Source: a virus. Taken from it: a stretch of DNA of 64,000 nucleotides. This document shows positions 1 through 64,000 of the stretch, piece by piece. The stretch's first letter is position 1, and the number at the start of each line of letters is the position of its first letter. The translations under genes were made by a program, and so were the position numbers. The notes below the pieces were generated by a model. It searched no databases. It was not told the origin of the DNA and saw only the letters and a program-made list of their open reading frames with translations. Location of the stretch: IMG/VR virus record IMGVR_UViG_3300025150_000004, positions 78,892-142,891 of that record; one strand, 5' to 3'.

Positions 1-603
1 GCCACCAGGTCTTGTACGACCACCTCATCAAGGCTGGGAAGCAGGACATCCTGACCGGCACCATGCACGACCTCTACGGTCCCGAGGGGCGTGCAGCCGT
101 GTCCGAAGCCCTGGACACGATGGATGACAAGGAGTTGGCCGCCTACGGCAAGACGGGGCACTTCTCGGAGCTTGCGTCCAAGCTCACCGACTCCAAGGTC
201 GGTGAGGAGCAGAAGGCGTTCATCCGTGGGTTCCTCAAGCGCCAAGGGATCGAGGACAACGGCCCAGTCGTTCATCGAGGCGGCCGAATCCGAGTCGGGA
301 ATCGCAGGCGAGAAGCTCGAAGCTCAGTGGCAGGACCACATCTCCAAGCACCCCGAGGCCAAGGCGTGGGATGACCGCATTCTCTCGGCTGCCCAGAAGG
401 GCGGGGCCGATCAGGAGGCCCTGGAGAAGGAGTACCTGGTCTGGCGGTCCCAGATGTACCTCGAATGGCTCCGTCTGATGGGCATCGACCTCCCCAAGGG
501 AAACCCGGAGCGTGCCCGGCACGAGCACATCACCGACACCAAGGACCCCACACTGCTCGGGGAGAAGCTCGTTCCCCAGGGGGAGGACAAAAAGACAGGC
601 TGA
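1..603 (+). CDS. 3' part of a hypothetical (probably head-associated) protein; apparent frameshift or deletion near 260-270
   Basis: Frame of ORF 12..374 reads as plausible protein up to QGIEDN. Frame of ORF 91..603 becomes plausible from AQSFIEAAE to the stop at 603. Confidence 0.55.
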
Positions 604-680
604 CAACGAAACTTTGGCACCACAGACGGAAAGTTTGATGTTGGGGCGAGGCCCAAACTTCGCCTCGGCGATTTTTCTTC

Positions 681-710
681 AATCTTCCTTCTATACGGCA
701 GGGCTTATGA
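681..710 (+). promoter_or_regulatory. putative late promoter (AAT-N8-TAT-N12-ATGA)
   Basis: Same spacing as 11 other sites upstream of structural genes. Confidence 0.55.
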
Positions 711-784
711 GCGGAGGGCCGTGTGCCCGTGCTTTCCGCCGTTAGGGAAGGACACCACGTTCACCACCTCGGAGGACTACGATC

Positions 785-1423
785 ATGGCATTGACCAAGA
801 AGGGCGCACTGCTCATCACCCGTGACCTGGACCGTGTGGCAACGGTCATCACCCGTGAGGCCAAGGAACTCGGGATTCCCGACAAGGTCGCCACCGGCTT
901 CGCCGAGTGGTGCGACCGTCTGGCCGACCGCATCGAGGCGACGGCCGGAATCGACCCGAAGGACACGGCCGCCAAGGAGGCGCTCCTCAAGCAGGCGCTC
1001 TCCGGCGAACCGGCGGCGAAGACCGACTACCCGTTCGACAAGGGCAAGACCTACGACGGCGAGGAGATCGGCAAGGAGCAGTCGGGTCCCCAAGAGGGTG
1101 ACGCCGACGAGAGCTACATGCGGGGCGAGTTCACCCAGCAGGAGAACCGGGAGCTTCGGGAGAAGCAGGAGGGTGGCCAGATCTCCGGCGTGAACACCGA
1201 CCCCCGTGGCCCCCGTCCCGGCGTCCAGGCGGCCCTCGACAACCTGTCTCAGGTCGTCAAGAGCGCCACCTACACCGACGACGTGGCCGCCAAGGTCGCC
1301 GAGGCCCTGAACCTCGCCGCCGACATCGCCAAGAGCGGTGCCAAGGCCGAGGACGAAGAGGAAGACGAGGGGGAGGCCAAGGAGGCTTCCTCTTTCAACC
1401 ACGGCTACAACCTGAACGCCTAA
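785..1423 (+). CDS. hypothetical head-associated protein
   Basis: GGAGG RBS, high GC3 codon usage, in head operon, K-x-A motifs (KTD, KSA, KEA). Confidence 0.75.
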   Translation: MALTKKGALLITRDLDRVATVITREAKELGIPDKVATGFAEWCDRLADRIEATAGIDPKDTAAKEALLKQALSGEPAAKTDYPFDKGKTYDGEEIGKEQSGPQEGDADESYMRGEFTQQENRELREKQEGGQISGVNTDPRGPRPGVQAALDNLSQVVKSATYTDDVAAKVAEALNLAADIAKSGAKAEDEEEDEGEAKEASSFNHGYNLNA

Positions 1424-1448
1424 TCGAGAGATCCAGGGAGCAACCAAC

Positions 1449-2045
1449 GTGAGCGAGAGGGCGGCATACGTCGATTACCAGCAGCGGGCTTCCGAGTTCG
1501 CCGTTGGCGACGCAGTCTATCCGTTCATGTCGGGGAACCATGACCTGATGGGACGGGTCCAGGCTGTCTGGCCCGCCATCGGCATGGTGCAGGTCGAGTG
1601 GCCCCACGGGTCCGAGCGGGTTCCGGTGGAAGACCTCCAGCGGTATGAGCGAAAGGACCAACTGCCCCCTGCGGTGGGTCTCGACAACGTGCCCGGTGGG
1701 GCCTCCTCGGTCTCGGTTCCGGGCGGGCCGGTGGCTCCCAAGACGGCGACTCTCGCCATCGAGGGCTCCATCCGTCGGGTCGCCGAGGCGTTCGTCAAGA
1801 AGGCTCTCTACTGGGGGGCCTCCGACCGGAAGTATCGTGCGACCAAGGGTGAACTGGATTCTGGGTCCTTCAACTGCCCCAAGTGTCGGGAGCACGCCCT
1901 CCGCAAGGCCATCTACAAGAGGCAGGAGGGGCGCAGTGAGCCTCTCCTGGGCTGCCCAAGCTGCATGTTCCTGATCAAGCGGTGCGACATCATCGGCTCG
2001 GACGAGTGGCGAGACCTGAACGAGCCCGTGCTGGAGGTGGCCTGA
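1449..2045 (+). CDS. hypothetical protein with C-terminal zinc ribbon (CPKC...CPSC)
   Basis: GTG start after GGGAG; immediately upstream of the protease. Confidence 0.75.
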   Translation: MSERAAYVDYQQRASEFAVGDAVYPFMSGNHDLMGRVQAVWPAIGMVQVEWPHGSERVPVEDLQRYERKDQLPPAVGLDNVPGGASSVSVPGGPVAPKTATLAIEGSIRRVAEAFVKKALYWGASDRKYRATKGELDSGSFNCPKCREHALRKAIYKRQEGRSEPLLGCPSCMFLIKRCDIIGSDEWRDLNEPVLEVA

Positions 2046-2046
2046 G

Positions 2047-5000
2047 ATGGCGTTCATGAAGTACGCCAGGGCCGTGGTCGAGCACCCTCACGTCTCCCGA
2101 CGTGAGTGGGGCCAGATCCGCACGGCAGGACGTTCCTTCGGGAAGGTCCCGAGTTTCGCCCGGACCCGGGTGAAGCTGGCGAGGGGGTCTGTCCCGACCA
2201 ACCTGGTGGACCAGGCGAGCACCATCTTCGGGGATGTGTTCGACCCGGGTCAGTACCTCCTGACCCATGCCACCATCGTGGCTTCGGTGGATGTGTTCCA
2301 GCCCCAGGGGATCAAGCTCGGTTCCCAGTTGGAGGGCGGGTTCGTCGTCAACCGCAAGTACGGGGACTTCCGGGTCGAGCCGAGGTGCGCCCAGTTCATC
2401 AACAACAACCGGGACGCCTGGACTCGTGGTGTCCTCCTCAAGGCGTTCGAGACGTTCATCGGCGGGCACAACTTCGTCGAGCACGTCCAGATCGAGTCGA
2501 TGTCCAAGGGGCGGATCATCGACGCAGTGGCCCGGGACATCGGGGACTCGGTCTACATCGACATCCTCATCGCCACGGACCGGAAGCACCGGGACCTGGT
2601 GACGGCCATCGAGAACGGCAAGATGGGCACTTTGTCGATGGGGTGTTTCCTGCCCGGCACGCAGGTCACGATGGCGGACGGTCGCCGCATCGCCATTGAG
2701 GATGTGCAGCCCGGTGACATGGTGCTGACCCACAAGGGCCGTGCCCGTGAGGTGCTGAACAAGCAGATCAAGGGTGGCAAGTGGGATATGCGGACGGTAC
2801 ATGCTGTTGGGCTGGCATCCCCCATCACGTCCACAGGCAATCATCCCTACTACGTCCTTCGGCCCGCCGAAGTGTGCGCTTGCGGGTGTGGCGAGAGCCT
2901 GCCCGCTTATGTTTCTTCTGCGAAGAAACCGACGACACGAAGCCTCACACGGCGGTTCAAGGTCGGACACGACAAACGTGTCCTGAACCCCAACAACACC
3001 TACTCGCTGGATGAGTTCAAGCGTCGTAAGGCGCAGATGGACGAGATCCAGAACCCCGAGTTGGTGAAGGTTCGGGCCGATGAACTTCGGGTAGGGGATT
3101 TCATCGCCTTCCCACGGGTGAAGGATGGTGAGCACACCCTTTCCGTCTCTGACGGCAAGGCCCGTCTGCTTGGCTACTTCTTGGCCGAAGGGTGCTTTGC
3201 TAAGGAGAAGGGGCGTCCCGTTCAGGTGACGTTCTGCTTCTCGATGGATGAGAAATCTACGTTCGTTGCCGAGGTGGAGGGCCTGCTCAAGCAAGAGTTC
3301 CCAGACAGGCGGAATGAGCCGTGGGTGCAGGAGCGGGTTGACAGCAACAACTGCATGGTTCACATCCGTGACCCAGAGGTTGCGGCGTGGTTCAAAGAGC
3401 ACGGCGGCGAGTACAGCCCTGGTAAGCGCCTGTCGGCTGACGCCATGAACTGGTCGGTGGAGAGCCACAAGCACCTGATCGGGGCGTGGCTAAACGGCGA
3501 CGGCCACCGGGCCAAGGCTCATGGTGGGTTCCTTGTGGGCACCACTGTCTCACTGGACCTCGCCAGCCAGATGCACGCCCTGATGGCGAAGTGCGGTTGG
3601 TTTGCCCGGTTCGAGGCCCGCATCGGGTCGAAGTCGGTCACGGTGGCCGAGGCAATCAACGGTGGTGTTGCTGTTCGGGATGAGGCGACGGGGCGGCTTC
3701 CGGCGTACCTGCTGACCATCGGGAACACGCAGTCGGTCGAGTTGCAGGGCTACTGCGCCAAGGCTCCCACCACGGCGAAGTACAGCAACCAGAACAACCG
3801 CACTTTTGAGGATTGGGTGGTCAGCCCGATCACGGCCATCGAGGAGAGTACCTACGAAGGTTGGGTCCACGACATGGAAGTGGAGGAGGACCACACCTAT
3901 GTTGCTGTAGGCGCCTGTGTGTCCAACTGCACCGTCGATGGGACCATCTGCACGAAATGCGGGCACTGGGCGGCCGACGAGACCGAGATGTGCTTCCCGA
4001 CAGGCACCCGAATCCTGATGGCGGACGGCAAGTACGTTCCCATCGAGGAGGTGGTCGAAGGGGATCTGGTCGTCACCCATACGGGGGCGATCCAGCCTGT
4101 CCTGCACACGATGGGGCGACACCACGACGGCAACGTCACCGTGCTGAACGTCGAGGGCGTGCCTCAGCCGATTCGGGCAACGACCGGGCACCGTTTCTGG
4201 GTCATGCGTCCCGAAACGCACTGCCAGTGCGGGTGTGGGCAGTCGTTTCGGCGCACCGTCGAACACGAACGGGGGGCGTCACAGGCGTTCCAACGTCGGT
4301 TCCTGCCCGGACACAACAGCAAGGTGATTCCTTTCCCGTCCGGGTTGTTCGCCCCGGCTGACAGCAGGAACACGGGGGCCAATCTGGAGTTCGTCCCGGC
4401 GAAGGACATTCGCAAGGGCGACTACCTGACGTTCCCCATTCCTCAGCAGGTCACGGCCTCTCCCGAGGCTACTGAGGACAAGGCTCGTCTCATCGGGTTC
4501 TTCTTGGCCGAGGGGAGCTTCATCAAGCGGGATGGGGTACTTGTCGGCGTGAGCTTCGACTTCGGGGCGCATGAGTACGGCTCCCTTGCTGTCGAGGTCG
4601 AGGATCTGCTCAACAAGGTCTGGGGTCGGGACGAGCGCCGCACGGTGGACTTTGACTGGCGGCAGAAGGTGGCGTCGGAGGGTGCCAAGCCAATCCGTCG
4701 TCGCAAGAACAGTCGTCCTGTCCCCACCGATCTCACCTGTCCGTCGTGTAAGGCACCTTCGGAGTACGCCTACAATGTCCGGTTTAAGAAGGGCCAGGAC
4801 GACTGCTACCAGTGCAAGGTGTGCAACCGTCAGTGGGTCGAGGGGTCGGACCGGGCCGTGAGGGCTTGCCGCAATCTGACGGGGGAGTCCGCCTGTTCGG
4901 TTCGGCTGATGTGTTCCGAGGCTGCTGAGTGGTTCCACACCTTCTGCGGGGAGTACGCCCACGGCAAGGCGCTGGCTCCCGAGGTCATGTACTGGCCGCA

Positions 5001-6471
5001 GGAGATCCAGAAGCACGTCCTGTTCGGTTGGTTGGGCGGGGACGGGACTCAGTCCCGGTTAGGGATCACGGGCAACACGGCGTCGTTCGATCTGATGAGC
5101 CAGATGCACGTTCTGGCTGCCCGGTGCGGTTGGTATAGTCGCAAGCAGGTCACGTTCGACCGTCGAGCCGCCATCTTGGACGAGGTGGTCAACGGTTCCG
5201 GTCCGGTGACGGTGCGAGATAGCAATGGATGGCTGCCTTCGTTCTCGTTGACCCTGCCCGAGCCTGCGGGCTTTGGTGGTGAGGTTAGGTTCACGGACCC
5301 CGAAAGCGCACGGGTCACGTTGTCGGGTGTCACGGACGGTTTCAAGCGGGTGGGCAACTACCTGTTGTACCGGGTCCGAGAGGCATGGAACGAGTGCTTC
5401 TCCGGGCAGGTCCACAACATCGAGGTCGCCAAAGACAAGAGCTACGTCGTGGAGGGCATGGCCGTCCACAACTGCCCGCACATCAAGTACCAGAAGGGCA
5501 ACACCTTCTTCGACGAGCAGGGTCGGCAGCACATCATCGCCGAGCTTTGCGGGCACGAGAGCCTCGACCCAACCGGCGGCGTCACCTTCATCGAGGCGTC
5601 GTGGGTTGAGACACCAGCCTTCACGGGAGCGGTCCTCCGCAACGTGATGGAGGCGACCGAGGAGACGGCCAAGAAGGCCGAGGCAGTTCTCAACTCCCCG
5701 CCCCCCCAGTGGTCCACCGCCGCCATGGCGAAGGCCGCAGGGATGACCAAGACGGGCGTGGGGATCGACGCCCTGGAGCGGGCGGCGCAGCAAGATGGCC
5801 GTGTCGTGGGCCGAGTAGCCCACGGTCCTCTGACTTCTCCCGAAGTCCTCTCTGTCGGGGCCAATCCTTCGATGGAGGCCGACCTGTTCCTGTCGGGATG
5901 GGACGAAGAGGACGACGAGGGGGCCGACGCCCCCGCTGCACCTCCGAAGGAGGAGGGCACCCCTCTCGAAGAGCTTCGCCAGGAGGTCAAGCAGCACCTC
6001 CTGAACGAGGTCAAGCGGGAGATCAAGGACGAGATGAGGAAGAAGGACGTGTCCGACCGCCTCGACTCCACGGCCCCCAACGACACGGTTCAGCATGAAG
6101 CTGATGGCCTCGGGACGCCCTCAAGATCCCGACAGCACGAGGCACGGGCCTACACGGCCGGGATCAACACCTTGGTCCGCACTGCTGCCTCGGACATCGA
6201 TCTGATGGAGGCGGTTGCCGCCTTCAACAGGGAGGCAGGGGTTTCGGTCCCTGTCCCGCTTTACCGGGCGGCCCTCAAGGTGGGGCCGTCTACCCAGTTC
6301 TCGGGGTCTTCGACATCCGAGTTCGTCCGGGCCTGCCACGCCGCTCTGGGACGGCAGCCCAACACCACTGAGGTTCGGGTCATGGCCCGTCTCAGCCATC
6401 TGCTGTCCCGTCGGACTTCGGCCCGCACGGGGAACCACAAGGCAGTCGCCACAGAAGGAGCGTTGACATGA
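2047..6471 (+). CDS. prohead (capsid maturation) protease precursor containing two inteins
   Basis: Spliced extein reads ...EH...KGRIIDA...SMGC-TVDGTICTKCG...CPH...FIEASWVETPAF, as in large-phage prohead proteases; lies upstream of scaffold and MCP. Confidence 0.8.
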   Translation: MAFMKYARAVVEHPHVSRREWGQIRTAGRSFGKVPSFARTRVKLARGSVPTNLVDQASTIFGDVFDPGQYLLTHATIVASVDVFQPQGIKLGSQLEGGFVVNRKYGDFRVEPRCAQFINNNRDAWTRGVLLKAFETFIGGHNFVEHVQIESMSKGRIIDAVARDIGDSVYIDILIATDRKHRDLVTAIENGKMGTLSMGCFLPGTQVTMADGRRIAIEDVQPGDMVLTHKGRAREVLNKQIKGGKWDMRTVHAVGLASPITSTGNHPYYVLRPAEVCACGCGESLPAYVSSAKKPTTRSLTRRFKVGHDKRVLNPNNTYSLDEFKRRKAQMDEIQNPELVKVRADELRVGDFIAFPRVKDGEHTLSVSDGKARLLGYFLAEGCFAKEKGRPVQVTFCFSMDEKSTFVAEVEGLLKQEFPDRRNEPWVQERVDSNNCMVHIRDPEVAAWFKEHGGEYSPGKRLSADAMNWSVESHKHLIGAWLNGDGHRAKAHGGFLVGTTVSLDLASQMHALMAKCGWFARFEARIGSKSVTVAEAINGGVAVRDEATGRLPAYLLTIGNTQSVELQGYCAKAPTTAKYSNQNNRTFEDWVVSPITAIEESTYEGWVHDMEVEEDHTYVAVGACVSNCTVDGTICTKCGHWAADETEMCFPTGTRILMADGKYVPIEEVVEGDLVVTHTGAIQPVLHTMGRHHDGNVTVLNVEGVPQPIRATTGHRFWVMRPETHCQCGCGQSFRRTVEHERGASQAFQRRFLPGHNSKVIPFPSGLFAPADSRNTGANLEFVPAKDIRKGDYLTFPIPQQVTASPEATEDKARLIGFFLAEGSFIKRDGVLVGVSFDFGAHEYGSLAVEVEDLLNKVWGRDERRTVDFDWRQKVASEGAKPIRRRKNSRPVPTDLTCPSCKAPSEYAYNVRFKKGQDDCYQCKVCNRQWVEGSDRAVRACRNLTGESACSVRLMCSEAAEWFHTFCGEYAHGKALAPEVMYWPQEIQKHVLFGWLGGDGTQSRLGITGNTASFDLMSQMHVLAARCGWYSRKQVTFDRRAAILDEVVNGSGPVTVRDSNGWLPSFSLTLPEPAGFGGEVRFTDPESARVTLSGVTDGFKRVGNYLLYRVREAWNECFSGQVHNIEVAKDKSYVVEGMAVHNCPHIKYQKGNTFFDEQGRQHIIAELCGHESLDPTGGVTFIEASWVETPAFTGAVLRNVMEATEETAKKAEAVLNSPPPQWSTAAMAKAAGMTKTGVGIDALERAAQQDGRVVGRVAHGPLTSPEVLSVGANPSMEADLFLSGWDEEDDEGADAPAAPPKEEGTPLEELRQEVKQHLLNEVKREIKDEMRKKDVSDRLDSTAPNDTVQHEADGLGTPSRSRQHEARAYTAGINTLVRTAASDIDLMEAVAAFNREAGVSVPVPLYRAALKVGPSTQFSGSSTSEFVRACHAALGRQPNTTEVRVMARLSHLLSRRTSARTGNHKAVATEGALT
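2644..3927 (+). mobile_element. intein 1 with LAGLIDADG homing endonuclease (428 aa)
   Basis: Starts CFLPGT, block B TGNHPY, LAGLIDADG-like LLGYFLAEG and LIGAWLNGDG, ends ...VHDMEVEEDHTYVAVGACVSN followed by Cys. Confidence 0.9.
3991..5472 (+). mobile_element. intein 2 with LAGLIDADG homing endonuclease (494 aa)
   Basis: Starts CFPTGT, block B TTGHRF, LIGFFLAEG and LFGWLGGDG, ends VHNIEVAKDKSYVVEGMAVHN followed by Cys. Confidence 0.92.
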
Positions 6472-8132
6472 GCACTCGCAACCGTTCGACGTGGGCGGCG
6501 GACAAGAAGGCAGGTCAGGCACCTGCGGTCCCCGGCTACGGATCCGAAGACCAGGACCACCCGGCTCACAAGCCGGAGCCCGGCTACGCCGACTACAAGA
6601 AGGGTGACCCGGACGCCTGGGCCGAGACGCCGAACCCGCCCCCGTACCCCGAGGGCAACCCGCCGTCCGTCCCCGGCTACGACACCGAGGATCAGGACCA
6701 CCCGGCCCACAAGAGGAACCCCCGGGTGGAGAAGCTGTCCTCGCTGGTGGAGAAGAAGGCCAAGAAGGCCCTCGTCATCGCCAGCCACATGCTGGGCAAG
6801 GAGGCCACCAAGGAGGCCGTCGAGCTTCAGGCTCTCGACCTCATGGACATGGACGATGCCGTGATGGAGGCGACCCTCAAGCGCCTCGGCGGCGGCTTCA
6901 TGGCCGACGACGACATGGACCCGATGTACGACATGGAGCCCGAACTCGACGAGGTCGAGCCCATGGCGTGCGGGGCCATGTACGGCCTCGAAGACATGGA
7001 GATGGAGGGGCCGATGGGCGTGTTCGCCAACGCCCTCAAGGCCATCGCCACCGACCTGAAGGCCCTCAAGGACGCCAACCAGAACCAGTACCCCGGCCCG
7101 ACGCTCGGGGGACCGGCGAAGGACGAGGCAGGTGCTCGGGCCGAGGCTTCCCAGGTCTCCGGCCTGGAGGCCAAGGCTCGTGCCGAGGGTGCCGCAGCGG
7201 CCAAGGGCGAGGTCCACGCCTCTGTCTTCGACGGCATGGACAAGGACCGGGACGGCTTCGTGACGGCCTCCGAGTTCACGGGCAGCAAGGCGATCTTCGC
7301 CGCCATCGACGTGGACGCCGACGGCATCATCTCCAAGTCCGAGTACGTCGCCGCCTTCTCGGCCACCGCCAAGAAGGCCGAGGACGACGAGGACGAGGAT
7401 GGCAAGGAGGCCGCCAAGAAGGCCGAGGACGACGAGGACGACAAGGGCAAGGAGGCCAAGAAGGCCGACGACGCCATGCTCGACCTCATGGCCAGCCTCT
7501 CCGACGACGAGATCGCCATGCTCCACCAGGCGTCCGAGGACGACAAGGAGAACGGCGACGACGAGGAGACCGCCGCCAAGAAGGCCGCTGCTCGACTCGC
7601 TCAGCTTCGGGCCGAGGCCGGGTGCGACAAGCTCCCGCCCGCCCTGAAGGAGAAGTGCGAGGAGAAGTCCGGCAAGGGCGACGACAAGGGCGACGACAAG
7701 GGCAAGGAGGCCGCCAAGAAGGCCGACGACGACGAGGACGAGGACGACGAGCCCGAGGACAAGGGCGAGGAGTCCGAGGGCGGTGACGAGGACGACGACA
7801 AGGAGGCCGCCAAGAAGGCCACCGAGGACGCCGCCTTCTTCGCCTCCACCGGGGACCCCATGGGCCTCGGCGGGGACCCGTCCCACGGTCTGAACCTCAC
7901 GGCCGAGGACGAGGCGGTGCTCAACGAGATCTTCGCCGCCGACGTGCCGAACACGGCGTCCGCCCTCCCGGGTGACGCCGTCGAGGCGGCCATGAAGCCC
8001 CAGCCGAAGCAGGCGAGCACCGGCTCGACCGCCCCGGTCGGCAACATGACCCGCACGGCCTCGGGCGGGATCTCGGACCTCTCCCAGCTTTGGGAGTCGG
8101 CTCCCGACGTGTCCAAGGTCTTCGGCGTCTGA
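6468..8132 (+). CDS. putative scaffolding / internal head protein, acidic, with an EF-hand pair
   Basis: Between protease and capsid genes; D/E/K-rich repeats (KEAAKKA); DKDRDGFVTASE and DVDADGIISKSE EF-hand loops. Confidence 0.7.
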   Translation: MSTRNRSTWAADKKAGQAPAVPGYGSEDQDHPAHKPEPGYADYKKGDPDAWAETPNPPPYPEGNPPSVPGYDTEDQDHPAHKRNPRVEKLSSLVEKKAKKALVIASHMLGKEATKEAVELQALDLMDMDDAVMEATLKRLGGGFMADDDMDPMYDMEPELDEVEPMACGAMYGLEDMEMEGPMGVFANALKAIATDLKALKDANQNQYPGPTLGGPAKDEAGARAEASQVSGLEAKARAEGAAAAKGEVHASVFDGMDKDRDGFVTASEFTGSKAIFAAIDVDADGIISKSEYVAAFSATAKKAEDDEDEDGKEAAKKAEDDEDDKGKEAKKADDAMLDLMASLSDDEIAMLHQASEDDKENGDDEETAAKKAAARLAQLRAEAGCDKLPPALKEKCEEKSGKGDDKGDDKGKEAAKKADDDEDEDDEPEDKGEESEGGDEDDDKEAAKKATEDAAFFASTGDPMGLGGDPSHGLNLTAEDEAVLNEIFAADVPNTASALPGDAVEAAMKPQPKQASTGSTAPVGNMTRTASGGISDLSQLWESAPDVSKVFGV

Positions 8133-8138
8133 TCGAAC

Positions 8139-8184
8139 TGGGTTCTTCATCCCCGGTTTTTCGGAGCCGGGGATGAAGAACCCA
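8139..8184 (+). terminator. stem-loop after scaffold gene
   Basis: Inverted repeat tgggttcttcatccccgg / ccggggatgaagaaccca; no clear U-tract. Confidence 0.6.
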
Positions 8185-8204
8185 CGGGAACCCCCGGGTT
8201 CTTC

Positions 8205-8234
8205 GGTAATTGATTGATAGTTGACCTGTATGTG
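8205..8234 (+). promoter_or_regulatory. putative late promoter for capsid operon
   Basis: GGT-aattgatt-GAT-N12-TGTG. Confidence 0.5.
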
Positions 8235-8335
8235 TGAGGGCGGATGACCCGCTCATCAAACTAGAGGCCCGAGGGGGCAAGGCTCCCGCTGGCTTCAACA
8301 CCAAGGCCCTGTGAACAGGGAGTGGAGGATACAAC

Positions 8336-8983
8336 ATGCCTTTGCTTGGACAGGCCAGCGGTGGGTGGACCGAGTCGTCTTCGGCCCTTCGTCTTCTGCA
8401 CCTCGGCGTGCGGAACTCGACGGGGGTGCTCACGGATGACGCTTTCACCCAGGCCAACCCTCGGGTGATCGTGGTCGCTGCCACGATCTCGACTCATGTG
8501 GACACGACTGCGACCGGCGTTCTCTCCGGCTCGGTGTGCTTCGCCCGTCAGGACGGCGGTGAGAACTTCATCGGCGGACCGACGGCCGACGGCAACAACG
8601 CCGGTGCGAACGACGCCCGCCAGCGTCCCCTGGGCGTCTTCATCAACTCGGCGAACGGCAACGCCTTCGAGAACACCCCGGGCACGGCGTCCGGCAAGGG
8701 ACCCTACGTCTCGGGCCAGGGCACCTACGGCAACGGGCTGTTCGAGACGCAGGTGCTCACGGGCGGCGGTGCCGGGAACAACCTGGCGTACACGGCCGGT
8801 GACCGGCTGGTGGCCTCCGTCAACGGGTTCCTCACGAACTCCACTGGCGTGGCGACCGACGTTCACGACGCCGCCGGTGGTCACGCTTCGAGCGACCTCG
8901 GCGGCAACGCCTACGAGATCGGCATCCTGAAGATGGCCCCCGACGCCACCCAGAACGAACTGGTCTACGACCAGCGCATCTGA
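8336..8983 (+). CDS. putative capsid decoration / stabilising protein
   Basis: Directly upstream of MCP; G/N/T-rich beta-type sequence with PLGVF...SGKGPYV...YTAGDRLVASVNGFLT typical of such proteins. Confidence 0.65.
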   Translation: MPLLGQASGGWTESSSALRLLHLGVRNSTGVLTDDAFTQANPRVIVVAATISTHVDTTATGVLSGSVCFARQDGGENFIGGPTADGNNAGANDARQRPLGVFINSANGNAFENTPGTASGKGPYVSGQGTYGNGLFETQVLTGGGAGNNLAYTAGDRLVASVNGFLTNSTGVATDVHDAAGGHASSDLGGNAYEIGILKMAPDATQNELVYDQRI

Positions 8984-9023
8984 CGGACGACCCGCAACCG
9001 AGAGAACCTCAAGGAGAATTACG

Positions 9024-9896
9024 ATGAGCGTTTCCAACGCAGTGAAGCAGCGGGTCATCGGCGAACTGATCCAGTCCCCCCAGGGACGGGCGAAGCTCGC
9101 CGCCTCGATGACCCAGCCCCTCCGCCTCCGCCGGGACTACGCCTCGGTCGGCCGCAAGACCTTCCTGGTCGAGCAGCTTCCCGATGGCGCACTTCCCATC
9201 TACGACAAGGACCCCGACGTGACGGCGTTCGTGGTCGGCGAAGAGGGCGAGAACATCCTGGCCGTCACCAAGCCGAGGCGGGTGATCTTCCCGCTGTTCG
9301 AGATCGCCAGCAACCCGGAGATCCCGCTGACCCAGATCAAGGAGCGGCGCTTCGACCTGATCGAGCGTGCCCAGGATCTCGGCCGGGCTCAGGTGCAGGC
9401 GGCCGAGGACGAGCGGGTGTTCGCCACCCTCGACGCCATGGCGACGGCGGGCTTCGACTCCCTCCCGGGCCAGACCAACGCCGACATCCCGGTGATCGCT
9501 CCGATCTCGGGTGCGGTGCTGGCCGACGCCTTCTCCCTCGTGGAGCGGCACGACCTGCGGGTGGCTCGGGTGTACATGAACGCCCGGGACTTCGCCGACA
9601 TCCGCAAGTTCGGGCGGAACATCCTCGACATCGAGACCCAGGCCACCCTGCTCAAGACGGGCCTCATGGGCGTGCTGTACGGCGCTCAGATCGTCGTGAG
9701 CCGCCTGGTGCCGGTGGGCACGGTCTACGTCTGCTGCGAACCCGAGCACTTCGGCCGCATCCCGGTCCGTACCGAACTGACGGTGCTCTCCGCCGACGAC
9801 CCGAAGGCCCGCACCATCGGCTTCTCGATCTTCGAGAACCTGGGCATCGGGGCCTTCAACCCCCGGGGCCTCGCCCGTCTCACGGTCAACCGCTAA
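9024..9896 (+). CDS. major capsid protein (HK97 fold)
   Basis: GRAKLAASMTQPLR..RDY.SVGRK.FLVEQLPDGALPIYDKD signature recognised from large-phage MCPs; AGGAG RBS; strongly biased codons; gene order. Confidence 0.88.
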   Translation: MSVSNAVKQRVIGELIQSPQGRAKLAASMTQPLRLRRDYASVGRKTFLVEQLPDGALPIYDKDPDVTAFVVGEEGENILAVTKPRRVIFPLFEIASNPEIPLTQIKERRFDLIERAQDLGRAQVQAAEDERVFATLDAMATAGFDSLPGQTNADIPVIAPISGAVLADAFSLVERHDLRVARVYMNARDFADIRKFGRNILDIETQATLLKTGLMGVLYGAQIVVSRLVPVGTVYVCCEPEHFGRIPVRTELTVLSADDPKARTIGFSIFENLGIGAFNPRGLARLTVNR

Positions 9897-9918
9897 TCAG
9901 CGGTAATCACTCGTCCTA

Positions 9919-9957
9919 TTAGGATCCCCCGTTGTTGAAAACAGCGGGGGATCCTAA
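9919..9957 (+). terminator. hairpin after MCP
   Basis: ttaggatccccc...gggggatcctaa inverted repeat. Confidence 0.7.
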
Positions 9958-10035
9958 CTTAGCGAGGGTGATTAGTTCGACCACCCCACCTTTTTCAAAA
10001 CATCTCCAAACAAGCGTTGACCTTCTCACTTCGAT

Positions 10036-12000
10036 GTGTTTACATTTGAAGTCAGAGAGGTTGAAGTGGTGGAACTGTCGTCTGAACTCCTTCGGGAGTT
10101 GTACCTGGAACAACGGTTGTCCGAGGCTCTTATCGCAGAGCGGTTTGGAACCTACCAGGTGAAGATCGGCAGGCTGAGGAAAAAGTGGGGAATCCCCACC
10201 CTCTCCAAAACCGAGAGGGTCGCAGGTGCTTTACCTGATCTCACCGAACAGCAACGGGAACTCATTATGGGCTCGTTACTTGGTGACGGCTGGATGCGGG
10301 CCAGCAGTGAACTGGCCGCAGGGTTTGGCGAAGGCCATGCCGTTTCCCAGTCTGCTTACACGGATTGGAAAGCTGATTTACTTGAGCCGTTCACCCGCTC
10401 CAGATATCACGGGAAAAAGACAGACGGGGAAACGGGCAAGGTCTATCACAGTTGGTCTTTTGCGACGGCCTGTTGTACCCAGATTCGTCCTTATTATGAC
10501 CTTTTCTACCCCTCTCCAGCCCGTAAACGGCGTTTCCCTCCGAATCTGCCTGATTTAATGACCCCGTTTATGCTGGCTGTTTGGTACATGGATGATGGGA
10601 ACCTAACGGAGCGAAATGAGCCCAGAATCGCTTTTGGTTTGGATGACCGGAGTTTGTATCGGGGGCTGAAGGCTTTGTCGAAGCTCGGTCTCAAGCCCAG
10701 GGTCTACGGTCAGGGTTCCGATCAGGCCATCCATTTTCCCAAGCAGAGGATGAAGTTCCGAGCCCTCATCGAGACTTACGTCCCTGAGTGCATGACCCAC
10801 AAACTCCCGATCGAAACTGATCGTCAGGCTGGCGATCGGAGAGCCAGGGTTTTGACGTTGGATAAGGCAGCGCATCTCTACCGGGGCGGTCTCAGTGCGG
10901 AAGCGATAGCACAGGTCTACGGGGTCGGGACCTCCACCGTGAGCCGCCGCCTGAAAGATGCTGGGGTGCAGAAGCGCCGATCAGGCCCTCACTCGAAGAA
11001 GTTGACCCGGGAGGCTGCTGAGGCTGTGCTGGGGTCCTTCGACCCATCTCGGTGGTCTACCTTGACTGAGCAAGAGCAGGATCGGTGGGTAAGGGAAGCG
11101 TTCCAGGTGTTACGGACGCTAGGGTTCCCATTTCCGAAGCAGGGTTCGGTTTCCATTGCTAAGGAGTTGTCTAAGGTCAGGGAATCCCAGATGTTCCTGG
11201 AAGATAGTCGTATCATGCCGGTACGACGGGTAGGGATCGGACTCTGCAAAGAGTTTTTCCCCAACCGGTACCGGGCCGTTTCGATGACCAAAGCCGTATC
11301 GGCTTGGGAATCCTGGCATCGGGATTCTGACCTTAAGCGGGCTGTTCGCTTTCAGTTCAAGGTGGGGGACCCAGTGCTTCCTCATCGGGTACTCCGGGCG
11401 GTGACCATGAATTGTCGGACGCCAACCGTATTTCGTCCGACCGTGGCCCGGTTCATCTATGAGAGATTCCTGGAGCCGGGTCAGGTGACCTGGGACCCTT
11501 GTTCTGGGTATGGGGGTCGTCTGTTAGGTGCTGTGGCTGCCGGAGTCCGGTACGTTTCGACCGATGTTGACCCGGAGACCGTGGAGGGGAACTTGGCTCT
11601 AGCCAAGGCTTTGGGGGCGGATGTGTCAGTGATCTGCTGTCCGGCCGAGGCGTCAGACCCGCCACCTGTGAATTTGGTTTTCACGTCTCCGCCATATTTT
11701 CATCAGGAGCAGTACGAGGGTGGCTCGCAGTCGTGGAAGAAATATCCTGGGTTTGATATTTGGGTAGATGGTTTTCTACGGCCGATGGTCGAGAAAGGAG
11801 CCAAGGTTCTCCTTCCTGGTGGTCATTGGGTGATGAACATTGCCGATGTGAAAAACCGGAAGGGGTCGTTCCCGTTGGTGGTTGCCGCTCGTCAGGTCAT
11901 GTCCGAGGTGGGGTTAACAGAGATGTCGATGTTGAAAATACCATTACCTTCGCTGAACCGGAAAGACCCCTGGGAGCCGGTCTTGGTGTTTCGGCGGTAG
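10036..12000 (+). CDS. fusion of LAGLIDADG endonuclease, HTH and amino (N4-C/N6-A) DNA methyltransferase
   Basis: IMGSLLGDG and LAVWYMDDG (LAGLIDADG_2 type); HTH IAQVYGVGTSTVSRRL; MTase motif I WDPCSGYGG and motif IV TSPPY; lower GC than flanks; true start may be a later GTG. Confidence 0.85.
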   Translation: MFTFEVREVEVVELSSELLRELYLEQRLSEALIAERFGTYQVKIGRLRKKWGIPTLSKTERVAGALPDLTEQQRELIMGSLLGDGWMRASSELAAGFGEGHAVSQSAYTDWKADLLEPFTRSRYHGKKTDGETGKVYHSWSFATACCTQIRPYYDLFYPSPARKRRFPPNLPDLMTPFMLAVWYMDDGNLTERNEPRIAFGLDDRSLYRGLKALSKLGLKPRVYGQGSDQAIHFPKQRMKFRALIETYVPECMTHKLPIETDRQAGDRRARVLTLDKAAHLYRGGLSAEAIAQVYGVGTSTVSRRLKDAGVQKRRSGPHSKKLTREAAEAVLGSFDPSRWSTLTEQEQDRWVREAFQVLRTLGFPFPKQGSVSIAKELSKVRESQMFLEDSRIMPVRRVGIGLCKEFFPNRYRAVSMTKAVSAWESWHRDSDLKRAVRFQFKVGDPVLPHRVLRAVTMNCRTPTVFRPTVARFIYERFLEPGQVTWDPCSGYGGRLLGAVAAGVRYVSTDVDPETVEGNLALAKALGADVSVICCPAEASDPPPVNLVFTSPPYFHQEQYEGGSQSWKKYPGFDIWVDGFLRPMVEKGAKVLLPGGHWVMNIADVKNRKGSFPLVVAARQVMSEVGLTEMSMLKIPLPSLNRKDPWEPVLVFRR

Positions 12001-12060
12001 TTCGGTTCCTCCCTCCCAAGGGTAATAGACCTCGTGAGCCCCCGGTAAGGAGAGCCGAAC

Positions 12061-12726
12061 ATGCAGATCCCCGTTCCCGACAGCATCGCCTCTGCCGCTC
12101 TCGGCGGCAACACGGGCGTCCTCACCGAGGTCAGCGACGCCTTCAAGGCCCTGAAGGCCGCCCAGGAGAAGGCCCAGCGGGCCCTTCAGCCCGAGGTCGC
12201 CCAGGTCTTGGCCGACGGCCTGGCCCGCTCGAAGGCCGCCAACGGCGAGTCCGCCCAGATGGTCATCACCGAGGAGGGTGCCCTGGTCGTCCGACTCGGC
12301 GAGTCCCACGAGCCAACCGAGGCTCCCGAGGACCGCAAGGTCGTGGTCGCCCAGCCGTACACCCAGCCTGAGTCTCCGAAGGAGACCCAGAAGGTCACCC
12401 CTCCGGGTCCACCGCAGTACCCGTCCCTGGACGAGCTTCGCCAGCGGGCCGAGGCCGCCGGGGTGGACATCAGCGATCTCGACGGGCGCAAGAAGAAGGA
12501 GATCCTCGACCGGATCGAGGTCGCCGAGAACGCCGCCCCCGAACCCTCACCGGCCCAGGAGACCCCACCCGAGGTGGTCGAACCCACGGAGGAAGACGAG
12601 GAGGACGACCACCTGGGTCTGGATGTGGCCCCGGACGAGGAGCCGGTGGAGTCCCCGGAGAACGTGGGGGGGGCGGAGCCCGTCATCCCGCCCGAAGTGG
12701 ACGTGGACTCCTGGCTGGACGACTAG
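12061..12726 (+). CDS. hypothetical protein, acidic and Pro-rich C-terminus
   Basis: AGGAG RBS, typical codon usage. Confidence 0.75.
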   Translation: MQIPVPDSIASAALGGNTGVLTEVSDAFKALKAAQEKAQRALQPEVAQVLADGLARSKAANGESAQMVITEEGALVVRLGESHEPTEAPEDRKVVVAQPYTQPESPKETQKVTPPGPPQYPSLDELRQRAEAAGVDISDLDGRKKKEILDRIEVAENAAPEPSPAQETPPEVVEPTEEDEEDDHLGLDVAPDEEPVESPENVGGAEPVIPPEVDVDSWLDD

Positions 12727-13037
12727 AGGCTCATCCAGAACCAGCAGACCAGCGACCAGTAGACTACGAAGCAGACGTACCCCCCGGTGACCACGATCAG
12801 ATGGTCCCTCCGCCTCCACATGAGGTAGGACCCCAGTCCGACCAGGGACGTTTTGACGGCCACGAATGGCAGTGGCCCCGACTCCATCGGACCCTGGAGG
12901 AGAGGATTGGCCTCGACGGCGAGCCCTTTGGCGACGACCCAAAGGGTCGCCGAAGCATCAAACACGTTGAACACGAGCGTGGCGATGATGAAGAACGTCG
13001 CCAACGACTTCAGGAATTTTGACCCCACCAGCAACAC
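12723..13037 (-). CDS. DUF5658-like small membrane protein
   Basis: FNVFDASAT...EANPL...FVAVK motif with three hydrophobic segments; GTG start after GGAGGG. Confidence 0.65.
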   Translation of the reverse strand: MLLVGSKFLKSLATFFIIATLVFNVFDASATLWVVAKGLAVEANPLLQGPMESGPLPFVAVKTSLVGLGSYLMWRRRDHLIVVTGGYVCFVVYWSLVCWFWMSL

Positions 13038-13117
13038 ATTACTTCCCTCCAGGGTCCCCCGAGCCGTGACCGGGGGCCGGGCGTGGGGGAAGCACCACCC
13101 GGCCCCCGGTCGGCGAG

Positions 13118-14602
13118 TCAGGGCAGCGGGGCGTGCAGCACTGCGACGAGGCCACGGTCGTGGTCGTGCAGGTACACGGGGAGGGACTTCGCTGCCCCGA
13201 CGTAACCGTTGAGCGAGTGCCAACGGTCGGTCCCCGAGAGGGAGGGGATCTGGCGGCGAGTGACGCCGTAGGCCACGTCGGTCTCCGTCCTCTCGAAGTG
13301 CATGTGACCCGTGTAGATGGTCTTGTGCGGGCACTGCGACCAGTGCTTCGACGCCTCCCGGGCCATGAGCCCCGCCATGTCCTGGGTCTTCTTCACCCCG
13401 TCGCCGTGGACGAACCCGATGAGGTTCTGCCCGTAGACCCGGTAGACCCTGGGAGTTCGGTCGAGGTGGACCTCAACATCCGGGGCGTCACGGAACAGGG
13501 CGTCCAGGTAGAGCAGCAAGGCCAGGCCCAGCATCCGGTCGTGGTTGCCGGACATGAGGACCAACTCCACCGGGGCCACCTGGCGGAGGGTGTGGATCCA
13601 GTCCTCCATCAGCTTGCAGGCGGACACGAGGATCTCCGCCGGGGTTCCATCCATGTCCTGCATGGTTCCCTCGGTCGTCGTGCCCTTCTGGTTGTCGATG
13701 TGCAGGAAGTCCGACCCGATGGGGACGTACAGCTTCTCCGGCCGCCCCAGTCGGGCCACCTGGGCGAACACGTCCTCGGTGGCCTGGAAGAGGCGGTGCT
13801 CGGCGATCTGCCGGTTGTAGGGCTCGCCCACCTCGTCGGCATCGCCGTACTTGCCCCAGTGGAAGTCGGTGAAGCCGACGACCCCAGCGAAGGGGCTGTC
13901 CGGCTCCGCAAGTCGGAGCTTCGGGACCTGGACGACCTTCCGGTTCTTCAACCCCTCACGAAGGGTCCGCAGAAGATGGTCCTCGACCTCCCGCCATTTC
14001 ATGGCGTCCTGGCGGATGTCGGCCCACTTGGCCTGCTCCATCTTCTTGTAGAGCGTGGCCCGGCGAAGCTGGAGAGCATCCTCGACCAGTTCATCGTCGG
14101 TGCGGGACATCACCTCCTCGGTCGAGAAGGGCTCCATGTCGTGGGTGATGCCGTGGACCTTGAGGTACTTGACGACCCAGGGGCGGGGGAGCCGCACGGT
14201 ACGGGCGATCTCGTTGACGGTCGCCGGGTTCCCGTCGAAGTTGCTGTAGGCCCGAACCATCTCCCTGTGGACCTCGCCCGGGAGCACCAGCGGCTTCGGG
14301 AGACCTGGGACGAAGGTGACGTAGGTGTCATTGTCCGGGTTGTAGACGTACTGCTTGTCGTAGAGGTACTGGGACGCCTCCTGCTCGGTGGGCTCGGCGG
14401 CGGAGGGCTCGACCTCGACCTCGGAGGGCTCTGCCGGATCGGGGTCTGGGAGTTCGGAGAGGTCGCCACGGCGGCAGTAGGCAGCGAGGGCCTTTGCGTG
14501 GGCGAGAGGGAGTCCGGTCATCGCCACGATGCGGGCGCTGGACAGCTTCCCTCGGGTGATCCGCTCGCTGTAGAGCGAGGCGTACTCTTCCAACCAGGTC
14601 AT
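13118..14602 (-). CDS. calcineurin-like metallophosphoesterase with N-terminal extension
   Basis: DFHWG, GSDFLH, GNHD, HGD, GHMH motifs in order. Confidence 0.85.
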   Translation of the reverse strand: MTWLEEYASLYSERITRGKLSSARIVAMTGLPLAHAKALAAYCRRGDLSELPDPDPAEPSEVEVEPSAAEPTEQEASQYLYDKQYVYNPDNDTYVTFVPGLPKPLVLPGEVHREMVRAYSNFDGNPATVNEIARTVRLPRPWVVKYLKVHGITHDMEPFSTEEVMSRTDDELVEDALQLRRATLYKKMEQAKWADIRQDAMKWREVEDHLLRTLREGLKNRKVVQVPKLRLAEPDSPFAGVVGFTDFHWGKYGDADEVGEPYNRQIAEHRLFQATEDVFAQVARLGRPEKLYVPIGSDFLHIDNQKGTTTEGTMQDMDGTPAEILVSACKLMEDWIHTLRQVAPVELVLMSGNHDRMLGLALLLYLDALFRDAPDVEVHLDRTPRVYRVYGQNLIGFVHGDGVKKTQDMAGLMAREASKHWSQCPHKTIYTGHMHFERTETDVAYGVTRRQIPSLSGTDRWHSLNGYVGAAKSLPVYLHDHDRGLVAVLHAPLP

Positions 14603-14688
14603 GCTCGGCCTCCTTCGGCTGTTGGCCAGCACATGAAGGAACGGTCAGACAGCAGGCCGAGCAGAGCTTGGGAGGCCGGGGCCTCTTG

Positions 14689-14718
14689 CTAATAGAGAGT
14701 CGGGATAGGCTCGCAACC
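14689..14718 (-). promoter_or_regulatory. putative late promoter
   Basis: GGT-tgcgagcc-TAT-N12-TTAG on minus strand. Confidence 0.6.
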
Positions 14719-14803
14719 GAAAGGAGTGCTGTTGTGAGGGGGTAGAGCGGCCCTTGGCGTGGGGTAGATGGGGAGGACAGCACGACCCCGAACGGAGGGA
14801 AAC

Positions 14804-15985
14804 ATGAGCGACGGGTTCACGTTCCACGGCTTCCAGCGAGGCCCCCAGATCTACGCCACACGGCACACCATCCTCCTTCTCCTGGCTCTCAACGACATCT
14901 GGAAGCAGGAGAAGGCGAAGTACCAGTTCACCGGAGGCTTCGACCCGGCGAGGCACTTCCACAAGCCGACCCTGCTCGCTGACCTGGCCAGAGCCATCGC
15001 CCCGGTCATCAAGAAGGTGCTGACCCCAGGGGACGTGTACGCCCACCTGCTCTACCTGTCCGAGCGGAAGCTCGGGTCGGACACGGTGATGGTGCGGAAC
15101 CATCCCGGCAACGAGAAGGCCGGGGAGCCCATTTTCCAGATGGGCAAGGCGGGCGAGGAACTCTGCGACATCATCGACAACCGTGGCGTCCGGGCGTTCA
15201 TCGAGAGCGACCCCACCAACTGGCACGCCCTGGTGATGTACGCCCGCCTCGTGGAGTCCGGCCAGTGCAGCCCGTCCGTCTGGACGCCGGAGAACATCGG
15301 CAGCCTGACCGGCCTCACGGAGAGCCAGATCCGCAAGGCGATCAAAACCCTCCAGCAGGGGTTCACGAGCAAGGCCGGGGACCAGGAGTTCACGCTCGCT
15401 GCCGGGTCTCTCGTGGTGGAGGGGACCCGTCGTTTCCCGAAGTACAAGCTGGCTGCGAGCCTGCGGGTCTCCGCCAGCCCCGAGATCGGTGACCTCGACT
15501 TCGAGGAGGACCCGAAGGCCCTCCGTCAGAAGGCCCAGACGGCGACGTTCCAGCAGATCTACGGCGGGAAGGGGCCACAGGGGAACGGCCGGGCGGCAGC
15601 AGCGGCGGACGCCTTCATGGAGGAGTTCACCAAGCCCGAGGCCGACCCCGAGCCGACCCCCAGCGTTCCCGCATCCCGGCCCATCGGAGCCAAGGCCAAC
15701 ATCTCCGACCAGGAAGTGGCCATCCTCCAGGCGGAGGCGATCCGACTCCGCATCTCGCTCGACTCCCTCATGACCCTCATCATCAAGACGGGCATCGAGG
15801 GCATCGAACGGGAGAACGTCAACCGGGAGACGGCCGAGGCCAAGCGTCGGGAGGCCGAGGAGGCCCTGCGGAAGGAGGAGGAGGAGGCCCAGCGTGCGGC
15901 TCAGGCAGCAGCCGAGCGGCTGGCCGAGATCCAGCGGCGGCGGGCCGCCCTGGGGTCCGAGACAGGCGCATCACCGGCCCCCTAG
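14804..15985 (+). CDS. hypothetical DNA-binding protein (possible HTH, C-terminal ribbon-helix-helix-like segment and coiled coil)
   Basis: GGAGG RBS; IGSLTGLTESQIRKAIKTL HTH-like; ANISDQEVAILQAEAIRLRISLDSLMTLII. Confidence 0.65.
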   Translation: MSDGFTFHGFQRGPQIYATRHTILLLLALNDIWKQEKAKYQFTGGFDPARHFHKPTLLADLARAIAPVIKKVLTPGDVYAHLLYLSERKLGSDTVMVRNHPGNEKAGEPIFQMGKAGEELCDIIDNRGVRAFIESDPTNWHALVMYARLVESGQCSPSVWTPENIGSLTGLTESQIRKAIKTLQQGFTSKAGDQEFTLAAGSLVVEGTRRFPKYKLAASLRVSASPEIGDLDFEEDPKALRQKAQTATFQQIYGGKGPQGNGRAAAAADAFMEEFTKPEADPEPTPSVPASRPIGAKANISDQEVAILQAEAIRLRISLDSLMTLIIKTGIEGIERENVNRETAEAKRREAEEALRKEEEEAQRAAQAAAERLAEIQRRRAALGSETGASPAP

Positions 15986-16012
15986 AAAAACGACTCGGGT
16001 CGAAAAAAGTTG

Positions 16013-16041
16013 TTGACGGCGGATCCGGGTTCAAGTACAAC
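16013..16041 (+). promoter_or_regulatory. sigma70-type promoter
   Basis: TTGACG-17 bp-TACAAC with an upstream A-tract (UP-element-like). Confidence 0.75.
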
Positions 16042-16046
16042 GTCTC

Positions 16047-16480
16047 TTGCCGGTTGGGACTGCCCCCGAGAAATCGAGGATGGTTCCCAAACGGAGCACC
16101 GAGGGTCGAAGGTTCGCAACCTGAAACCGGAGGTGAGTGGGAGGTCGGGCGAAGGCCATTCCCACGGAAGGCGCTGACCATTCAGGTGGTCATGGGCTTC
16201 ACCTGAAAAGGAAGTCCTGGGTTCTGAAACATGGACCCGAACCCCATGGCGGGGAAGATAGCGAGCGCCGCTATCGTTCTCACCCGCCTTCGCAGAGGTC
16301 AACCGGGCAATCGGCGAGCCAAAGCGACCCTGCCCTCCCCGGGCAACCGGGAGAGGGAGCCAGTCGGGTAACCGGGTGGTGGGACGGGGGAACTCAAGGA
16401 CCCGTAACAGGGTCCAGCGGTTCAGCAATGCCCAGCGGGTCCGGCCGTCTTCGGCCGGACCCGCTGGGCATTCTTGTTTT
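16047..16480 (+). ncRNA. unclassified structured ncRNA (~430 nt)
   Basis: Own promoter and terminator; about 11 consecutive hairpins, several with GNRA tetraloops; no credible ORF. Confidence 0.75.
16427..16480 (+). terminator. intrinsic terminator
   Basis: aatgcccagcgggtccggccg / cggccggacccgctgggcatt followed by cttgtttt. Confidence 0.85.
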
Positions 16481-16555
16481 AGGACCCCGGAAAAGGTCTA
16501 CTGTCCTCGGTATCGTGACGCCAGCCCTTTCGGCTCCACGAGAATGAGGCGAAGA

Positions 16556-16795
16556 ATGCCGACCATCCGGCGACTGGACGTTCCCATCATCCTGGGTTGT
16601 CAACCCCCGGCAGGTCAATTCGCCAATGCGTTTCGAATCCTGAACGCCGACTCGGGCTGCGTGCTGGAGTTCCTGGTGTACTCCCCTCGTGAGAACAAGG
16701 CATTCCTCGTTCATCGCATCCGGCTCTCCCAAGAACTCCTTCCCGTCATCAAAGACCAGGTGAGGTGCGCTTTGGACCCCCAACACGCTTGTTGA
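16556..16795 (+). CDS. small DUF3467-like protein
   Basis: FANAFRI...VLEF...VHRIRL pattern; paralog of 27391..27657. Confidence 0.5.
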   Translation: MPTIRRLDVPIILGCQPPAGQFANAFRILNADSGCVLEFLVYSPRENKAFLVHRIRLSQELLPVIKDQVRCALDPQHAC

Positions 16796-16832
16796 TCGGG
16801 GCATGGGTAGAGTGTGGAGCTACGGAGGTTTG

Positions 16833-18143
16833 ATGATGACGACGTTCCAGACCGGCCAGTTTCAGCCCCTCAAGGCCATCTCGGAGTTCAACTTCGGTCC
16901 CCTGAACGGGATGACCATCAAGGATGGAACCGAGATGGACTTCGACGGCACCACCCTGCGGATGATGGGGAAGGAGTACGGCTGCCCGGAGTTCTCCATC
17001 GCCATCCGGGCCGGATTCGTGAAACCCCGCTCCGACACCACTTCGGCTCCGCCGAAGCCCACCTCCAACGTGGAGGTGAAGTCGGCGGTCGGCCACGGGG
17101 AGACCCGAGAGACGGTCCGTATGGGGGCCATCGTCGAGGAGGAGCAGGTCGTCGGCTCCGTGGCTGGGAGCAAGGGCCGCCGAGAAGCCGCCCAAGACGC
17201 CCGGTCCCAGCAGGTGACCAGCCAGCCGCAGGTGAGCCCGGACCCGGAGATCGAGGCAGCCCTGATGCCGCAGGCTCCTCCTCCACCTCGGCAACTGGAC
17301 CCCAGGGATGTGACCTCTGCCTCCGTCGCCGCCCAGTCCATGCAGGGGAATCGGCCCCGGACGGTGGAGGAGGCCGACGCCCTCAACGCCGCCGCCATCC
17401 AGGCGGAGTTGAACAAGCCCGTGAACACCAACTACATCAAGGGCGGCACCCGGCACGACAAGCTGGATGAAGATGATGCCGCCCCGACCGTCGGGGGTGG
17501 CAAGTTCAAGCTCGTGACCGCCGACGGGGCGAGCCAGGGGACCGTGGTGGGATCGGTGAAGTCCGGGGCGCACTCCGCCCGAGTCGGTCGGGACGGGGAG
17601 GCCGTGAAGACGGCCGCCTTGGACGTGACCAAGGCGACGGCCAGCACGGTCGAGTCGGGGCTTCAGGAGCAGAAGGTGGTCGAGGGGGTTCGAGGACTCG
17701 AAGCCAAGACCCGTGCGGTGCCGTCGGGCATCCAGAAGGTCGGGGCTCAGGTGATGCCGGAGCGCCCGGACATCATGGTCCAGCCCATCAAGACGGCCCA
17801 TTCCACGGTCATCACCGAGGGTGAAGACATCCGCACGGTCGGTGCCCAGGGGCAGACGGGGGATGTGTCAGAGAGCCGGTCCGGGGACGAACTGACCGAT
17901 CTCCTGCCCGACGCCATCGTGGCGTCTCCCCCCAAGCCGAAGAAGTCCAACCCCGACGACGAGGTCGCCGAGATCGTGGCGGGCTGGGACAAGCAGCGGC
18001 AGTGGAAAAAGCGGGTCAACGAGGCCGTGGAGTTCTACGCCGACTGGCCCGCCGCCCTGGACGCCATCTGCGCCATCGAGTCCGAGGCTGTGGTCAAGCA
18101 CATCCGCAGCCAGGTCGCCAAGAAGCAGGCCGAGAGCGCCTGA
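16833..18143 (+). CDS. hypothetical protein, largely low-complexity
   Basis: GGAGG RBS, long ORF with typical codon usage. Confidence 0.75.
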   Translation: MMTTFQTGQFQPLKAISEFNFGPLNGMTIKDGTEMDFDGTTLRMMGKEYGCPEFSIAIRAGFVKPRSDTTSAPPKPTSNVEVKSAVGHGETRETVRMGAIVEEEQVVGSVAGSKGRREAAQDARSQQVTSQPQVSPDPEIEAALMPQAPPPPRQLDPRDVTSASVAAQSMQGNRPRTVEEADALNAAAIQAELNKPVNTNYIKGGTRHDKLDEDDAAPTVGGGKFKLVTADGASQGTVVGSVKSGAHSARVGRDGEAVKTAALDVTKATASTVESGLQEQKVVEGVRGLEAKTRAVPSGIQKVGAQVMPERPDIMVQPIKTAHSTVITEGEDIRTVGAQGQTGDVSESRSGDELTDLLPDAIVASPPKPKKSNPDDEVAEIVAGWDKQRQWKKRVNEAVEFYADWPAALDAICAIESEAVVKHIRSQVAKKQAESA

Positions 18144-18151
18144 TCCCTGCC

Positions 18152-18181
18152 GGTATTCCGCCTATGGTCAGGCCACGGTAG
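18152..18181 (+). promoter_or_regulatory. putative late promoter
   Basis: GGT-attccgcc-TAT-N12-GTAG. Confidence 0.65.
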
Positions 18182-18212
18182 AGGTTTCGCACCTCCGCCG
18201 TGGAGGACCCGA

Positions 18213-18620
18213 GTGGCGACAGGATCCAACAAAAAAGCCAGTAGCGAGGCCGCTTGGGCGCTCATCATGGGGGGCGTGGCCTCAGCCCGTCTGGAAGCCC
18301 ATCGGCTGAAGCACCTGGTCAGCCGATGTGAGAAGCTCGTCGAGCACTCCACGCACCGGGAGCACCTGTACCAGGTCGCCGGGGACATCATCGTGGACAT
18401 GCCGGGCCGCCTTCGCAAGCTGGAGGTGGCCCTCGACCGGACGGCTCTGGCTCTGTCAGGGATGGGGGAGGAGTTCCTCTCCGCCAGGCTCCCGCTGTCC
18501 GAAAAGCAGCTTGTCGAAGAAGCCACCCAGCCGGGCTTTGGTGGCCACCGTCACCGGCATTCGGTCAAGACAGTCGCCCGGGAGTGGCTCCTCCGGCAGC
18601 TTCGAGAGGCTGGTAGATGA
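18213..18620 (+). CDS. hypothetical helical head-associated protein
   Basis: GGAGG RBS; behind late promoter; ends with SVKTVAREWL motif. Confidence 0.7.
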   Translation: MATGSNKKASSEAAWALIMGGVASARLEAHRLKHLVSRCEKLVEHSTHREHLYQVAGDIIVDMPGRLRKLEVALDRTALALSGMGEEFLSARLPLSEKQLVEEATQPGFGGHRHRHSVKTVAREWLLRQLREAGR

Positions 18621-21538
18621 CCCGGCAGGCCGACAAGTTCCCGGCCTTGGGGCTTCCATCGGAAGCGGGACCCTGTTTCGTAGTCCGGCGGATCGAGGAC
18701 AACGTCCGCTCCCCCTCAGTTCGGGACACCTTGGAGAGGAAGGTCGAGCGAGGCCAAGACCTGACGAATCCCGAGGCCCATGCGGTGTACGACCGGGAGG
18801 TCGAACGGGGTCCCGGCGGTCTCATCTCGAAGTTCGAGATCTCGTCTCACGCCCAGTACCGGATGGACCTGCGGGGCATCACGGTCCCCGAGGTCCGCTT
18901 CGTGTTCCAGCGGTTCCAGAAGGAACTCAATGACTGGAAGTCCCGACAGGATCCCGCCTACGACAGGGTGGCTCGGGCAATCCAGCGAGGGGAGCCCATC
19001 GAGTACGAGGACAAGCGGCTCCAGATGTTCATTGCCTTCACCATCCTCCAGAAGGGCTTGGCGAAGGTAATCACGGTCTACTGGAAGGGAATGCCAGACC
19101 CCAAGGCTCCAGGGGTCTGTGTGGTCCCGCACAGCCACCAGAAGCACGCACGGGACCCGGTGCAGGACTGGGGCACCCAGACATACACCAAGGACCCGAC
19201 GGACAACCCGGACAACCGGGAGAAGCAGCAGGTGCTACCGACCCCGCCGTGGAGTCGGAGCAAGCCGACGGGGAGGCCCCAGTACAACGTCCCAGGACCC
19301 AGTGGCACTGGGCCAGGCGAGAAGAACATCCACCAGTACCGTATGCGGACCAAGGGGGAGCCGGGGAAGGAGCACCCCCAACCACCGGCTCGAACCTCCC
19401 CTGTTCGGCGGCCGGAGGTGACCGGCGAGGACTGGGAGACGGCTGGTTGGTATGACCGGCTCGACCCACAGGTGGAGGAGCCTTTCCTCGAAGCCTCAAT
19501 GAAGGGCAAGCCGTATCCTGGGGCGAACCGGCAGAGGGAGCAGCGAGGCCCCGCTCGAAGGTATTACCGGCTTCGGTACAAGCGTCAGCGTCAGCAGTAC
19601 AAGCGGCGGATGAAGCTGTGGTATCGGCGCTATCGCAAGAACCCCAGGTATTTGAGGGACCAGGAGCGCCGGGACGATCACCCGAAGAGGTTCGAGCGCA
19701 AGCCCGGCGGCGGCTACGTGCGGAACCAGGACCGAAGCAAGGCTTGGCGGGACAAGCAGAAGAAGGCCAGCTTGGCAGAGCCCATCCCTGTGTTCTTCCT
19801 CCCGTTGCAGGAGTGGGGGTGGTTCGAGGGTGTCGGCGACGAAGACCTGATGGAGATCCGTGTTGATGGGAGCCTGTTCCAGCTTCCCATTGACCTGTTC
19901 TTCGACCAGGTGGAGGGCGACCCGGACATGGCGGATGCCCTCTTGGCCTACCTCGACGAGCACTACGAGTTCTCCGAGGGTGAAGGTGAGGACATGGCCA
20001 TCGACGACGCAATCGAGGCTCTCAAGAAGATCGCTTTCCAGGTGAAGCTCCGCTACCGGCCCGAGAAGCGCCAGCGGAAGACCCGTGGATTGAAGAAGTG
20101 GAAGCAGAAGATGCAGTACATGCGGAACCGGGCGAAGTCCAAGCGACAGACCCGGGTCCGGTACAAGCGTCTCAAGAGGCTCCCGGCCTTCAAGAAGCAG
20201 CAGCAGATCCGCCGCAAGCACCCAGAGAGGTTCAAGCGGCGGATGGCCGAGGTGCTCACCGCCCCGGACATCGCTTTCGTGGTGGGTGAGGAACTGGACC
20301 TGGGGTACGTCCACAGCGTCAGCCCCATGACCGGGCTCGTGACGTTCCATCGGACCTCGAACGGGGAGTACCTCTCCGACTCTCTGGAGTCCCTGGCAGT
20401 CGAGGATTTCATGGCGGCCGTCGGCTTCCTCTCGGAGGCCGACGAGGAGGCCATGTTCAAGCTCATCGACGTGGAACTGGGAGAGACGGCCTGGTCCGGT
20501 GAGTTGACCGAGGACGGTCTTCGTGGGTCAGCGGCCCTCATGGGCATCGACTGCGATTCCCCGAAGTTCCAAGACCTCTGCGAGAAGCTGGTCGGCAAGA
20601 CCCAGATCGCCGACATGGACCCAACCGAAGTCGCCCTGGTGAACTCGGTGGTCATCCATCAGACGGTCTATGACGACGATGCGATGGAGGTTGGAGAGTT
20701 CCCCGACCGGGACCGGGCAAAGGAGCCGACCGAGGCCGACTCTTTCATGATCGACCCCCAGGACGACGACTACATCTTCGGCAGGGTCAACCTCCCCGAG
20801 GACTACGCTCACCTGGTTCAGCGGACGGCTCGGCGGTGGGTCGCCCGGCAGGCGGAGATGCTCTATTGCAAGGAGCCCACCGACCAGGATTCGGACGACA
20901 CCTACGACCGTGGGGATGACAGGCTGGAGAAGAAGGTCCATCCGCCTCACTCCGAGCGCCTCGACCAGCCCTCCGTGGAGGAGAACCCGGGTTCGGCCAA
21001 GGTCATCCCGTGGAACCATCCCGACATGGTGAACAACCGGGCGGGGATGGTGCGCCTGGCGGCCCGCATCCACGAGATCGTGGAGAAGTGCGGGGAGGAT
21101 GTCTTGACCCGCTCAAGGGGGCTTCGTGTGAAGCTCCGCCGGGTGGATGCACGGAACGCTGTGTGGCTGTTCGACGTGCCCGGGAAGTCCGGCACCCATC
21201 GGGTGCGGATCAAGGCTGTTCGTCACGGCAACATTCGGGACGTGGGCAAGGCCCACGTCAAGGTGTCCTGCTCCTGCCCGTTCTGGCAGTGGCAGGGGCC
21301 GGAGCATCACGCCAAGACGGGGGATTACCTGTTCGGGAGCCCGAGGGGCACGGCTGCCAAGCCGGATGTGAAGGACCCCGGCGGGAAGCACGGGGCCTGC
21401 AAACATGTTTTGGCTTGCTTTGATTGGGTTATAGGCCACAACTGGCGGGTTCCCCCAAGACCACGGAAGCGGGCGTCAACAGATCGAGTAGTTGCACAGT
21501 TCCTTCGGCGGCAGCTTCAGGAGGCGTGGTGTGGCTAG
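18617..21538 (+). CDS. multidomain protein: DUF4258/RelE-like domain, two Arg/Lys/Tyr-rich tracts, C-terminal SWIM zinc finger
   Basis: ISSHAQYRMDLRGIT...KVITVYW; RRYYRLRYKRQRQQYKRR; VSCSCPFW...GACKH. Confidence 0.75.
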   Translation: MTRQADKFPALGLPSEAGPCFVVRRIEDNVRSPSVRDTLERKVERGQDLTNPEAHAVYDREVERGPGGLISKFEISSHAQYRMDLRGITVPEVRFVFQRFQKELNDWKSRQDPAYDRVARAIQRGEPIEYEDKRLQMFIAFTILQKGLAKVITVYWKGMPDPKAPGVCVVPHSHQKHARDPVQDWGTQTYTKDPTDNPDNREKQQVLPTPPWSRSKPTGRPQYNVPGPSGTGPGEKNIHQYRMRTKGEPGKEHPQPPARTSPVRRPEVTGEDWETAGWYDRLDPQVEEPFLEASMKGKPYPGANRQREQRGPARRYYRLRYKRQRQQYKRRMKLWYRRYRKNPRYLRDQERRDDHPKRFERKPGGGYVRNQDRSKAWRDKQKKASLAEPIPVFFLPLQEWGWFEGVGDEDLMEIRVDGSLFQLPIDLFFDQVEGDPDMADALLAYLDEHYEFSEGEGEDMAIDDAIEALKKIAFQVKLRYRPEKRQRKTRGLKKWKQKMQYMRNRAKSKRQTRVRYKRLKRLPAFKKQQQIRRKHPERFKRRMAEVLTAPDIAFVVGEELDLGYVHSVSPMTGLVTFHRTSNGEYLSDSLESLAVEDFMAAVGFLSEADEEAMFKLIDVELGETAWSGELTEDGLRGSAALMGIDCDSPKFQDLCEKLVGKTQIADMDPTEVALVNSVVIHQTVYDDDAMEVGEFPDRDRAKEPTEADSFMIDPQDDDYIFGRVNLPEDYAHLVQRTARRWVARQAEMLYCKEPTDQDSDDTYDRGDDRLEKKVHPPHSERLDQPSVEENPGSAKVIPWNHPDMVNNRAGMVRLAARIHEIVEKCGEDVLTRSRGLRVKLRRVDARNAVWLFDVPGKSGTHRVRIKAVRHGNIRDVGKAHVKVSCSCPFWQWQGPEHHAKTGDYLFGSPRGTAAKPDVKDPGGKHGACKHVLACFDWVIGHNWRVPPRPRKRASTDRVVAQFLRRQLQEAWCG

Positions 21539-22211
21539 GTCTGTTTGTATTTTGACCTGCCCTTGTTGCGGTCAAGGGTTCCTTCGGCGGCAGAGCATCG
21601 TAGTGGCCATGCAGAAGCGAAATCCCGACGTGGTATTGTCCTGCGGCAAGGCGTGTAGTGACATGCTGAAGCGGCGTCCTATCAACATCATGGACCGCAA
21701 AGCATTTGAGTACACCGTTGGCGTGGTACTTGGGGATGGATCGGTAGATCGGGCCGTGAGGGTGGCCGTTGGTCTTCAGGACGAAAATTTTGTGCCTATT
21801 TTGCGTCAGTTCTTCCAACGGGGAGTTGGGGTAGACCCTGGTGTGCTGCGGAATGAAGAAGCAAGATCTTTGTCTGTGAACCTGAGCTTCAAGGCGGCTG
21901 GCGACCTTTATCGGTCGTTCAAGCATGGCCCTTCATGGATACTGGAAGATGTGCGCCACCCGGCGATGGTGTTGGCCGGGTTGTGCGATACGGACGGGGG
22001 GTGGGAGAAAAAGAAAGGGCGGCGGGTCGCTTTTTGCATCACGCAGAAGAACAACGGGAATCTGGAGAAGTCCCTACCCCTATGGTATCAAGTCGGGCTG
22101 AACCCGTCGATTAGGTATTACGCTCCTGACCGGGCGGTACTTCGGATACCCTCTCCTCAACGTGAGCGGTTCCTTGATGTCGTCTCGCTCCAGCACCCCA
22201 GGAAAATCTGA
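21531..22211 (+). CDS. free-standing LAGLIDADG homing endonuclease with N-terminal zinc finger
   Basis: YTVGVVLGDG and LAGLCDTDG motifs; CPCCG...CGKAC; lower GC. Confidence 0.8.
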   Translation: MARSVCILTCPCCGQGFLRRQSIVVAMQKRNPDVVLSCGKACSDMLKRRPINIMDRKAFEYTVGVVLGDGSVDRAVRVAVGLQDENFVPILRQFFQRGVGVDPGVLRNEEARSLSVNLSFKAAGDLYRSFKHGPSWILEDVRHPAMVLAGLCDTDGGWEKKKGRRVAFCITQKNNGNLEKSLPLWYQVGLNPSIRYYAPDRAVLRIPSPQRERFLDVVSLQHPRKI

Positions 22212-22372
22212 TGGCCGTGTTCGACCACATCGTCACCAACAAGTGGTCGGTGCCTCGCTCGAAGCAGGGGGCCTCTCGGTATCTCCTCGATAGCCTGTCC
22301 TTGGGTGAGCCGGTGACGGCCGCCCGGGTGATCGCTGCCCGGTATCTTGGGCTGAAGGCAAGAGGAACGTGA
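22211..22372 (+). pseudogene. displaced original 3' end of gene 18617..21538 (53-aa ORF)
   Basis: MAVFDHIVTNKWSVP...RVIAARYL aligns with LACFDWVIGHNWRVP...RVVAQFL at the end of the upstream gene. Confidence 0.7.
22278..22308 (+). promoter_or_regulatory. putative late promoter
   Basis: GGT-atctcctc-GAT-N12/13-GTGA. Confidence 0.5.
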
Positions 22373-22752
22373 TGCCCAGCTACAGCTACCGTTGTCAGGA
22401 ATGCGAAGCCGTCTTCGATGCGACGGTGTCCCGGGCGGAGTGCGCCCAACCCCAGCCCTGCTCCTGCGGAGGTGACGCCAAGAGGGTCGTCGGGACCATC
22501 GGGTTCGTCCTCAAGGGGGACGGCTGGGTTGGCAAGAACCAGAAGATCAAGGGCCAGATGGCCCGGAAAAACGTCCGCCTCGACACCAAGTCCAGGGAGC
22601 GCCGCCATGATGCTCCCGGGGTCCGCCTCGTCCCCAACGTGGAGGGGGAGCGGGTGGATTCCTGGGACGAGGCGGCGAAGCTGGCCAAGTCGAAGGGCTA
22701 CGACAACACGTCGTTCAAGCAGATGGCCCAGCAGGAGAAGGCTGACCGATGA
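22372..22752 (+). CDS. FmdB-family zinc ribbon protein
   Basis: MPSYSYRCQEC...PCSCGG...FVLKGDGW. Confidence 0.8.
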   Translation: MPSYSYRCQECEAVFDATVSRAECAQPQPCSCGGDAKRVVGTIGFVLKGDGWVGKNQKIKGQMARKNVRLDTKSRERRHDAPGVRLVPNVEGERVDSWDEAAKLAKSKGYDNTSFKQMAQQEKADR

Positions 22753-23630
22753 GCGAGACCTTCGGCCCACTGGACCACTACCCCGGCATCCTCGAACGGG
22801 CACGGGAACTCATCGACCTCCAGGTCCAGCTTCGGGATCGACCGGGGGTCACCGGAGTTCGCCTGTGGGGCTCCAGGCATCCCCATCACCTGTATGGCCC
22901 ACGCACGAACTCGGGCATGGGGGGTGCCACCCCCAACGCCGACGCCAACCAGCGGGTTGTCCTCAACCGAGCCCGGCCGAACGAGATCACCTTGTCGAAC
23001 TCGTTCCGACGTGGCCGGTTCCGCTACGACGAGGTGACCCGAGGCATCTGCCGGTTCATCCAGAACGTGACCGACGTTGTGGGGCCACCCAGCATCTCGG
23101 ACGACCAGGTACTCTACGCCGCCATCCAGCAGGAGAGGGCCACACTTCCCGAAGTGACCGTGGATGGATTCACCGGCAGGGCGAACCGGATCAAGGGTGT
23201 CGTGGACCTGCTTGATCCCATTCTCGGCCCAATCCTGGTCATCCCCACGGTGGAGCAGTGGACCACCCTGCACGAGACGACGCAGATCATCCAGGCAGAC
23301 GCTCCCGCCTTGGGGATTGGGGCCGTGGCCATGGCCGTGGGTGGGACTCCAGCCCCGGACCCGGACCTCCAGATCCCCAACCCACTGCATTTCGTGCTGG
23401 CTCGGCCGACGACATCCATCACCATCAGGAACCTGGAGGCGGCCCCGGGAACGGGTCTTCTGGTCTCCCACGGACTGGGGCAGGCGGTCTACGAGATTCC
23501 GGCGGGGGAAGAGCGTACCTATTTCGGTGCGGTCAAGGAGGTCTGCCTCATGGCGAATGCCGCTGCGGCGCTCGCTTCGTTCGAGATCGAGGCGAACCTG
23601 AACCTGGGAGGGGCCGCAGGAGGACGCTGA
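22749..23630 (+). CDS. hypothetical virion protein
   Basis: Overlapping ATGA start in late operon. Confidence 0.7.
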   Translation: MSETFGPLDHYPGILERARELIDLQVQLRDRPGVTGVRLWGSRHPHHLYGPRTNSGMGGATPNADANQRVVLNRARPNEITLSNSFRRGRFRYDEVTRGICRFIQNVTDVVGPPSISDDQVLYAAIQQERATLPEVTVDGFTGRANRIKGVVDLLDPILGPILVIPTVEQWTTLHETTQIIQADAPALGIGAVAMAVGGTPAPDPDLQIPNPLHFVLARPTTSITIRNLEAAPGTGLLVSHGLGQAVYEIPAGEERTYFGAVKEVCLMANAAAALASFEIEANLNLGGAAGGR

Positions 23631-23639
23631 GCCTCGATT

Positions 23640-23669
23640 GGTAATCCGCCTATAGGCGACAACAAGTAG
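23640..23669 (+). promoter_or_regulatory. putative late promoter
   Basis: GGT-aatccgcc-TAT-N12-GTAG. Confidence 0.7.
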
Positions 23670-23716
23670 ACGAGGCCGGTCCTCGTCGAAGGTACTGGAA
23701 CCGGAGAGCAACCACC

Positions 23717-25054
23717 ATGCCGTACATCTGCCTTGCACGGAACGACATCCCCGACGGGACTCTTCAGGTGCTCGACCTGGTTCCGAACACGTCCCTTCGG
23801 AACCAGAGCATCGACCCGCCGGGCCAGACCCGCTACCTCAAGCGCACCCGCCGGGTGAACGTCGGTCTCGACGCCAACACCGGCGTGGTGACCCGAGGCG
23901 GTGGTGTCCAGGGATCGGCCAACTTCCTCACGGGCCTCGAAGCCTACCTCCTCGACCGGGTCGAGCCCGGCTCCCTTCAGGTGGCCACGGGCACCATCGT
24001 GATGGCGGCCCAGCCCAACGTCGGCGACCGGGTGGTCATCAAGGGCATCATCTTCGAGTTCCAGGCTGGGGCCAACCCGGTCAACTGGAACGCCCCCCAG
24101 GATGGGACGGATGGCACCCCGTTCCTCGTCGGTGCTGGTGCCAGTGCGAACGATGCCGCCGCCAACCTGACGCTCGCCATCAACGATGTCGGCGCTGTGC
24201 AGGCGGCCATCCTCGCTGCGGCTCCTGCGAACACGACGGCAACGGCCACCAACCCCGCCGCTCCGTCCCCCAACGTGGTCCTATCGGCCGAGGACAACCT
24301 CGGTGCCCCGCTCCTGGGCCGGGCCGGTGACCTCACCGTCGTGGTGACCGTGGGCGGTGCCCGGATCACCCAGCCAGCGGCGGGCCGGATGGGGCGTACC
24401 GACGAGGCGTGGACCGAGGCGACCCTGGTCGCCCGTGCTGGCAACCTCCAGGGGGCCTGCGATGCCGGGCTGCCCCTCACACTCGCAGTGGTCAACGGTG
24501 GTGCCCATCTCGGGGCCGTCGGTGCGGATCTCACGGGAGCAGCGGCGACATCGGCTTCGACCGGGACCCTTCTGCAACTCCTGAGCATCCTCGCTGGGCG
24601 GGAGTATCGGATCGCCCCGGGTGCCCTGAAGTTCACGGCTGCGGCGGCCCCGGACTCGATCCACCTGTGGGACGCCACCCAGCGTGGTGCGTTCACCCAG
24701 GCCGTGTCGGTCTTCGACAGCCAGATGCTCAACGGCGAGATCCGGCCGAACGCCCGCTTCGTGAAGCGCCCGAACATCTCCGCTCGGTCGCAGTTCAACA
24801 ACGTGACCGGCGGGGACGCCGTGAACCGGGAACTCGGTGATGTCCGCTACAACGTGGCGGGTGAGTCTCTCGATGCCTCTCTGGACAGCGGGACGCTGGC
24901 CCAGATGGTGGCGGCGACCAACACCCTGTTCCCCGACAACCCCTTCTCGGCGTTCAAGAACGGGGCGCATCCCTCTCAGCCGGGGCCGCAGACGGCCGAG
25001 GTCAACAACGTCCGGCTGGTCACCGTCTACGCTGACGACGGCAGCGTGCTCTGA
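23717..25054 (+). CDS. structural protein, paralog 1 of 3
   Basis: N-term RNDIPDG.LQVLDL.PNTS.RN..DPPGQ; C-term VYADDGSVL; A/G/T/N-rich. Confidence 0.75.
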   Translation: MPYICLARNDIPDGTLQVLDLVPNTSLRNQSIDPPGQTRYLKRTRRVNVGLDANTGVVTRGGGVQGSANFLTGLEAYLLDRVEPGSLQVATGTIVMAAQPNVGDRVVIKGIIFEFQAGANPVNWNAPQDGTDGTPFLVGAGASANDAAANLTLAINDVGAVQAAILAAAPANTTATATNPAAPSPNVVLSAEDNLGAPLLGRAGDLTVVVTVGGARITQPAAGRMGRTDEAWTEATLVARAGNLQGACDAGLPLTLAVVNGGAHLGAVGADLTGAAATSASTGTLLQLLSILAGREYRIAPGALKFTAAAAPDSIHLWDATQRGAFTQAVSVFDSQMLNGEIRPNARFVKRPNISARSQFNNVTGGDAVNRELGDVRYNVAGESLDASLDSGTLAQMVAATNTLFPDNPFSAFKNGAHPSQPGPQTAEVNNVRLVTVYADDGSVL

Positions 25055-25069
25055 TCGGAGGAACCTGAG

Positions 25070-25948
25070 ATGGCTCGTGCATACATCGTGTTGGCCCGCA
25101 ACGACCTGGACGACTCGTTCTTCCAGATGCTCGACCTGTGGCCCAACACTTCCCACAGGAACTACGCCGTCGATCCGCCGGGCCAGACCCACTACCTGAC
25201 CCACTACTTCCTCGATGGGATCAACACCGCCATCACCATCAACGAGGGTCCCCCCCGTGCGGTGGCGGCGGCCAACTACGGGCTGTCCGGCTACGCCGCC
25301 GACACCATCGAGAACGCCGCCCCCCCGGATCGTGCGCTCACCACGGCCCAGGCGGTTGCCTTCGCCGTGTTCTGCGAGGGCCGGGTGTCCAACGGCCTGC
25401 CGCTGACAGCAGCCGACTGCGATGCCTGGCTCGCCGCCAACGTCGGAGCCGGAACGGCCCTCGGCGAGGGCAACGGGACCGCCACCATCGAGGAGATCCT
25501 TCGCATCCTCGCCGGTGAGCGCTACCAGATCCCGGCCGGAGCCCTGGAGGATGGTGGCCCGAACTTCGTGGGGGTTCGCCGGGGTGCGTTCCGCACCCGC
25601 CCGAACGTCGAGCAGCCGGAGTCGGTCCGCAGCCAGTTCGGTCCGGTGCGTGGCCGCAACTCGTTCGTCGGCAAGACCATCCCGACGACAACGGCGGTTC
25701 AGACGGCTCCCCAGGATCTCAACTTCAACGACGTGCTGACCGTGTCGAACACGGGTCGGCTCCAGCAGAGCGCCCTCAACGGTGCTCTGTCCCGGGTGGC
25801 GTCCCCCAACTTCGCTTGGCTCAACCCGGCCTTCACCTACGGTGGTGGTGCCACCCCGGCCACGACCATCGCCGGGGCCAACGTTCCGGTCACTGGAGTG
25901 GCTCGGGCCTGCACCGTCTACGCCGCTGACGGCACGGTCATCGTCTGA
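25070..25948 (+). CDS. structural protein, paralog 2 of 3
   Basis: RNDLDD..FQMLDLWPNTS.RN..DPPGQ ... VYAADGTVIV. Confidence 0.75.
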   Translation: MARAYIVLARNDLDDSFFQMLDLWPNTSHRNYAVDPPGQTHYLTHYFLDGINTAITINEGPPRAVAAANYGLSGYAADTIENAAPPDRALTTAQAVAFAVFCEGRVSNGLPLTAADCDAWLAANVGAGTALGEGNGTATIEEILRILAGERYQIPAGALEDGGPNFVGVRRGAFRTRPNVEQPESVRSQFGPVRGRNSFVGKTIPTTTAVQTAPQDLNFNDVLTVSNTGRLQQSALNGALSRVASPNFAWLNPAFTYGGGATPATTIAGANVPVTGVARACTVYAADGTVIV

Positions 25949-25960
25949 GGGAGAACGAAG

Positions 25961-26995
25961 ATGGCAGATCGAGGCATCATCATCCCGGTTCGGAACGACA
26001 TCCCCGGGTCCAACCTTCAGGTCGAAGACCTGTGGCCGAACACCTCGCAGAAGAACTCGGTCTACGACGGCGAGGGTCAGTCGGGCTATCTCTCCGCCCA
26101 GATGGACCAGCCGGGAGCCACGACCTTCGTGGGCGAGGCGTTCTCCACGGGGTCCCGCATGACCACCGCAGCTTCGGTGGCTGGCAACTGGGCGCTCGCA
26201 GCGGCCGTGGACTGGTCCAACGACGCAGGCCACGGCGGGAACGACTCCCGGGCCACGGCGGTTCCGATGCTCGGGCTCGCAGCCTACCTGCGGGAGCGAG
26301 TGCAGAACAACCCGGCGGTTGCCGGTGACACCCTGGCAGCGGCGGACGCCGACGCCATCGTCACCGCTCTCGTGGCCCGGGTGCTCGCCGGGAACAGCAT
26401 GACCCTGGCGGACATCAACACCGTCATCCAGGGCGTGACGGCCCTCGGAGCCGGGGATGGCACCGAGGTGCTCGGTGGTGACCCGGCCAACAGCCCGTCC
26501 TTCGGCACGGTGCAGGACGTGCTCCGCATCATCGCTGGTGAGACCTACTACGTTCCGACCAACACCATCGTCACCGATGCGGCCGGTGCGTTCATCAGGG
26601 AGACCCACCCAGACGGTGTGGGTGAGGTGGCTGCCGGTGCGGTGGAGACGAGGCGAGGCCGTATCCTGAACCTCGCCGGTGCGGGTCTGACGGCTAACCC
26701 CACCCCGGTCGCCACTGGGCGTTTTCTCGCCCAGGGTGAGGCGGGCTACGTGACCAAGCGGACCATCGCTCTGTCCACCTCGTTCCTGGCCTCCTGCTCC
26801 CGGGGCAAGCTGCGGTCGCTGCACGACAACACCGTGGCGTTCCTCAACACCGCAGGGTTCGCCTACGCTGCGGCCGACGTGACGGCGGCACGCCCACGAG
26901 CCGTGCTGATCGACAACACGGCCGTCCCCGTCACCGGCGTCGCCCGTGCCGTCCGCTGCTACGACAGCAACGGCAACCTCCTCAACGTCCCCTGA
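25961..26995 (+). CDS. structural protein, paralog 3 of 3
   Basis: RNDIPG..LQVEDLWPNTS.KN..DGEGQ ... CYDSNGNLL. Confidence 0.75.
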   Translation: MADRGIIIPVRNDIPGSNLQVEDLWPNTSQKNSVYDGEGQSGYLSAQMDQPGATTFVGEAFSTGSRMTTAASVAGNWALAAAVDWSNDAGHGGNDSRATAVPMLGLAAYLRERVQNNPAVAGDTLAAADADAIVTALVARVLAGNSMTLADINTVIQGVTALGAGDGTEVLGGDPANSPSFGTVQDVLRIIAGETYYVPTNTIVTDAAGAFIRETHPDGVGEVAAGAVETRRGRILNLAGAGLTANPTPVATGRFLAQGEAGYVTKRTIALSTSFLASCSRGKLRSLHDNTVAFLNTAGFAYAAADVTAARPRAVLIDNTAVPVTGVARAVRCYDSNGNLLNVP

Positions 26996-27020
26996 CGGCA
27001 GCCTTCGGGCTAGCCTCCCC

Positions 27021-27058
27021 GGAACGCCCCCACCCCCCCCAGGGGGCGTTCCCCTTTT
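27021..27058 (+). terminator. intrinsic terminator
   Basis: ggaacgccccc / gggggcgttcc then cctttt; preceded by a cUUCGg hairpin near 26997-27015. Confidence 0.7.
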
Positions 27059-27068
27059 AGGTCGGTAC

Positions 27069-27098
27069 AATGGATCGGCTATAGCCGCCGATCAGTGA
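27069..27098 (+). promoter_or_regulatory. putative late promoter
   Basis: AAT-ggatcggc-TAT-N12-GTGA. Confidence 0.55.
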
Positions 27099-27122
27099 CC
27101 CTCCCTCCACGGGAGGTGGGAC

Positions 27123-27383
27123 ATGGAGCCGACCAAAATGGCAGAGAAAGAACCGTTCAAGACCTCGGACATCAAGTTCGCAGCCTTCCTGAAGGCTGCT
27201 GCGGTGCCGTTTCTTGGCGTCGAAGACGCAGAGGATGGGGGGCGCAGGAAGGTGTTCCAGTTCGAGAACACCGACGGACTGCGGGAGTTGAGGCATCAGT
27301 TCTTCTCCCGCCGACCCGATTCGCTGGCATCCCTCACCCTCTTCGACGAGTACGACGCCTTGAAGGCGTACACCTTCGATTGA
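27123..27383 (+). CDS. DUF5659-like protein
   Basis: FKTSDIKFAAFL...RKVFQFE signature. Confidence 0.7.
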   Translation: MEPTKMAEKEPFKTSDIKFAAFLKAAAVPFLGVEDAEDGGRRKVFQFENTDGLRELRHQFFSRRPDSLASLTLFDEYDALKAYTFD

Positions 27384-27390
27384 GGGAGGC

Positions 27391-27657
27391 ATGGCGGTGC
27401 CCGACCACAGAGTACGATGTCCGGTCGTGGACCCGGACGGGGCTGAGGCCAAGGAGGCCAACGCTTTCCGGTCTTTCTGTGACGGAGGCAACGAGTTCGT
27501 GCTCGACTTCATCAACTGCCCAGAGGAGGCGGATTACGGGGAGGTCGTGGCAAGGGTTCGGATCCACCGGGAGGTGCTCCAGGCGGTGTTTGAGCGGCTC
27601 CGGGGTTCGGTGGAGGCCCGGGGCGGCCTGATCTTCAGCGCCGCCTTGGAGGGGTGA
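27391..27657 (+). CDS. small DUF3467-like protein
   Basis: ANAFRS...EFVLDF...VVARVRI. Confidence 0.6.
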   Translation: MAVPDHRVRCPVVDPDGAEAKEANAFRSFCDGGNEFVLDFINCPEEADYGEVVARVRIHREVLQAVFERLRGSVEARGGLIFSAALEG

Positions 27658-27658
27658 C

Positions 27659-28555
27659 ATGGCCACGTCGTTCTATCCTGGGCAGACCATCGGGCGGACC
27701 GACCTGAGCATCTTCCTTCAGGATGCGAATGCCAACCCGACCAACGCCTTCTCCATCACCTATGCCATCTACTACGTGGACCCCGGCCCGCCTGAGGCCG
27801 AGGTGCTCATCGGTTCGGCGACTCGAACCCCTGTGAACCCCACGGTCGGCGAGTACTTCGCCTCCCTGATGGTCCCTCCGTCGGCCCAGACGGGGACGTA
27901 CCGCATCCGGTGGACCTTCCAGCAGTACGCCAACTCCCCACAGCAGACGGTCACCCAGGAGTTCACGGTGGTGGCGACGGCGGAGGCCACTCTTCCGACC
28001 TACACCCCCGAGATGCAGGAGATGATCACCCGGCTCAGGGTGCTTCTGCGGGACCAGAACCCGGACAAGTTCTACCACTTCCGTCCGCCGCAGCACGCTG
28101 GCCGGATCGGGAGCTACGACCGGGTGTTCGGCCAGATCTGGGAGGACGAGGAGCTACGCCACTACCTGGAGGCCGCTCTCGACTTCTTTAACATGTTCCC
28201 CCCGAGCACCTTCTCCGTGCGGACCATCGAGAACCTCGTGGTCACGATGCCTGGGTGGAAGACGGGCATCTTCTACGGAGCCATGGCCCTGGCCTTCAAT
28301 GCGGTCGCCGCCAACTGGGTGGCGGACGAGTTCGACTACAGCATCGGGGGCATCAGCCTCTCCATCGAGAAGTCGTCCAAGTACGAGAGCCTCAAGCAGA
28401 ACGCCGAGCAGCAGTTCGACAAGGCCACCGAGGCCAAGGCCCGAACGGTCAAGTTCATCCGTGGGTTGCAACAGCCTCGGTTCGGCATCGGTATCCGTTC
28501 CGCCTTCGGTCCACACGTCGGTCGTGGCGTCCTCTCGCCTCGTAATTTTCTTTGA
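27659..28555 (+). CDS. putative neck / head-tail adaptor protein with Ig-like N-terminus
   Basis: Beta-rich N-term (GEYFA...GTYRIRWTF) then LRVLLRD...W.DEEL..YL..A...FN and ...YSIGGISL adaptor-like pattern. Confidence 0.6.
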   Translation: MATSFYPGQTIGRTDLSIFLQDANANPTNAFSITYAIYYVDPGPPEAEVLIGSATRTPVNPTVGEYFASLMVPPSAQTGTYRIRWTFQQYANSPQQTVTQEFTVVATAEATLPTYTPEMQEMITRLRVLLRDQNPDKFYHFRPPQHAGRIGSYDRVFGQIWEDEELRHYLEAALDFFNMFPPSTFSVRTIENLVVTMPGWKTGIFYGAMALAFNAVAANWVADEFDYSIGGISLSIEKSSKYESLKQNAEQQFDKATEAKARTVKFIRGLQQPRFGIGIRSAFGPHVGRGVLSPRNFL

Positions 28556-28558
28556 GGT

Positions 28559-28587
28559 TTGACAACACCCTTCTGGTGCAGTACCTT
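28559..28587 (+). promoter_or_regulatory. sigma70-type promoter of endonuclease gene
   Basis: TTGACA-17 bp-TACCTT. Confidence 0.6.
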
Positions 28588-28607
28588 CTCGTTGGGGGTA
28601 CTACCCC

Positions 28608-30053
28608 ATGTCCATCACCTGTCCTCATTGCGGGCGTGAGTTCCCTGGCGACCGGCTGAACGCCCGTCACCTGTCCATCTGCAACCCCTCCAGCCGCCCT
28701 TCCGCCCCACCTTGCCTCTGCGGGCATGAGAGCACGAGCCTCACGCAGATGAAGCGCCATCGTCAGGACTGTGAAGTCTGGACGAGCCGGGACAAGAGCG
28801 CCGTCCAGAAGGTCCGCACCGAGGTTACGTTCACCGAGAAGTACGGGGAAGGCGTCACCAACGCCCGGCACATCTCCGAGGCTGAGGAGCGACGCAAGGC
28901 GACGATGCAGGAGCGGTATGGGGCGGAGAACGTCTTCTTGAAGGGCTCCACCCTGTTCGATCAGGTGCAGGCATCTCTGGAGGGAAAGCGCCCTGTGCTA
29001 CGAGGGGCCGACAACCCGTTCGCCAAGCCCGAGGTGCGGGAGAAAATCCGAGAGCACTGGCAGCGGGAGCATGGGGTCAGCAATCCACAGCAGGTGCCGG
29101 AGGTGCGGGAGAAGACCCGAGCCACGAACTTGGGGCGGTACGGGGGTGAACTGCTGGGGTCGCCCGAGTTGGCGGCCAAGGTGAGGGCGACGAACGAAGC
29201 CCGGTACGGCGACGTGTTCCCCCAGCGCACGGATAAGGTGAAGGCCCGGATTCAGGAGACAAACGAGGCCAGGTATGGGGTGCCTTGGACTTCGATGGAC
29301 CCCGAGGTGCGGGCGAAGCAGTTGGCGACGATGGAGGCCAAGTACGGGTCGCACTTCTTCGCCTCGGAGGAGGGCAAGGGCATCGTGAGGGCGGCGATGC
29401 TGGAGAAGTACGGGGTCGAGTTCTGGATGCAGACGGAGGGGGCCTGGGACAAGTTGGTGGAGACGTTCCGTGAGCGGTTCGGGGTAGACCATCCGCTTCA
29501 AGACTCGGAGATCCTGGCAAAGAGGGAGTCTACGAATCGCCAGCGATATGGTTGGGACAACTTCATCGGGTCACCGGATTTCGTAGTTGCGTGCCTTCAA
29601 AGTTACGGTGTCCCAATACCAGCGGAATTGCCTGACCATCCGATGAGGGTCAGGGAGTTTGCTCGAAAGCATTTCGACCGGATGGGACCAGGATGTCCTG
29701 GTCCCAATAAGCTCGAACAGCGGGTCTGGGACATGGCTCCGCTGTTGATGTTCACGGGTGACCGGAAATTCTGGCGTTGGCTCCCCAAACTGGGGCATTT
29801 CAAGAACCCGGACTTCATCTTGCCCGGTCCTGACCAGGAGCATCCTTTCCGTGGGGTCACGAAGATTGTCGAGGTCTTCGGGGACTACTGGCACGGGCGG
29901 ATGCGGACAGGCAAGGCGGGGTTCGAGCACGAGCAGGGGTTGATCGACGCCTTTGCTGATATCGGGTTCGAGTGCCTGGTGATCTGGGAGTCGCAGGTGA
30001 AGGCCGTTCCCGAGGCGGTGATGGATCGGTTGCTGACGTTCCTGGGTGATTGA
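28608..30053 (+). CDS. homing-endonuclease-like protein: zinc fingers, (K/R)YG repeats and Vsr-like PD-(D/E)XK domain
   Basis: Repeated T..E(R/K)YG units; NKLE...NPDF...VEVFGDYWH...LVIWE. Confidence 0.8.
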   Translation: MSITCPHCGREFPGDRLNARHLSICNPSSRPSAPPCLCGHESTSLTQMKRHRQDCEVWTSRDKSAVQKVRTEVTFTEKYGEGVTNARHISEAEERRKATMQERYGAENVFLKGSTLFDQVQASLEGKRPVLRGADNPFAKPEVREKIREHWQREHGVSNPQQVPEVREKTRATNLGRYGGELLGSPELAAKVRATNEARYGDVFPQRTDKVKARIQETNEARYGVPWTSMDPEVRAKQLATMEAKYGSHFFASEEGKGIVRAAMLEKYGVEFWMQTEGAWDKLVETFRERFGVDHPLQDSEILAKRESTNRQRYGWDNFIGSPDFVVACLQSYGVPIPAELPDHPMRVREFARKHFDRMGPGCPGPNKLEQRVWDMAPLLMFTGDRKFWRWLPKLGHFKNPDFILPGPDQEHPFRGVTKIVEVFGDYWHGRMRTGKAGFEHEQGLIDAFADIGFECLVIWESQVKAVPEAVMDRLLTFLGD

Positions 30054-30066
30054 AGCATCCCGGGGT

Positions 30067-30092
30067 TTTAGATCCGAGGGGCTCCGGGTAAG
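30067..30092 (+). promoter_or_regulatory. putative early/middle promoter (TTTAG-N16-GTAAG)
   Basis: One of five sites with identical spacing. Confidence 0.55.
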
Positions 30093-30117
30093 ATGGGCAA
30101 CCCGGAAGAGGACCCCG

Positions 30118-30300
30118 ATGGACATCAACGACCTCCGAGACATGCTCATGGCCCGCCTCCCCCAAATGCGGGTCCGCACCATCGAGATGAACCCCGCCCG
30201 GTTCTACTCGCTCGCCGACCTCATGAACGGTCGGGAGCAGGAGGCACTGGAGAAGACCTGCCCTCGCTGCGGTGGGACGGGCAAGAACAGAGGGACATGA
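30118..30300 (+). CDS. small hypothetical protein with CPRCGGTG motif
   Basis: GAGG RBS; overlaps next start. Confidence 0.6.
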   Translation: MDINDLRDMLMARLPQMRVRTIEMNPARFYSLADLMNGREQEALEKTCPRCGGTGKNRGT

Positions 30301-30956
30301 TGAAACCCAAACACCTGGCCATCCGCATCGAGCAGTGCATCGCCCTCTCGAAGGCGTCCAACTGTCCCCGCAGGAAGTTCGGAGCCCTCCTGCTCGACCC
30401 CGAGCGAAACGTCGTCCTCATGGACGGGTACAACGGCGGCCCCAGGGGTGGCGAGGGGGACTTCTGCGCCGGGCATTTCTGCGCTCGGGACGGGCTCAAG
30501 AAGTCCGACTTCGACATCCAACCCGGGATGGAGCACAACACCATCGGTGCGGACGGCTACTGGGTCATCGGCCCGGGTGGGAAGGACGTGTTTTTCAAGG
30601 GGGCCGAGGGGCATGACGCCGCCCTGTCCTATGTGGACGAGCAGGTAGCCGCCTTCCCTTCGGTGCAGTCGGGCACCAGGATGGAGATCGGCTGCCACCA
30701 CGCCGAGATGAACGTGGTGTGCAACGCCGCCGCCAACGGGGTGAAGACGGCCGGAGCTTGGCTCATCGTGACGGGGGAACCCTGCATGATGTGCTCCAAG
30801 CTCATCCACCACGCCGGGATCGTGAAAGTGTTCGTCGTGGACGGCGGTTACATCGGGCAGAACGGTGTCCAGTACCTTCGAGACCACGGCGTCGAGGTCG
30901 AGGCGACCGAGGGGCCGAAAGACCCTCGGGCAAGAAAAACGGCCGAGGGGGTTTAG
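30297..30956 (+). CDS. dCMP (deoxycytidylate) deaminase
   Basis: S.CPRRKFGA...GYNG...HAEMN...PCMMC zinc-deaminase motifs. Confidence 0.9.
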   Translation: MMKPKHLAIRIEQCIALSKASNCPRRKFGALLLDPERNVVLMDGYNGGPRGGEGDFCAGHFCARDGLKKSDFDIQPGMEHNTIGADGYWVIGPGGKDVFFKGAEGHDAALSYVDEQVAAFPSVQSGTRMEIGCHHAEMNVVCNAAANGVKTAGAWLIVTGEPCMMCSKLIHHAGIVKVFVVDGGYIGQNGVQYLRDHGVEVEATEGPKDPRARKTAEGV

Positions 30957-30977
30957 TCCGGCTGCCGGTGGAGTAGA
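30952..30977 (+). promoter_or_regulatory. putative early/middle promoter (TTTAG-N16-GTAGA)
   Basis: Motif recurrence. Confidence 0.55.
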
Positions 30978-31017
30978 GGACTCCAGAGCGGCCACATCGA
31001 GCCGAACAGGAGATCCC

Positions 31018-33510
31018 ATGAGCAACACTCGCTTCGCCCTTCGCAACTTCGCTGGCGACCCCACGGCCTTTTTCCGGGTCGAGCCCGAGACCCTGGACAC
31101 GAGCAGCGCCAAGGCCACGAGCCAGCCGTCCCACCACATCATCGGCATCGACGTGTCCGGGTCGATGTACTACGACCTGGAGGCCCTCAAGGGCATGGTC
31201 GAGAAGCTCCTCACCCTGGAGGAGTTCCGTGATCCGAACCTCCGGGTGAGCCTCATCACCTACTCGTCCAGCGGCGACGTGCGGGTCCACTTCGAGCGGG
31301 CCTCCGTGGCCGACGTGATGGCCCCCGGGTCCAAGCAGCTTCAGGAGATCCGCAACCTGCGGGTGCGGGGCCTCACCTGCATCAGCCAGGGGCTCCGGGC
31401 GGCCGAGAAGCTGGTGGACGACAAGGAGACGACCTGCATCAGCCTCCACAGCGACGGCTACGCCAACGACTCCAGCCCGATGGCGGAGCGGCGGGACATC
31501 GCCGCCGCCGTGGACGCCCTCAAGCAGCATCCCAACTGCTTCGTGAACACGGTGGCCTACCGGGACTGGAGCGACTTCGGGATGCTCTCGGGCATCGCCA
31601 ACGCCCTCTCCGGCACCTGCCTCCAGGCCCGGGACATCCACCAGGTGTACGACGCCATGCACGACACCACCGAGCTTCTCGCCGGGAACATGGCCCCGGT
31701 GCTGGAGGTCGGCGTCGGCAAGGCGGACTTCCTCCTCGTGCTCTCCAAGTCGGGGGAGAAGGTGCTCGGTTCGACGGAACCGCTCGCCGTTCGGGGGCTC
31801 TCGGCCGGTGACGACGCCACGGCCTTCCGCCTGTACTCCATGACCAAGGACGAGTACGAGACCAGCGAGCTTCCGCAGGTCTCGGTGGACACGGACGGCG
31901 GGGACGTGATCCTGGCCTTCGCCCGTGCCCAGGTCGCCCTCGGCAACCTCAACGCCGCCAAGTACGCCCTCGTGGCCTACCGGGACGCCGACCTGCTGGA
32001 GGGGCACTACAAGGCCCTCACCGGCTCGGCGGTGGCCTCCATGGCCGGGGCGATGGAGAAGGCCCTGTTCACGCAGAACCGGACCGTCCGCACCACGACC
32101 GGCTTCGGGCTCTCGGCCCAGGGTCCGTCGGTGCTGGCCGTCCTCGGGACGCTGGCGACCTACCGCAACGGCATCCGGGTCAACGTGGACGACCTCGTCA
32201 AGGGCTACCAGCGGCGTGGCCTCAAGCGCATCCCCGGCGTCCGCAACGACGACGGCTCGCTGACCCCGCCCAACGCCACGCTCAAGACGGCGAAGGACCG
32301 TTCGGCGCTGCCCGTGTCCGGCATCGAGATCAACCGGAACACGGCGACGTGCAACATCCGCATGGTGCAGGACGGAACGCTCATCGACCAGCGTCCCGGC
32401 CGTGAGGACCAGGTGATCGCCGAGGTCGAGGGCGTGCCGCTGAGCCTCAAGGACTACCGGAACTACACGATGGTCTCGGACGGCGACCTCAACGTCACGG
32501 TCCTGCCCCTGCGGATCACGGACAAGCGGTGCTTCAAGGCGCTGGCCGACCTGGGGATGGTGACCGGGACGTTCGACCCGAACCGCCAGTACGACCTGGA
32601 CCTCTCCAGCCTCCCGCTGGTGGACTTCGGCCAGTCGTTCGACCTGCCGGGGGACACCTTCGACCGTCTCCTCCGCCTGACCGTGCTCCAGAAGCTCCTT
32701 TCGGGCATCACGGCGGGGACCAGCGAGGCCCTGACGGCGGAGCAGATCGCCGCCCTCAAGGACGTTCACGTCACCCCGGCGGGGTATTTCTCGCCCCCGA
32801 CGACGAACGCCTACACGGACCTCAAGGACGCCCTCGACAAGGGGATGGTGGACACCCGGCTGTCCTACAAGGTGGACATCGGGTCGCCCCAGATCACCAA
32901 CCTCGGCAAGCTGCACTCGGGCAACGCCTTCCTCGACCGCCGGTTCACCGTGACGGACGCCGACGGCAACGAGGTGAAGAAGCCGAAGCTCCCGGCCCTG
33001 CTCGACGACGGGATGACCGTGGCCGTGAAGGCCCTGTCCGCCCGGACCAAGCTCGACGCCGTGGACGAGGTGATGTACCCGGTCTTCGCCGAGTTCCTGA
33101 ACCTGGAGGACAACGGGCACCTGCTCGCCGTCCTCGGCGAGGCCGGGCTCGACTACGACGAGAAGAAGGCGTTCGACCAGGCCCGGATCGGGAAGGTGGA
33201 CCGGGACACCCGGGTGGAGACCTTCACGGCCACCCTCCGCAAGGTCAACGAGGCCATCGACGGCATCTACGACCAGACCGTCAGCCCGCTGGTCTTCTAC
33301 GTCGGGGCCACCGGCCTCGTGCCCGACGAGTTCGGGGCCAAGGCCATGACGGCGGAGCAGGTGGTCGAGAAGTTCCCCGACCTCAAGCTGGCCAAGGCCG
33401 AGAAGGAGGAGGGGACCTTCTTCCTCCTGCCCTCCGGGCTCCTGCTCACCGTCTACGTGAAGGGCGAGCACTTCACGACCGACGCCGGGCTCAAGGCCGC
33501 CGCAGCCTGA
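31018..33510 (+). CDS. von Willebrand factor A domain protein (830 aa)
   Basis: MIDAS DVSGS, T in GLTC, HSDG; AGGAG RBS; very high GC3. Confidence 0.85.
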   Translation: MSNTRFALRNFAGDPTAFFRVEPETLDTSSAKATSQPSHHIIGIDVSGSMYYDLEALKGMVEKLLTLEEFRDPNLRVSLITYSSSGDVRVHFERASVADVMAPGSKQLQEIRNLRVRGLTCISQGLRAAEKLVDDKETTCISLHSDGYANDSSPMAERRDIAAAVDALKQHPNCFVNTVAYRDWSDFGMLSGIANALSGTCLQARDIHQVYDAMHDTTELLAGNMAPVLEVGVGKADFLLVLSKSGEKVLGSTEPLAVRGLSAGDDATAFRLYSMTKDEYETSELPQVSVDTDGGDVILAFARAQVALGNLNAAKYALVAYRDADLLEGHYKALTGSAVASMAGAMEKALFTQNRTVRTTTGFGLSAQGPSVLAVLGTLATYRNGIRVNVDDLVKGYQRRGLKRIPGVRNDDGSLTPPNATLKTAKDRSALPVSGIEINRNTATCNIRMVQDGTLIDQRPGREDQVIAEVEGVPLSLKDYRNYTMVSDGDLNVTVLPLRITDKRCFKALADLGMVTGTFDPNRQYDLDLSSLPLVDFGQSFDLPGDTFDRLLRLTVLQKLLSGITAGTSEALTAEQIAALKDVHVTPAGYFSPPTTNAYTDLKDALDKGMVDTRLSYKVDIGSPQITNLGKLHSGNAFLDRRFTVTDADGNEVKKPKLPALLDDGMTVAVKALSARTKLDAVDEVMYPVFAEFLNLEDNGHLLAVLGEAGLDYDEKKAFDQARIGKVDRDTRVETFTATLRKVNEAIDGIYDQTVSPLVFYVGATGLVPDEFGAKAMTAEQVVEKFPDLKLAKAEKEEGTFFLLPSGLLLTVYVKGEHFTTDAGLKAAAA

Positions 33511-33574
33511 TCCACCGAGAAGGCGGCCCTGCCGGGCCTTGACCCGGTAGGGCCGCTATGGGCCATCCTTCTGT

Positions 33575-33919
33575 GTGGAGGGATGGCCCGTGGACGACAT
33601 CCGCCGAACCTTCAAGTTCCGAGACGCCCGTACACTCCAGGTCTTCCTTGGCCCGGAGAGGGACATCCTCCATCTCCTGAAAAAGCTCCACATCCGAGCC
33701 CATGTCCAGGGGAAAAAGCTCGTGCTTCGTGGCTCCTCGCCGCAAGACATGGATCTTGCGTCTGACCTGGTGATGTTCGTGTCGATGCGGGCGCACCAGG
33801 GTCAACCCACCAGAACACACCCGCCTGCTCGAACATGTCCCCAACTTCAGCGGCCTCCGCCCAACGGCGGACCGTCTCGACATCGGGTCACTCGACGTGC
33901 TCTTGGAGCGCCTTCATGA
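33575..33919 (+). CDS. hypothetical protein resembling the N-terminal KH-like domain of PhoH-like proteins
   Basis: LQVFLGPERDILHLLKKLHIRAHVQGKKLVLRG pattern; start uncertain. Confidence 0.4.
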   Translation: MEGWPVDDIRRTFKFRDARTLQVFLGPERDILHLLKKLHIRAHVQGKKLVLRGSSPQDMDLASDLVMFVSMRAHQGQPTRTHPPARTCPQLQRPPPNGGPSRHRVTRRALGAPS

Positions 33920-33989
33920 GGTCATCGGTGGAGGAAAGCCGCACTCGCCACGACTCCCGAGACACGTCGCTGTAGATCAAATCGAACAT
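33888..33989 (-). CDS. tiny hypothetical protein
   Basis: GGAGG RBS, overlaps upstream stop. Confidence 0.4.
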   Translation of the reverse strand: MFDLIYSDVSRESWRVRLSSTDDLMKALQEHVE

Positions 33990-34261
33990 CAGTTCACCTC
34001 CGCCAGGGCGAGCGTCACGCCCTGCACCTGAGCCGCCGAAGCCGCCCACACGGCCCGCTCCGGGCCGATGCGGCGGACCCGGGTGGACTCGTGCCACTTC
34101 TGGTACTCGTCCCGACCCTCGTACTGATCGTCGAAGACCTCCCAGCCCTCGGGCAGCGATGGAGTCCAGCCGTCGTCGAGGTAGGACGACTCGTAGCGCT
34201 GGACGAACAGACCCGTCTCGGGGCAGGTGGGGAGGCTGGTGATGTGCTCGGGCAGGTTCAT
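33989..34261 (-). CDS. hypothetical protein
   Basis: GGAGG RBS and upstream TTTAG-type promoter. Confidence 0.65.
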   Translation of the reverse strand: MNLPEHITSLPTCPETGLFVQRYESSYLDDGWTPSLPEGWEVFDDQYEGRDEYQKWHESTRVRRIGPERAVWAASAAQVQGVTLALAEVN

Positions 34262-34282
34262 GCTTCCTCCGTGGTCACCTCA

Positions 34283-34348
34283 TCAACCCGTGAGGCCCCA
34301 GGACTAAAATGCTGGCTGCACTTTTACTCCAGCGGACCTGCCGGTAGA
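34283..34348. promoter_or_regulatory. divergent pair of TTTA(G/C)-N16-GT(A/T)GA promoters
   Basis: Minus 34308-34283 and plus 34323-34348. Confidence 0.6.
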
Positions 34349-34371
34349 TGGGGTGAGTACGGAGGAACCTG

Positions 34372-34695
34372 ATGCTGAACACCGACCATTTCACTCTCCT
34401 CGCTGGCAGCACCGACTGGGACGACGAGATGCGTCGTCGCCGGGAGGCGGGTGAGGATCTCGTGGCTCTCCAGGTGGAGTTCCACGGGCGAGGCCGCTGC
34501 GAGGCCGAGGTCGTCAAGACGCTCAACGGCTACAGCGTCCGCTACGCCTCTGGGCTCAGCAACTTCGGCCTCATCTTCCGTGGCTGCAAGACCTACGAGG
34601 AGGCGGTCGAGAAGGGGACCCGTTGGGTCGAGGAGGACCCCTCCGGGCGTTCCCTGTTCGTCCGCAACTCTGACATCCCCGGCAAGGAGGGTTGA
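34372..34695 (+). CDS. hypothetical protein
   Basis: GGAGG RBS. Confidence 0.7.
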   Translation: MLNTDHFTLLAGSTDWDDEMRRRREAGEDLVALQVEFHGRGRCEAEVVKTLNGYSVRYASGLSNFGLIFRGCKTYEEAVEKGTRWVEEDPSGRSLFVRNSDIPGKEG

Positions 34696-34698
34696 TCG

Positions 34699-35381
34699 AT
34701 GTTCACTCCCGAACAACTCCGTGTACTGTCCATCGGCTACGACCTCGACTGCGGGGGCTACGAGTTCGAGCGTGCCCCCAAGGCCCTCGATCCCGACGGT
34801 GAGGACGTGGTCATCTTCGACGACCCGGACCTCGACTACCTCGGGTTGCAGGACGTGGTGCGGATGGGCGACTACTCCTGCGGGCTGTTCGCCTTCGCTC
34901 CGGGGGACGAGGACTTCGAGTTCCCAGAGTCCTACGAAGAGGACGACCTCGGGACGATGGTGCGGGTGGCCAAGGGCGTCCTCTATGGCTCGGACCACGA
35001 GTGCCACTGCCACGGCAAGCTCGTGACGTGGACCGGGGCTGCTGGGGAGCCCCGAGAAGCCCTCTCCGGGGAGAAGGTGGCGGAGTTCATCCGGGCTGGA
35101 GTGGAGGTCGAGGACCCTCCCAACTTCCCGAGGCGAAGAAGCCACGGCTTCAGCCGTGGCGTGCCAAGCTCGAAGCCGCTGCTCAGCGCCTCATCGAGGA
35201 GGAGAACCTCCAGGCCGCCCGTACTCACAACGTCATGGGTATCAGCATCCGAGCGATCCAGTTGTGGGGGGATGACGGGCTGCTTCTGGCAGAGCTTCGT
35301 CTCAACTCCCGGGGTGACGTGCTCCGGGTCTACCACAAGCTCTACATGAGGGCGAAGGACTTCGAGGATTACGAGAAGTGA
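34699..35381 (+). CDS. hypothetical protein(s) with apparent frameshift or deletion near 35125-35135
   Basis: Frame of 34699 is plausible to EDPPNFP; frame of 35001..35381 is plausible from EAKKPRL to the stop. Confidence 0.5.
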
Positions 35382-35701
35382 GAGAACTCGAAGTCCTGTT
35401 CTACGAGAACGGGCGTGGTGGCGTCGCCGTGTCCGTGGACGGCGGTGAGCACGTTGTCATCTCGACCGGCCGTACCCTGCTCCTGGCGGACACCGCCTGG
35501 GAGGAGTCCGGCGAGGAGCCCTGGGACGACCTCACGGAGCCTCAGAAGGCCGCCATTGTGGAGGCTCGGGAGCGGCTCCTGAGCATGAACGAGGCACAAT
35601 CCGACCTTGACGAGATCGTCCTGAACTACCGCAAACGGCGGCTTCACGAGGCCAGGCGGAGCCCAACACGGGCGGCCGAAAAGACGCCGAGAAGGTCGTA
35701 G
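35378..35701 (+). CDS. hypothetical protein
   Basis: GTGA overlap with upstream stop. Confidence 0.6.
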   Translation: MRELEVLFYENGRGGVAVSVDGGEHVVISTGRTLLLADTAWEESGEEPWDDLTEPQKAAIVEARERLLSMNEAQSDLDEIVLNYRKRRLHEARRSPTRAAEKTPRRS

Positions 35702-35958
35702 AGGTCGTCTGGAAGCGACCCCAGGGCGGGTTCCGAGAACCACTCGCCCTTCTGGAGCCGGAGCCGGAAAGGTCGCATGACCCGGTGGACCTGGGGCTCC
35801 CTGGCCCCCTGACCCTCGGCGACGAGGATGACCCGGACTTCGTAGGGGCAGCCGGTCTGGATCTCCTGGCGGCGACGCTCCACGTCGGAAGACCGGCCGA
35901 CCTTGATGGCCCCGGTTTTCCCCATCTGGAAAACATACAAATGCTCTCCACCCCTCAC
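35644..35958 (-). CDS. T5orf172/MUG113-type GIY-YIG-like nuclease
   Basis: LYVFQ...IKVGRS..VERR..EIQTGCP...E..VH......GEWF. Confidence 0.8.
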   Translation of the reverse strand: MRGGEHLYVFQMGKTGAIKVGRSSDVERRRQEIQTGCPYEVRVILVAEGQGAREPQVHRVMRPFRLRLQKGEWFSEPALGSLPDDLYDLLGVFSAARVGLRLAS

Positions 35959-36536
35959 GTACCGCCTCCGTGCCGAGCTAGAAAACTTCGGCAGTAGGTT
36001 TTCAACTCCTGCATGGTCAAATCGGTCTTCATGCGGTTGAATCCCCAGCAGGCCAGCACCACGTTTCCCTGAACGTACCCTTTTTCCGGCACTTTCCGGT
36101 CTAGGCTGACAGCGGTGTTGGACCTGTCCCCCGAGAAGGTGAGCGGCTCGCCGGTGTAGTAGCAGAGACCCCCCTGCTTAGACCAGATCTCGCAAAGGTG
36201 CTCTGGGGTGATGTCGAACGGAAGCCCCAGAGCCCGAACGTTGTTCCTGGCCGTGTTGTGCAGGTGGGAGAGGCGGGCCTTTGGGGATGAAGAGCGCCAC
36301 CTCTTGTTGTAGTCGTTATGGCAATCACGGCAAAGGGTGTTGCCCCCTGAGAACCTGGCTTTCGGAAGATCCTCCCGGCATCCGGGGCAGATACGATTGG
36401 GCATTGCAGCTAGTCGTTGCCTTTGACGTTGCTGGATCTCCCGCCGGGCTTGTTTTCGGCATTCTAGGCATCTTTGGGCCTGCCCTGGGAAGTGGTCCTC
36501 GGGTTTGTCGTTCCCACACCTCTGGCAGTTTCGCAT
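35955..36536 (-). CDS. HNH-like endonuclease with N-terminal zinc fingers
   Basis: CYYTG...SLDRK..EKGYVQGNVVLAC..FNRMK. Confidence 0.8.
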   Translation of the reverse strand: MRNCQRCGNDKPEDHFPGQAQRCLECRKQARREIQQRQRQRLAAMPNRICPGCREDLPKARFSGGNTLCRDCHNDYNKRWRSSSPKARLSHLHNTARNNVRALGLPFDITPEHLCEIWSKQGGLCYYTGEPLTFSGDRSNTAVSLDRKVPEKGYVQGNVVLACWGFNRMKTDLTMQELKTYCRSFLARHGGGT

Positions 36537-36668
36537 AGGCCCCTCCGGTACTCCCCATGTGCCCGGTATAGGAGAACTACCGTGGCTAGAATTCCCTCCC
36601 ACCACCGAGAAACCGGCCCTCTGGCGGAGAACTTGACCTATAGGCCACCTGACGCCCACGGTGAAAGA

Positions 36669-36959
36669 ATGAGGACAGCAATGATCTCCGTCCTCGTGCT
36701 TCTCGCTCTCTCTGCCTGTGGAATCTCGTACCCGGAGACCCCGGAAGAGGCCCCGGAGACCGTGTCGTTCCGGTTCGAGTGCCATTGGCTTGCCACGCCT
36801 GTGCTCGCCGGGATCCTCACCCTCCCCGTGGAACAGCTTCGGGGCAAGCCGCCCGAGTACTACACCGGGAGCATCGAGTGCAATGACCCCGAGACGCCCG
36901 GGATGACATGCAAGTTCGTCGAGGTGGTTCACCCCGGGGAACCGGACGCCGGGGGGTAG
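36669..36959 (+). CDS. lipoprotein
   Basis: Signal peptide II MRTAMISVLVLLALSA-C. Confidence 0.7.
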   Translation: MRTAMISVLVLLALSACGISYPETPEEAPETVSFRFECHWLATPVLAGILTLPVEQLRGKPPEYYTGSIECNDPETPGMTCKFVEVVHPGEPDAGG

Positions 36960-36960
36960 C

Positions 36961-37191
36961 TCACGGGCTCCCGAGCACGTCCATCCCTTGGCTCCGCATG
37001 TGCTCGACATCCCCGTTGGTGAACTCGACGGTCGGGATCTCCTCATAGGAGGAGCGGCCACCCACACCCCCGTGCTTTGGGCGACGGACCACGGCCGTCA
37101 CGGGCTCGAACCCCTGGAACGGGGCGTTGAAGATGGTCTTGGCCTCGGGGTCGCACTCCGAGAGAAGGCGCATGAGGTCTTTGACTTTCAC
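36961..37191 (-). CDS. small hypothetical phage protein
   Basis: MKVKDL..LL...DP.A N-terminal motif common in phages. Confidence 0.7.
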   Translation of the reverse strand: MKVKDLMRLLSECDPEAKTIFNAPFQGFEPVTAVVRRPKHGGVGGRSSYEEIPTVEFTNGDVEHMRSQGMDVLGSP

Positions 37192-38093
37192 GCTGGACCC
37201 CCGAGCAGTCGGGAGACCTTGGCCTGAAGTTCGGTGACCTCCCGGGACGCCTTTTTGCCCTCCTTGGGCAGGGGTAGACCCGAGCCCCGGAGGACTTCCT
37301 CGACCACCCGGTCGAAACTCCAGTCGGGCACCTGCTCGGCGAGCACCTGGAGGACGGACCGCAGGCCCTCAACCTCGAATCGGGTGAGGTACATCCCGTT
37401 GAGCCGGTAGTCCTCGAACGCCTCCCAGCACCAGGGGACCCACTCCTTGACGACCTCGGCGATGGCGTTGGCGTAGGAGCGGATCTCCAGTTGAGCGTGC
37501 GGATCCATGCGGAGGCTGAGGAAGTGGAACAGGTTGTGGAGGTCGCTGGACCAGACCTTGGCGGTGTAGATGTTCACGGGAAGCACGCATCTTGCAAGCT
37601 CCCGAGCCACCCCGCTCTCCAGCGCCCGTTCGTAGGCTCGGTAGGCTTCGGAGCAGCTTCTCCGAAGCTCGGTCTGGTAGGCCACCACGTCGTCTTCAGG
37701 GAGGTGCCCGTCTCGACCTTGCTTGTTGCTGGTGCTCTGAGCCCGCACGACCTCGGAGTCTGGGATGTAGAACTCTTCCGGCAGGACGCTGTACCGGGCT
37801 GACACCTCGTTGAGAGATGCCATCCGGTGCCGAACCCATTGACGCTCCACGAAAATTGGGAGCTTCACCTCCAGCTTGATTCGGGCCTGCTCGAACGGCG
37901 AGGTGTGCCTCGACCTCATCAGGTAGCGGAGAAGGCTACGGTCGTCGTTGGTTTTCTTGGTCCCCTTGGCGTAGGAGACCCGTGCGGCCTGTACAACTGA
38001 GTCGTCATCCCCCATCACGTCCACGAGCATGATGTAGCCGTGATCGAGCACAGGGATGGGCTCTTGAAATCGTTTGAGGTGTTCAGGAATCAT
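37188..38093 (-). CDS. thyX: FAD-dependent thymidylate synthase
   Basis: AARVSY, HTSPFE, RQWVRHRMASLNEVSARY, ELARCVLP, LRMDPHAQLEIR. Confidence 0.95.
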   Translation of the reverse strand: MIPEHLKRFQEPIPVLDHGYIMLVDVMGDDDSVVQAARVSYAKGTKKTNDDRSLLRYLMRSRHTSPFEQARIKLEVKLPIFVERQWVRHRMASLNEVSARYSVLPEEFYIPDSEVVRAQSTSNKQGRDGHLPEDDVVAYQTELRRSCSEAYRAYERALESGVARELARCVLPVNIYTAKVWSSDLHNLFHFLSLRMDPHAQLEIRSYANAIAEVVKEWVPWCWEAFEDYRLNGMYLTRFEVEGLRSVLQVLAEQVPDWSFDRVVEEVLRGSGLPLPKEGKKASREVTELQAKVSRLLGGPA

Positions 38094-38700
38094 CCTGCCT
38101 GTCCTTGCATTCGTAGGTGCCCGTCTCTCGGTTGAACATCAGAAAACCCGAACGAAGCAGGCGGAAGGCCACCCCCTGTAGAGAGGAGTGCGCTTGCCGA
38201 TGCCTTGTCCGATCCGTCAGCCACAGGTTCTCCGGGGCGTTGTTGGTTTTGTCTCCGTCGATGTGGTGAACGACCTCGGTCGGGAGAAGGGTTCTGCCCA
38301 GAGCCCCCTCCATGACCACCACATGTTCCTTGCGATAGTTTACCCATCCTGAACCGGAACCCTGCCGCCCAGGGACGACGTTGACCATCACGTACCCATG
38401 GTGGTCAACGTAGCGACCGCCCTTCCAACAGGGGTGGTTCTCCCGGGTCCGTTGACGGTTGCGCTCAGCAACAGCCTTGTTGGTTGTCCCACGGCTGGAT
38501 TTCCCAATGCGCCTGGCCACACAGGGCTGGCAGAACGTCTCTCCCGTCCAGCCCTGTTTGCGTTGACCCTGGACGTAGTTGTTCCAGTTGGTCTCGGACC
38601 GTTTTCCGCAGTCGTCGCAGATGAGCGCCACACGTTTGATGCTGCCCTTGGTCAGTAGCGCAATGGGGGTCCCGTCCATTGCTTTGTCCGATGCAAGCAT
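38083..38700 (-). CDS. HNH homing endonuclease
   Basis: WKGG...EHVVVME..LGR.L...EVVHHIDGDKTNN.PENL.......H...H. Confidence 0.88.
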   Translation of the reverse strand: MLASDKAMDGTPIALLTKGSIKRVALICDDCGKRSETNWNNYVQGQRKQGWTGETFCQPCVARRIGKSSRGTTNKAVAERNRQRTRENHPCWKGGRYVDHHGYVMVNVVPGRQGSGSGWVNYRKEHVVVMEGALGRTLLPTEVVHHIDGDKTNNAPENLWLTDRTRHRQAHSSLQGVAFRLLRSGFLMFNRETGTYECKDRQDDS

Positions 38701-38738
38701 GGGGGCACCCTATCTGTGAAGGCACCAACAGTCAATTC

Positions 38739-38769
38739 GTTTCCTTTCCTATACCCAGATCAGGGGTAG
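38739..38769 (+). promoter_or_regulatory. putative late promoter
   Basis: GTT-tcctttcc-TAT-N13-GTAG. Confidence 0.5.
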
Positions 38770-38800
38770 GACGACCCATGTGGGCCGCCTCGGAGGCAAG

Positions 38801-39073
38801 ATGGCCACGGCGAACAACACCAAGGTCTGGGACTGGCTGTTCAAGATCATGTCCGCCCTCGTCATCCCCCTGGTCCTGTGGGGGGTTAAGCTGGAGGTGA
38901 AGAACGCCGTGCAGAACGAGAAGATCGTCCAGTTGGAGAAGGACCTTGCAGCGGCGGCGGATGTCGAGAAAGAGGTACGTCTGAACACCCAGGCCCTCGG
39001 GAGGCTGGAGGAGAAGCTCAATGCGGCGAACACCAATCTCAGCGAGATCAAGCGCCTGCTTCGTCAGCCTTAG
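38801..39073 (+). CDS. membrane-anchored coiled-coil protein (i-spanin-like or holin-like)
   Basis: One N-terminal TM segment then coiled coil; overlaps lipoprotein gene. Confidence 0.6.
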   Translation: MATANNTKVWDWLFKIMSALVIPLVLWGVKLEVKNAVQNEKIVQLEKDLAAAADVEKEVRLNTQALGRLEEKLNAANTNLSEIKRLLRQP

Positions 39074-39500
39074 CCTCCTCCTGGCCTGCTCCAAGCCGGT
39101 CGAGAAGGCTGCGGCACCGCCCACGGCCCCAGAGGCGGTGGAGGCCGAAGATGCGGGCGTCGAGCCCTCCGATGCCGGGGTGGCCCCGGCCCCCCCGGCT
39201 CCACGGCCGGAGCGCAAGCGGCGCAAGGTCAAGCTCGCCGAGAAGGGCTACGACCCCGAGCGGATCACGGAGCAGCGGGCCATGGTGGCTGTGCAGTCCA
39301 AGCGGGCCGAGGACTTGGGGCAGGAGATTGCCCAGGTCAAGGCCGAGCTTATGGCCCGAAAGCTGGCGCATTTGCGGGTTCTGGCCCGGCGGAGGGGCTG
39401 GACGCTGGGTGAGGAGCCCGTGCAGGACCGGGAACGGAAGGTGTGGCGGCAGTGGGTCAAGCTGGAGCGGGAGGTGGAGGGTGATGAAACGTCACCTTGA
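39021..39500 (+). CDS. lipoprotein (o-spanin-like)
   Basis: Lipobox LLA-C, Pro/Ala linker, coiled coil; start embedded in upstream gene. Confidence 0.6.
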   Translation: MRRTPISARSSACFVSLSLLLACSKPVEKAAAPPTAPEAVEAEDAGVEPSDAGVAPAPPAPRPERKRRKVKLAEKGYDPERITEQRAMVAVQSKRAEDLGQEIAQVKAELMARKLAHLRVLARRRGWTLGEEPVQDRERKVWRQWVKLEREVEGDETSP

Positions 39501-39714
39501 GGCCGTGACCGGGAGACGGGTCTACGAATACACCGATGCCGAGGGCATCGTGTTCTACTCGTTCCACCGGACGGCCAACTTCGTGAACCCGCCCAAGCGG
39601 CTCACGTTGAAGTCCCGCATCGGGGAGCACCTGACCAACTTCCTCTCCCGGCTCCGGCGGGAATTCGGCGAGCCCGACAAGCCCGAGCCGAAGGACAAGG
39701 AGACCGGCGGGTAG
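39484..39714 (+). CDS. hypothetical protein
   Basis: GGAGG RBS. Confidence 0.65.
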   Translation: MKRHLEAVTGRRVYEYTDAEGIVFYSFHRTANFVNPPKRLTLKSRIGEHLTNFLSRLRREFGEPDKPEPKDKETGG

Positions 39715-39743
39715 AGTGGCGCACACCACCTGATCCCAGGGAG

Positions 39744-40220
39744 ATGAAGACAATGAACGACGAGACCAAGACCGACAAGACCGACGAGACCCCGGAGGTC
39801 CCCGAGGTGGCCGGGGAAGCCCCCGAGTCCTCCGAGCCCGTCGAGGCCGCCCCGGAGACCGAGCCCCAGGAGCCGACCCCCCTCAACGGCAAGGCGAAGC
39901 CGGGGAGCGACCCGTTCCAGGTCGGGGAGCTTCTCCCACAGGAGGTGATGCAGCTTCAGCAGGTGCGGGGCCGCATCAACCAGCACCTCATGGAGATCGG
40001 GCACCACGAGGTCCAGAAGGCCATGCTCCTCGCCAAGCTCGAACAACTGGAGCAGCAGGGTCAGACGGTCATCCGCCAGGCCCGGCTCCGGCTCGGGATC
40101 GATGACGGCGAGACCATCCAGGTGACGCCCGACGGCAAGATCCGCCGGATGCCCCAGCATCCGCCCAACGTGGTTCCCATGCCCACCCCGGGGAGCGGCA
40201 AGCCGCCCGCTGCGGGGTGA
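39744..40220 (+). CDS. hypothetical coiled-coil protein
   Basis: Typical codon usage, RBS. Confidence 0.7.
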   Translation: MKTMNDETKTDKTDETPEVPEVAGEAPESSEPVEAAPETEPQEPTPLNGKAKPGSDPFQVGELLPQEVMQLQQVRGRINQHLMEIGHHEVQKAMLLAKLEQLEQQGQTVIRQARLRLGIDDGETIQVTPDGKIRRMPQHPPNVVPMPTPGSGKPPAAG

Positions 40221-40234
40221 CAAGGAGGTAGGCG

Positions 40235-41662
40235 ATGACCGCCGGGTGGGATGCAACCACCACCCAATATCCGCTCCCCCCGCAGAACGGCGTGGTTGTC
40301 ACCCCGTTCACGAAGGGGGTTCACGATATTCGGTGGGACAACCCGGCGCTCCTGGCGGGCAATACGCCGTACTCCGTGGTCGGCGTGAACATCTATCGGT
40401 CTGACGCCTCGGATCGTGGACCTTTCCACCGCCTCAACGAGTTCCCCCTCGGCGGCAGCTTCTACCGGGACCGAAACGACTACCGCCTCGTCGTGAGGGA
40501 GGTTGTGGACTGGGATTCCGGCTGGGTCTTCAAGGGGGACAAGCCGAACGTCCGCCGGTGGCAGTTCAGGACCAGGAACCGGATCGTGAAAGCGTCCGCC
40601 CGAGCCCCGTTCGAGCTTCCCATCTGGGGAGACAACCCCACGGACGTACAGGTGTACATCGACGGGGTGGAGGTCCCAGTCCACGAGGTCTTCGGCCGCT
40701 CCGGCGAGGTCACCCTCATCAACGCCCCTGAGTTCAACGAGGCCACCGAGAAGCTGGAAGGGCCATCCATCCCGACAGCAGAGTCCGTCGTGGAGGTGAC
40801 CTACCGAACCCCGACCAACCACGTTCCCAGTGGGCTCGACAAGAACGTCTGGTATCGGTTGACCACGGTGGTCCTCGACCCGAACACGCTCTCGGGCTAC
40901 AACGAGACGCCCCTGGCTCAGTCGAGGCCCCTCTCCCTCATGGAGGTCGAGGCCCGGGACTGGATCTGGGATGAGGCCGTCCGGCGGAACAACTGGATCC
41001 TCCAGCAGGGCGGGGAGAACGTCTACCTTTTCGTCAAAAAGGTCTGTGGCGTCCCATGTGACTGTACCAGGGACCCACGGAGCCTGGAGTACCACAAGCA
41101 ACCGGAGAACACCTGCCTGATTTGTTTCGGGACGGGGCTCATCGGCGGCTACGAGGGTCCCTACGACATCATCGTCGCCCCAGACGATGGGGAGCGGCGC
41201 ATCTCCCAGACCCCACGGGGCCGCCGCAAGGAGCACACCTACGAGGTCTGGACCGGACCGTACCCGCTCATCACCCAGCGGGACTTCCTCGTCAAACAGA
41301 CCAACGAGCGCTACAGCGTCGGCCCAGTGCGTCGTCCGAGCAACCGAGGGAACCTGCTCCAGCAGCATTTCAACATCGGCTATTTGGATGAGGGGGACAT
41401 CCGCTACCGTGTGCCCATCGACGGAACCGACCAACTTGCTTGGCCCGAGACCCGACCTGGCAAGCCGTCCCCCGTCTACCCCCGGATGCCGGTCACGGGT
41501 GAGTCGAGCTACGACCAGAAGGAGGGCTGGGCTGGCCCGAATTACCCCGAGGGGCCGGAGACGGACCACCCGCTCAACACCGAGAAGGAGCTTGGGGAGT
41601 CCACACCTGACGATGTGGAGCGGCGAGGACGCACGAAGGTCTGGGAGAATATTTCCCAATAA
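40235..41662 (+). CDS. putative head-closure / neck protein with Cys motif
   Basis: CGVPCDC...CLICFGTGLIGGY then PLITQRDFLV....RYSV..V; position in neck region. Confidence 0.6.
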   Translation: MTAGWDATTTQYPLPPQNGVVVTPFTKGVHDIRWDNPALLAGNTPYSVVGVNIYRSDASDRGPFHRLNEFPLGGSFYRDRNDYRLVVREVVDWDSGWVFKGDKPNVRRWQFRTRNRIVKASARAPFELPIWGDNPTDVQVYIDGVEVPVHEVFGRSGEVTLINAPEFNEATEKLEGPSIPTAESVVEVTYRTPTNHVPSGLDKNVWYRLTTVVLDPNTLSGYNETPLAQSRPLSLMEVEARDWIWDEAVRRNNWILQQGGENVYLFVKKVCGVPCDCTRDPRSLEYHKQPENTCLICFGTGLIGGYEGPYDIIVAPDDGERRISQTPRGRRKEHTYEVWTGPYPLITQRDFLVKQTNERYSVGPVRRPSNRGNLLQQHFNIGYLDEGDIRYRVPIDGTDQLAWPETRPGKPSPVYPRMPVTGESSYDQKEGWAGPNYPEGPETDHPLNTEKELGESTPDDVERRGRTKVWENISQ

Positions 41663-42633
41663 TGGGCACTTGTGCTAACATCGGCCCCGTGAAATACTTA
41701 GGTGATTGCGAGGTTTGCGGCTCTACGGTCCCAACTTACCGGGCACTTGGTCAGCATCTCCGCCATGCAAATGATGGTGCCCATCAAGACCTCCAAAGAC
41801 GGTGGCACGCTTGGAGGGCGAGGCAACGCACGCTTCGTTGTCGGAAGTGTGGGCAGTTGTGGGTCACGGGGGTTGACCGGGTGCATGGGAAGCGGTGCCA
41901 TGACTGCGAGAACGCCCGAGCCTCGATGACCAAGCGGGAATACGAGGCATGGAGGCCCACCAAGAAACCAGACCCCCGCTCGACGTGGTGCAAATCACAC
42001 TGGAATGGGCTAGAGAATCGCCACTTTGTCCCCGACGATCTGACGGAACAACAAGTGGTAAAGGGCATCGAAGACAGGGTGCAGATCAACACCCTGCGAA
42101 CCCAGCTAGGGGTGTCCTACAAGGTGCTGCGAGCGGTAGCCGAAAAAGCATTCGGGGCACAGCAGTTTGCGGCTTTGATGAGGGACAGGAAAGTAGAGTC
42201 GGCTCGTCGCATGGTTCAGCAGGCTCAAACAGCTTCGGGCTTAGAAGCGACGATGGTGGCCGCTTTGAAGGCGGCTTCTGTTGACGTGGTGGGGAGAAAT
42301 ATCTGGCTGACCTTGGAGGTGTCTGGAGTCCGCACACATCGGGAGATCGACATAAAGGTTGCGGCCCCGTCCGGGCATAAGATCGTCGTGCTGTGTGATG
42401 GGGAGGCTTTTCATGGTCCGAACGCACTATACGTTGATCCTGCTTTGCGAGTTTCTGACGACGTGAGCACCGCCAAGGCTTTGTTTACGCTTGGTTACTC
42501 TGTGTGCCGCTATTCTGAATCCGAGATCCATAATGGGGAGGCCCTCGCCCATTTGCAGGGCGTTCTGCCGCATATGCACGACAAAAAACGTTTGCTGCGG
42601 CTGTGGCACCCGGCGACGGAGAGGTGGGCCTGA
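41662..42633 (+). CDS. Vsr/DUF559-like endonuclease with zinc fingers
   Basis: SGLE...EIDI...VLCDGEAFHG...D...GYSVCRYSE; lower GC. Confidence 0.75.
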   Translation: MGTCANIGPVKYLGDCEVCGSTVPTYRALGQHLRHANDGAHQDLQRRWHAWRARQRTLRCRKCGQLWVTGVDRVHGKRCHDCENARASMTKREYEAWRPTKKPDPRSTWCKSHWNGLENRHFVPDDLTEQQVVKGIEDRVQINTLRTQLGVSYKVLRAVAEKAFGAQQFAALMRDRKVESARRMVQQAQTASGLEATMVAALKAASVDVVGRNIWLTLEVSGVRTHREIDIKVAAPSGHKIVVLCDGEAFHGPNALYVDPALRVSDDVSTAKALFTLGYSVCRYSESEIHNGEALAHLQGVLPHMHDKKRLLRLWHPATERWA

Positions 42634-43235
42634 TGGCCGATGGAGTCCGATCTCTGTACGGCGGGCCGCTTGCTCGGCTCGCCGAAGCCACCGTCTCCAA
42701 GGAGCTTCTGGAGCGCATGGCGAAGTGCATCATCGACGCCATCATCGCCGAGGGCAAAAAGGACTTCGCCAAGCGAGGTTGGAGGCTTGATGACCCCATG
42801 GGCGGCCCGCCTTTCGACGAGAGTTTCAGTTTCTCCATCCGGGGGCAGCGGACCATCGAGATCCGGTCGTCCTTCTATGGCCTGGAGGAGTTCACCCGGC
42901 AGGACATCCCAAGCCGGAAGATGACCTGGCTCACCCAGGAGGCGAAGAACAAGACCCCGTCGAAGTACCCCCTCACCAAGACGGAGAAGAAGCTCGGGAT
43001 GAAGCGGGCGGGAAAAGTCCGTCAGGGGGATCGGAAACCGTTGGTGGTCCCGCTTCAAAAGGATGACGGGACGGTCATCTTTCGTATGGCCCCGCTCAAG
43101 ACCAAGGACGCATGGGTTCATCCAGGCATCGCTCGGTTCACGTTCGTCGAGAGGGCACTCCGCAAGGGACGGGCGGCCTGTGCCAAGGTGGTCGGGGAGT
43201 ACCTGAAGGAGCAGATGTCGGGGGCAAGGACATGA
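42633..43235 (+). CDS. putative neck / tail-completion protein (HK97 gp10-like)
   Basis: C-terminal VHPGIARFTFVERA; position. Confidence 0.55.
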   Translation: MADGVRSLYGGPLARLAEATVSKELLERMAKCIIDAIIAEGKKDFAKRGWRLDDPMGGPPFDESFSFSIRGQRTIEIRSSFYGLEEFTRQDIPSRKMTWLTQEAKNKTPSKYPLTKTEKKLGMKRAGKVRQGDRKPLVVPLQKDDGTVIFRMAPLKTKDAWVHPGIARFTFVERALRKGRAACAKVVGEYLKEQMSGART

Positions 43236-43882
43236 GAGAAGCGGAGGTCACCTGTCTGATCCGCATGACACGGATCCCCGACCTCAACCTCGAACTGGTG
43301 AAGGACCAGGTGGTCCTCGTGCCCGAGGACCAGGCCCAGGGCTCCAAGGACTTGGCCCTGTTCAAGAGCATGAACGCCGTGAAGGTGCGGTGGGTCCGGC
43401 GGTTCCACAAGCTGCGGGAGGCAGATCAACCCTTTACGGTGAGTACGCCGAAGCGTGACACGAGGGCGGTGAGGCCCCTTCACCCTCAGCAAGCTCCCCT
43501 GGCGTCCCCAGTTGACGCCCCGGAACCACCTGCGGCTCCAAACCCGCAACTGGGGCGTCAAAACGTTGACTTGGAACTCCTGGCTACTCGTCTGGAGGCT
43601 CGGCTCGGGGGAGCCATTGACCGTGTGGTCGCCGCCATAAGGGAGTCGAGGCCGGTGGTCGTGTCGGCCGACCCGTCCGCTCCGGGCAAGCCGGGTAAAG
43701 TGGGCGATGAGGTGCCTACGTTCATCCCCGACAAGATCCTCGACCCGGATGCGGCGAAGAAGGTGGACATCCGGGCAACCGAGACCACCGGGGAGGCGGG
43801 GGGCATCGACGCCGCCAAGGCGGCCTTGAAGAAGGCCCGTGGCGGTCGGAAACAGAAGGAGAGATGGTGCAAGCCTCGATAA
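43232..43882 (+). CDS. hypothetical protein
   Basis: ATGA overlap with upstream gene. Confidence 0.7.
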   Translation: MREAEVTCLIRMTRIPDLNLELVKDQVVLVPEDQAQGSKDLALFKSMNAVKVRWVRRFHKLREADQPFTVSTPKRDTRAVRPLHPQQAPLASPVDAPEPPAAPNPQLGRQNVDLELLATRLEARLGGAIDRVVAAIRESRPVVVSADPSAPGKPGKVGDEVPTFIPDKILDPDAAKKVDIRATETTGEAGGIDAAKAALKKARGGRKQKERWCKPR

Positions 43883-43903
43883 AGGCTCTATACTAAACTC
43901 TTC

Positions 43904-44598
43904 ATGGATAGGTCCCGAGAGAGCTACGAAACCGAGATCCAACAACACCCCAACATCACACACAAGGAATTGGCTGCGACGTTGGGGTGTGGGCCTACAA
44001 CCGTTGCCAGGGACCTTCAACGCTACGGGTTGACAACCAGACCTTGGAGTCAGCGCAGGCATTCAGAGGCCACGAGACAGAAACTTAGTGATCAAAGGCA
44101 GGGTCAACAAAAGGGTTCGGACAACCCCAACTTTGGCCCAATGTCTCGTCCTTGGTTGGAAGGCGAAAATCATCCTTTCCGTCGCTGGCACCGAGAACAC
44201 CCTGAATTTGGGGAGAACCAGCGAGGGGCCGCAAATCCCGTGCATAAGGCCCGTCACCTCTACGATGATCCCGAATACGTCGAACGGATCACCACGGGCA
44301 TTCGAGCCCATGTAGACCAAAAACGGGGGTCCACCTACGAGGAAGTGTATGGTCCCGAGAAGGCTGCGGCGAGGAGGTTCGGTTGGTGATTCAAGCGGAC
44401 GGAGACTACTGGCACGCCAACCCGGAGAGGTTTCCGTCACCAGATGCAAACCAGGCAGATCGGCGTCGGTTGGATGCCTCTTGTGATTCCTTCCTTCAGA
44501 ACCGGGGGTATCGTGTCCTGCGGTTCTGGGAGTCCGACCTCAAGGTGGACCCAGATGAGTGTCAAGCGAAGATCAAGGAGGCCCTCCGTGGCGGATGA
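43904..44598 (+). pseudogene. HTH/NUMOD3 plus Vsr-like endonuclease broken by internal deletion or frameshift near 44372
   Basis: HSEATRQKLS..RQG...NPNFG in one frame; EVRLVIQADGDYWH...GYRVLRFWE in another; the usual PE/DF segment is missing. Confidence 0.7.
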
Positions 44599-45610
44599 GA
44601 AAAAGTCTGTGAAAACGGAGCCCTACGGCTGCGGCCTGGACGTGGGTACAATGAATCTTGTGTGTGCAAGACGCACATCTGAGGGCGTGACCCACACCAG
44701 GATGCGGGACGTGTTCCTCGACCTGCCGACGAGCGCCAAGAAGATGCTCAGGCTCTCCAAGACCAGCTTCGTCGAACGGGATGACGACGTGCTCATCCTC
44801 GGTGACGCAGCCCTTCAGACGGCCAACGTCTTCGGCAAAGAGGCCCGCCGCCCGCTCTCGGCCGGGCTCATCTCCGCCGGGGAGATGGAGGCCATGGAGG
44901 TGCTCGGGCTGATGATCAAGCAGATCCTCGGCGAGCCCCGGGCGGCCGGGGAGCACTGCTACTTCTCCGTCCCCGCTGCCCCGGTGGACCGCCCCGACCG
45001 GGATGTCGTCTACCACAAGGGCATCTTCGAGCGGATCGTGACCGAGTGCGGGTACACGGGGACCCCGAGCAACGAGGCGATGGCCATCATCTACTCCGAG
45101 TGCGCCAACGACGGATTCTCGGGCGTGGCCCTGAGCTTTGGCTCGGGTATGACCAACGTGGCCCTGGCCATCAACACCATCGAGGGTCTGAGCTTCTCCG
45201 TGGCCCGGGGTGGCGACTGGATCGACAGCGGATCGGCCAACTCCGTCGGCTCGACGAATGCCCGCATCTGCGCCATCAAGGAGAAGGGTGTGGACCTCCT
45301 CAAGCCCGACTCCAGGGAGCAGGAGGCGATCAGCTTCTACTACAAGGAGTTGATCCGGTACGCCCTCGACCAGATCGCCCTGCGGTTCGAGCAGATCCGG
45401 GGGCAGTTCGAGCTTCAGCAGGCCATCCCCCTGGTCGTCTCCGGCGGCACGAGCAAGGCGGGGAGCTTCCTCGACCTGTTCCGCCAGGAGTTCGAGCGGA
45501 GGAAGAAGAAGTTCCCCATCGAGGTCAGCGAGATCCGCCAGGCGAGCGATCCACTCAACGCTGTAGCCAACGGAATGCTCACCCAGGCCATGTTGGAGCA
45601 CGAGGACTGA
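44588..45610 (+). CDS. actin/Hsp70-fold ATPase (MreB/ParM-like)
   Basis: Phosphate1 GLDVGT, SVPA, connect1 NEA.A, phosphate2 SFGSGMTN, GGD, adenosine VSGGTS, DPLNAVA.G. Confidence 0.85.
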   Translation: MADEKKSVKTEPYGCGLDVGTMNLVCARRTSEGVTHTRMRDVFLDLPTSAKKMLRLSKTSFVERDDDVLILGDAALQTANVFGKEARRPLSAGLISAGEMEAMEVLGLMIKQILGEPRAAGEHCYFSVPAAPVDRPDRDVVYHKGIFERIVTECGYTGTPSNEAMAIIYSECANDGFSGVALSFGSGMTNVALAINTIEGLSFSVARGGDWIDSGSANSVGSTNARICAIKEKGVDLLKPDSREQEAISFYYKELIRYALDQIALRFEQIRGQFELQQAIPLVVSGGTSKAGSFLDLFRQEFERRKKKFPIEVSEIRQASDPLNAVANGMLTQAMLEHED

Positions 45611-46065
45611 TGCCCCACGAGTTCATCGCCAATGACCCGAAGTGGCGGAGGGCACACAACCAGACGCCAGACGCTCCCGGGTGTTTGGGGTGTACTCATC
45701 TTCGAGTCGCTGGGCGGCCGAACATGGCCTGTGCAGAACGTCCCGTGGTTCTTTTTCAAGAAGCCGTTGGTGAGGGACCAGAAGGCCCCGGGCTCTGGAT
45801 CCTCATGCTCCATGAGTTCCTGCACGTTGGGGAGTCAGTGCTCAAGCAAGCCGGGGCCATCAAGCGACGGGTGGACCACGATTTCATCGAGAACATCCCG
45901 ACGGGCCTCCTGTTCCTGATGCACCAGGCCGGGATGCTCAAGGACTTCCCCATCGACGAGTTGCTGAGTTCGTGCAGACCGGCCCCGATGGATAGCCTAT
46001 CGGGCGGCCGAGGTAGGAGCCCTGGAGGGACTTCGGCGTGTACTTCTACCTCACCGACAGCCTGA
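45610..46065 (+). CDS. small HExxH zincin-like protein
   Basis: LMLHEFLH motif; TGATG overlap with the ATPase stop. Confidence 0.55.
   Translation: MPHEFIANDPKWRRAHNQTPDAPGCLGCTHLRVAGRPNMACAERPVVLFQEAVGEGPEGPGLWILMLHEFLHVGESVLKQAGAIKRRVDHDFIENIPTGLLFLMHQAGMLKDFPIDELLSSCRPAPMDSLSGGRGRSPGGTSACTSTSPTA
45987..46016 (+). promoter_or_regulatory. putative late promoter
   Basis: GAT-ggatagcc-TAT-N12-GTAG. Confidence 0.55.
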
Positions 46066-47264
46066 CCCGGAAGTTCATCCACGAGCTTCGCCGATTCTGG
46101 CAGCACCACCCGAAGCACCGGGACTTGGTGGATGCCATCCAGGGGAAGTACTCGTTCAAGGAGAGGCCCCAGAAGTCCATCGTCGTCAAGACGGCGGGTG
46201 GCTCTCACCTGTCCTTGTCCCCCGATCACTACAAAGGCATGGTGATGTCCCACGTCTACCTGTCCAAGCGGGTGGGCAAACCGGGGCTCTCCGTCGAGTG
46301 GGTGCGGGAGGACGGCCGGGCCATCCAAGAGAACGGCGGGACGTTTCCCTCCCAACCGGGGGTGTACTTCATTGACGTGGTGGACGGGCCGGAGAACGGC
46401 CTGGCCCACAACCCCGTGGCCTTCTACGTGGACCCTCTCATCGACCAGCGGGGGGAGCAGGTCACCAAGGTGGACGACTCCACGTTCCAGCTTCAGAAGG
46501 CCCCGTTGGCCGGGACCCTCCGCCTGTTCGAGATGCCCGCTGGGTTCCTTTACGTCGAAGGCACGAACTACACCGTGACCCTCAACGACCAGGGGAAACC
46601 GACCGAGGAGGTCAAGCTGACCGAGCCTCTCACCGGGGGTCGGTGGTTGCAGGCGGATTACCGCTGGCCTGACGAGTCCCGAGGCCCGTTCCCCATCGTC
46701 GAGCAGCACGCCAACAACTCAGCCATCCCAGGGGTCGTGTTGGCCTTCGGCCGCCGGGTGGAGATCGGCGACCAGCAGGCTGTGGTTGTCCAGCCCATTC
46801 GCTATCCCTCGGCTCTGGAATACGGCGGCCGGTGGACCATGAGCATGGAGTTCGAGATCACGGCCAGGGACGTGTACGACCAGCGGGAGATCTACGACTG
46901 GTCCATCATGGCCCTCTACGCCATTGCCCGTGGTCGCCTCTCCACGGAGGGCATCGAGATCTTGAGCGTGGGCCTTGGCGGGGAGTCCGAGGAGGTCTAC
47001 GACGAGACCGGGGACGATTACCTCTACAGCGCCATCTTCACCATGGAGGTGGAGACGGAGTGGGCCGTACATGTCCCGCTCAACGTCTGGCTGCGGCAGG
47101 CAGCCCCGCTCACCAACGCCGAGGCGCAGATCATCGCTGGGCTGCCTGATGACCAGCTTCCCGGCCAGGACGGCAACATCAAGGCGTTGGCGGACATCGG
47201 GCTGGAGTCGGTCCGTGACCCGTACTGGGCGGGGAAGGTCGGGACCTTCGAGAGTTTCAAGTGA
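46038..47264 (+). CDS. putative tail terminator / completion protein
   Basis: C-terminal YGGRWTMSMEFEITARD...EI.D; position before sheath. Confidence 0.55.
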   Translation: MYFYLTDSLTRKFIHELRRFWQHHPKHRDLVDAIQGKYSFKERPQKSIVVKTAGGSHLSLSPDHYKGMVMSHVYLSKRVGKPGLSVEWVREDGRAIQENGGTFPSQPGVYFIDVVDGPENGLAHNPVAFYVDPLIDQRGEQVTKVDDSTFQLQKAPLAGTLRLFEMPAGFLYVEGTNYTVTLNDQGKPTEEVKLTEPLTGGRWLQADYRWPDESRGPFPIVEQHANNSAIPGVVLAFGRRVEIGDQQAVVVQPIRYPSALEYGGRWTMSMEFEITARDVYDQREIYDWSIMALYAIARGRLSTEGIEILSVGLGGESEEVYDETGDDYLYSAIFTMEVETEWAVHVPLNVWLRQAAPLTNAEAQIIAGLPDDQLPGQDGNIKALADIGLESVRDPYWAGKVGTFESFK

Positions 47265-47269
47265 GGTTC

Positions 47270-47299
47270 GGTGGAAGGACTATAGCCCCGCTCGGGTGA
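47270..47299 (+). promoter_or_regulatory. putative late promoter
   Basis: GGT-ggaaggac-TAT-N12-GTGA. Confidence 0.6.
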
Positions 47300-47309
47300 G
47301 GAGGTCGAG

Positions 47310-47927
47310 GTGCCCAAGTTGCCCCCTGAATGCGGCGTGTACGAGATCCGGTGCTCCAACGGGCGCAGGTACATCGGTTCGTCCGACAACATGGAGCGGC
47401 GGCAGCGCAACCACCTGACCAAGCTGCGGGCGGGCCGACATCAGAACCCACATCTTCAAAGGGCGTGGTCCAAGTACGGGGCGGGGGCTTTCACGTTTCT
47501 GGTGGTGGAGACATGCGCTGTTGACGAGCAGTACGCCGTCGAACAGAGGCATTTGGATGCAGCCGACAAAGCCGACCTGTTCAACATCGCAGAAGATGCC
47601 GCTCGTGGGGCTGGGCGATTTGGCCGCCTGGGAAAGAAAAACTCCCGGGAGCACAATCGACGGCTTCGAGAAGCCAACCTTGGCAAGCCCTCACCACGGA
47701 AAGGCAAAACCCACACCTGGGGGCACAAAATTCGGGTGGCGATGACGGGTCGGTTCCCCGACATCAGGGCCAGGCATCAGGATGGGAAAGTCTTGGTGTT
47801 CAAGTCCACCGTTCAGGCAGCGGAGGTTCTGGGGCTCAAACGGAAGTCCGTGAGCAACAACCTCAACGGGTTGTCGAGACGAACCCGGTGCGGCTGGACG
47901 TTCGAGCGGATCGTCTCGGGAGGGTAG
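47310..47927 (+). CDS. GIY-YIG homing endonuclease with NUMOD-like repeats
   Basis: GVYEI...YIGSS...R...H...L....H.N..LQ.AW.KYG...F...E..E. Confidence 0.9.
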   Translation: MPKLPPECGVYEIRCSNGRRYIGSSDNMERRQRNHLTKLRAGRHQNPHLQRAWSKYGAGAFTFLVVETCAVDEQYAVEQRHLDAADKADLFNIAEDAARGAGRFGRLGKKNSREHNRRLREANLGKPSPRKGKTHTWGHKIRVAMTGRFPDIRARHQDGKVLVFKSTVQAAEVLGLKRKSVSNNLNGLSRRTRCGWTFERIVSGG

Positions 47928-47931
47928 CGTC

Positions 47932-48390
47932 ATCCCAAAGTTCAGGTATCAGTGCTCCTGCGGAGTCCAGTTCGATGCCCGCAACCCGGTCTCGAAGCAC
48001 CAGGACCCCAAGCCCTGCCCAGACTGCGGGGAGTCCGCTCCCCGGATGATGCCGTCCACGGTCGAGGGGCACTTCAACAAGGAAGTGACCGGACCCGGCC
48101 CCCAGAACACGGGGATCCACGACCTCGACACTCACATCGACCGGGTGATCGGTCAGTCGGCCCACCAGGGGATGGAGGTCATCGAGAAGCGCCAGGCGGT
48201 CAAGCGGGAGTTCCTCCGTGACCGGCCGGGGATCAGCCCGAAGCAGATCGCCCGGCGCCCTGACGGCAGGTTGGGCGTGAACACCCCCGAGGAGCAGGCG
48301 TTCGCCGAGCGGGCGAACCGCATCAACAGCCGAGCCATGTCCCACTTCCAGTCCAAGCGTGAGCCCGCTCGGCAGGAGGCTGGCCGGTAA
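47932..48390 (+). CDS. FmdB-family zinc ribbon protein, apparent non-canonical ATC start
   Basis: (I)PKFRYQCSCG...PCPDCG; GGAGG RBS upstream; no in-frame ATG/GTG/TTG back to the stop at 47851. Confidence 0.7.
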   Translation: MPKFRYQCSCGVQFDARNPVSKHQDPKPCPDCGESAPRMMPSTVEGHFNKEVTGPGPQNTGIHDLDTHIDRVIGQSAHQGMEVIEKRQAVKREFLRDRPGISPKQIARRPDGRLGVNTPEEQAFAERANRINSRAMSHFQSKREPARQEAGR

Positions 48391-48415
48391 TTCTTTGATA
48401 GCCTGCCTGGATTAG
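48386..48415 (+). promoter_or_regulatory. putative late promoter for tail sheath
   Basis: GGT-aattcttt-GAT-N12-TTAG. Confidence 0.6.
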
Positions 48416-48419
48416 CAGA

Positions 48420-48593
48420 GGGCTCCTCGCCCACGGCACCACACCTCCCCTCCGGGGGAGGTGGCAGATCGATTCAGGATGGACACACCAGAACTTGTGC
48501 TGCGCTGACCCCTCCTTCGGGAGGTGGGTGATGAACCAGAAAACCTGAAGCAGCAATGTTGGCGTCCATGACGCCCTGAAACGAGGTGCCCAG
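48420..48593 (+). promoter_or_regulatory. structured 5' leader of sheath mRNA
   Basis: Nested pairings ttcagg/cctgaa, atggac/gtccat, tgctgc/gcagca, cUUCGg hairpin; ggcacc can pair over the RBS. Confidence 0.55.
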
Positions 48594-51500
48594 ATGGCGT
48601 TCCCCGGCCAGAACTACGCTCCCCCCGGCGTCTACACCCGAACTCTCTTCGAGAACCCCTTCTCCGGGTCCATCGACAGCTTGAAGATCCCGGTCTTCAT
48701 CGGTGAGGGCAACGAGTTCCTCGTCCAGCGGAACCTCGAACTGGTACGTGGCTCCTCGGCGAGCATCGACCAGCGGCGGGTCAACGAGGACATGACGGGG
48801 CGTGCGGTCGTCAGCATCTCGGCGACCGGCGTGGTGACCCTGGGCGACTGGGACGGAGTTCGGACCAAGCTCAAGGTGGTCAACCTGCCCATCGTGACCG
48901 GCAACGGCACGGGGACGGTATCGAACAGCCGCTCCGACGTGTCCGTCACCATCAACGGGCAGCCCATCGTCGTCCTGAGCGTGAACGGCACCACCGGCAT
49001 CGTCGAGCTGGCACAGGCTCCGAAGGCCGGGGACGTGGTCAAGATCACCTACTTCTTCAACCGGACGGACACCCTCATCACCGACGACGTGTCCGACCAG
49101 GTGTCCCCCGAGGCCGCCTTCGTCCGGGCCACCAGCGGCATCGCCGACGTGAACGCCCCGGACAACCAGGGCACCACCATCAACATCCACGGGGACATCC
49201 TCGGCCCGACCGGGGAGGTCGCCGTCGAGGCCAACAACGTCCTCAGCCTCATCATCGACGGGGCGGCCAAGACCATTACCATCCCGGCGAATCCCGCCTA
49301 CACGATGCAGCAGGCGGCGAACGCCATCGCAGGCCAGGCGGGCGGTACGAGCCTGACGGCTACGACGTTCGTCAACAACTTCGGGCACAGCGCTCTCCAG
49401 TTGAACGCCGATCAGGACATCACCGTCCTGGCGGGTTCGGCCAACGCCGTGCTGGGACTGCTGGCCAACTCGGCCAGCGTCCGCACCAAGACCTTCTACA
49501 CCTTCCAGGGTCCCATCGTGACCGGGGACAACGGCGGCGTCACCACGACCGACCCGGCCCACGTCACGGTGAAGGTCAACGGGGTGCAGGTTATCCCGAC
49601 GGCGGTGGACGGGGCCACCCGTGCGGTGACCCTCCCATCGGCACCGGCGGTCGGGGCCACGGTCACCATCCGCTACCACTTCAACTCGTGGCAGGACACG
49701 TTCGACTACCTCCAGCACGACGGGGTCACCTCCATCTCGGCGGTCGGCTCGGTGCCGGACACGGCGGACTTCACTGCCGAGGCCGACTACATCCTCAAGG
49801 ACGACAAGATCCTCTGGGGTACGGCCTGGACCGTCGAGGCCGACGAGACCTCGGCAGGGGCCGAACTGTTCGACGAGTCCCAGGTGAGCGGCACGCTCAT
49901 CGACAACCGCACCTACATGTCCCCCTGCACGGCGGTCGTGTCCACCTCCGGCGGGGTGAGCAAGGCCAGCAAGCGGGACTTCCTGCTCCCGTTCGCCCCG
50001 ACGCTGGGCAACGGGCGTGACACCCCTCTGGGGAGCAGCCTGTTCCAGACGGTGTCCAACGGTCGCATCGACCTGCCGGTCAACCGGCCGGATGTGGTCA
50101 CGGCCTACTGGGGCTACGGGGTGCAGGATGCCCTGGACCGTGGCCCGGTCACCGTCCTCAAGGTCGAGGGCTCGGTCATCACGCTGTCCGAGGATGTGCC
50201 CACGGGGGCCGCTGTCTTCGCCAGCTTCTACTACAACCGTCTGACGGACGAGACGTTCACCCTGACCAACACCCTGGCGGGTGCGTCCGGCGTCGGGACC
50301 TACGAGGTCACCAAGGCGGACGGCTCCTTCGTCCTCAGCCCGACCTTCAGCACGGCCTCCAAGGGTGCGGCCCTCAACGGCGTCACGCTCGTGTTCCCGT
50401 CGGGGTCGGAACTCACCCCGGACCTCCGGCACGAGGGTGTCAGCGGCTCCCAGTTCACGGGGCCGGTCGAGGAGACCGTCACCGTCCAGTTCGCAGACCG
50501 CCTGGCCACCCCAGCCAAGTGGGCCGCCCCGGGAGCCGCTCCGTACTGGTTCGTCTCGGGGCAGTCAGACCGGGTTCGTCTCCAGTTCGACAACGATGTG
50601 AACTCGGTGGACCCGGACGGGGCTGGTGGTGAGACCGAGGCCGTCGGTATCAGCCTGACCAACCCGACCAGCTTCGGTGGCGGCTTCTTCGCCACCCTGG
50701 TCGGCGACGAGGTCAACTACACCGGCGAGCCCGCCGGTGGTGCTGGTGCCTCGGTGGTCGGGGAGAGCTACACGCTGGCCGTGGCCGAAGACCTGGTGCT
50801 GTTCATCGACGGCGTCCAGGTGGATGTGACCGTTCCGGCGACTCCGGCGGGTGGCCGCTCGACCATCGAGGACTTCGTCAACGCCATCAACTTCGCCGCC
50901 GGTGGTATCACCGTGCAGGCGGACGGCGGTGGGGCGGACACCATCGAGTTCACGGTCGCCGGTTCAACCATCCCGAACATCGGGACCGACGGGTTCTTGG
51001 AGGGGTGGCGGATCACGGTCGGCGACCACGTCGTCGGCGGGGGTATCCCGACGCCGGGCCAGACCCTTGCGGTCATCGACCACACGGTCGCTGGTGGTAC
51101 GGCGACCCTCCAGGTGGCCGCCAACTGGGCCGGTGGGGCCATGGCGGCCACGGTGCCGGTCCGCATCTACGACCCGGCCGCCATGGCCGAGATGCGGTCG
51201 GCGACCCGGTTCAACGGGGCCACGACCATCGCTGCCGGTCTGCTCGACACCCTCCGGTTCGAGTACGTGGGCTCGAACGGTGCTACGGGCACGTTCCTTT
51301 CGGGGGACTGCGTGGTTGCCCCGGCGACCTACGCCTCGGCAACGGCTCTCGCCACGGCGGTGCAGAACGCCATCAACGGCGTCAATGGGTTCGGTGGGGC
51401 TGCGGCTGCTTTCGCCGGAGCCGAGGCCGAGGTCACGGCCGACGGTGACGGGCGGCTGGTGGTCAAGATCCAGCTTGCCGGGCTGGATGCGGCGGGGTCG

Positions 51501-53975
51501 TTCCGGTTCATCAACCCGACGACGGCTGCGGCAACCTACTTCCACATGCTGGCTGGCTTCGACGCCGGGCAGGGGGGTGCGGCCACCAACGGTGCGGTCC
51601 TCATCGAGGGCAACGAGGTCGCCAAGTTCGTCGTGGACCCGATTCCGGCGGCTGGCACCCAGCACCTCCACGACCGCCTGATGGTCCGCAACCGCCTGCT
51701 GCCGGGCGGAAACGCCACGTCCTCCATGACGGCCCACGACATCCTGGGCCAGACGGAGCTTCGGGTCGGCGCTGGTTCCGGCAACACCAAGGCGGGTCTC
51801 ACGAACGGCATGTTCGCCGTGGCCGGAGCCCAGGCCACCATCATGCCCGCCACGGTGGTCGCCCACATCGGGTTGGCCGGTGGGCAGGACGGGGCCACGG
51901 GTCGTCCGCAGGTCACCTTCTTCGACGGAACCGGGGCCACGCCCGCCAACAACGTCCTGCGGTTCACCGTGGACGGTGTGGCGGTCGAAGTCACCTTCAC
52001 GGCATCGGCTGCGGGCACGAGCACGGACATCGGGCCGGGAACCAACGCCGCTTCGGTTACGGGCCAGATCCTCGCCGCCCTCGCTGCCCTACCGGGTGCT
52101 CCGTTCGGAGCGGGCACGGGTGTCATCTGGGACGAGGGTGCGGGCTTCCGCCTCGTGTCCCAGACGAGCGCCACCACCTCGGCGGTCATCGTCGGGGACG
52201 GGACGGCCAACGCTCCGCTCCAGTTGGTGGCGGGCACGACATCGACTCGCACGGCGGTCAGCGCCAAGCTGCTGGCGTCGGCCCTCAACAACAACCGTGA
52301 GGACTCTTTCGCCAACTTCCTGCTCGACTTCTCGTCGGTGCAGGGAGGGGCGACGCCGATGCTCCAGAGCCTCGGTTACGCCATGGCCATCGAGGACTCG
52401 GCGGGGAGCGAGTACCTGTTCCTCCAGAGCCTCACCACGGGCACCGGCTCGGTCATCACCGTGCGGGATCCCGTGGTCGGCGGGGTGGTCACCGACTCCT
52501 GGCTGTTCCCGGGGACGGGCATCAACGCCGTGAACCTCGCCGGAGCGGTGGGAGAGGCGGCCCTGTCCGGGTTCTTCGTCACGTCGAACAAGGCGACCGG
52601 CTCTGGCTCGGCCAACGACTCCTCCCTGAACGACGGGGTGGGCTCGGATGGCGTGGTGGGCCAGACCTACCGGGACCCGGTGACCGGCCTGACCTTCACC
52701 ATCCTCCCTCGAAACTTCCACGACAACCCGAACGGGCCGTGGCAGGCGTACCCGACGGGGGCGACGGCGACGTTCCGTTTCCAGGTGAGCCGCACGCACA
52801 CGGCGGATGCGAACCTGCCCCGGACCTCCATCCCGGGCTTCGAGTTGAAGGTGGCGAACACCCTCGACATCGGGGTCGGGGACACGGCGAAGCTCCAGAC
52901 CTACGAGCGTGGCGGCGAGGAGCCCGCCATCGGGGACGTGTACTACGCCACCTACGTGTACACGAAGGAGTCGTTCAACACGGCGTACTTCACCAAGCTG
53001 TCCTCCATCGAGGCGGCCTACGGGTCGATCTCGTCGGAGAACCCGGTGACCCTGGCGGCGTTCCTGGCATCCCTCAACGGGGCGGTCCTCATCGGCATCA
53101 AGCAGGTGCCGAAGGCGACCGGGAGCAACTTCGCTTCCATCGAGTCCTACCGGGACGCCATCGTGGACCTCGAAGGGGTGCAGCCGGGCCAGGTGAACCC
53201 GGACATCATCATCCCGCTGCGGGGCGACTCGACGGATCTCTACACGATCCTGAAGAAGTCGAACGACATCCAGTCGTCCATCCGCTACCGGAGCGAGCGG
53301 ACCTCCATCATCGGCATGTCCTCGGGCAACGATGCAAAGGCGGCCCAGAACCTCGCCCAGACCCTCGGAAGCGACCGAATGCGGCTGGTCTACCCCGACA
53401 CGGCCATCATCGCCCTCACGGATGCGTTCAACGTCACCCGTGAGGAACTGGTGGACGGGCCGATGCTGGCGGCTGCCCTGGCTGGCTCCGTGGTCAGCCC
53501 GAACCTCGACGTGGCGACCCCGTGGACGGGACGCAACCTCGTCGGGTTCGTGCAGTTGGGGCGTCGGCTGGACGCCGTGGAGATGAACCAGACGGCCGTC
53601 AAGGGCGTCACGGTGCTGGAGGAGCGCCCGCCGTTCATCCGGGTCCGGCACGGGTTCACCACGGACATGTCGAACGTCCTGCGGAAGACCCCTACCGTGC
53701 GAATGATCGCCGACGAGGTGCAGCGGCAGGCTCGGGCCGTGCTCGCCAACTTCATCGGCATCAAGTTCCTGCCGGGCATCCTGTCCCAGATCGAGGGACG
53801 GCTGGCGATGATGTTCAAGGCCCTTGTGGCCCAGCAGATCGTCGCCGCCTACACCGGGGTCAAGGCCACGGTGGCCCCCGACGACCCGACGGTCGCCGAG
53901 GTGGAGGCGTTCTACCAGCCGGTGTTCCCGCTGCTCTACATCGTGCTGACCTTCCACCTCCGGGCCTCTTTATAA
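48594..53975 (+). CDS. contractile tail sheath protein with large inserted domains (1793 aa)
   Basis: N-term YAPPGVY; C-terminal sheath core (ERTSIIG...RMRLVYP...AAALAG...GVTVLE...VRHGFTT...VRMIADEV...FIG...YQPVFPLLYI). Confidence 0.9.
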   Translation: MAFPGQNYAPPGVYTRTLFENPFSGSIDSLKIPVFIGEGNEFLVQRNLELVRGSSASIDQRRVNEDMTGRAVVSISATGVVTLGDWDGVRTKLKVVNLPIVTGNGTGTVSNSRSDVSVTINGQPIVVLSVNGTTGIVELAQAPKAGDVVKITYFFNRTDTLITDDVSDQVSPEAAFVRATSGIADVNAPDNQGTTINIHGDILGPTGEVAVEANNVLSLIIDGAAKTITIPANPAYTMQQAANAIAGQAGGTSLTATTFVNNFGHSALQLNADQDITVLAGSANAVLGLLANSASVRTKTFYTFQGPIVTGDNGGVTTTDPAHVTVKVNGVQVIPTAVDGATRAVTLPSAPAVGATVTIRYHFNSWQDTFDYLQHDGVTSISAVGSVPDTADFTAEADYILKDDKILWGTAWTVEADETSAGAELFDESQVSGTLIDNRTYMSPCTAVVSTSGGVSKASKRDFLLPFAPTLGNGRDTPLGSSLFQTVSNGRIDLPVNRPDVVTAYWGYGVQDALDRGPVTVLKVEGSVITLSEDVPTGAAVFASFYYNRLTDETFTLTNTLAGASGVGTYEVTKADGSFVLSPTFSTASKGAALNGVTLVFPSGSELTPDLRHEGVSGSQFTGPVEETVTVQFADRLATPAKWAAPGAAPYWFVSGQSDRVRLQFDNDVNSVDPDGAGGETEAVGISLTNPTSFGGGFFATLVGDEVNYTGEPAGGAGASVVGESYTLAVAEDLVLFIDGVQVDVTVPATPAGGRSTIEDFVNAINFAAGGITVQADGGGADTIEFTVAGSTIPNIGTDGFLEGWRITVGDHVVGGGIPTPGQTLAVIDHTVAGGTATLQVAANWAGGAMAATVPVRIYDPAAMAEMRSATRFNGATTIAAGLLDTLRFEYVGSNGATGTFLSGDCVVAPATYASATALATAVQNAINGVNGFGGAAAAFAGAEAEVTADGDGRLVVKIQLAGLDAAGSFRFINPTTAAATYFHMLAGFDAGQGGAATNGAVLIEGNEVAKFVVDPIPAAGTQHLHDRLMVRNRLLPGGNATSSMTAHDILGQTELRVGAGSGNTKAGLTNGMFAVAGAQATIMPATVVAHIGLAGGQDGATGRPQVTFFDGTGATPANNVLRFTVDGVAVEVTFTASAAGTSTDIGPGTNAASVTGQILAALAALPGAPFGAGTGVIWDEGAGFRLVSQTSATTSAVIVGDGTANAPLQLVAGTTSTRTAVSAKLLASALNNNREDSFANFLLDFSSVQGGATPMLQSLGYAMAIEDSAGSEYLFLQSLTTGTGSVITVRDPVVGGVVTDSWLFPGTGINAVNLAGAVGEAALSGFFVTSNKATGSGSANDSSLNDGVGSDGVVGQTYRDPVTGLTFTILPRNFHDNPNGPWQAYPTGATATFRFQVSRTHTADANLPRTSIPGFELKVANTLDIGVGDTAKLQTYERGGEEPAIGDVYYATYVYTKESFNTAYFTKLSSIEAAYGSISSENPVTLAAFLASLNGAVLIGIKQVPKATGSNFASIESYRDAIVDLEGVQPGQVNPDIIIPLRGDSTDLYTILKKSNDIQSSIRYRSERTSIIGMSSGNDAKAAQNLAQTLGSDRMRLVYPDTAIIALTDAFNVTREELVDGPMLAAALAGSVVSPNLDVATPWTGRNLVGFVQLGRRLDAVEMNQTAVKGVTVLEERPPFIRVRHGFTTDMSNVLRKTPTVRMIADEVQRQARAVLANFIGIKFLPGILSQIEGRLAMMFKALVAQQIVAAYTGVKATVAPDDPTVAEVEAFYQPVFPLLYIVLTFHLRASL

Positions 53976-53980
53976 CCTCC

Positions 53981-54015
53981 TGAAATCATTGGGTTTTTAG
54001 GAACCCAATGGTTCA
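53981..54015 (+). terminator. hairpin after sheath
   Basis: cattgggtt / aacccaatg inverted repeat. Confidence 0.55.
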
Positions 54016-54051
54016 ACTTGATATCCAGGTACCGTTGGGTATAGTAAGGGC

Positions 54052-55770
54052 ATGGGTGGTCCACGTTCCAAAGTTTCCGCAGAAGAGATCCTCACAGCGT
54101 TTCAGACAGAGGAACCGTTCAAGGCTGTCGCCAAACGTTTGGGGATGAGTCCGAACACGCTCCGTGGGAAATGGAAAGAAGCCTTCGGAGAGGAAGCGTT
54201 CAAGGAACGGGGCAAACGACTTCAGGCCAAAGCTGCGGCTTCCACAGCCAAAGCCATCGCCCATAATAGGGTCTACAAGGACACCGAGGTAACCTGCTCC
54301 AGGTGTGGTCGTTCCCAGACGCTCAAGACCAATCAGGCGGCTCAGATGGATGCGGCTTCGTTCGTCTGCGACCGTTGCCGGTTTGACCGGGCTTGTCCGG
54401 TTTGTGGGCAGCGTGTTGATGGGGAGCGTGGTCTCTCCGGTCATTTCAGGCATCAACGGGAGGCTGGGGACGAAGCGCACATCCAGCATCAGGCAGAGGA
54501 GGAGAAGGTCCGGTGGACAGGATTGTCCGAGGGCGAGGGTTTTGTCCAATGTTTGGAGTGCGGGCATCGGGCAGAAACACTGGCCCGCCACCTGAAGGCC
54601 GTTCACGGGATCACGGCTGAGGAGTACCGGGCACGGCACCCCGGGGCACTGATCCGCTCTGAGCGGCTCACGGAGATTCGGTCTCAGGCGGCGAAGGATC
54701 GGGTTGGTGGATCGGGAAAAGGATCTACCAAAACCATCACTTGCCCTGGATGCGGGGTTGGACAAGAAGTCTCCAGGTTCCTGGGTTCTGTGCATGACCA
54801 CCGCTGTCAGGAGTGCCGTAAGAAGGACGAGGAGGCACGATGGGCTTCGCTGTCCGAGCCCGAAGACTACGTGACCTGTCTCGATTGCGGTTACCAGGCG
54901 GAGAATCTGACGAGCCATTTACAACACGAGCACCCGGGTTACCGGGACCGTCATCCAGACGCCTTCGTTGTGGCGCTTGGTTCCTCCGTTCGGGACAAGT
55001 CGGCCCTTCGGGGAGTTTCTAGGTCACCGGAGTTCGGTCAGAAGGTGCGGGATGCGAAGCTCCTCAATCTGATCAAGACGGATTTCGAGCCGTACCTGGA
55101 ATCGGACGGCACGGTGGATCACCGTCGGGCGATGGAGGGCTTGGGCTGTGCCTGGCCAACTTTGAAACGATACATGGATGCCCTGGGGCTGGAGCCTACC
55201 CGGAAGTACATCGAGCAGGCGGTAGAGGAGCGCCTGGTCAAACTGACGGCTGAGCAGCTTGAGCCTTTCAAGCTGGGAAACGGCAAAGTGAGCATTGCCA
55301 AGGCGGTGGCAGAACTGGGTTACTGCAATATCACCATCAAGCGGGAGTGCCACCGTCTCGGGTTGAAATGGGCGCACGGCAACGTTTCACAGCGCAAATG
55401 TCTGGATGCTATTTCCGAGGCTCTCGGGGGGCTCATCTACGAGGAGGAGTGGAAACGCAGGGCTTTCGTCAATCCGGTGACCGGGCACCGTTTCCGTTTC
55501 GACGCCCTGTTCCCCGACGTGGGGCTAGTGGTGGAATTTCAGGGTAAGTTCCATTACACTTTTCCTTCCCATATTTTCCATGACGATTCCTACCGCTCGG
55601 AGTACAACAAGCTCCGAGAGCGGGACCGGCTCAAGCGGGAGATGATCGAGGCGGCCCTGGACCTCACCTACTTCGAGGTCACGGAGGACGAGCCATATAC
55701 GGACGTGTCCTACCTGCGTGGTCGTTTGGTGGAGAGTGGGGTCATTTCCAGAGCGGGTCGAACCTGTTGA
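54052..55770 (+). CDS. multi-zinc-finger (incl. MucR-like) protein with C-terminal PD-(D/E)XK endonuclease
   Basis: HTH, several CxxC pairs, CLECG..LARHL..VHGIT.EEYR, RFDALFP...VVEFQG..HY; own TTGATA-16-TATAGT promoter. Confidence 0.75.
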   Translation: MGGPRSKVSAEEILTAFQTEEPFKAVAKRLGMSPNTLRGKWKEAFGEEAFKERGKRLQAKAAASTAKAIAHNRVYKDTEVTCSRCGRSQTLKTNQAAQMDAASFVCDRCRFDRACPVCGQRVDGERGLSGHFRHQREAGDEAHIQHQAEEEKVRWTGLSEGEGFVQCLECGHRAETLARHLKAVHGITAEEYRARHPGALIRSERLTEIRSQAAKDRVGGSGKGSTKTITCPGCGVGQEVSRFLGSVHDHRCQECRKKDEEARWASLSEPEDYVTCLDCGYQAENLTSHLQHEHPGYRDRHPDAFVVALGSSVRDKSALRGVSRSPEFGQKVRDAKLLNLIKTDFEPYLESDGTVDHRRAMEGLGCAWPTLKRYMDALGLEPTRKYIEQAVEERLVKLTAEQLEPFKLGNGKVSIAKAVAELGYCNITIKRECHRLGLKWAHGNVSQRKCLDAISEALGGLIYEEEWKRRAFVNPVTGHRFRFDALFPDVGLVVEFQGKFHYTFPSHIFHDDSYRSEYNKLRERDRLKREMIEAALDLTYFEVTEDEPYTDVSYLRGRLVESGVISRAGRTC

Positions 55771-56678
55771 CGGCGGAGGCCCTCTTGGCACGGAGGGCCT
55801 CCAGTTCCTCGGTCAAGGCCGAGTTGGCGGCTGTCAGGGTCTCGACCGTCTGGGCCAGTGAGCGATTCTCCTGGGCTGTGGATGCCGCCTTCTGGGCTTC
55901 CCTGATGGTTTCATCCTGAGCCGCACTAAGCTCCCCTTGGAGACGTTTCACCTCCGCCCGTAGGGCGGAGAGATCCGACCGCCTTGCCCACGTCCGTCTG
56001 GGCAGAACCTTCGGGGAAGTAGACGCCCCAGACCCCCTCCTTGTTGATGGCATCCCCGACCTCCCGAGTGCAGAAAGTCAGCCTGGTCGAGTTGTTGTTC
56101 TCCCGCATCCAGTGGTCGGTCCACCACGGTTCCGGCCCGAGGAGCCGGAGGTACGGCATCATGAACCCCAGCCTCCAACGGTCCTCACTGTAAGGGTCTG
56201 CCTTTGGGTTCTCGTAGGCGTAGGCTCTGATGGAGTTCCTTTTTAGGTCTCCTGCCCACCAGAAGCCCTCACCGTCCTGAACCACGGAGACTTCACTCCC
56301 CGGGTTCTGGAAAGCCCTGATGTGGTCAGGTAGCCCCCTTGAGCCCGATCTCGGGCAGACGGAAGGCTCGGGGTCGGGTGCATTGTCATCCTTGCGGAGG
56401 TCGTAGACGGAGTACCGAGGGCCGTGGTGGTGCCGGTCATCGTGGACTGGAAGGACCCAGAGCAGCGAGCGCTCCCCTGTAATGAGGTCCAGCAGGGGAT
56501 GTCCGGCGTAGACCGTGAGGTCCGTCCCGGTGATGTAGTGGACTCCCTTGACGTAGCCGGTCGAGGCCACGGTCACGCTGGTGCCGGAGACCTCGTAGCC
56601 GTTCTCCCGCAGGATGCGGAGGTCGTACCGCTCACCGGGGATGAAGGTGGGTTGGGGGTTTTTAGCAGGTCCGTTCAC
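55742..56678 (-). CDS. hypothetical protein with C-terminal coiled coil; apparent frameshift near 55980
   Basis: ORF 55926..56678 is plausible to TDVGKA; the coiled coil SDLSALRAEVKRLQGEL continues in another frame to 55742. Confidence 0.55.
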
Positions 56679-56706
56679 GTCTCGCCCTCTGGGCTGTCCC
56701 GGGACA

Positions 56707-56732
56707 TCTACCCGGACAGACCGAGGGCTAAA
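56707..56732 (-). promoter_or_regulatory. putative early/middle promoter (TTTAG-N16-GTAGA)
   Basis: Motif recurrence. Confidence 0.55.
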
Positions 56733-56737
56733 ACGGG

Positions 56738-56935
56738 TCAGGCCGCCTTGGAGGGGGCGGCCTTGACGGCATCGAGGACGGCCGTGCGGAGGTTCTGGGC
56801 GTCCGACTTGATCTCCTGCATCGTCTTGCGGATGCGGGTCCCGGCGGCCTTCTGCCCACGGTCGAGCTTGTCGGCGTCGGTCTTGAGGGCTTCGAGCTTG
56901 TCGATCATGGCCTGGAGTTGAGCGGTTGCGGTCAT
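56738..56935 (-). CDS. histone H1-like Hc1-family protein
   Basis: DADKLDRGQKAAGTRIRKTMQEIK..AQNLR signature. Confidence 0.8.
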   Translation of the reverse strand: MTATAQLQAMIDKLEALKTDADKLDRGQKAAGTRIRKTMQEIKSDAQNLRTAVLDAVKAAPSKAA

Positions 56936-57000
56936 CTGAATCTGTCTCCTTGTTTCAGGGCGTTCCTGGTGCCCGTTGGGGCTTTTTACCCCTTCCACCT

Positions 57001-57039
57001 AAAAAGTGAAGCCCCCGCCCGTTTCCGGGCGGGGGCTTC
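57001..57039 (-). terminator. intrinsic terminator
   Basis: gaagcccccgccc-ggaaac-gggcgggggcttc-acttttt on minus strand. Confidence 0.85.
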
Positions 57040-57180
57040 GACGAGGCAACAGATCGAGAGGCGTGTGGGGGTAGCCCACCTGACGTGAGGGTGTCCTTTT
57101 TAGCGGGCAGTGAGCGACCTCGACCCCTATCCGACCGACGGGTGTTTCACCCGTAAAGTAGAAGACGTGCCTCGTCACCG
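57039..57180 (-). ncRNA. structured RNA in 3' UTR of DUF6847-like gene
   Basis: 9-bp closing stem gacgaggca/tgcctcgtc enclosing acgggtg-aaa-cacccgt, ggtcgag/ctcgatc and gtggg/cccac helices. Confidence 0.6.
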
Positions 57181-57191
57181 ACGCCGGGGAC

Positions 57192-57707
57192 CTACGAGAG
57201 GTCGTCCGGGGTCAGATTCGGAACTTCGACCGCCGTGGCGTTTTCGACGGCGATGGCCGCCCGGAGAGCACCTGCGACCCGCCCGGCGGCGGACGCCTTG
57301 GAGATGCACTCGTCCACGGAACAGGACCGGGTGGCGTACTCCCGGTCGGGATCCCGACTGGACGGGTCGTCGAAGCTGTAGTTGTCCCGCTCGGGGCCGG
57401 TTGCCAGCCCCCGCCAGACCTTCTCCAGTCGGCCCGCTCCGCCGACCCGCTTCACGGCCTCGGCGAGCGTGATGTTGCCGATCCCGTCCACGCTGACCTC
57501 GACCAGGAGGTTGTAGCGGGCCTGGGCGGTCTCCACCCTGGCGATCTTCCCCTCGACCTGGATGATCTTCTCGGCCACGGCCTGGGGGGTGGGCTTCTCC
57601 TGGCCCTTGAACTGCCAGAGCCCTGCCTGGAACTGCTTGAACAGCACCTCCCGGGTCGTCTGGAGGTTCCTGCGTGCTTCACGAAGCTGGAATCCTGTGG
57701 TCTTCAT
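57192..57707 (-). CDS. DIP1984/DUF6847-like long helical hairpin protein
   Basis: Architecture MK...L...P.......I......YN....V......TLAEA...AI...N; GGAG RBS. Confidence 0.6.
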   Translation of the reverse strand: MKTTGFQLREARRNLQTTREVLFKQFQAGLWQFKGQEKPTPQAVAEKIIQVEGKIARVETAQARYNLLVEVSVDGIGNITLAEAVKRVGGAGRLEKVWRGLATGPERDNYSFDDPSSRDPDREYATRSCSVDECISKASAAGRVAGALRAAIAVENATAVEVPNLTPDDLS

Positions 57708-57977
57708 GTCGTCTCCCTGCGGTTGCAGTCGGGGCACTCTACCCACCCTGCCCTGGAAATCGAACCCCGCCCCTGTGGTCATCCTGCTGTCCGGCGATGT
57801 CCCCGTTGTTGTTTCCTCGGGCGATCCGGGCCTTGAACAACAACGGCCGCCGAACCTCGGCCCAGGTCACGACTTGCCACAGGTTCCCCTGGTCAGGTGT
57901 TCTTTCCCCGGGTGTTGCCACCGGAGGCACCGGCTGGGGTTCGTGGTAGAATACCCCGGGAAGAGCGAGGTGTACCT

Positions 57978-58667
57978 ATGGAGAGACGTACTTTCCTCAA
58001 GATGTTGGGCATAGGGGCAGGCACCCTGGTGGCACCCACGTTCCTGTTGGGGTCCCGGGAGACCCAGGTGGCTGAGGTCGCCGAGGTCTCCTCGGGCGGG
58101 CTGGCCAAGTCCTGGGTCATCGTGCCGCCGAGGGGCATCGGGGGTGGTCAAGCCGCCATGATGGCCCAGGAGTTCGTGATCACGCCTGTGTTCACCCCAG
58201 GTGTGAACCCCCACGAGGTCTTCTACAAGGCCGCTCTCGAACTCCAGAGGCAGATTGGCGAGGTGACCCTGAACCGCCTCATGGAGGTCCCCGAAGTCCG
58301 GCGGCGGAACGTCGAGGTGGTGACCACGGTGTTCCAGCCGATCCACGCCCGGTCGAAGGGCTGCTGGGAGCCCAGTCATGTGCTCGAAGGGTGGACCGAC
58401 GAGGACTGGCAGGGGTTCGACGTGGTAGCCGACTGCGCCATCGAGGTCAAGGGCTACGGCATCCGGGGTCGAGAGGAGCGAGGGGAGAACTACGGCCACG
58501 GCTGGACTCCCCCCAAGAGCTTCGAGGTCTACTCCACGACCGGCGAGTATCCCATGGAGCTTCCGACCGAACTCGACCTCGGGCACCTGATGGCCCTCGA
58601 CCGGAAGTTCTTCGGCGGAGACCCGAAGGTTACCGGGCGGCTCAAGCATCTCCGGCTGGTCGCCTGA
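57978..58667 (+). CDS. protein with twin-arginine (Tat)-like signal
   Basis: MERRTFLKMLGIGAGTLVAP; GAGG RBS. Confidence 0.7.
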   Translation: MERRTFLKMLGIGAGTLVAPTFLLGSRETQVAEVAEVSSGGLAKSWVIVPPRGIGGGQAAMMAQEFVITPVFTPGVNPHEVFYKAALELQRQIGEVTLNRLMEVPEVRRRNVEVVTTVFQPIHARSKGCWEPSHVLEGWTDEDWQGFDVVADCAIEVKGYGIRGREERGENYGHGWTPPKSFEVYSTTGEYPMELPTELDLGHLMALDRKFFGGDPKVTGRLKHLRLVA

Positions 58668-58668
58668 C

Positions 58669-59727
58669 CTACTCCCACACCTTGGCACGGGGGATCCTTT
58701 TCGGCGGCCGTGGTACATCAGCCCAAGCTGAGCCTTTCTGGATGTTGGAGATGGCCTGCCGGGTGACCCCATAGTCACGACTGATCGCCGATGGGGTCTC
58801 TCCGGCAGCAAGACGGTCGAGGATCGTTTTGATGTCCTCGGGGAGCCGTTTTGATCTTCGGCCTGTAGGACGTTTTTCGGGGCGGTCAAGCTGCGGCCAG
58901 CTTTTGCCGGACACCAAGTCCGACAGGGAAGAGGGGTTGAGGCCAAACTCGGTTGCCAAGTCCTTCTGCCGTTCCCCAGAGGCCACCCTGTCCAAGATGG
59001 CTTGAGCGGTGGTCGCATCGAGTTCGGGCTCTTCCCTGGGGGGGTTCCTTTCAAGGTAAAGGACAGCTTTTTTCAGAACCGCAGGTTGGTCCTTTGCGTG
59101 CCCCAGAAGCAGGTTGCAGTGAAGGCACAGCACCCCCCTCACCTGGCCGGTCCCGTGATGGTGATCGATCTTCCCTTCGACATCTGGGCCGAACACCACA
59201 CCGCACACCTCGCACTCTGTCTTAGACAAAAGCTCCCGTAGCTGATCGTAGGTGAGGTGGTATTTGGACATCCAGGTTGTAGCGGTATGCGCCGCAATCG
59301 GACCCCAGGATGCTTGGGCAATGATCTTGGTCCTTGAGGTCTGGCATCGGTTCTTGTGGCACGTTTTGCAGACGTGCATGAGTCCGTCCGGGGAGTCCGG
59401 TTTCCGATAGAATTCCTCTGGGGAGAACAGCGTTTGGCAGACCTTGCAGGTTTTCTCTTGGGGTGTGAGCCGGGGTGCCGTTTTCTTGAGCGCTCTCCGG
59501 TACGCCCTGGCACAGGTGCGGCACCAGGTCTGCCTTTGTCCTGACTTGGACCGGGAGAACTGCCTGACGGGCTGCTCCTCTTGGCATTTGGTACAGGTCT
59601 TCGTCGCCTGGGCCGCTGCGTCGCCTTCAAGGCAAATCCGACAGAGTTGGCGCTGCCGTCTCCCCTCGAAGATGAAGTCCGCCAGGGGGCGTTCCTCAAG
59701 GCACCGGGCGCAGTGCTTGGTGTCCAT
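58669..59727 (-). CDS. endonuclease VII-type homing endonuclease with zinc-finger repeats and two C-terminal HTHs
   Basis: CEVCG...IDHHH.TG.VRGVLC..CN..LG..KD; KxCxxC repeats. Confidence 0.88.
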   Translation of the reverse strand: MDTKHCARCLEERPLADFIFEGRRQRQLCRICLEGDAAAQATKTCTKCQEEQPVRQFSRSKSGQRQTWCRTCARAYRRALKKTAPRLTPQEKTCKVCQTLFSPEEFYRKPDSPDGLMHVCKTCHKNRCQTSRTKIIAQASWGPIAAHTATTWMSKYHLTYDQLRELLSKTECEVCGVVFGPDVEGKIDHHHGTGQVRGVLCLHCNLLLGHAKDQPAVLKKAVLYLERNPPREEPELDATTAQAILDRVASGERQKDLATEFGLNPSSLSDLVSGKSWPQLDRPEKRPTGRRSKRLPEDIKTILDRLAAGETPSAISRDYGVTRQAISNIQKGSAWADVPRPPKRIPRAKVWE

Positions 59728-59778
59728 GAGGGGTAAGCATACAAATAAACATGAGGCAAGTCCACTACCGAAGGGGTC

Positions 59779-59808
59779 GTTTTTCCGACTATAGCCGCCG
59801 GATAGTAG
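59779..59808 (+). promoter_or_regulatory. putative late promoter for tail tube
   Basis: GTT-tttccgac-TAT-N12-GTAG. Confidence 0.65.
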
Positions 59809-59856
59809 CGAAGCTGCTCTGCCCACGGGGGCCAGAGCCGGACCGGAGGACCAACG

Positions 59857-60711
59857 ATGCCGACGAGCTTGGACAACAACCCCCAGGGTCAGACGGGCGT
59901 ACAGGGCGCTTCCTACCTCTACGACTTCGGAACGTCCCCGAACACCAGGACGGCCGTCTCGCAGAAGGTGCGTCTCCTGACCCCCCAGTACGGCAACGCC
60001 GTGAACCTCTCCCAGATGGGGGTCATCAGCCAGTTCAACCCGACCGAGTCCCGCACGGTCGAGCCGGTTCGTGGCGTCGGCTTCGGCGACATGATCGCCG
60101 AGCTTGTCCCGTCGGTGACCGAGCCGATGACGGGCAGCTTCGAGCGGGCACTCCTGTACCTGTGCAACCTGTGGCAGGCCACTGGCTACGCCTCTGGCGT
60201 GGACGGCCCGGTCCGTTCGCTTCGCCACCACCGCTGGCCGTTCGACATCGAGCAGCAGTTGGTCTTCTCGACCCTCGCCGACGTGGACCTCATGTCGGCG
60301 AACGTCGGGTACAACCAGGGTGCGGGCGGTTCCCCCGGTGCCTTCGACGGCGGTGTGGGCGTCACGACCTTCCCGCAGGTGACCCCGGACAACACCGGGA
60401 ACCCGCAGGGGAACTTCGGCCACACGGCCCTCATCACCATCTACGAGGCGTGCTGGTTCACCTCCTGGTCCACGACCTTCGCCAAGGACACCGGCATGAT
60501 CATGGAGACGGGGGACGTGAGCGTCTCCGATGTCCACGACTTCGCCTCGGTCTACGGCGAGTTCCTCGCCACGGGCAACGACCCGACCATCGGCCAGCTT
60601 GGCTCGATCCGTTTCTCCGAGAACGCCATCGAGAGCGGGAACCCGTTCGCCACGGCAGTCCAGGCGGGCGGCAACCTGAGCGGCGGCGGGGCCATCAGCC
60701 TCAACGTCTGA
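59857..60711 (+). CDS. tail tube protein
   Basis: G.ISQF...ESR.VEPVRGVG.GD...ELVP...PFDIE...YEACWF.SW...F pattern; strong codon bias; position after sheath. Confidence 0.8.
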   Translation: MPTSLDNNPQGQTGVQGASYLYDFGTSPNTRTAVSQKVRLLTPQYGNAVNLSQMGVISQFNPTESRTVEPVRGVGFGDMIAELVPSVTEPMTGSFERALLYLCNLWQATGYASGVDGPVRSLRHHRWPFDIEQQLVFSTLADVDLMSANVGYNQGAGGSPGAFDGGVGVTTFPQVTPDNTGNPQGNFGHTALITIYEACWFTSWSTTFAKDTGMIMETGDVSVSDVHDFASVYGEFLATGNDPTIGQLGSIRFSENAIESGNPFATAVQAGGNLSGGGAISLNV

Positions 60712-60959
60712 TCTCGTGAGGCCCGTCCGCCGGGGGCTGAGAATCCGGCTGGGTAGGATGGATTGAACGACGGGAACAGCCCCGTGGCCGTGAGACGGAC
60801 CGACGGATAGATGAGATCGATCCCTGTGCTTGCCCTCCTCCCCGGCTCGAAGGGGATGGCCAGATGGACCCGATGGAGCTAGCCGACCATCTACCCGTTG
60901 TCCTGCTCTCATGAGGCCCGTGTCGCTGTTTCCCGAACAACCTCCGTTGGATGGAAAAC

Positions 60960-62093
60960 ATGTCGATCAACCTGGAAGCCCTTGAACAAGCCTTTGCCGC
61001 CGTCGAGAAGATCGGGAAGGGCGAGATCACCTTCGACGTAGGCGAGACCCCCGTCACCCTGCGGATCCTGTACCCCGACGAAGAGACGGCGGTGCAGGAG
61101 TGGGCTTCGGCAGAGTTGGCCACGGACAGCGAGGACGAAGACGCTGCCGCTGGGGTGTTCCAGTTCCTCGACCGCTTCAAGCTCGCCACGTTGTCCTACG
61201 CCATCGTCCAGGTGGGTGACCTCGACTTGCGGGACACCCCCTTCGTCCCGACGGGGGAGAAGCTCGACAACGAGAAGGAGGTCAAAATCCCCCGAAACGA
61301 GGCTCTGCGGAAGCTCATCACCCGCTGGACCTCATCTGTGCGGGACGGGATGTTCCGCAAGTACGGGGAGCTTCTGGAGGACGTTGGGGCCAAGGCCGAG
61401 GAGGCCATCAAGTTCAAGCCCGCCGACATCCAGGGGGAGATCGACCGTCTGAATGGGCGTATCGAGGAGCTTCAGGCCCAGTTGGAGGCCGAGGGCAAAA
61501 GCGCCTCCTTCGCCGACCAGGTGCGGCACATCAACGAGATGGGTGTGGAGGAAGAGGCCCACGAGGAGACGCCACCGGCCGAGGCGGCCGAGGAGCCCGA
61601 AAAGCCCGCTCCGAGCCCGCCGCCCCAGAAGCGCCAGCCGGTGACGCCCCAGGCAGCCCCGCCTCCGGCCCAGACCCCCGTGATCCAGCCGAAGGCCACG
61701 CCCAGGGAGGACCCCACGAAGGTGCCTCCTCCTCCGCCTGACGAGTCCATCATCGGGTCGGACGACATGGAAGCCGCCGTCGAGGCCGAGAACCGTCGCC
61801 TCCTGGCCCAGCGTATGGCTGGCCGCCCTGCCGCCCCACAGCCCAGCGGCTCCGCACTCGACGCCGCCCGGATGCAGATGAAAGGACGCCGGGTCCCGCC
61901 CCACCTGGATGCTCAGCAAGTCGCCGAGGAGGTGGCAGGCATGGACGGAGCCGTGGGGCAGGTGGGTCAGACCCCGGCATTCCGCATGGACGAGCCGGAT
62001 GTCCTGGCCACCCAGCCGACCGGCACCAAGCCGCTCATCAACCCCCAGCCGCAGGGTCGTAGGAACCCGAGGTTCCAGCCGCCCAAGACGTAG
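60960..62093 (+). CDS. putative tail assembly chaperone
   Basis: Follows tube; VTLRIL..DEE...LSYAIVQV.D...MF.KY..L pattern; disordered Pro-rich tail. Confidence 0.55.
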   Translation: MSINLEALEQAFAAVEKIGKGEITFDVGETPVTLRILYPDEETAVQEWASAELATDSEDEDAAAGVFQFLDRFKLATLSYAIVQVGDLDLRDTPFVPTGEKLDNEKEVKIPRNEALRKLITRWTSSVRDGMFRKYGELLEDVGAKAEEAIKFKPADIQGEIDRLNGRIEELQAQLEAEGKSASFADQVRHINEMGVEEEAHEETPPAEAAEEPEKPAPSPPPQKRQPVTPQAAPPPAQTPVIQPKATPREDPTKVPPPPPDESIIGSDDMEAAVEAENRRLLAQRMAGRPAAPQPSGSALDAARMQMKGRRVPPHLDAQQVAEEVAGMDGAVGQVGQTPAFRMDEPDVLATQPTGTKPLINPQPQGRRNPRFQPPKT

Positions 62094-62102
62094 TGAGGTG
62101 CC

Positions 62103-63443
62103 GTGCTCCCCCCGACAACCCCAGCACAGAGGGCTCGGCTCTACAAAGACGTGGACGACCTGATCTCTCCGGGGTTCTTGTCGCACAGCCTTCGTGTAGG
62201 ACCGACCACCTTTGTCCTGCGGACCCTCGGGCCTGGAGACTTGTTCCTCCTCCGCCATCGGACAGGTGATGACCTGGTCGATTGGCAGGCGTGGGCCGTG
62301 GCCACCTCCATCTGGATGGTCAACGGTCGCTGCATCCTCGACGAGCCTCACCTGGCCCCTCGGCTGTTCATGATGCTCCAGGCGCTCCCCCGGCGGGCCT
62401 TGGGGGTCCTGTTCTCGACATTCCTCGGGCTGCTGAACCGGATGAAGCGGGCCGAGGACGCCATCGAGCCTTTCATGTACGAGACAGGTTCTCGGTTGAA
62501 GTGGCAGGCCCTCGGCGGGGACATCAAGAATCTTCACCTTGGTGTTCCTGGGGCCGAGCGTCTCGGGATGAACCTCCTCCAGCAGATCTGGGTGACGTTC
62601 AACCGGGCAGAGGATGTCAGGCTCGATTTCGAGAACCAGTGGGAGGGGTTCAAGCTGGTGGCCTCGTCGAACTCCCCCAAAGGCGTTCGGAAGATCGACC
62701 AGAAGGACGCCCAGAGGAAGAAGGATGAGGACAAGCGCCGCCAGTCGGTGATGGATCGCTACTTCTACTATCGGGTGGGGGTGGTAGACCGGGAAGGCTA
62801 CCTCAAGCACCGGGACCGGGATCTCGTGGGTTCCAAGCTGGTCCCCACGAAGACGGTCGAGGAACTGGAAGATGAGATGAAGCGCTGGGTTTCGGGGGAG
62901 TTCGACGAACACGACCGCATCGTCGAAGGCTACAAGCAGCGCATCTTGGCTCGCCAGGCTGAAGTCGAGGCCGAGCGAGAGGAGCGCCGCCGCCAGCTTG
63001 CTGCCGAAGCCGAGAGGCGAGCCAACGAGGGCTTCGAACCCACCCCGCTCATCGGACTCACCCAGGAGCAGCTTGCTCGGATTCTCGCCGAGCGGGACCG
63101 GGGCAGACCGTCCGGTGCTCGTACCGTCTACGACGACGACTTCTTCCGATCCAAGCAGGCCGTGGACAAGCACATCCGCCGACCGGATTCGGGTCGCCTT
63201 CAGGTTCAGGACGGCCGCCTGGTGGACCCGAGGTTCAACCCCGAGGGCTACCAGCGGTCCTTGCAGGAGATGATCGAGGACCGGCAGGTGGGCTACAGCG
63301 ACCAGCCACCGCAGCAGCCAGCACCCCCAGGACCGCCCGGACAGCGGGGGCCTCGTCCGGCGCACATCAGCGAGGGAGACTGGGAGGAGTACGGGGAAAA
63401 GGTGAATCCAGCCGTGTTCGGCGGTCAGGGGAGGGATGACTGA
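62103..63443 (+). CDS. putative second tail assembly chaperone
   Basis: Between first chaperone and tape-measure-like gene; QQIW..FN..ED motif. Confidence 0.5.
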   Translation: MLPPTTPAQRARLYKDVDDLISPGFLSHSLRVGPTTFVLRTLGPGDLFLLRHRTGDDLVDWQAWAVATSIWMVNGRCILDEPHLAPRLFMMLQALPRRALGVLFSTFLGLLNRMKRAEDAIEPFMYETGSRLKWQALGGDIKNLHLGVPGAERLGMNLLQQIWVTFNRAEDVRLDFENQWEGFKLVASSNSPKGVRKIDQKDAQRKKDEDKRRQSVMDRYFYYRVGVVDREGYLKHRDRDLVGSKLVPTKTVEELEDEMKRWVSGEFDEHDRIVEGYKQRILARQAEVEAEREERRRQLAAEAERRANEGFEPTPLIGLTQEQLARILAERDRGRPSGARTVYDDDFFRSKQAVDKHIRRPDSGRLQVQDGRLVDPRFNPEGYQRSLQEMIEDRQVGYSDQPPQQPAPPGPPGQRGPRPAHISEGDWEEYGEKVNPAVFGGQGRDD

Positions 63444-64000
63444 TGCCAGCGGGCAACCCTCTCTACGACTTCACCATCGGGATGGCTCTCGACCAGAGGG
63501 CCATCGTCCGCTCCATCCAGAAACAGGAAGGAGTCCTCAAGAAGGTCTACGACTCCGCCATGGCATCGGCGGTTGAGGCCAACTTCAGCCGACGGAAGCT
63601 CCGAGGCATCGAGCAGGCCATGGCGTCGGCGACCAAAAAGCTGGTCGAGAACCAGCGGCACATCGCCGAGCTTGGGCAGGTCATCGCCAAGAAGGGTCTG
63701 GATGACCGCCTCAAGGATCAGGCCAAAGCGTTGCAGGAGGAGTTGAAGCTCCGACAGAAGGCCATCAAGGAGGAAGCCAAGGAGCGGTTGGAGACCGCCA
63801 GGGAGGCTGCCAAGGAGTATCAGAAGGAACTCTCCAAGGAAAAGGTCCGGGCGGAGCGGCGGGCCAAGGGGAGGCTCCGACAGAAGGCCATCAAGGAGGA
63901 AGCCAAGGAGCGGTTGGAGACCGCCAGGAAGGCTGCCAAGGAGTCTCAGAAGGAACTCTCCAAGGAAAAGGTCCGGGCGGAGCGGCGGGCCAAGGGGATG
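63443..64000 (+). CDS. N-terminus of probable tape measure protein (runs off window)
   Basis: TGATG overlap; open frame MPAGNPLYDFTIGMALD..., helical K/E/A-rich; position. Confidence 0.65.
   Translation, partial: MPAGNPLYDFTIGMALDQRAIVRSIQKQEGVLKKVYDSAMASAVEANFSRRKLRGIEQAMASATKKLVENQRHIAELGQVIAKKGLDDRLKDQAKALQEELKLRQKAIKEEAKERLETAREAAKEYQKELSKEKVRAERRAKGRLRQKAIKEEAKERLETARKAAKESQKELSKEKVRAERRAKGM
63749..63998 (+). repeat. 126-bp in-frame tandem duplication
   Basis: Unit ctccgacagaag... starts at 63749 and 63875; two internal substitutions seen. Confidence 0.9.

What the first reader, a model, noticed from the sequence alone, without database searches (positions are those of the whole stretch)
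16013..16480. Stand-alone ~430-nt multi-hairpin phage ncRNA with its own promoter and terminator
Seen: TTGACG-17-TACAAC promoter, then about 430 nt with no credible ORF, ending in a ~20-bp terminator stem plus U-tract. Consecutive helices include ttggga/tcccaa enclosing cga-GAAA-tcg, aggtt/aacct, gtggga/tcccac, tgacca/tggtca, ggcttc/gaagtc with cct-GAAA-agg, gggttc/ggaccc, ggcggg-gatagcg/cgctatc-cccgcc, ccgg-GCAA-tcgg, cccgg-GCAA-ccggg, tcgg-GTAA-ccgg and ggaccc/gggtcc. The loop ttcagg (16181-16186) is complementary to cctgaa at both 16120 and 16202, so a pseudoknot or switch is possible. GGA/GGAG recurs in the linkers. Inference: a tertiary-folded large RNA expressed early by host RNA polymerase, possibly a protein sponge (CsrA-like or anti-defence) or an RNP scaffold. 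I cannot match it to tmRNA, RNase P, SRP, 6S or an intron.
Basis: partly seen in the sequence, partly recalled or inferred. Interest (0 to 1): 0.9.

Follow-up and report, generated by a model that had tools for sequence, protein, structure and literature searches.

The report
New large structured RNA in huge phages
This is a real gene for a roughly 430-nt, elaborately folded non-coding RNA with its own promoter and terminator; it is kept in a small clade of huge environmental phages, matches no described RNA family, and has no known function.

Summary
Observation confirmed. Window 15986-16555 is non-coding: no GC3 signal, no codon-periodic substitutions, and mostly 1-2 nt indels. It holds one transcription unit: an A-tract, TTGACG-17-TACAAC, about 380 nt of folded RNA, and a 20-bp terminator with a U-tract.

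I recovered seven other sequence-distinct homologues (plus near-identical copies) from groundwater, marine (Tara) and other metagenomes. All sit behind the same 405-aa phage gene, whose protein identity is 44-60%. The TTGAC and TAyAAy boxes and the exact 17-nt spacer are kept in all nine aligned sequences that reach the promoter. Terminators are kept in all six sequences that reach the 3' end, although their sequences differ.

Covariation is strong: 31 of 90 pairs change on both sides, against 13.3±2.3 in shuffles (0/500). Four hairpins always end in GNRA tetraloops, and two loops of a four-way junction are complementary.

Rfam 15 (4227 models), ARAGORN and searches of phage, viral and genome collections find no known family and no homologue outside this clade. 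More distant relatives of the phage lack both the RNA and the adjacent 79-aa gene, so the pair is an accessory insertion.

The CsrA-sponge idea and the second pseudoknot partner do not. The best fit is a new class of large, ornate, trans-acting phage RNA. Its function is unknown and expression is untested.

The parts
16003..16008 (+). A-tract just upstream of the -35 box (UP-element-like)
   Evidence: An A-rich run ending 2-4 nt before GTTGAC is present in all 9 aligned sequences (A1). A function as an UP element is inferred.
16013..16041 (+). Sigma70-type promoter: TTGACG, 17-nt spacer, TACAAC
   Evidence: TTGAC is invariant. The -10 is TACAAC, TACAAT, TATAAC or CATAAT. The spacer is exactly 17 nt but varies in sequence in all 9 aligned sequences. 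This is the only GTTGAC-N16-19-TAYAAY in the 143-kb record. The transcription start (about 16047-16049) is inferred.
16050..16165 (+). 5' domain. P1 (16050-16094) has a variable tip capped by GAAA at 16070-16073. P2 is 16097-16135. P3 is 16137-16165, with a GGGYGAA loop.
   Evidence: Model R3 and alignment A10: 92.5% of cells paired, 11 pairs changed on both sides against 4.7±1.5 in shuffles (0/500), and 0-4 when partners are slid. In L006 the P1 tip is deleted and re-capped directly with GAAA.
16168..16245 (+). Central four-way junction: P4 (16168-16171 with 16242-16245), P5 (16174-16193), P6 (16194-16217), P7 (16219-16238)
   Evidence: Model R2 and alignment A9: all 7 pairs of P5 covary, as do 3 of 7 in P6 and 4 of 6 in P7. 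P4 is nearly invariant. There is no linker between P5 and P6 in any of the 8 sequences.
16181..16207 (+). Candidate loop-loop (kissing) pairing: L5 UUCAGG (16181-16186) with L6 CCUGAA (16202-16207)
   Evidence: 93% of cells are paired in 8 sequences, but 3 of 6 pairs never vary and none shows a clean double change. In L006 a U-to-G change in L6 comes with an extra C in L5, which restores 6 bp with one bulge. Pairing is consistent but not proven, and it could be within one molecule or between molecules.
16248..16289 (+). P8, a long hairpin with an internal loop and a conserved AGCGC pentaloop (16264-16268, containing the palindrome GCGC)
   Evidence: 5 of 6 outer pairs and 3 of 9 inner pairs change on both sides. 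The loop with GCGC is kept in 7 of 8 sequences.
16291..16423 (+). 3' domain. P9 (16291-16327) has a GNRA loop at 16307-16310. The three-way junction P10 (16328-16330 with 16381-16383) encloses P11 (GCAA 16343-16346) and P12 (GUAA 16368-16371). P13/P14 span 16390-16423.
   Evidence: Model R1 and alignment A8: 93.4% paired, 7 pairs changed on both sides against 4.8±1.4 (52/500), and 0-3 when slid. P12 is the best supported helix. P10 and the stem of P9c are invariant. The tetraloops stay GNRA while their letters change (GCAA, GUAA, GCGA, GUGA, GAAA, GGAA); one P11 loop, in L003, is a six-nucleotide exception.
16428..16481 (+). Intrinsic terminator: 20-bp G+C-rich stem, UCUU loop, U-rich tail
   Evidence: All six homologues that reach the 3' end have a 12-21 bp stem followed by a U-rich tail. 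The stem sequence differs between the window/L003 group and the L004 clade. No conserved antiterminator partner was found.
16482..16555 (+). Spacer with a small variable hairpin, then invariant CCTCGGTAT (16505-16513) and a GAGG ribosome-binding site
   Evidence: The block is conserved in the window, L003, L004, L007, L010 and L196. The motif is no commoner in the genome than chance predicts. Its role is unexplained.
16556..16795 (+). Co-inherited 79-aa gene (predicted three strands plus a helix; DUF3467-like only by language-model features and predicted fold)
   Evidence: A weak GC3 signal fits this frame. It is conserved at 52-66% identity in 5 loci, and the family has 6 clusters in 5.8 billion proteins. 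It is present wherever the RNA gap is present and absent in L089 and L090, which lack the RNA. Atlas features score 0.87 and structure TM is 0.75 to clusters that carry DUF3467; a second structure search gives TM 0.54. Pfam HMMs are negative.

Best explanation
The locus is an independent gene for a new class of large, ornate non-coding RNA. The transcript is about 430 nt, of which about 380 nt is the folded body. It is carried as an accessory cassette, together with a 79-aa gene, by one clade of huge, high-GC environmental phages.

Shown: the stretch does not code for protein. A sigma70-type promoter with an upstream A-tract and a strong intrinsic terminator are conserved around it. About 14 helices are conserved, most with compensatory changes. 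They are arranged as a 5' three-hairpin domain, a four-way junction followed by a long hairpin, and a 3' domain with a three-way junction. Four hairpins always end in GNRA tetraloops. Two junction loops are complementary over 5-6 bp in every homologue.

Inferred: the host RNA polymerase transcribes the RNA as a discrete, stable molecule. The L5:L6 contact and GNRA (A-minor) docking fold it into a compact particle. It then acts in trans as a binding platform or decoy, rather than as a message, a leader or an intron. My rough split for what it binds: the co-inherited small protein, about 0.25; further copies of itself, about 0.2; a host factor, about 0.25. The cellular function is not known.
For: Non-coding: GC3 plot; no codon periodicity and 1-2 nt indels; no frame is open in every homologue on either strand.

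Transcription unit: the -35 box, the -10 box and the exact 17-nt spacer are kept in 9 of 9 aligned sequences. Terminators are kept in 6 of 6 sequences although their sequences differ. No conserved antiterminator exists.

Structure: RNAalifold predicts 92 pairs, 34 with compensatory change. On the MAFFT alignment, which was not fitted to structure, 93% of cells pair and 31 pairs change on both sides against 13.3±2.3 in shuffles (0/500), with 4-11 when partners are slid. Domain-level covariance-model alignments agree. Many conserved G-U pairs, such as the invariant G-U in P6, fit the + strand only. Fold z-scores are -8.8 and -4.7. GNRA loops persist while their letters vary.

No known family: Rfam 15 at gathering and E<=10 thresholds on the window and on four homologous loci; ARAGORN.

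Accessory cassette: more distant relatives, L089 and L090, keep the flanking genes but lack both the gap and the small gene.

Phage context: IMG/VR virus record, 27% complete at 143 kb; major head protein 6 kb upstream.
Against: No transcript has been observed. The only runs holding the sequence are DNA. The promoter's -10 box lacks the usual final T in most lineages (TACAAC), so use by host sigma70 is an inference.

Only eight sequence-distinct lineages are known, and five are close kin. The covariation statistics are therefore inflated by relatedness, and the 3' domain alone is only marginal (52/500). The L5:L6 pairing has no clean covariation. P4, P10 and the stem of P9c never vary, so they are unproven.

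Nothing identifies a binding partner. A homologue of the small protein occurs in another phage fragment, L091, with no RNA detected there. The RNA lies directly upstream of, and on the same strand as, the small gene and a long operon, so a cis role is not excluded.
Confidence: 0.6

Rival explanations
1. RNA-only multimer. The contacts would be L5:L6 pairing in trans, the palindromic GCGC loop of P8, and GNRA/A-minor bridges.
For: Two complementary 6-nt loops sit on hairpins joined without a linker. The GCGC loop is conserved in 7 of 8 sequences. There are four conserved GNRA loops but no long-range closing helix. Phage-borne ornate RNAs are reported to form RNA-only assemblies through kissing loops and A-minor contacts, some of which were first read as tertiary contacts (bioRxiv 10.1101/2024.12.08.627333, read).
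Against: No covariation tells a cis contact from a trans contact. Adjacent arms of a four-way junction can dock within one molecule, as established for the hairpin ribozyme and the lysine riboswitch (my knowledge). The RNA is smaller than ROOL or GOLLD, is not next to tRNA genes, and does not match their Rfam models.
Confidence: 0.2
2. Dedicated RNA-protein pair. The RNA binds, stores or neutralises the 79-aa protein encoded 75 nt downstream, either as an RNP scaffold or in the layout of a type III toxin-antitoxin pair (promoter, RNA, terminator, protein gene).
For: The RNA and the small gene are gained or lost together. All eight lineages whose downstream side could be checked have both, and L089 and L090 have neither. 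The order and strand are the same in every case, and the spacer is conserved. The order promoter-RNA-terminator-gene is that of ToxIN-type loci (my knowledge).
Against: The co-occurrence may rest on a single ancestral insertion. There are no tandem repeats in the RNA, which type III antitoxins have. The protein has no nuclease or known RNA-binding family. Its fold matches are weak. Its homologue in L091 sits among tightly packed genes, and no RNA was detected in the 48 kb held for that record.
Confidence: 0.2
3. Cis-acting leader. The folded RNA is a long 5' leader, riboswitch or attenuator that controls read-through into the small gene and the downstream 446/135/973-aa operon.
For: The RNA is on the same strand and immediately upstream of the genes. 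The insertion puts a terminator in the middle of what is a continuous operon in L089 and L090, so some read-through or a new promoter is needed. A conserved element lies between the terminator and the start codon.
Against: The best partners for the 5' strand of the terminator lie at non-homologous places in each homologue, so no conserved antiterminator exists. The terminator stems are long (12-21 bp) and perfect or nearly so. At about 380 nt with about 14 helices, the body is far larger than known leaders. No Rfam cis-regulatory family matches.
Confidence: 0.12
4. A highly diverged member of a known catalytic or housekeeping RNA (RNase P, group I or II intron, tmRNA, SRP, 6S), or a new ribozyme.
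For: Its size and multi-junction architecture, with GNRA loops, resemble those of large ribozymes. The genome carries a tRNA array, inteins and homing endonucleases, so RNA-processing or mobile RNAs would not be out of place.
Against: No Rfam model scores above noise on the window or on four homologous loci. ARAGORN finds no tmRNA. No helix pairs the 5' end with the 3' end. The flanking genes are complete ORFs with their own stop and start codons, and the RNA has its own promoter and terminator, which an intron would not need. Catalysis cannot be tested here.
Confidence: 0.05
5. Not an RNA gene: a protein-coding stretch (for example the 148-aa minus-strand ORF 15982-16428) or chance structure in G+C-rich DNA.
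For: The minus strand of the window is open for 147 codons, and homologues have minus-strand frames with only 1-2 stops.
Against: There is no GC3 signal, no codon periodicity and frame-breaking indels. The open frame is interrupted in every homologue. Compensatory changes and G-U pairs fit the + strand. Gene callers left the gap empty in all source assemblies.
Confidence: 0.02

Closest known systems
ROOL and GOLLD RNAs (Rfam RF03087, RF01998): large ornate RNAs of phages and prophages
   Same: Phage-borne, several hundred nucleotides long, made of many conserved helices with multi-way junctions and loop-loop complementarity, with no ORF and unknown function. They are stand-alone genes.
   Different: No similarity in sequence or covariance model. 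This RNA is shorter: about 380 nt of body, against about 580-660 nt and over 800 nt. It occurs in high-GC huge phages from groundwater and sea water. Multimer formation is untested.
phi29-type packaging RNA (pRNA, RF00044)
   Same: A phage-encoded structured RNA transcribed from a host-type promoter. Two complementary loops sit on neighbouring hairpins of a junction. The gene lies near head genes; the major head protein is at 9024-9896.
   Different: There is no model match. This RNA is more than twice as long. It is dispensable, because related phages with the same gene order lack it. Nothing links it to the portal or the terminase.
Type III toxin-antitoxin loci (ToxIN-like)
   Same: The layout is promoter, non-coding RNA, terminator and then a small protein gene on the same strand. 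The cassette is accessory in a phage.
   Different: The RNA is one complex fold, not tandem short repeats. The protein is 79 aa and matches no family in the PHROGs or Pfam scans.
Large bacterial riboswitches and leaders with kissing loops (lysine, cobalamin, T-box)
   Same: A multi-helix junction with a loop-loop contact between neighbouring arms, followed by an intrinsic terminator and a gene.
   Different: About twice the size, with no conserved antiterminator and no Rfam match. The promoter-to-terminator unit looks self-contained.

Membership tests
Any Rfam 15 family (4227 models, including ROOL, GOLLD, OLE, HEARO, raiA, RNase P, tmRNA, SRP, 6S, group I/II introns, pRNA, riboswitches) | Score at or above the family's gathering threshold with its covariance model | tested here: not met
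   There were no gathering-level hits in the 64-kb window. With permissive filters and E<=10 on 15900-16650, the only hits were short and far below threshold, most of them on the terminator hairpin (best 23 bits against a gathering score of 80). Nothing fell in the RNA region of L003, L004, L007 or L010 at E<=0.1.
tmRNA / tRNA-like RNAs | tRNA-like domain formed by the 5' and 3' ends, plus a tag reading frame | tested here: not met
   ARAGORN finds no tRNA or tmRNA in the window. No helix pairing the 5' end with the 3' end appears in the comparative structure.
Bacterial RNase P RNA | P1/P2 end pairing, the P4 long-range pseudoknot and the conserved CR-I/CR-V sequences | tested here: not met
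   No RNaseP_bact or RNaseP_arch model matches; the only hit is 9.8 bits on the terminator loop. The GGAAGUCC string of the window is the 3' strand of the covarying local hairpin P6 and reads GGGUGUCC in relatives.
Self-splicing intron (group I or II) | Interrupts a host gene whose exons join into one frame; has a catalytic core (P3-P7, or domain V) | tested here: not met
   The upstream gene ends with its own stop codon at 15985, and the downstream genes have their own starts. The element has its own conserved promoter and terminator. No intron model matches.
Cis-regulatory leader / riboswitch with a terminator expression platform | A conserved alternative pairing (antiterminator) that competes with the terminator | tested here: not met
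   The best duplex partners of the terminator's 5' strand lie at body positions 263, 180, 189, 144, 309 and 83 in the six homologues. These are non-homologous and the duplexes are gapped.
Type III antitoxin RNA | Tandem direct repeats of a short unit upstream of the toxin gene | tested here: not met
   Tandem Repeats Finder gives no array in 15900-16900, even at a minimum score of 30.
CsrB/RsmZ-type CsrA sponge | Many conserved GGA motifs exposed in loops and linkers | tested here: not met
   Only the ACGGA between P1 and P2 is a conserved single-stranded GGA. The other GGA/GGAG are inside conserved helices or specific to this window (alignments).
Large ornate phage RNAs as a kind (not a homologous family) | A stand-alone non-coding gene in a phage, over 300 nt long, with many covarying helices and tertiary-contact motifs | tested here: met
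   Virus record with a major head protein. Non-coding. About 14 helices with covariation. Four conserved GNRA loops and a loop-loop complementarity.
Large ornate phage RNAs as a kind | Forms RNA-only homo-oligomers | not testable with these tools
   This needs native gels, SEC-MALS or cryo-EM of the transcript.
DUF3467 (PF11950), for the neighbouring 79-aa protein | Match to the Pfam HMM above its 25-bit cut-off | tested here: not met
   No Pfam hit even at E<=10, either for 5 family members or in a six-frame search of the phage's own record. The likeness shows only in language-model features (score 0.87) and predicted fold (TM 0.75 and 0.54).

The most novel reading that the evidence does not exclude
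The RNA is a self-assembling particle. The complementary L5 and L6 loops pair between molecules ('hand in hand', as in phi29 pRNA). The palindromic GCGC loop of P8 and four GNRA loops add bridges. This would give a ring or cage made only of RNA: a third, unrelated architecture beside ROOL and GOLLD, carried by huge phages next to their head genes and perhaps loaded with the co-inherited small protein.
Probability: 0.15. Interest if true: 0.85.

Novelty: new variant of a known kind. Interest (0 to 1): 0.62.

Why it matters
To my knowledge, only about a dozen classes of natural RNA over 300 nt with elaborate conserved folds are known. Nearly all are ribozymes, RNP cores or, as recently reported, RNA-only assemblies. 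Each new class has opened new biology or new structural principles.

This one comes with a defined promoter, a defined terminator, a testable secondary structure and eight natural sequence variants. It can therefore go directly into in vitro transcription, chemical probing and cryo-EM. It also shows that huge phages from oligotrophic groundwater and the ocean carry accessory RNA genes beyond tRNAs and tmRNAs.

The limits are that its function is unknown, its spread is narrow, and expression has not been shown.

Tried and rejected
Rfam at gathering and permissive thresholds, and ARAGORN: nothing.

blastn 'distant' of the locus against 50,697 GenBank phages: no match.

IMG/VR scans with the two flanking proteins, with the 405-aa family alignment, and with two RNA motifs: only chance matches, none confirmed by nhmmer. 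The window's own record may be left out of that collection.

GTDB genome scan with the P8 motif: 101 stretches, all local chance matches. With the small-protein alignment: none. JGI metagenome scan: one locus, identical to the Tara sequence already held.

Sequencing runs: no RNA holder is listed. Five groundwater or aquifer DNA runs hold the stretch, and the four I laid on it gave low-depth contigs identical to the window, so they add no variation and say nothing about expression.

Several contigs of the P0006, P0007 and P0009 lineages could not be fetched (sample file too large), so only their gene tables were used.

A long-range helix proposed by RNAalifold (alignment columns 275-279 with 376-380) was replaced by the local CCGG-GNRA-CCGG hairpin P9c. 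Pairing of the 5' end (AGUC) with the 3' tail was replaced by local P13, which covaries by eye between the window and the L004 clade, though the model-fitted alignment scored no double change in P13.

An apparent antiterminator in the window (GGACCCG occurs both in P14 and in the terminator) is not conserved. CCTCGGTAT as a repeated phage promoter: its count equals the chance expectation. Its pairing with ACCGAGG in P2 is specific to this window.

Small protein: no PDB sequence match. Foldseek's best rows are Pur-alpha, PC4 and Whirly-type folds at E>=0.16. VIA-align gives Z<5. BFVD gives E>=0.05. These are inconclusive.

The 405-aa neighbour shows only weak tandem winged-helix likeness (E>=5e-3). 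The 446-aa neighbour shows nothing.

MAFFT misregistered several helices by one column. I therefore realigned with three covariance models; those alignments lean towards the structure used to build them.
Full report
WHAT IS THERE. The window is the last 64 kb of a 142,891-bp IMG/VR virus record that CheckV rates 27% complete, so it is a fragment of a huge phage. Its G+C content is about 64%. Near the finding lie a major head protein (9024-9896; phrog_2522, E 1e-51), a LAGLIDADG/methylase ORF, a DUF5658 gene and a minus-strand exonuclease (13118-14632; phrog_704, E 6e-50). A plus-strand gene row follows: a 405-aa gene (14768-15985), the finding itself, a small gene, and then genes of 446, 135 and 973 aa.

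Flanking genes have about 0.9 G+C at the third codon position. Between about 15980 and 16560 no frame rises above 0.78. The sequence shows TTGACG (16013-16018), a 17-nt spacer and TACAAC (16036-16041). About 380 nt downstream it shows a 20-bp stem (16428-16471) with a U-rich tail. As RNA, the plus strand folds far better than shuffled copies. With the terminator z = -8.8; the body alone gives z = -4.7; the minus strand gives z = -5.5.

HOMOLOGUES. The 405-aa protein has eight other 90%-identity clusters, at 44-60% identity. In every contig with usable downstream sequence or gene calls, the 405-aa gene is followed by the same three things. First comes a gene-free gap of 527-578 nt. Next comes a gene of 77-88 aa (116 aa as called in L010, where an upstream start was chosen). 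Last comes the 420-450-aa gene.

The gaps align at the nucleotide level. nhmmer recovers full-length copies in L003, L004 (identical in L005 and L088, the Tara sequence), L007/L008 and L010. L196 is almost complete, and L006 and L011 hold 5' halves. The samples come from groundwater and aquifer, Tara Oceans and other metagenomes.

Two more distant relatives of the 405-aa gene, L089 and L090, keep the gene order. There the next gene follows after only 47 and 206 nt. They have no small gene and no match to any of the three RNA models. The RNA and the small gene are therefore an accessory insertion in one subclade. The RNA is single-copy in the 143-kb record.

IT IS NOT CODING. No frame is open in every homologue on either strand. 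Substitutions against the window are spread evenly over the three phase positions. Indels are mostly 1 or 2 nt. Gene callers left the gap empty in every source assembly.

IT IS A TRANSCRIPTION UNIT. In all nine aligned sequences that reach the promoter, GTTGAC is invariant. The -10 box reads TACAAC, TACAAT, TATAAC or CATAAT. The spacer is exactly 17 nt although its letters differ, and an A-tract precedes the -35 box. All six sequences that reach the 3' end have a 12-21 bp G+C-rich hairpin followed by a U-rich tail. The stem sequence differs between the window/L003 group and the L004 clade, so the function was kept rather than the sequence.

The 5' strand of the terminator has no conserved alternative partner in the body. 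This argues against a riboswitch-type platform. One caveat is that most lineages have C instead of the canonical final T in the -10 box. Use by host sigma70 is therefore an inference, and 'early' timing is untested.

THE FOLD. Folding each homologue domain by domain gives the same architecture in all of them.
- P1 is a hairpin whose tip varies in length and is capped by GNRA. In L006 the tip is deleted and the stem is re-capped with GAAA.
- P2 and P3 follow; the P3 loop reads GGGYGAA.
- P4 closes a four-way junction that carries P5, P6 and P7.
- P8 is a long hairpin with an AGCGC loop.
- P9 is GNRA-capped.
- P10 closes a three-way junction that carries P11 and P12, both GNRA-capped.
- P13/P14 come last, followed by the terminator.

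On the MAFFT alignment, which was not fitted to structure, 93% of cells pair. 31 of 90 pairs show changes on both sides, against 13.3±2.3 in column shuffles (0/500) and 4-11 when partners are slid by 1-3 columns. RNAalifold on its own found 34 compensatory pairs among 92.

After realignment with three covariance models:
- The 5' domain has 11 double-change pairs against 4.7 (0/500).
- The central domain has 22 of 45 against 10.5 (0/500), and all seven pairs of P5 covary.
- The 3' domain has 7 against 4.8 (52/500). P12 is clearly supported, while P10 and the P9c stem are invariant.

The sequences are related and few: eight sequence-distinct lineages, five of them close kin. The shuffle counts therefore overstate significance. 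The slid-partner controls, which keep relatedness, still separate cleanly.

The tetraloops of P1, P9, P11 and P12 stay GNRA while their letters change. One P11 loop, in L003, is a six-nucleotide exception. This pattern is typical of loops used for tertiary docking (established RNA knowledge).

L5 (UUCAGG) and L6 (CCUGAA) can form 5-6 pairs in all eight sequences. The pairs hardly vary. The one informative case, L006, changes U to G in L6 and gains a C in L5.

WHAT IT IS NOT. Rfam 15 gives nothing at gathering thresholds in the window. At E<=10 it gives only noise, mostly on the terminator hairpin. It gives nothing in the RNA region of four homologous loci. ARAGORN finds no tmRNA.

No helix joins the two ends of the RNA. 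It has no tandem repeats. Only one single-stranded GGA is conserved, so a CsrA-type sponge is unlikely. Searches of GenBank phages, IMG/VR and GTDB genomes found no further copies. A published catalogue of IMG/VR structured-RNA candidates reports elements averaging 67 nt (PMC10690425). I could not check whether part of this RNA is in it.

THE NEIGHBOUR. The small gene (16556-16795) has a GAGG ribosome-binding site and is conserved at 52-66% identity. Its family has only six clusters in 5.8 billion proteins, all from these phages. One 44%-identical relative lies in another huge-phage fragment, L091, packed among genes, with no RNA detected in the 48 kb held.

The predicted fold is three strands plus a helix (pLDDT 68). 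It resembles DUF3467 clusters by language-model features (0.87) and by predicted structure (TM 0.75 and 0.54). The Pfam HMM does not match. Matches to solved structures are weak. Nothing is published on DUF3467 function.

Between the terminator and this gene lies a small variable hairpin followed by an invariant CCTCGGTAT. I cannot explain this element.

HOW IT MOST LIKELY WORKS. Shown: a conserved, self-contained, non-coding transcription unit with an elaborate covarying fold and tertiary-contact motifs, carried as an accessory cassette. Inferred: the RNA is made by host polymerase as a discrete, stable molecule. It compacts through the junction loop-loop contact and GNRA docking. It acts in trans as a binding platform or decoy.

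I put 0.6 on this reading as a whole, and about 0.85 on the narrower claim that this is a genuine new structured-RNA gene. Within the reading, the partner could be the co-inherited protein (about 0.25), further copies of the RNA (about 0.2) or a host factor (about 0.25). A cis-leader role gets about 0.12, a diverged known RNA or ribozyme about 0.05, and 'not an RNA' about 0.02.

COMPARISON AND NOVELTY. The closest known kind is the large ornate RNAs of phages, ROOL and GOLLD. These are reported to build RNA-only cages through kissing loops and A-minor contacts (bioRxiv 10.1101/2024.12.08.627333). This RNA shares the kind but not the family. It has no model match, is smaller, sits in a different genomic setting and has a different host range. 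I therefore class it as a new variant of a known kind.

It deserves follow-up because it is ready for probing and cryo-EM, and because new large RNA classes are rare. Interest is tempered by the narrow distribution and by the lack of any expression or functional data.

Noticed in passing
window 16482-16555 (CCTCGGTAT at 16505-16513); same block in L003, L004, L007, L010, L196: Between the RNA's terminator and the small gene lies a small hairpin that changes sequence, followed by an invariant CCTCGGTAT. It is not a repeated motif of the genome and is not complementary to a conserved part of the RNA. It could be a promoter or a 5'-UTR element.
   Followed up: partly
window 16556-16795: A 79-aa gene always accompanies the RNA. 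It is DUF3467-like by language-model features and predicted fold, but negative with the Pfam HMM. The family has only six clusters in 5.8 billion proteins.
   Followed up: partly
L089 1733-1781 and L090 2715-2922: More distant relatives of the phage keep the flanking genes but lack both the RNA and the small gene. This defines the pair as an insertion of about 800 bp into an otherwise continuous operon.
   Followed up: yes
window 13118-14632 (-) versus 13133-14692 (+): Two long overlapping ORFs lie on opposite strands. The minus-strand one is the real gene, an exonuclease (phrog_704, E 6e-50), and it is the strand called in all relatives. The plus-strand ORF is a high-GC shadow.
   Followed up: yes
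window 14768-15985: The 405-aa gene upstream of the RNA is predicted to have tandem winged-helix-like domains, a disordered middle and a 70-residue C-terminal helix. Its best PDB matches are weak (YceH, ScpB and RPC62 types, E>=5e-3). It may bind nucleic acid.
   Followed up: partly
window 2047-6471: A 1474-aa ORF has several Hint/intein and LAGLIDADG_3 hits, so it is an intein-bearing structural-module protein.
   Followed up: no
window 10036-12000 and 21492-22211: Two LAGLIDADG homing-endonuclease ORFs. The first lies in a low-GC stretch (0.55) and carries HTH and N6/N4-methylase fragments.
   Followed up: no
window 6468-8132: A 554-aa protein downstream of the intein-bearing gene has a canonical EF-hand pair (PF00036, E 6.5e-9). 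That is unusual in a phage structural module.
   Followed up: no
L091 (IMGVR_UViG_3300009320_000027, 48 kb, 11% complete): Another probable huge-phage fragment encodes a 44%-identical relative of the small protein among tightly packed genes. No homologue of the RNA was detected.
   Followed up: partly

Follow-up and report, generated by a model that had tools for sequence, protein, structure and literature searches.

A LAGLIDADG endonuclease cassette that probably replaced the 3' end of a phage gene and stranded the native end downstream

The locus and its features

The window analyzed herein is a stretch of 64,000 nucleotides of viral DNA (IMG/VR record IMGVR_UViG_3300025150_000004, positions 78,892 to 142,891). 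The locus carries a long host gene with a hybrid 3' end, a free-standing homing endonuclease gene, a short ORF, and a zinc-ribbon gene. The features are as follows.

18617-21538, + strand: host gene, 973 aa, a hybrid of a host-derived core and an inserted 3' end
18617..21412, + strand: host-derived core, up to the Leu codon after the SWIM-type C-K-H (GC3 0.85; homology to relative L031)
21413..21538, + strand: inserted replacement 3' end, ACFDWVIGHNWRVPPRPRKRASTDRVVAQFLRRQLQEAWCG then stop, in frame with the host core (GC3 0.51)
21519..21524, + strand: AGGAGG ribosome-binding site for the endonuclease, read from the sequence, within the last codons of the inserted tail
21531..22211, + strand: free-standing LAGLIDADG homing endonuclease gene, 226 aa (Pfam, PHROG, fold, motifs)
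22211..22372, + strand: putative stranded native 3' end, a 53-codon ORF encoding MAVFDHIVTNKWSVPRSKQGASRYLLDSLSLGEPVTAARVIAARYLGLKARGT, in the host-gene frame (GC3 0.79)
22369..22752 (start GTG 22369 or ATG 22372), + strand: Zn_ribbon_8 gene, the neighbour kept on the right in every relative (Pfam PF09723, E 1.5e-8)

The C-K-H codons of the host gene are TGC AAA CAT (21398-21406), and the C-terminus reads ...GGKHGACKH, then VLACFDWVIGHNWRVPPRPRKRASTDRVVAQFLRRQLQEAWCG, then the stop codon (TAG 21536-21538). A CSC...CKH signature is present in the protein (SWIM pattern CxCxnCxH). The window protein gave no Pfam match at E values up to 0.1, and SWIM PF04434 was found in 3 of the 120 relatives listed. 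Pfam and PHROGs assigned no function to the 973-aa host gene, the stranded ORF, or the neighbouring genes. The promoter and terminator scan showed no excess over the shuffled expectation.

A preliminary description of the locus had reported a codon switch right after the SWIM motif GACKH, and this switch was confirmed. The codon style changes at AAA CAT GTT TTG GCT TGC TTT GAT (21401-21424), and GC3 is 0.51 over 21401-21535 compared with 0.85 in the remainder of the host gene. The value of 0.51 is below all 883 windows of 45 codons in the host part, whose minimum is 0.689. The overall GC content is 0.52-0.60 across 21380-22220 and 0.62-0.69 in the flanks. The last four codons of the host core (21401-21412) already contain A/T-ending synonymous changes, which may represent a co-conversion tract. 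The inserted tail then opens with GCT TGC TTT, where native alleles have GCG GTG TTC or CTG. The RVVAQFL motif given in the preliminary description as the end of the gene is indeed present; however, the gene continues 10 residues beyond it.

The LAGLIDADG gene lies next, as had also been described. The ORF is open from 21492 and stops at TGA 22209-22211. The likely start is GTG 21531, 6 nt after AGGAGG and overlapping the host-gene stop. The endonuclease is provided with its own AGGAGG and GTG start in a frame different from that of the host gene. The protein matched Pfam LAGLIDADG_3 (25.8 bits against a cut-off of 22.5, E 1.3e-5) and PHROG 11023 (E 8e-4). A CxxC...CxxxC zinc finger lies at the N-terminus, the two LAGLIDADG motifs read VGVVLGDGSV and LAGLCDTDGGW, and the conserved core of the protein ends at HPRK. 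In seven homologues (44-73% identity), G150, C152, D153, T154, D155, and G156 do not vary and none of the seven is frameshifted; the first motif is kept in every homologue covering the region. AF2 was used to model the structure (pLDDT 91.1, pTM 0.77), and the top Foldseek matches were I-WcaI, I-Tsp061I, I-SceI, and I-DmoI (E 1e-9 to 1e-7, TM 0.55-0.62). The predicted fold is that of a LAGLIDADG enzyme of the I-WcaI/I-SceI type, with alpha-beta-beta-alpha-beta-beta-alpha present twice. The PDB profile search by sequence returned weak matches only (zinc-finger proteins, and I-Tsp061I at E 0.23). With a confident fold, invariant motifs, and no frameshifts, the endonuclease looks intact.

An ORF in host-type codons follows directly after the endonuclease stop, in agreement with the preliminary description. 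Its ATG starts on 22211, the last base of that stop (TGATG), AGGA lies 7 nt upstream, and native homology begins with GCC GTG TTC at 22214. The two tails had been described as aligning residue for residue, which was overstated. By BLASTP, only the first 23 residues of the inserted tail align with the stranded ORF (39% identity, E 6e-5). The RV.A..(F/Y)L motifs at the C-termini of both tails also match up in the family alignment, but bringing them into register takes a gap of some 17 residues, as the central RYLxDSLxLGE block is missing from the inserted tail. The inserted tail is homologous to the native tail but diverged, and it is in phase with the host core.

The cassette joins a foreign in-frame C-terminal tail to an endonuclease gene, and the final codons of the tail contain the ribosome-binding site and start codon of the endonuclease. 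The minimal cassette spans about 21413-22213, which is 801 bp and a multiple of three. An intron or intein was rejected, in line with the preliminary description, which had proposed neither: Rfam gave no match over 20800-22900 at E values up to 1, the host gene is closed by a stop codon of its own, and the endonuclease is read in a different frame. A search of the 142.9-kb contig found neither a further copy of this endonuclease family nor another copy of the stranded ORF.

Empty sites and recurrence at a single locus

The DNA of 21 element-free loci was read, consisting of 18 viral or phage loci together with L031, L035, and L040. In all 21, the SWIM gene runs straight into the zinc-ribbon gene, which is directly 3' of it, and no separate small ORF is present. 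In the closest element-free relative (L031/P0010), CKHVL is joined directly to AVFDHITRHKWSVP...LSLGEPVSAARVVAARYLVLKARGN, the sequence of the stranded ORF. This is the uninterrupted junction that the preliminary description had predicted. It had also named what would speak against it, namely relatives with the inserted-type end and a separate ORF corresponding to 22211; no such arrangement was found, with the caveat that the A-C(F/L) junction signature occurs in element-free L035, L040, and L015. These three have A-C without an endonuclease, and the Val-to-Cys change is therefore not exclusive to the cassette. CKHVLAV is present in 76 of 120 relatives, and Val occupies the changed position in 99 of 120.

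The stranded ORF is 79.2% identical in DNA to the L031 native tail over 159 nt, whereas the inserted tail is 53% identical to it. For the 189 nt upstream of the junction, the identity between the window and L031 is 75%, and the zinc-ribbon proteins are 80% identical. The stranded ORF aligns with native tails of the L012/L005/P0010-13 type. The comparison supports the interpretation that the stranded ORF is the original 3' end of the host gene. A near-isogenic pair was also found, L013 (empty) and L029 (occupied), with flanks 83-91% identical in DNA and homology that stops exactly after GTT GTT GCT.

Related endonucleases, taken from a large protein collection, are present at the same locus in eight other phage lineages. 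All those with surroundings read are downstream of the SWIM gene and, except in L039, directly upstream of the Zn_ribbon_8 gene. A short LAC-type tail is common to the window and four other endonuclease-bearing lineages, L027, L020, and L029 among them; the tails of these three share a GCT TGY DNA signature and group with the window tail in the family alignment. The leftover native tails of these lineages each resemble a different native tail type, and every lineage has the endonuclease start signals within its tail. Cys is found at the signature position in 6 of 7 endonuclease loci and in 4 of 22 loci without the endonuclease (Fisher p 0.003); L038, from a more distant endonuclease clade, is a carrier that keeps Val. 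These sequence relations support the view that tail and endonuclease travel together. Insertion with a diverged replacement 3' end, as originally proposed, is likewise supported by the empty sites, the 79% versus 53% identities, and this association.

The leftover is found in several states. It is intact with a start codon in the window, L027, and L020; it has no start codon in L029, where it is frameshifted, and in L038, where it is open; and it is absent in L021/L037, L030, and L039. In L032, a scar without endonuclease seen in 29 contigs, a low-GC cassette tail is fused in frame to the native tail. Two tails stand in tandem without an endonuclease in L032 to L034.

Phylogenetic analysis was performed on the flanking gene and on the endonuclease. 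Endonuclease presence is scattered over the zinc-ribbon tree and needs 5 changes, at least 3 of which are forced by supported branches. In the endonuclease tree, the window groups with L027 (support 97/97), a clade that the flanking gene rejects with p-AU 0.004; this clade was picked after the trees had been seen. A tree built from the 150 residues that precede C-K-H had too little resolution to position the window. The conflict between the endonuclease and flanking-gene trees suggests that transfers have occurred from one lineage to another.

All relatives are metagenomic contigs. DNA and protein searches of the phage GenBank collection gave one relative only, LR745208.1, which is unannotated, and a pattern-based scan of IMG/VR for endonuclease relatives found none. 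An assembly chimera was rejected: identical proteins occur on 3 contigs, and arrangements of the L021 and L027 types were recovered repeatedly in independent assemblies, which came from several samples and sources.

Proposed mechanism and its alternatives

We conclude that a mobile cassette built around a free-standing LAGLIDADG gene very probably replaced the 3' end of the host gene and stranded the native end. From the sequences we infer cleavage activity, an exact cut site, immunity of the recoded site, and homing with present-day mobility. During co-infection, the endonuclease would cut element-free genomes in or next to GCC TGC AAG CAC GTN CTG / GCG GTG TTC GAC (the slash marks the L/A junction), which encodes the highly conserved A-C-K-H-V-L-A-V-F-D. 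The cassette-bearing genome would be the template for repair of the break. Homology on the left would be supplied by the SWIM-coding region and on the right by the native tail or leftover together with the zinc-ribbon gene, the likely distal part of the right arm. The copied tail would keep the host gene whole without an intron or intein. The GCT TGY TTT sequence (Val to Cys) and the divergence downstream would remove the target and make the carrier immune. The recipient's own tail would be stranded behind the endonuclease and then decay or be deleted, and the endonuclease itself could be lost later. L020 counts against the proposed cut site. KHVLAVLDF is still encoded in full by its leftover, a 17-nt direct repeat lies on either side of the cassette, and a target centred on the L/A junction would persist in this carrier. 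The site may therefore reach further upstream, the L020 enzyme may differ, or the cut may be elsewhere.

It is quite improbable that the locus represents gene fission, in which the 53-codon ORF is an expressed and needed piece of the host protein acting in trans, like Aeh1 nrdA/mobE, and the inserted tail is incidental. The leftover does stay open to the native stop and keeps the RYLxDSLxLGE and RVxARYL motifs; its ATG overlaps the endonuclease stop in two junction types (TGATG in the window and L027, ATGA in L020), AGGA is present 7 nt upstream, and at the DNA level the ORF is at least as close to L031 as the flanking genes are. However, the hybrid gene already has a homologous tail, the two tails are redundant, and the host gene is not divided into two non-redundant retained parts of the Aeh1 nrdA type. 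The leftover is moreover frameshifted without a start codon in L029 and lost from the lineages named above, and most of the tail is naturally missing in many element-free relatives (L001, L014, L015, P0024, P0123-126). The dN/dS of the stranded ORF is 0.72 compared with 0.22-0.26 in the flanks, although native tails range over 0.16-0.59 and a figure from 52 codons is not clearly separate from them. It is also rather doubtful that the stranded tail is a working part of the element or phage, either as a portable right homology arm or as a translationally coupled 53-aa micro-protein. As an arm, it could let the cassette home into phages with tails too diverged to pair with the inserted tail, and it would be regenerated from the recipient at each homing event; as a micro-protein, it would supply the RYLxDSLxLGE block absent from the inserted tail. 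Either role, if true, would make the locus a hybrid between gene replacement and gene fission.

The tandem tails of L032 to L034 could be read as an intermediate of a duplication, in which the 3' end was duplicated within the lineage and diverged, and the endonuclease landed between the copies without an imported tail. This is highly improbable, given that the first tail is foreign in composition (GC3 0.51 against 0.85 in the window; GC 0.38-0.48 against 0.55-0.60 in L032), is closer to the tails beside related endonucleases elsewhere than to the tail of its own lineage, and holds the endonuclease start signals in every lineage. Homing endonuclease genes commonly decay after fixation. This is restated in PMC13619312. 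The element could have arisen by homing while its endonuclease is now inactive or kept for another purpose, e.g., competition between co-infecting phages. We regard this as unlikely. In its favour, no cassette identical or nearly so to this one turned up in another genomic background, the nearest endonuclease being 73% identical; on the other side, the ORF is intact with both catalytic motifs conserved and a confident fold, the leftover is still almost undecayed, and the tree incongruence points to transfers.

Comparison with known systems

About ten natural lineages at one locus display the empty site, the fresh insertion, the decaying leftover, the loss of the leftover, and the scar of endonuclease loss. 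Together with the L013/L029 pair, these stages allow the homing cycle, the tracts of co-conversion, and the way in which hybrid genes originate to be read and tested directly. For annotation, short orphan ORFs behind phage endonuclease genes may be displaced gene ends, and the gene upstream may be a chimera.

Free-standing homing endonucleases of T4-like phages insert into genes, such as mobE into Aeh1 nrdA, mobA into T4 gene 39/60, and seg into gene 43 of phage 25 (PMC2988022). The present case is similar in having a free-standing phage endonuclease beside a conserved gene without an intron or intein, and spread with flanking co-conversion would be expected by double-strand-break repair in co-infection. 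In contrast, the T4-like host gene is split into two reassembling polypeptides, with no duplicated or replacement segment described, and the enzymes are HNH or GIY-YIG, LAGLIDADG being absent from that review (PMC2988022). The monomeric double-motif enzymes of known structure I-WcaI (6x1j), I-Tsp061I (2dch), I-SceI (1r7m), and I-DmoI (2vs7) share the predicted two-domain fold with two LAGLIDADG helices with acidic ends. They differ in being intron- or intein-encoded and only 14-18% identical in sequence, and the free-standing phage enzyme adds an N-terminal zinc-finger module of about 50 residues.

The architecture matches, by sequence comparison, the mobile-ORF (mORF) gene hybrids of fungal mitochondria. 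These are found in Allomyces macrogynus atp6 (Paquin, Laforest and Lang 1994, as cited in PMC3630166) and in Glomus sp. atp6, atp9, cox2, and nad3 (PMC3630166). In Endoconidiophora, partial C-terminal duplications of cob and atp6 have LAGLIDADG or GIY-YIG ORFs between the copies (PMC6279837). A phage precedent for such a C-terminal replacement hybrid was not found in the literature. In both settings, a diverged foreign C-terminal segment continues the core in phase and is followed at once by the endonuclease ORF, the native C-terminus lies displaced beyond that ORF, and element-free relatives are uninterrupted. The displaced end is closer to relatives than the inserted one, 91-98% versus 64-81% similarity in Glomus (PMC3630166) and 79% versus 53% DNA identity here; the distribution is patchy, and the inserted tail probably has a horizontal origin. 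If this match holds, the strategy of bringing along a gene's own ending, which lets a selfish endonuclease gene occupy a coding sequence without an intron or intein, would not be confined to fungal mitochondria and would also be used in huge bacteriophages. Here the element sits in a huge bacteriophage instead of an organelle, and in a gene to which no function was assigned rather than in a respiratory gene. Unlike Glomus atp6 and nad3, where the endonuclease is in phase with the host gene, the phage endonuclease is a separate ORF in another frame that overlaps the tail stop by 8 nt and has its own Shine-Dalgarno site. The N-terminal zinc finger and the series of stages visible across about ten phage lineages at a single locus further distinguish the phage element from the fungal hybrids.

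Layout and composition of the locus

Close to its end, the host gene (18617-21538, 973 aa) has the SWIM-like signature CSC...CKH. Right after the TGC codon at 21398, its codons read AAA CAT GTT TTG GCT TGC TTT GAT TGG GTT ATA. The GC content at third codon positions (GC3) is 0.51 in 21401-21535 versus 0.85 in the remainder of the host gene, and all 883 windows of 45 codons in the host part exceed the value of this segment. These values bear out the switch in codon style after the SWIM signature that was reported in the preliminary description. Overall GC dips across 21380-22220. The features are as follows.

21536-21538: TAG stop of the host gene, preceded by ...RVVAQFLRRQLQEAWCG
21492-22211: endonuclease open reading frame, in a frame other than that of the host gene, closed by TGA at 22209-22211
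21519-21524: AGGAGG, followed after six bases by GTG at 21531, the likely endonuclease start (product of 226 aa)
22211-22372: leftover ORF of 53 codons in the frame of the host gene, ending where the Zn_ribbon_8 gene begins

The endonuclease protein matches Pfam LAGLIDADG_3 above the cut-off and a PHROG annotated as LAGLIDADG homing endonuclease. Its structure, predicted from an alignment with seven homologues, has a pLDDT of 91, and the top structural matches are I-WcaI, I-Tsp061I, I-SceI, and I-DmoI. The two LAGLIDADG motifs are conserved along with their acidic residues, and a CxxC...CxxxC zinc finger lies N-terminal to them. The A of the leftover ATG is the last base of the endonuclease stop, and the leftover has a host-like GC3 of 0.79. 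A LAGLIDADG gene followed at its stop by an ORF in host codons was thus confirmed. The inserted tail and the leftover encode homologous peptides. Their alignment, described earlier as residue for residue, holds for the first 23 residues only (BLASTP, E 6e-5); a gap is required to bring the terminal RV.A..(F/Y)L motifs into register.

A perfect 16-nt direct repeat, GTTCCTTCGGCGGCAG, is present at 21499-21514 and 21578-21593, 79 nt apart. It encodes FLRRQ twice, in the inserted tail (AQFLRRQL) and at the endonuclease N-terminus (GFLRRQS). By a rough estimate, about 1e-4 such 16-nt repeats are expected by chance in a 1.15-kb stretch. FLRRQ is absent at both corresponding places in the proteins of carrier loci L027 and L020. 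A search with this endonuclease detected no second copy of it in the whole contig at E up to 0.01.

Element-free relatives and the displaced native end

In 17 IMG/VR loci and in LR745208.1, the SWIM gene is followed directly by the zinc-ribbon gene, with neither endonuclease nor small ORF; none of these pairs an inserted-type end with a separate ORF of the 22211 type. Among 120 relatives listed from a large protein collection, CKHVLAV stands at the junction in 76, and the residue corresponding to the Cys of the window is Val in 99. The closest among the relatives listed is P0010 (locus L031), where the gene order is the same and the zinc-ribbon protein is 80% identical. Its junction reads ...AACKHVLAVFDHITRHKWSVPPMGKQGARFLVDSLSLGEPVSAARVVAARYLVLKARGN, which is the direct joining predicted for an element-free relative. 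DNA identity to L031 is 79.2% for the leftover against the native tail, 75% for the upstream coding region, and 53% for the inserted tail. These data support a diverged replacement 3' end with the native end left behind. The feature is real, and its earlier interpretation is supported.

Measured against L031 over 52 codons, the leftover has a dN/dS of 0.72, compared with 0.22-0.26 for the flanking genes and 0.16-0.59 for five native tail pairs. This suggests relaxed constraint on the leftover. The leftover may be translated, since its start codon and the endonuclease stop overlap in two independent junction types and an AGGA precedes the ATG by 7 nt. Against L031, the dS of 22214-22369 is 0.31, well under the 0.60-1.06 of the flanking genes. 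Possible reasons for the low value are a constraint on DNA or RNA immediately ahead of the zinc-ribbon gene, a recent exchange, and noise from the small sample.

Other carriers, stages and signs of mobility

Relatives of the endonuclease (40-73% identity) have a SWIM gene upstream in every case with surroundings read, and the Zn_ribbon_8 gene lies directly downstream in all of these except L039. Several stages were found.

Endonuclease-related loci and their states
L027/L028/L036: endonuclease 73% identical; tail CKHVLACFDWIIKNNWKMP...RVARRFLQKQAGWHV; 56-codon leftover starting MAVFDWVQARK...
L020: endonuclease 58%; tail CKHVLACFAWVLSHDWQIP...; 67-codon leftover MSGKHVLAVLDFVTSQKWDVP..., resembling the native tail of L006
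L029: endonuclease 58%; near kin of empty L013 (flank DNA identity 83-91%)
L021-L026/L037, L030, L039: endonuclease carriers without leftover
L038: more distant endonuclease clade; replaced tail; leftover (AALNLARKYRF...) of a further native type
L032-L034 (P0037, 29 contigs): no endonuclease; low-GC cassette-type tail running in frame into a native-type tail

In L020, the right junction sits five codons farther upstream, and the cassette is therefore flanked by a 17-nt direct repeat. Homology between L029 and L013 stops right after GTT GTT GCT. The L029 leftover lacks a start codon. Its proximal part has been shortened and carries a frameshift (46% identity); over the distal 90 nt, identity to L013 is 91%. 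The 106-residue tail at L032:4405-4725, as likewise in L033 and L034, consists of a low-GC cassette-type part (LACFDWIQTNKWRIP...SRYLRHAWQG) and a native-type part (..NVLAVLGNVRAFKIP...RVAARYLERMED). This fusion looks like a scar from deletion of the endonuclease gene. Separately, the stretch of L038:2531-2640 between endonuclease stop and leftover (VAALNLARKYRF...) encodes ...PSRVARRF in the same frame. This resembles the tail end RVARRFL and may be a nested relic of a previous insertion.

On the zinc-ribbon tree, the endonuclease carriers are scattered; five changes are needed, and at least three are forced by well-supported branches. The endonuclease tree groups the window with L027 (support 97/97). 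The zinc-ribbon gene rejects this grouping (p-AU 0.004), a test weakened by the choice of the pair after the trees were seen. Between the two loci, the endonucleases are 73% identical and the zinc-ribbon proteins 42%. The endonuclease start overlaps the tail end by 4-8 nt in window, L027, L020, and L021, the four loci with called genes, which indicates that tail and endonuclease form one unit.

The DNA signature GCT TGY (Ala-Cys) is common to window, L027, L020, L021, and L029, versus mostly GCN GTN in native alleles; the next codon is TTT in four of the five and CTC in L029. Cys at this position goes with endonuclease presence (Fisher p 0.003). Ala-Cys also stands at the junction in endonuclease-free L035 (3001-6036), L040 (2501-4411), and L015. 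These alleles may be resistant by nature, may have supplied the cassette tail, or may have arisen when an endonuclease was lost precisely. In L035, LACFNWVTTHQWRVP is written in high-GC codons and leads into a long tail of native type; the L040 tail is short and resembles that of L021.

Proposed mechanism, source phages and known systems

In a co-infection, the endonuclease would cut the DNA of element-free phages in the conserved sequence that codes for A-C-K-H-V-L-A-V. Repair off the carrier would then copy tail and endonuclease between two arms, the SWIM-coding region on the left and the native tail with the zinc-ribbon gene on the right. The imported tail would give the host gene a complete reading frame again, and the carrier would be protected because this tail differs at the target. 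Several observations favour a target at the junction: on the left, foreign DNA starts at one and the same codon in all five lineages compared, window and L027 also share the codon of the right boundary, and L021, which has no leftover, likewise shows GCT TGT TTT at the junction codon. A target with the L|A junction at its centre does not agree with the L020 leftover, in which the coding sequence for KHVLAVLDF is still complete. The target may reach farther upstream, where the zinc finger might read it, or the L020 enzyme may differ.

The contig of the window, viral in IMG/VR, is 142.9 kb long with a CheckV completeness of about 27%, which indicates a huge phage. Two further contigs encode proteins identical to those of the window locus. 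LR745208.1, a 485-kb uncultured phage, is the only relative among GenBank phages, and one related locus sits on a 528-kb contig. This contig, Ga0222640_1000001 (528,282 bp, L037), has the L021-type layout, with the endonuclease directly before the zinc-ribbon gene and no leftover. It probably represents an almost complete genome of a huge phage and would serve well as a reference for this phage group. Gene order is kept in window 16803-25054, L031, L021, L032, and L035, with relatives 40-80% identical: proteins of ~440 aa and ~130 aa, the SWIM and zinc-ribbon proteins, then ~270-290 aa and ~440 aa. Apart from the zinc ribbon, no Pfam or PHROG function was found for these genes in the window.

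A T4 review (PMC2988022) gives only gene splitting in phages (mobE, mobA, seg), with no mention of duplication or of LAGLIDADG. No arrangement like that of the window locus turned up in a text search of PMC10448857, which deals with endonuclease genes at phage recombination boundaries, and no phage example was found in the literature searched, whose reach left out most subscription journals. In Glomus, atp6, atp9, cox2, and nad3 hybrids consist of inserted C-terminus, endonuclease ORF, and native C-terminus (PMC3630166, which also cites Paquin et al. 1994 for an Allomyces atp6 hybrid). In PMC6279837, cob and atp6 are described with duplicated C-termini that have endonuclease ORFs between them. 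The architecture of the window locus is that of these fungal mitochondrial mobile-ORF gene hybrids, here in a new type of genome and with stages that form an unusually complete series in nature.
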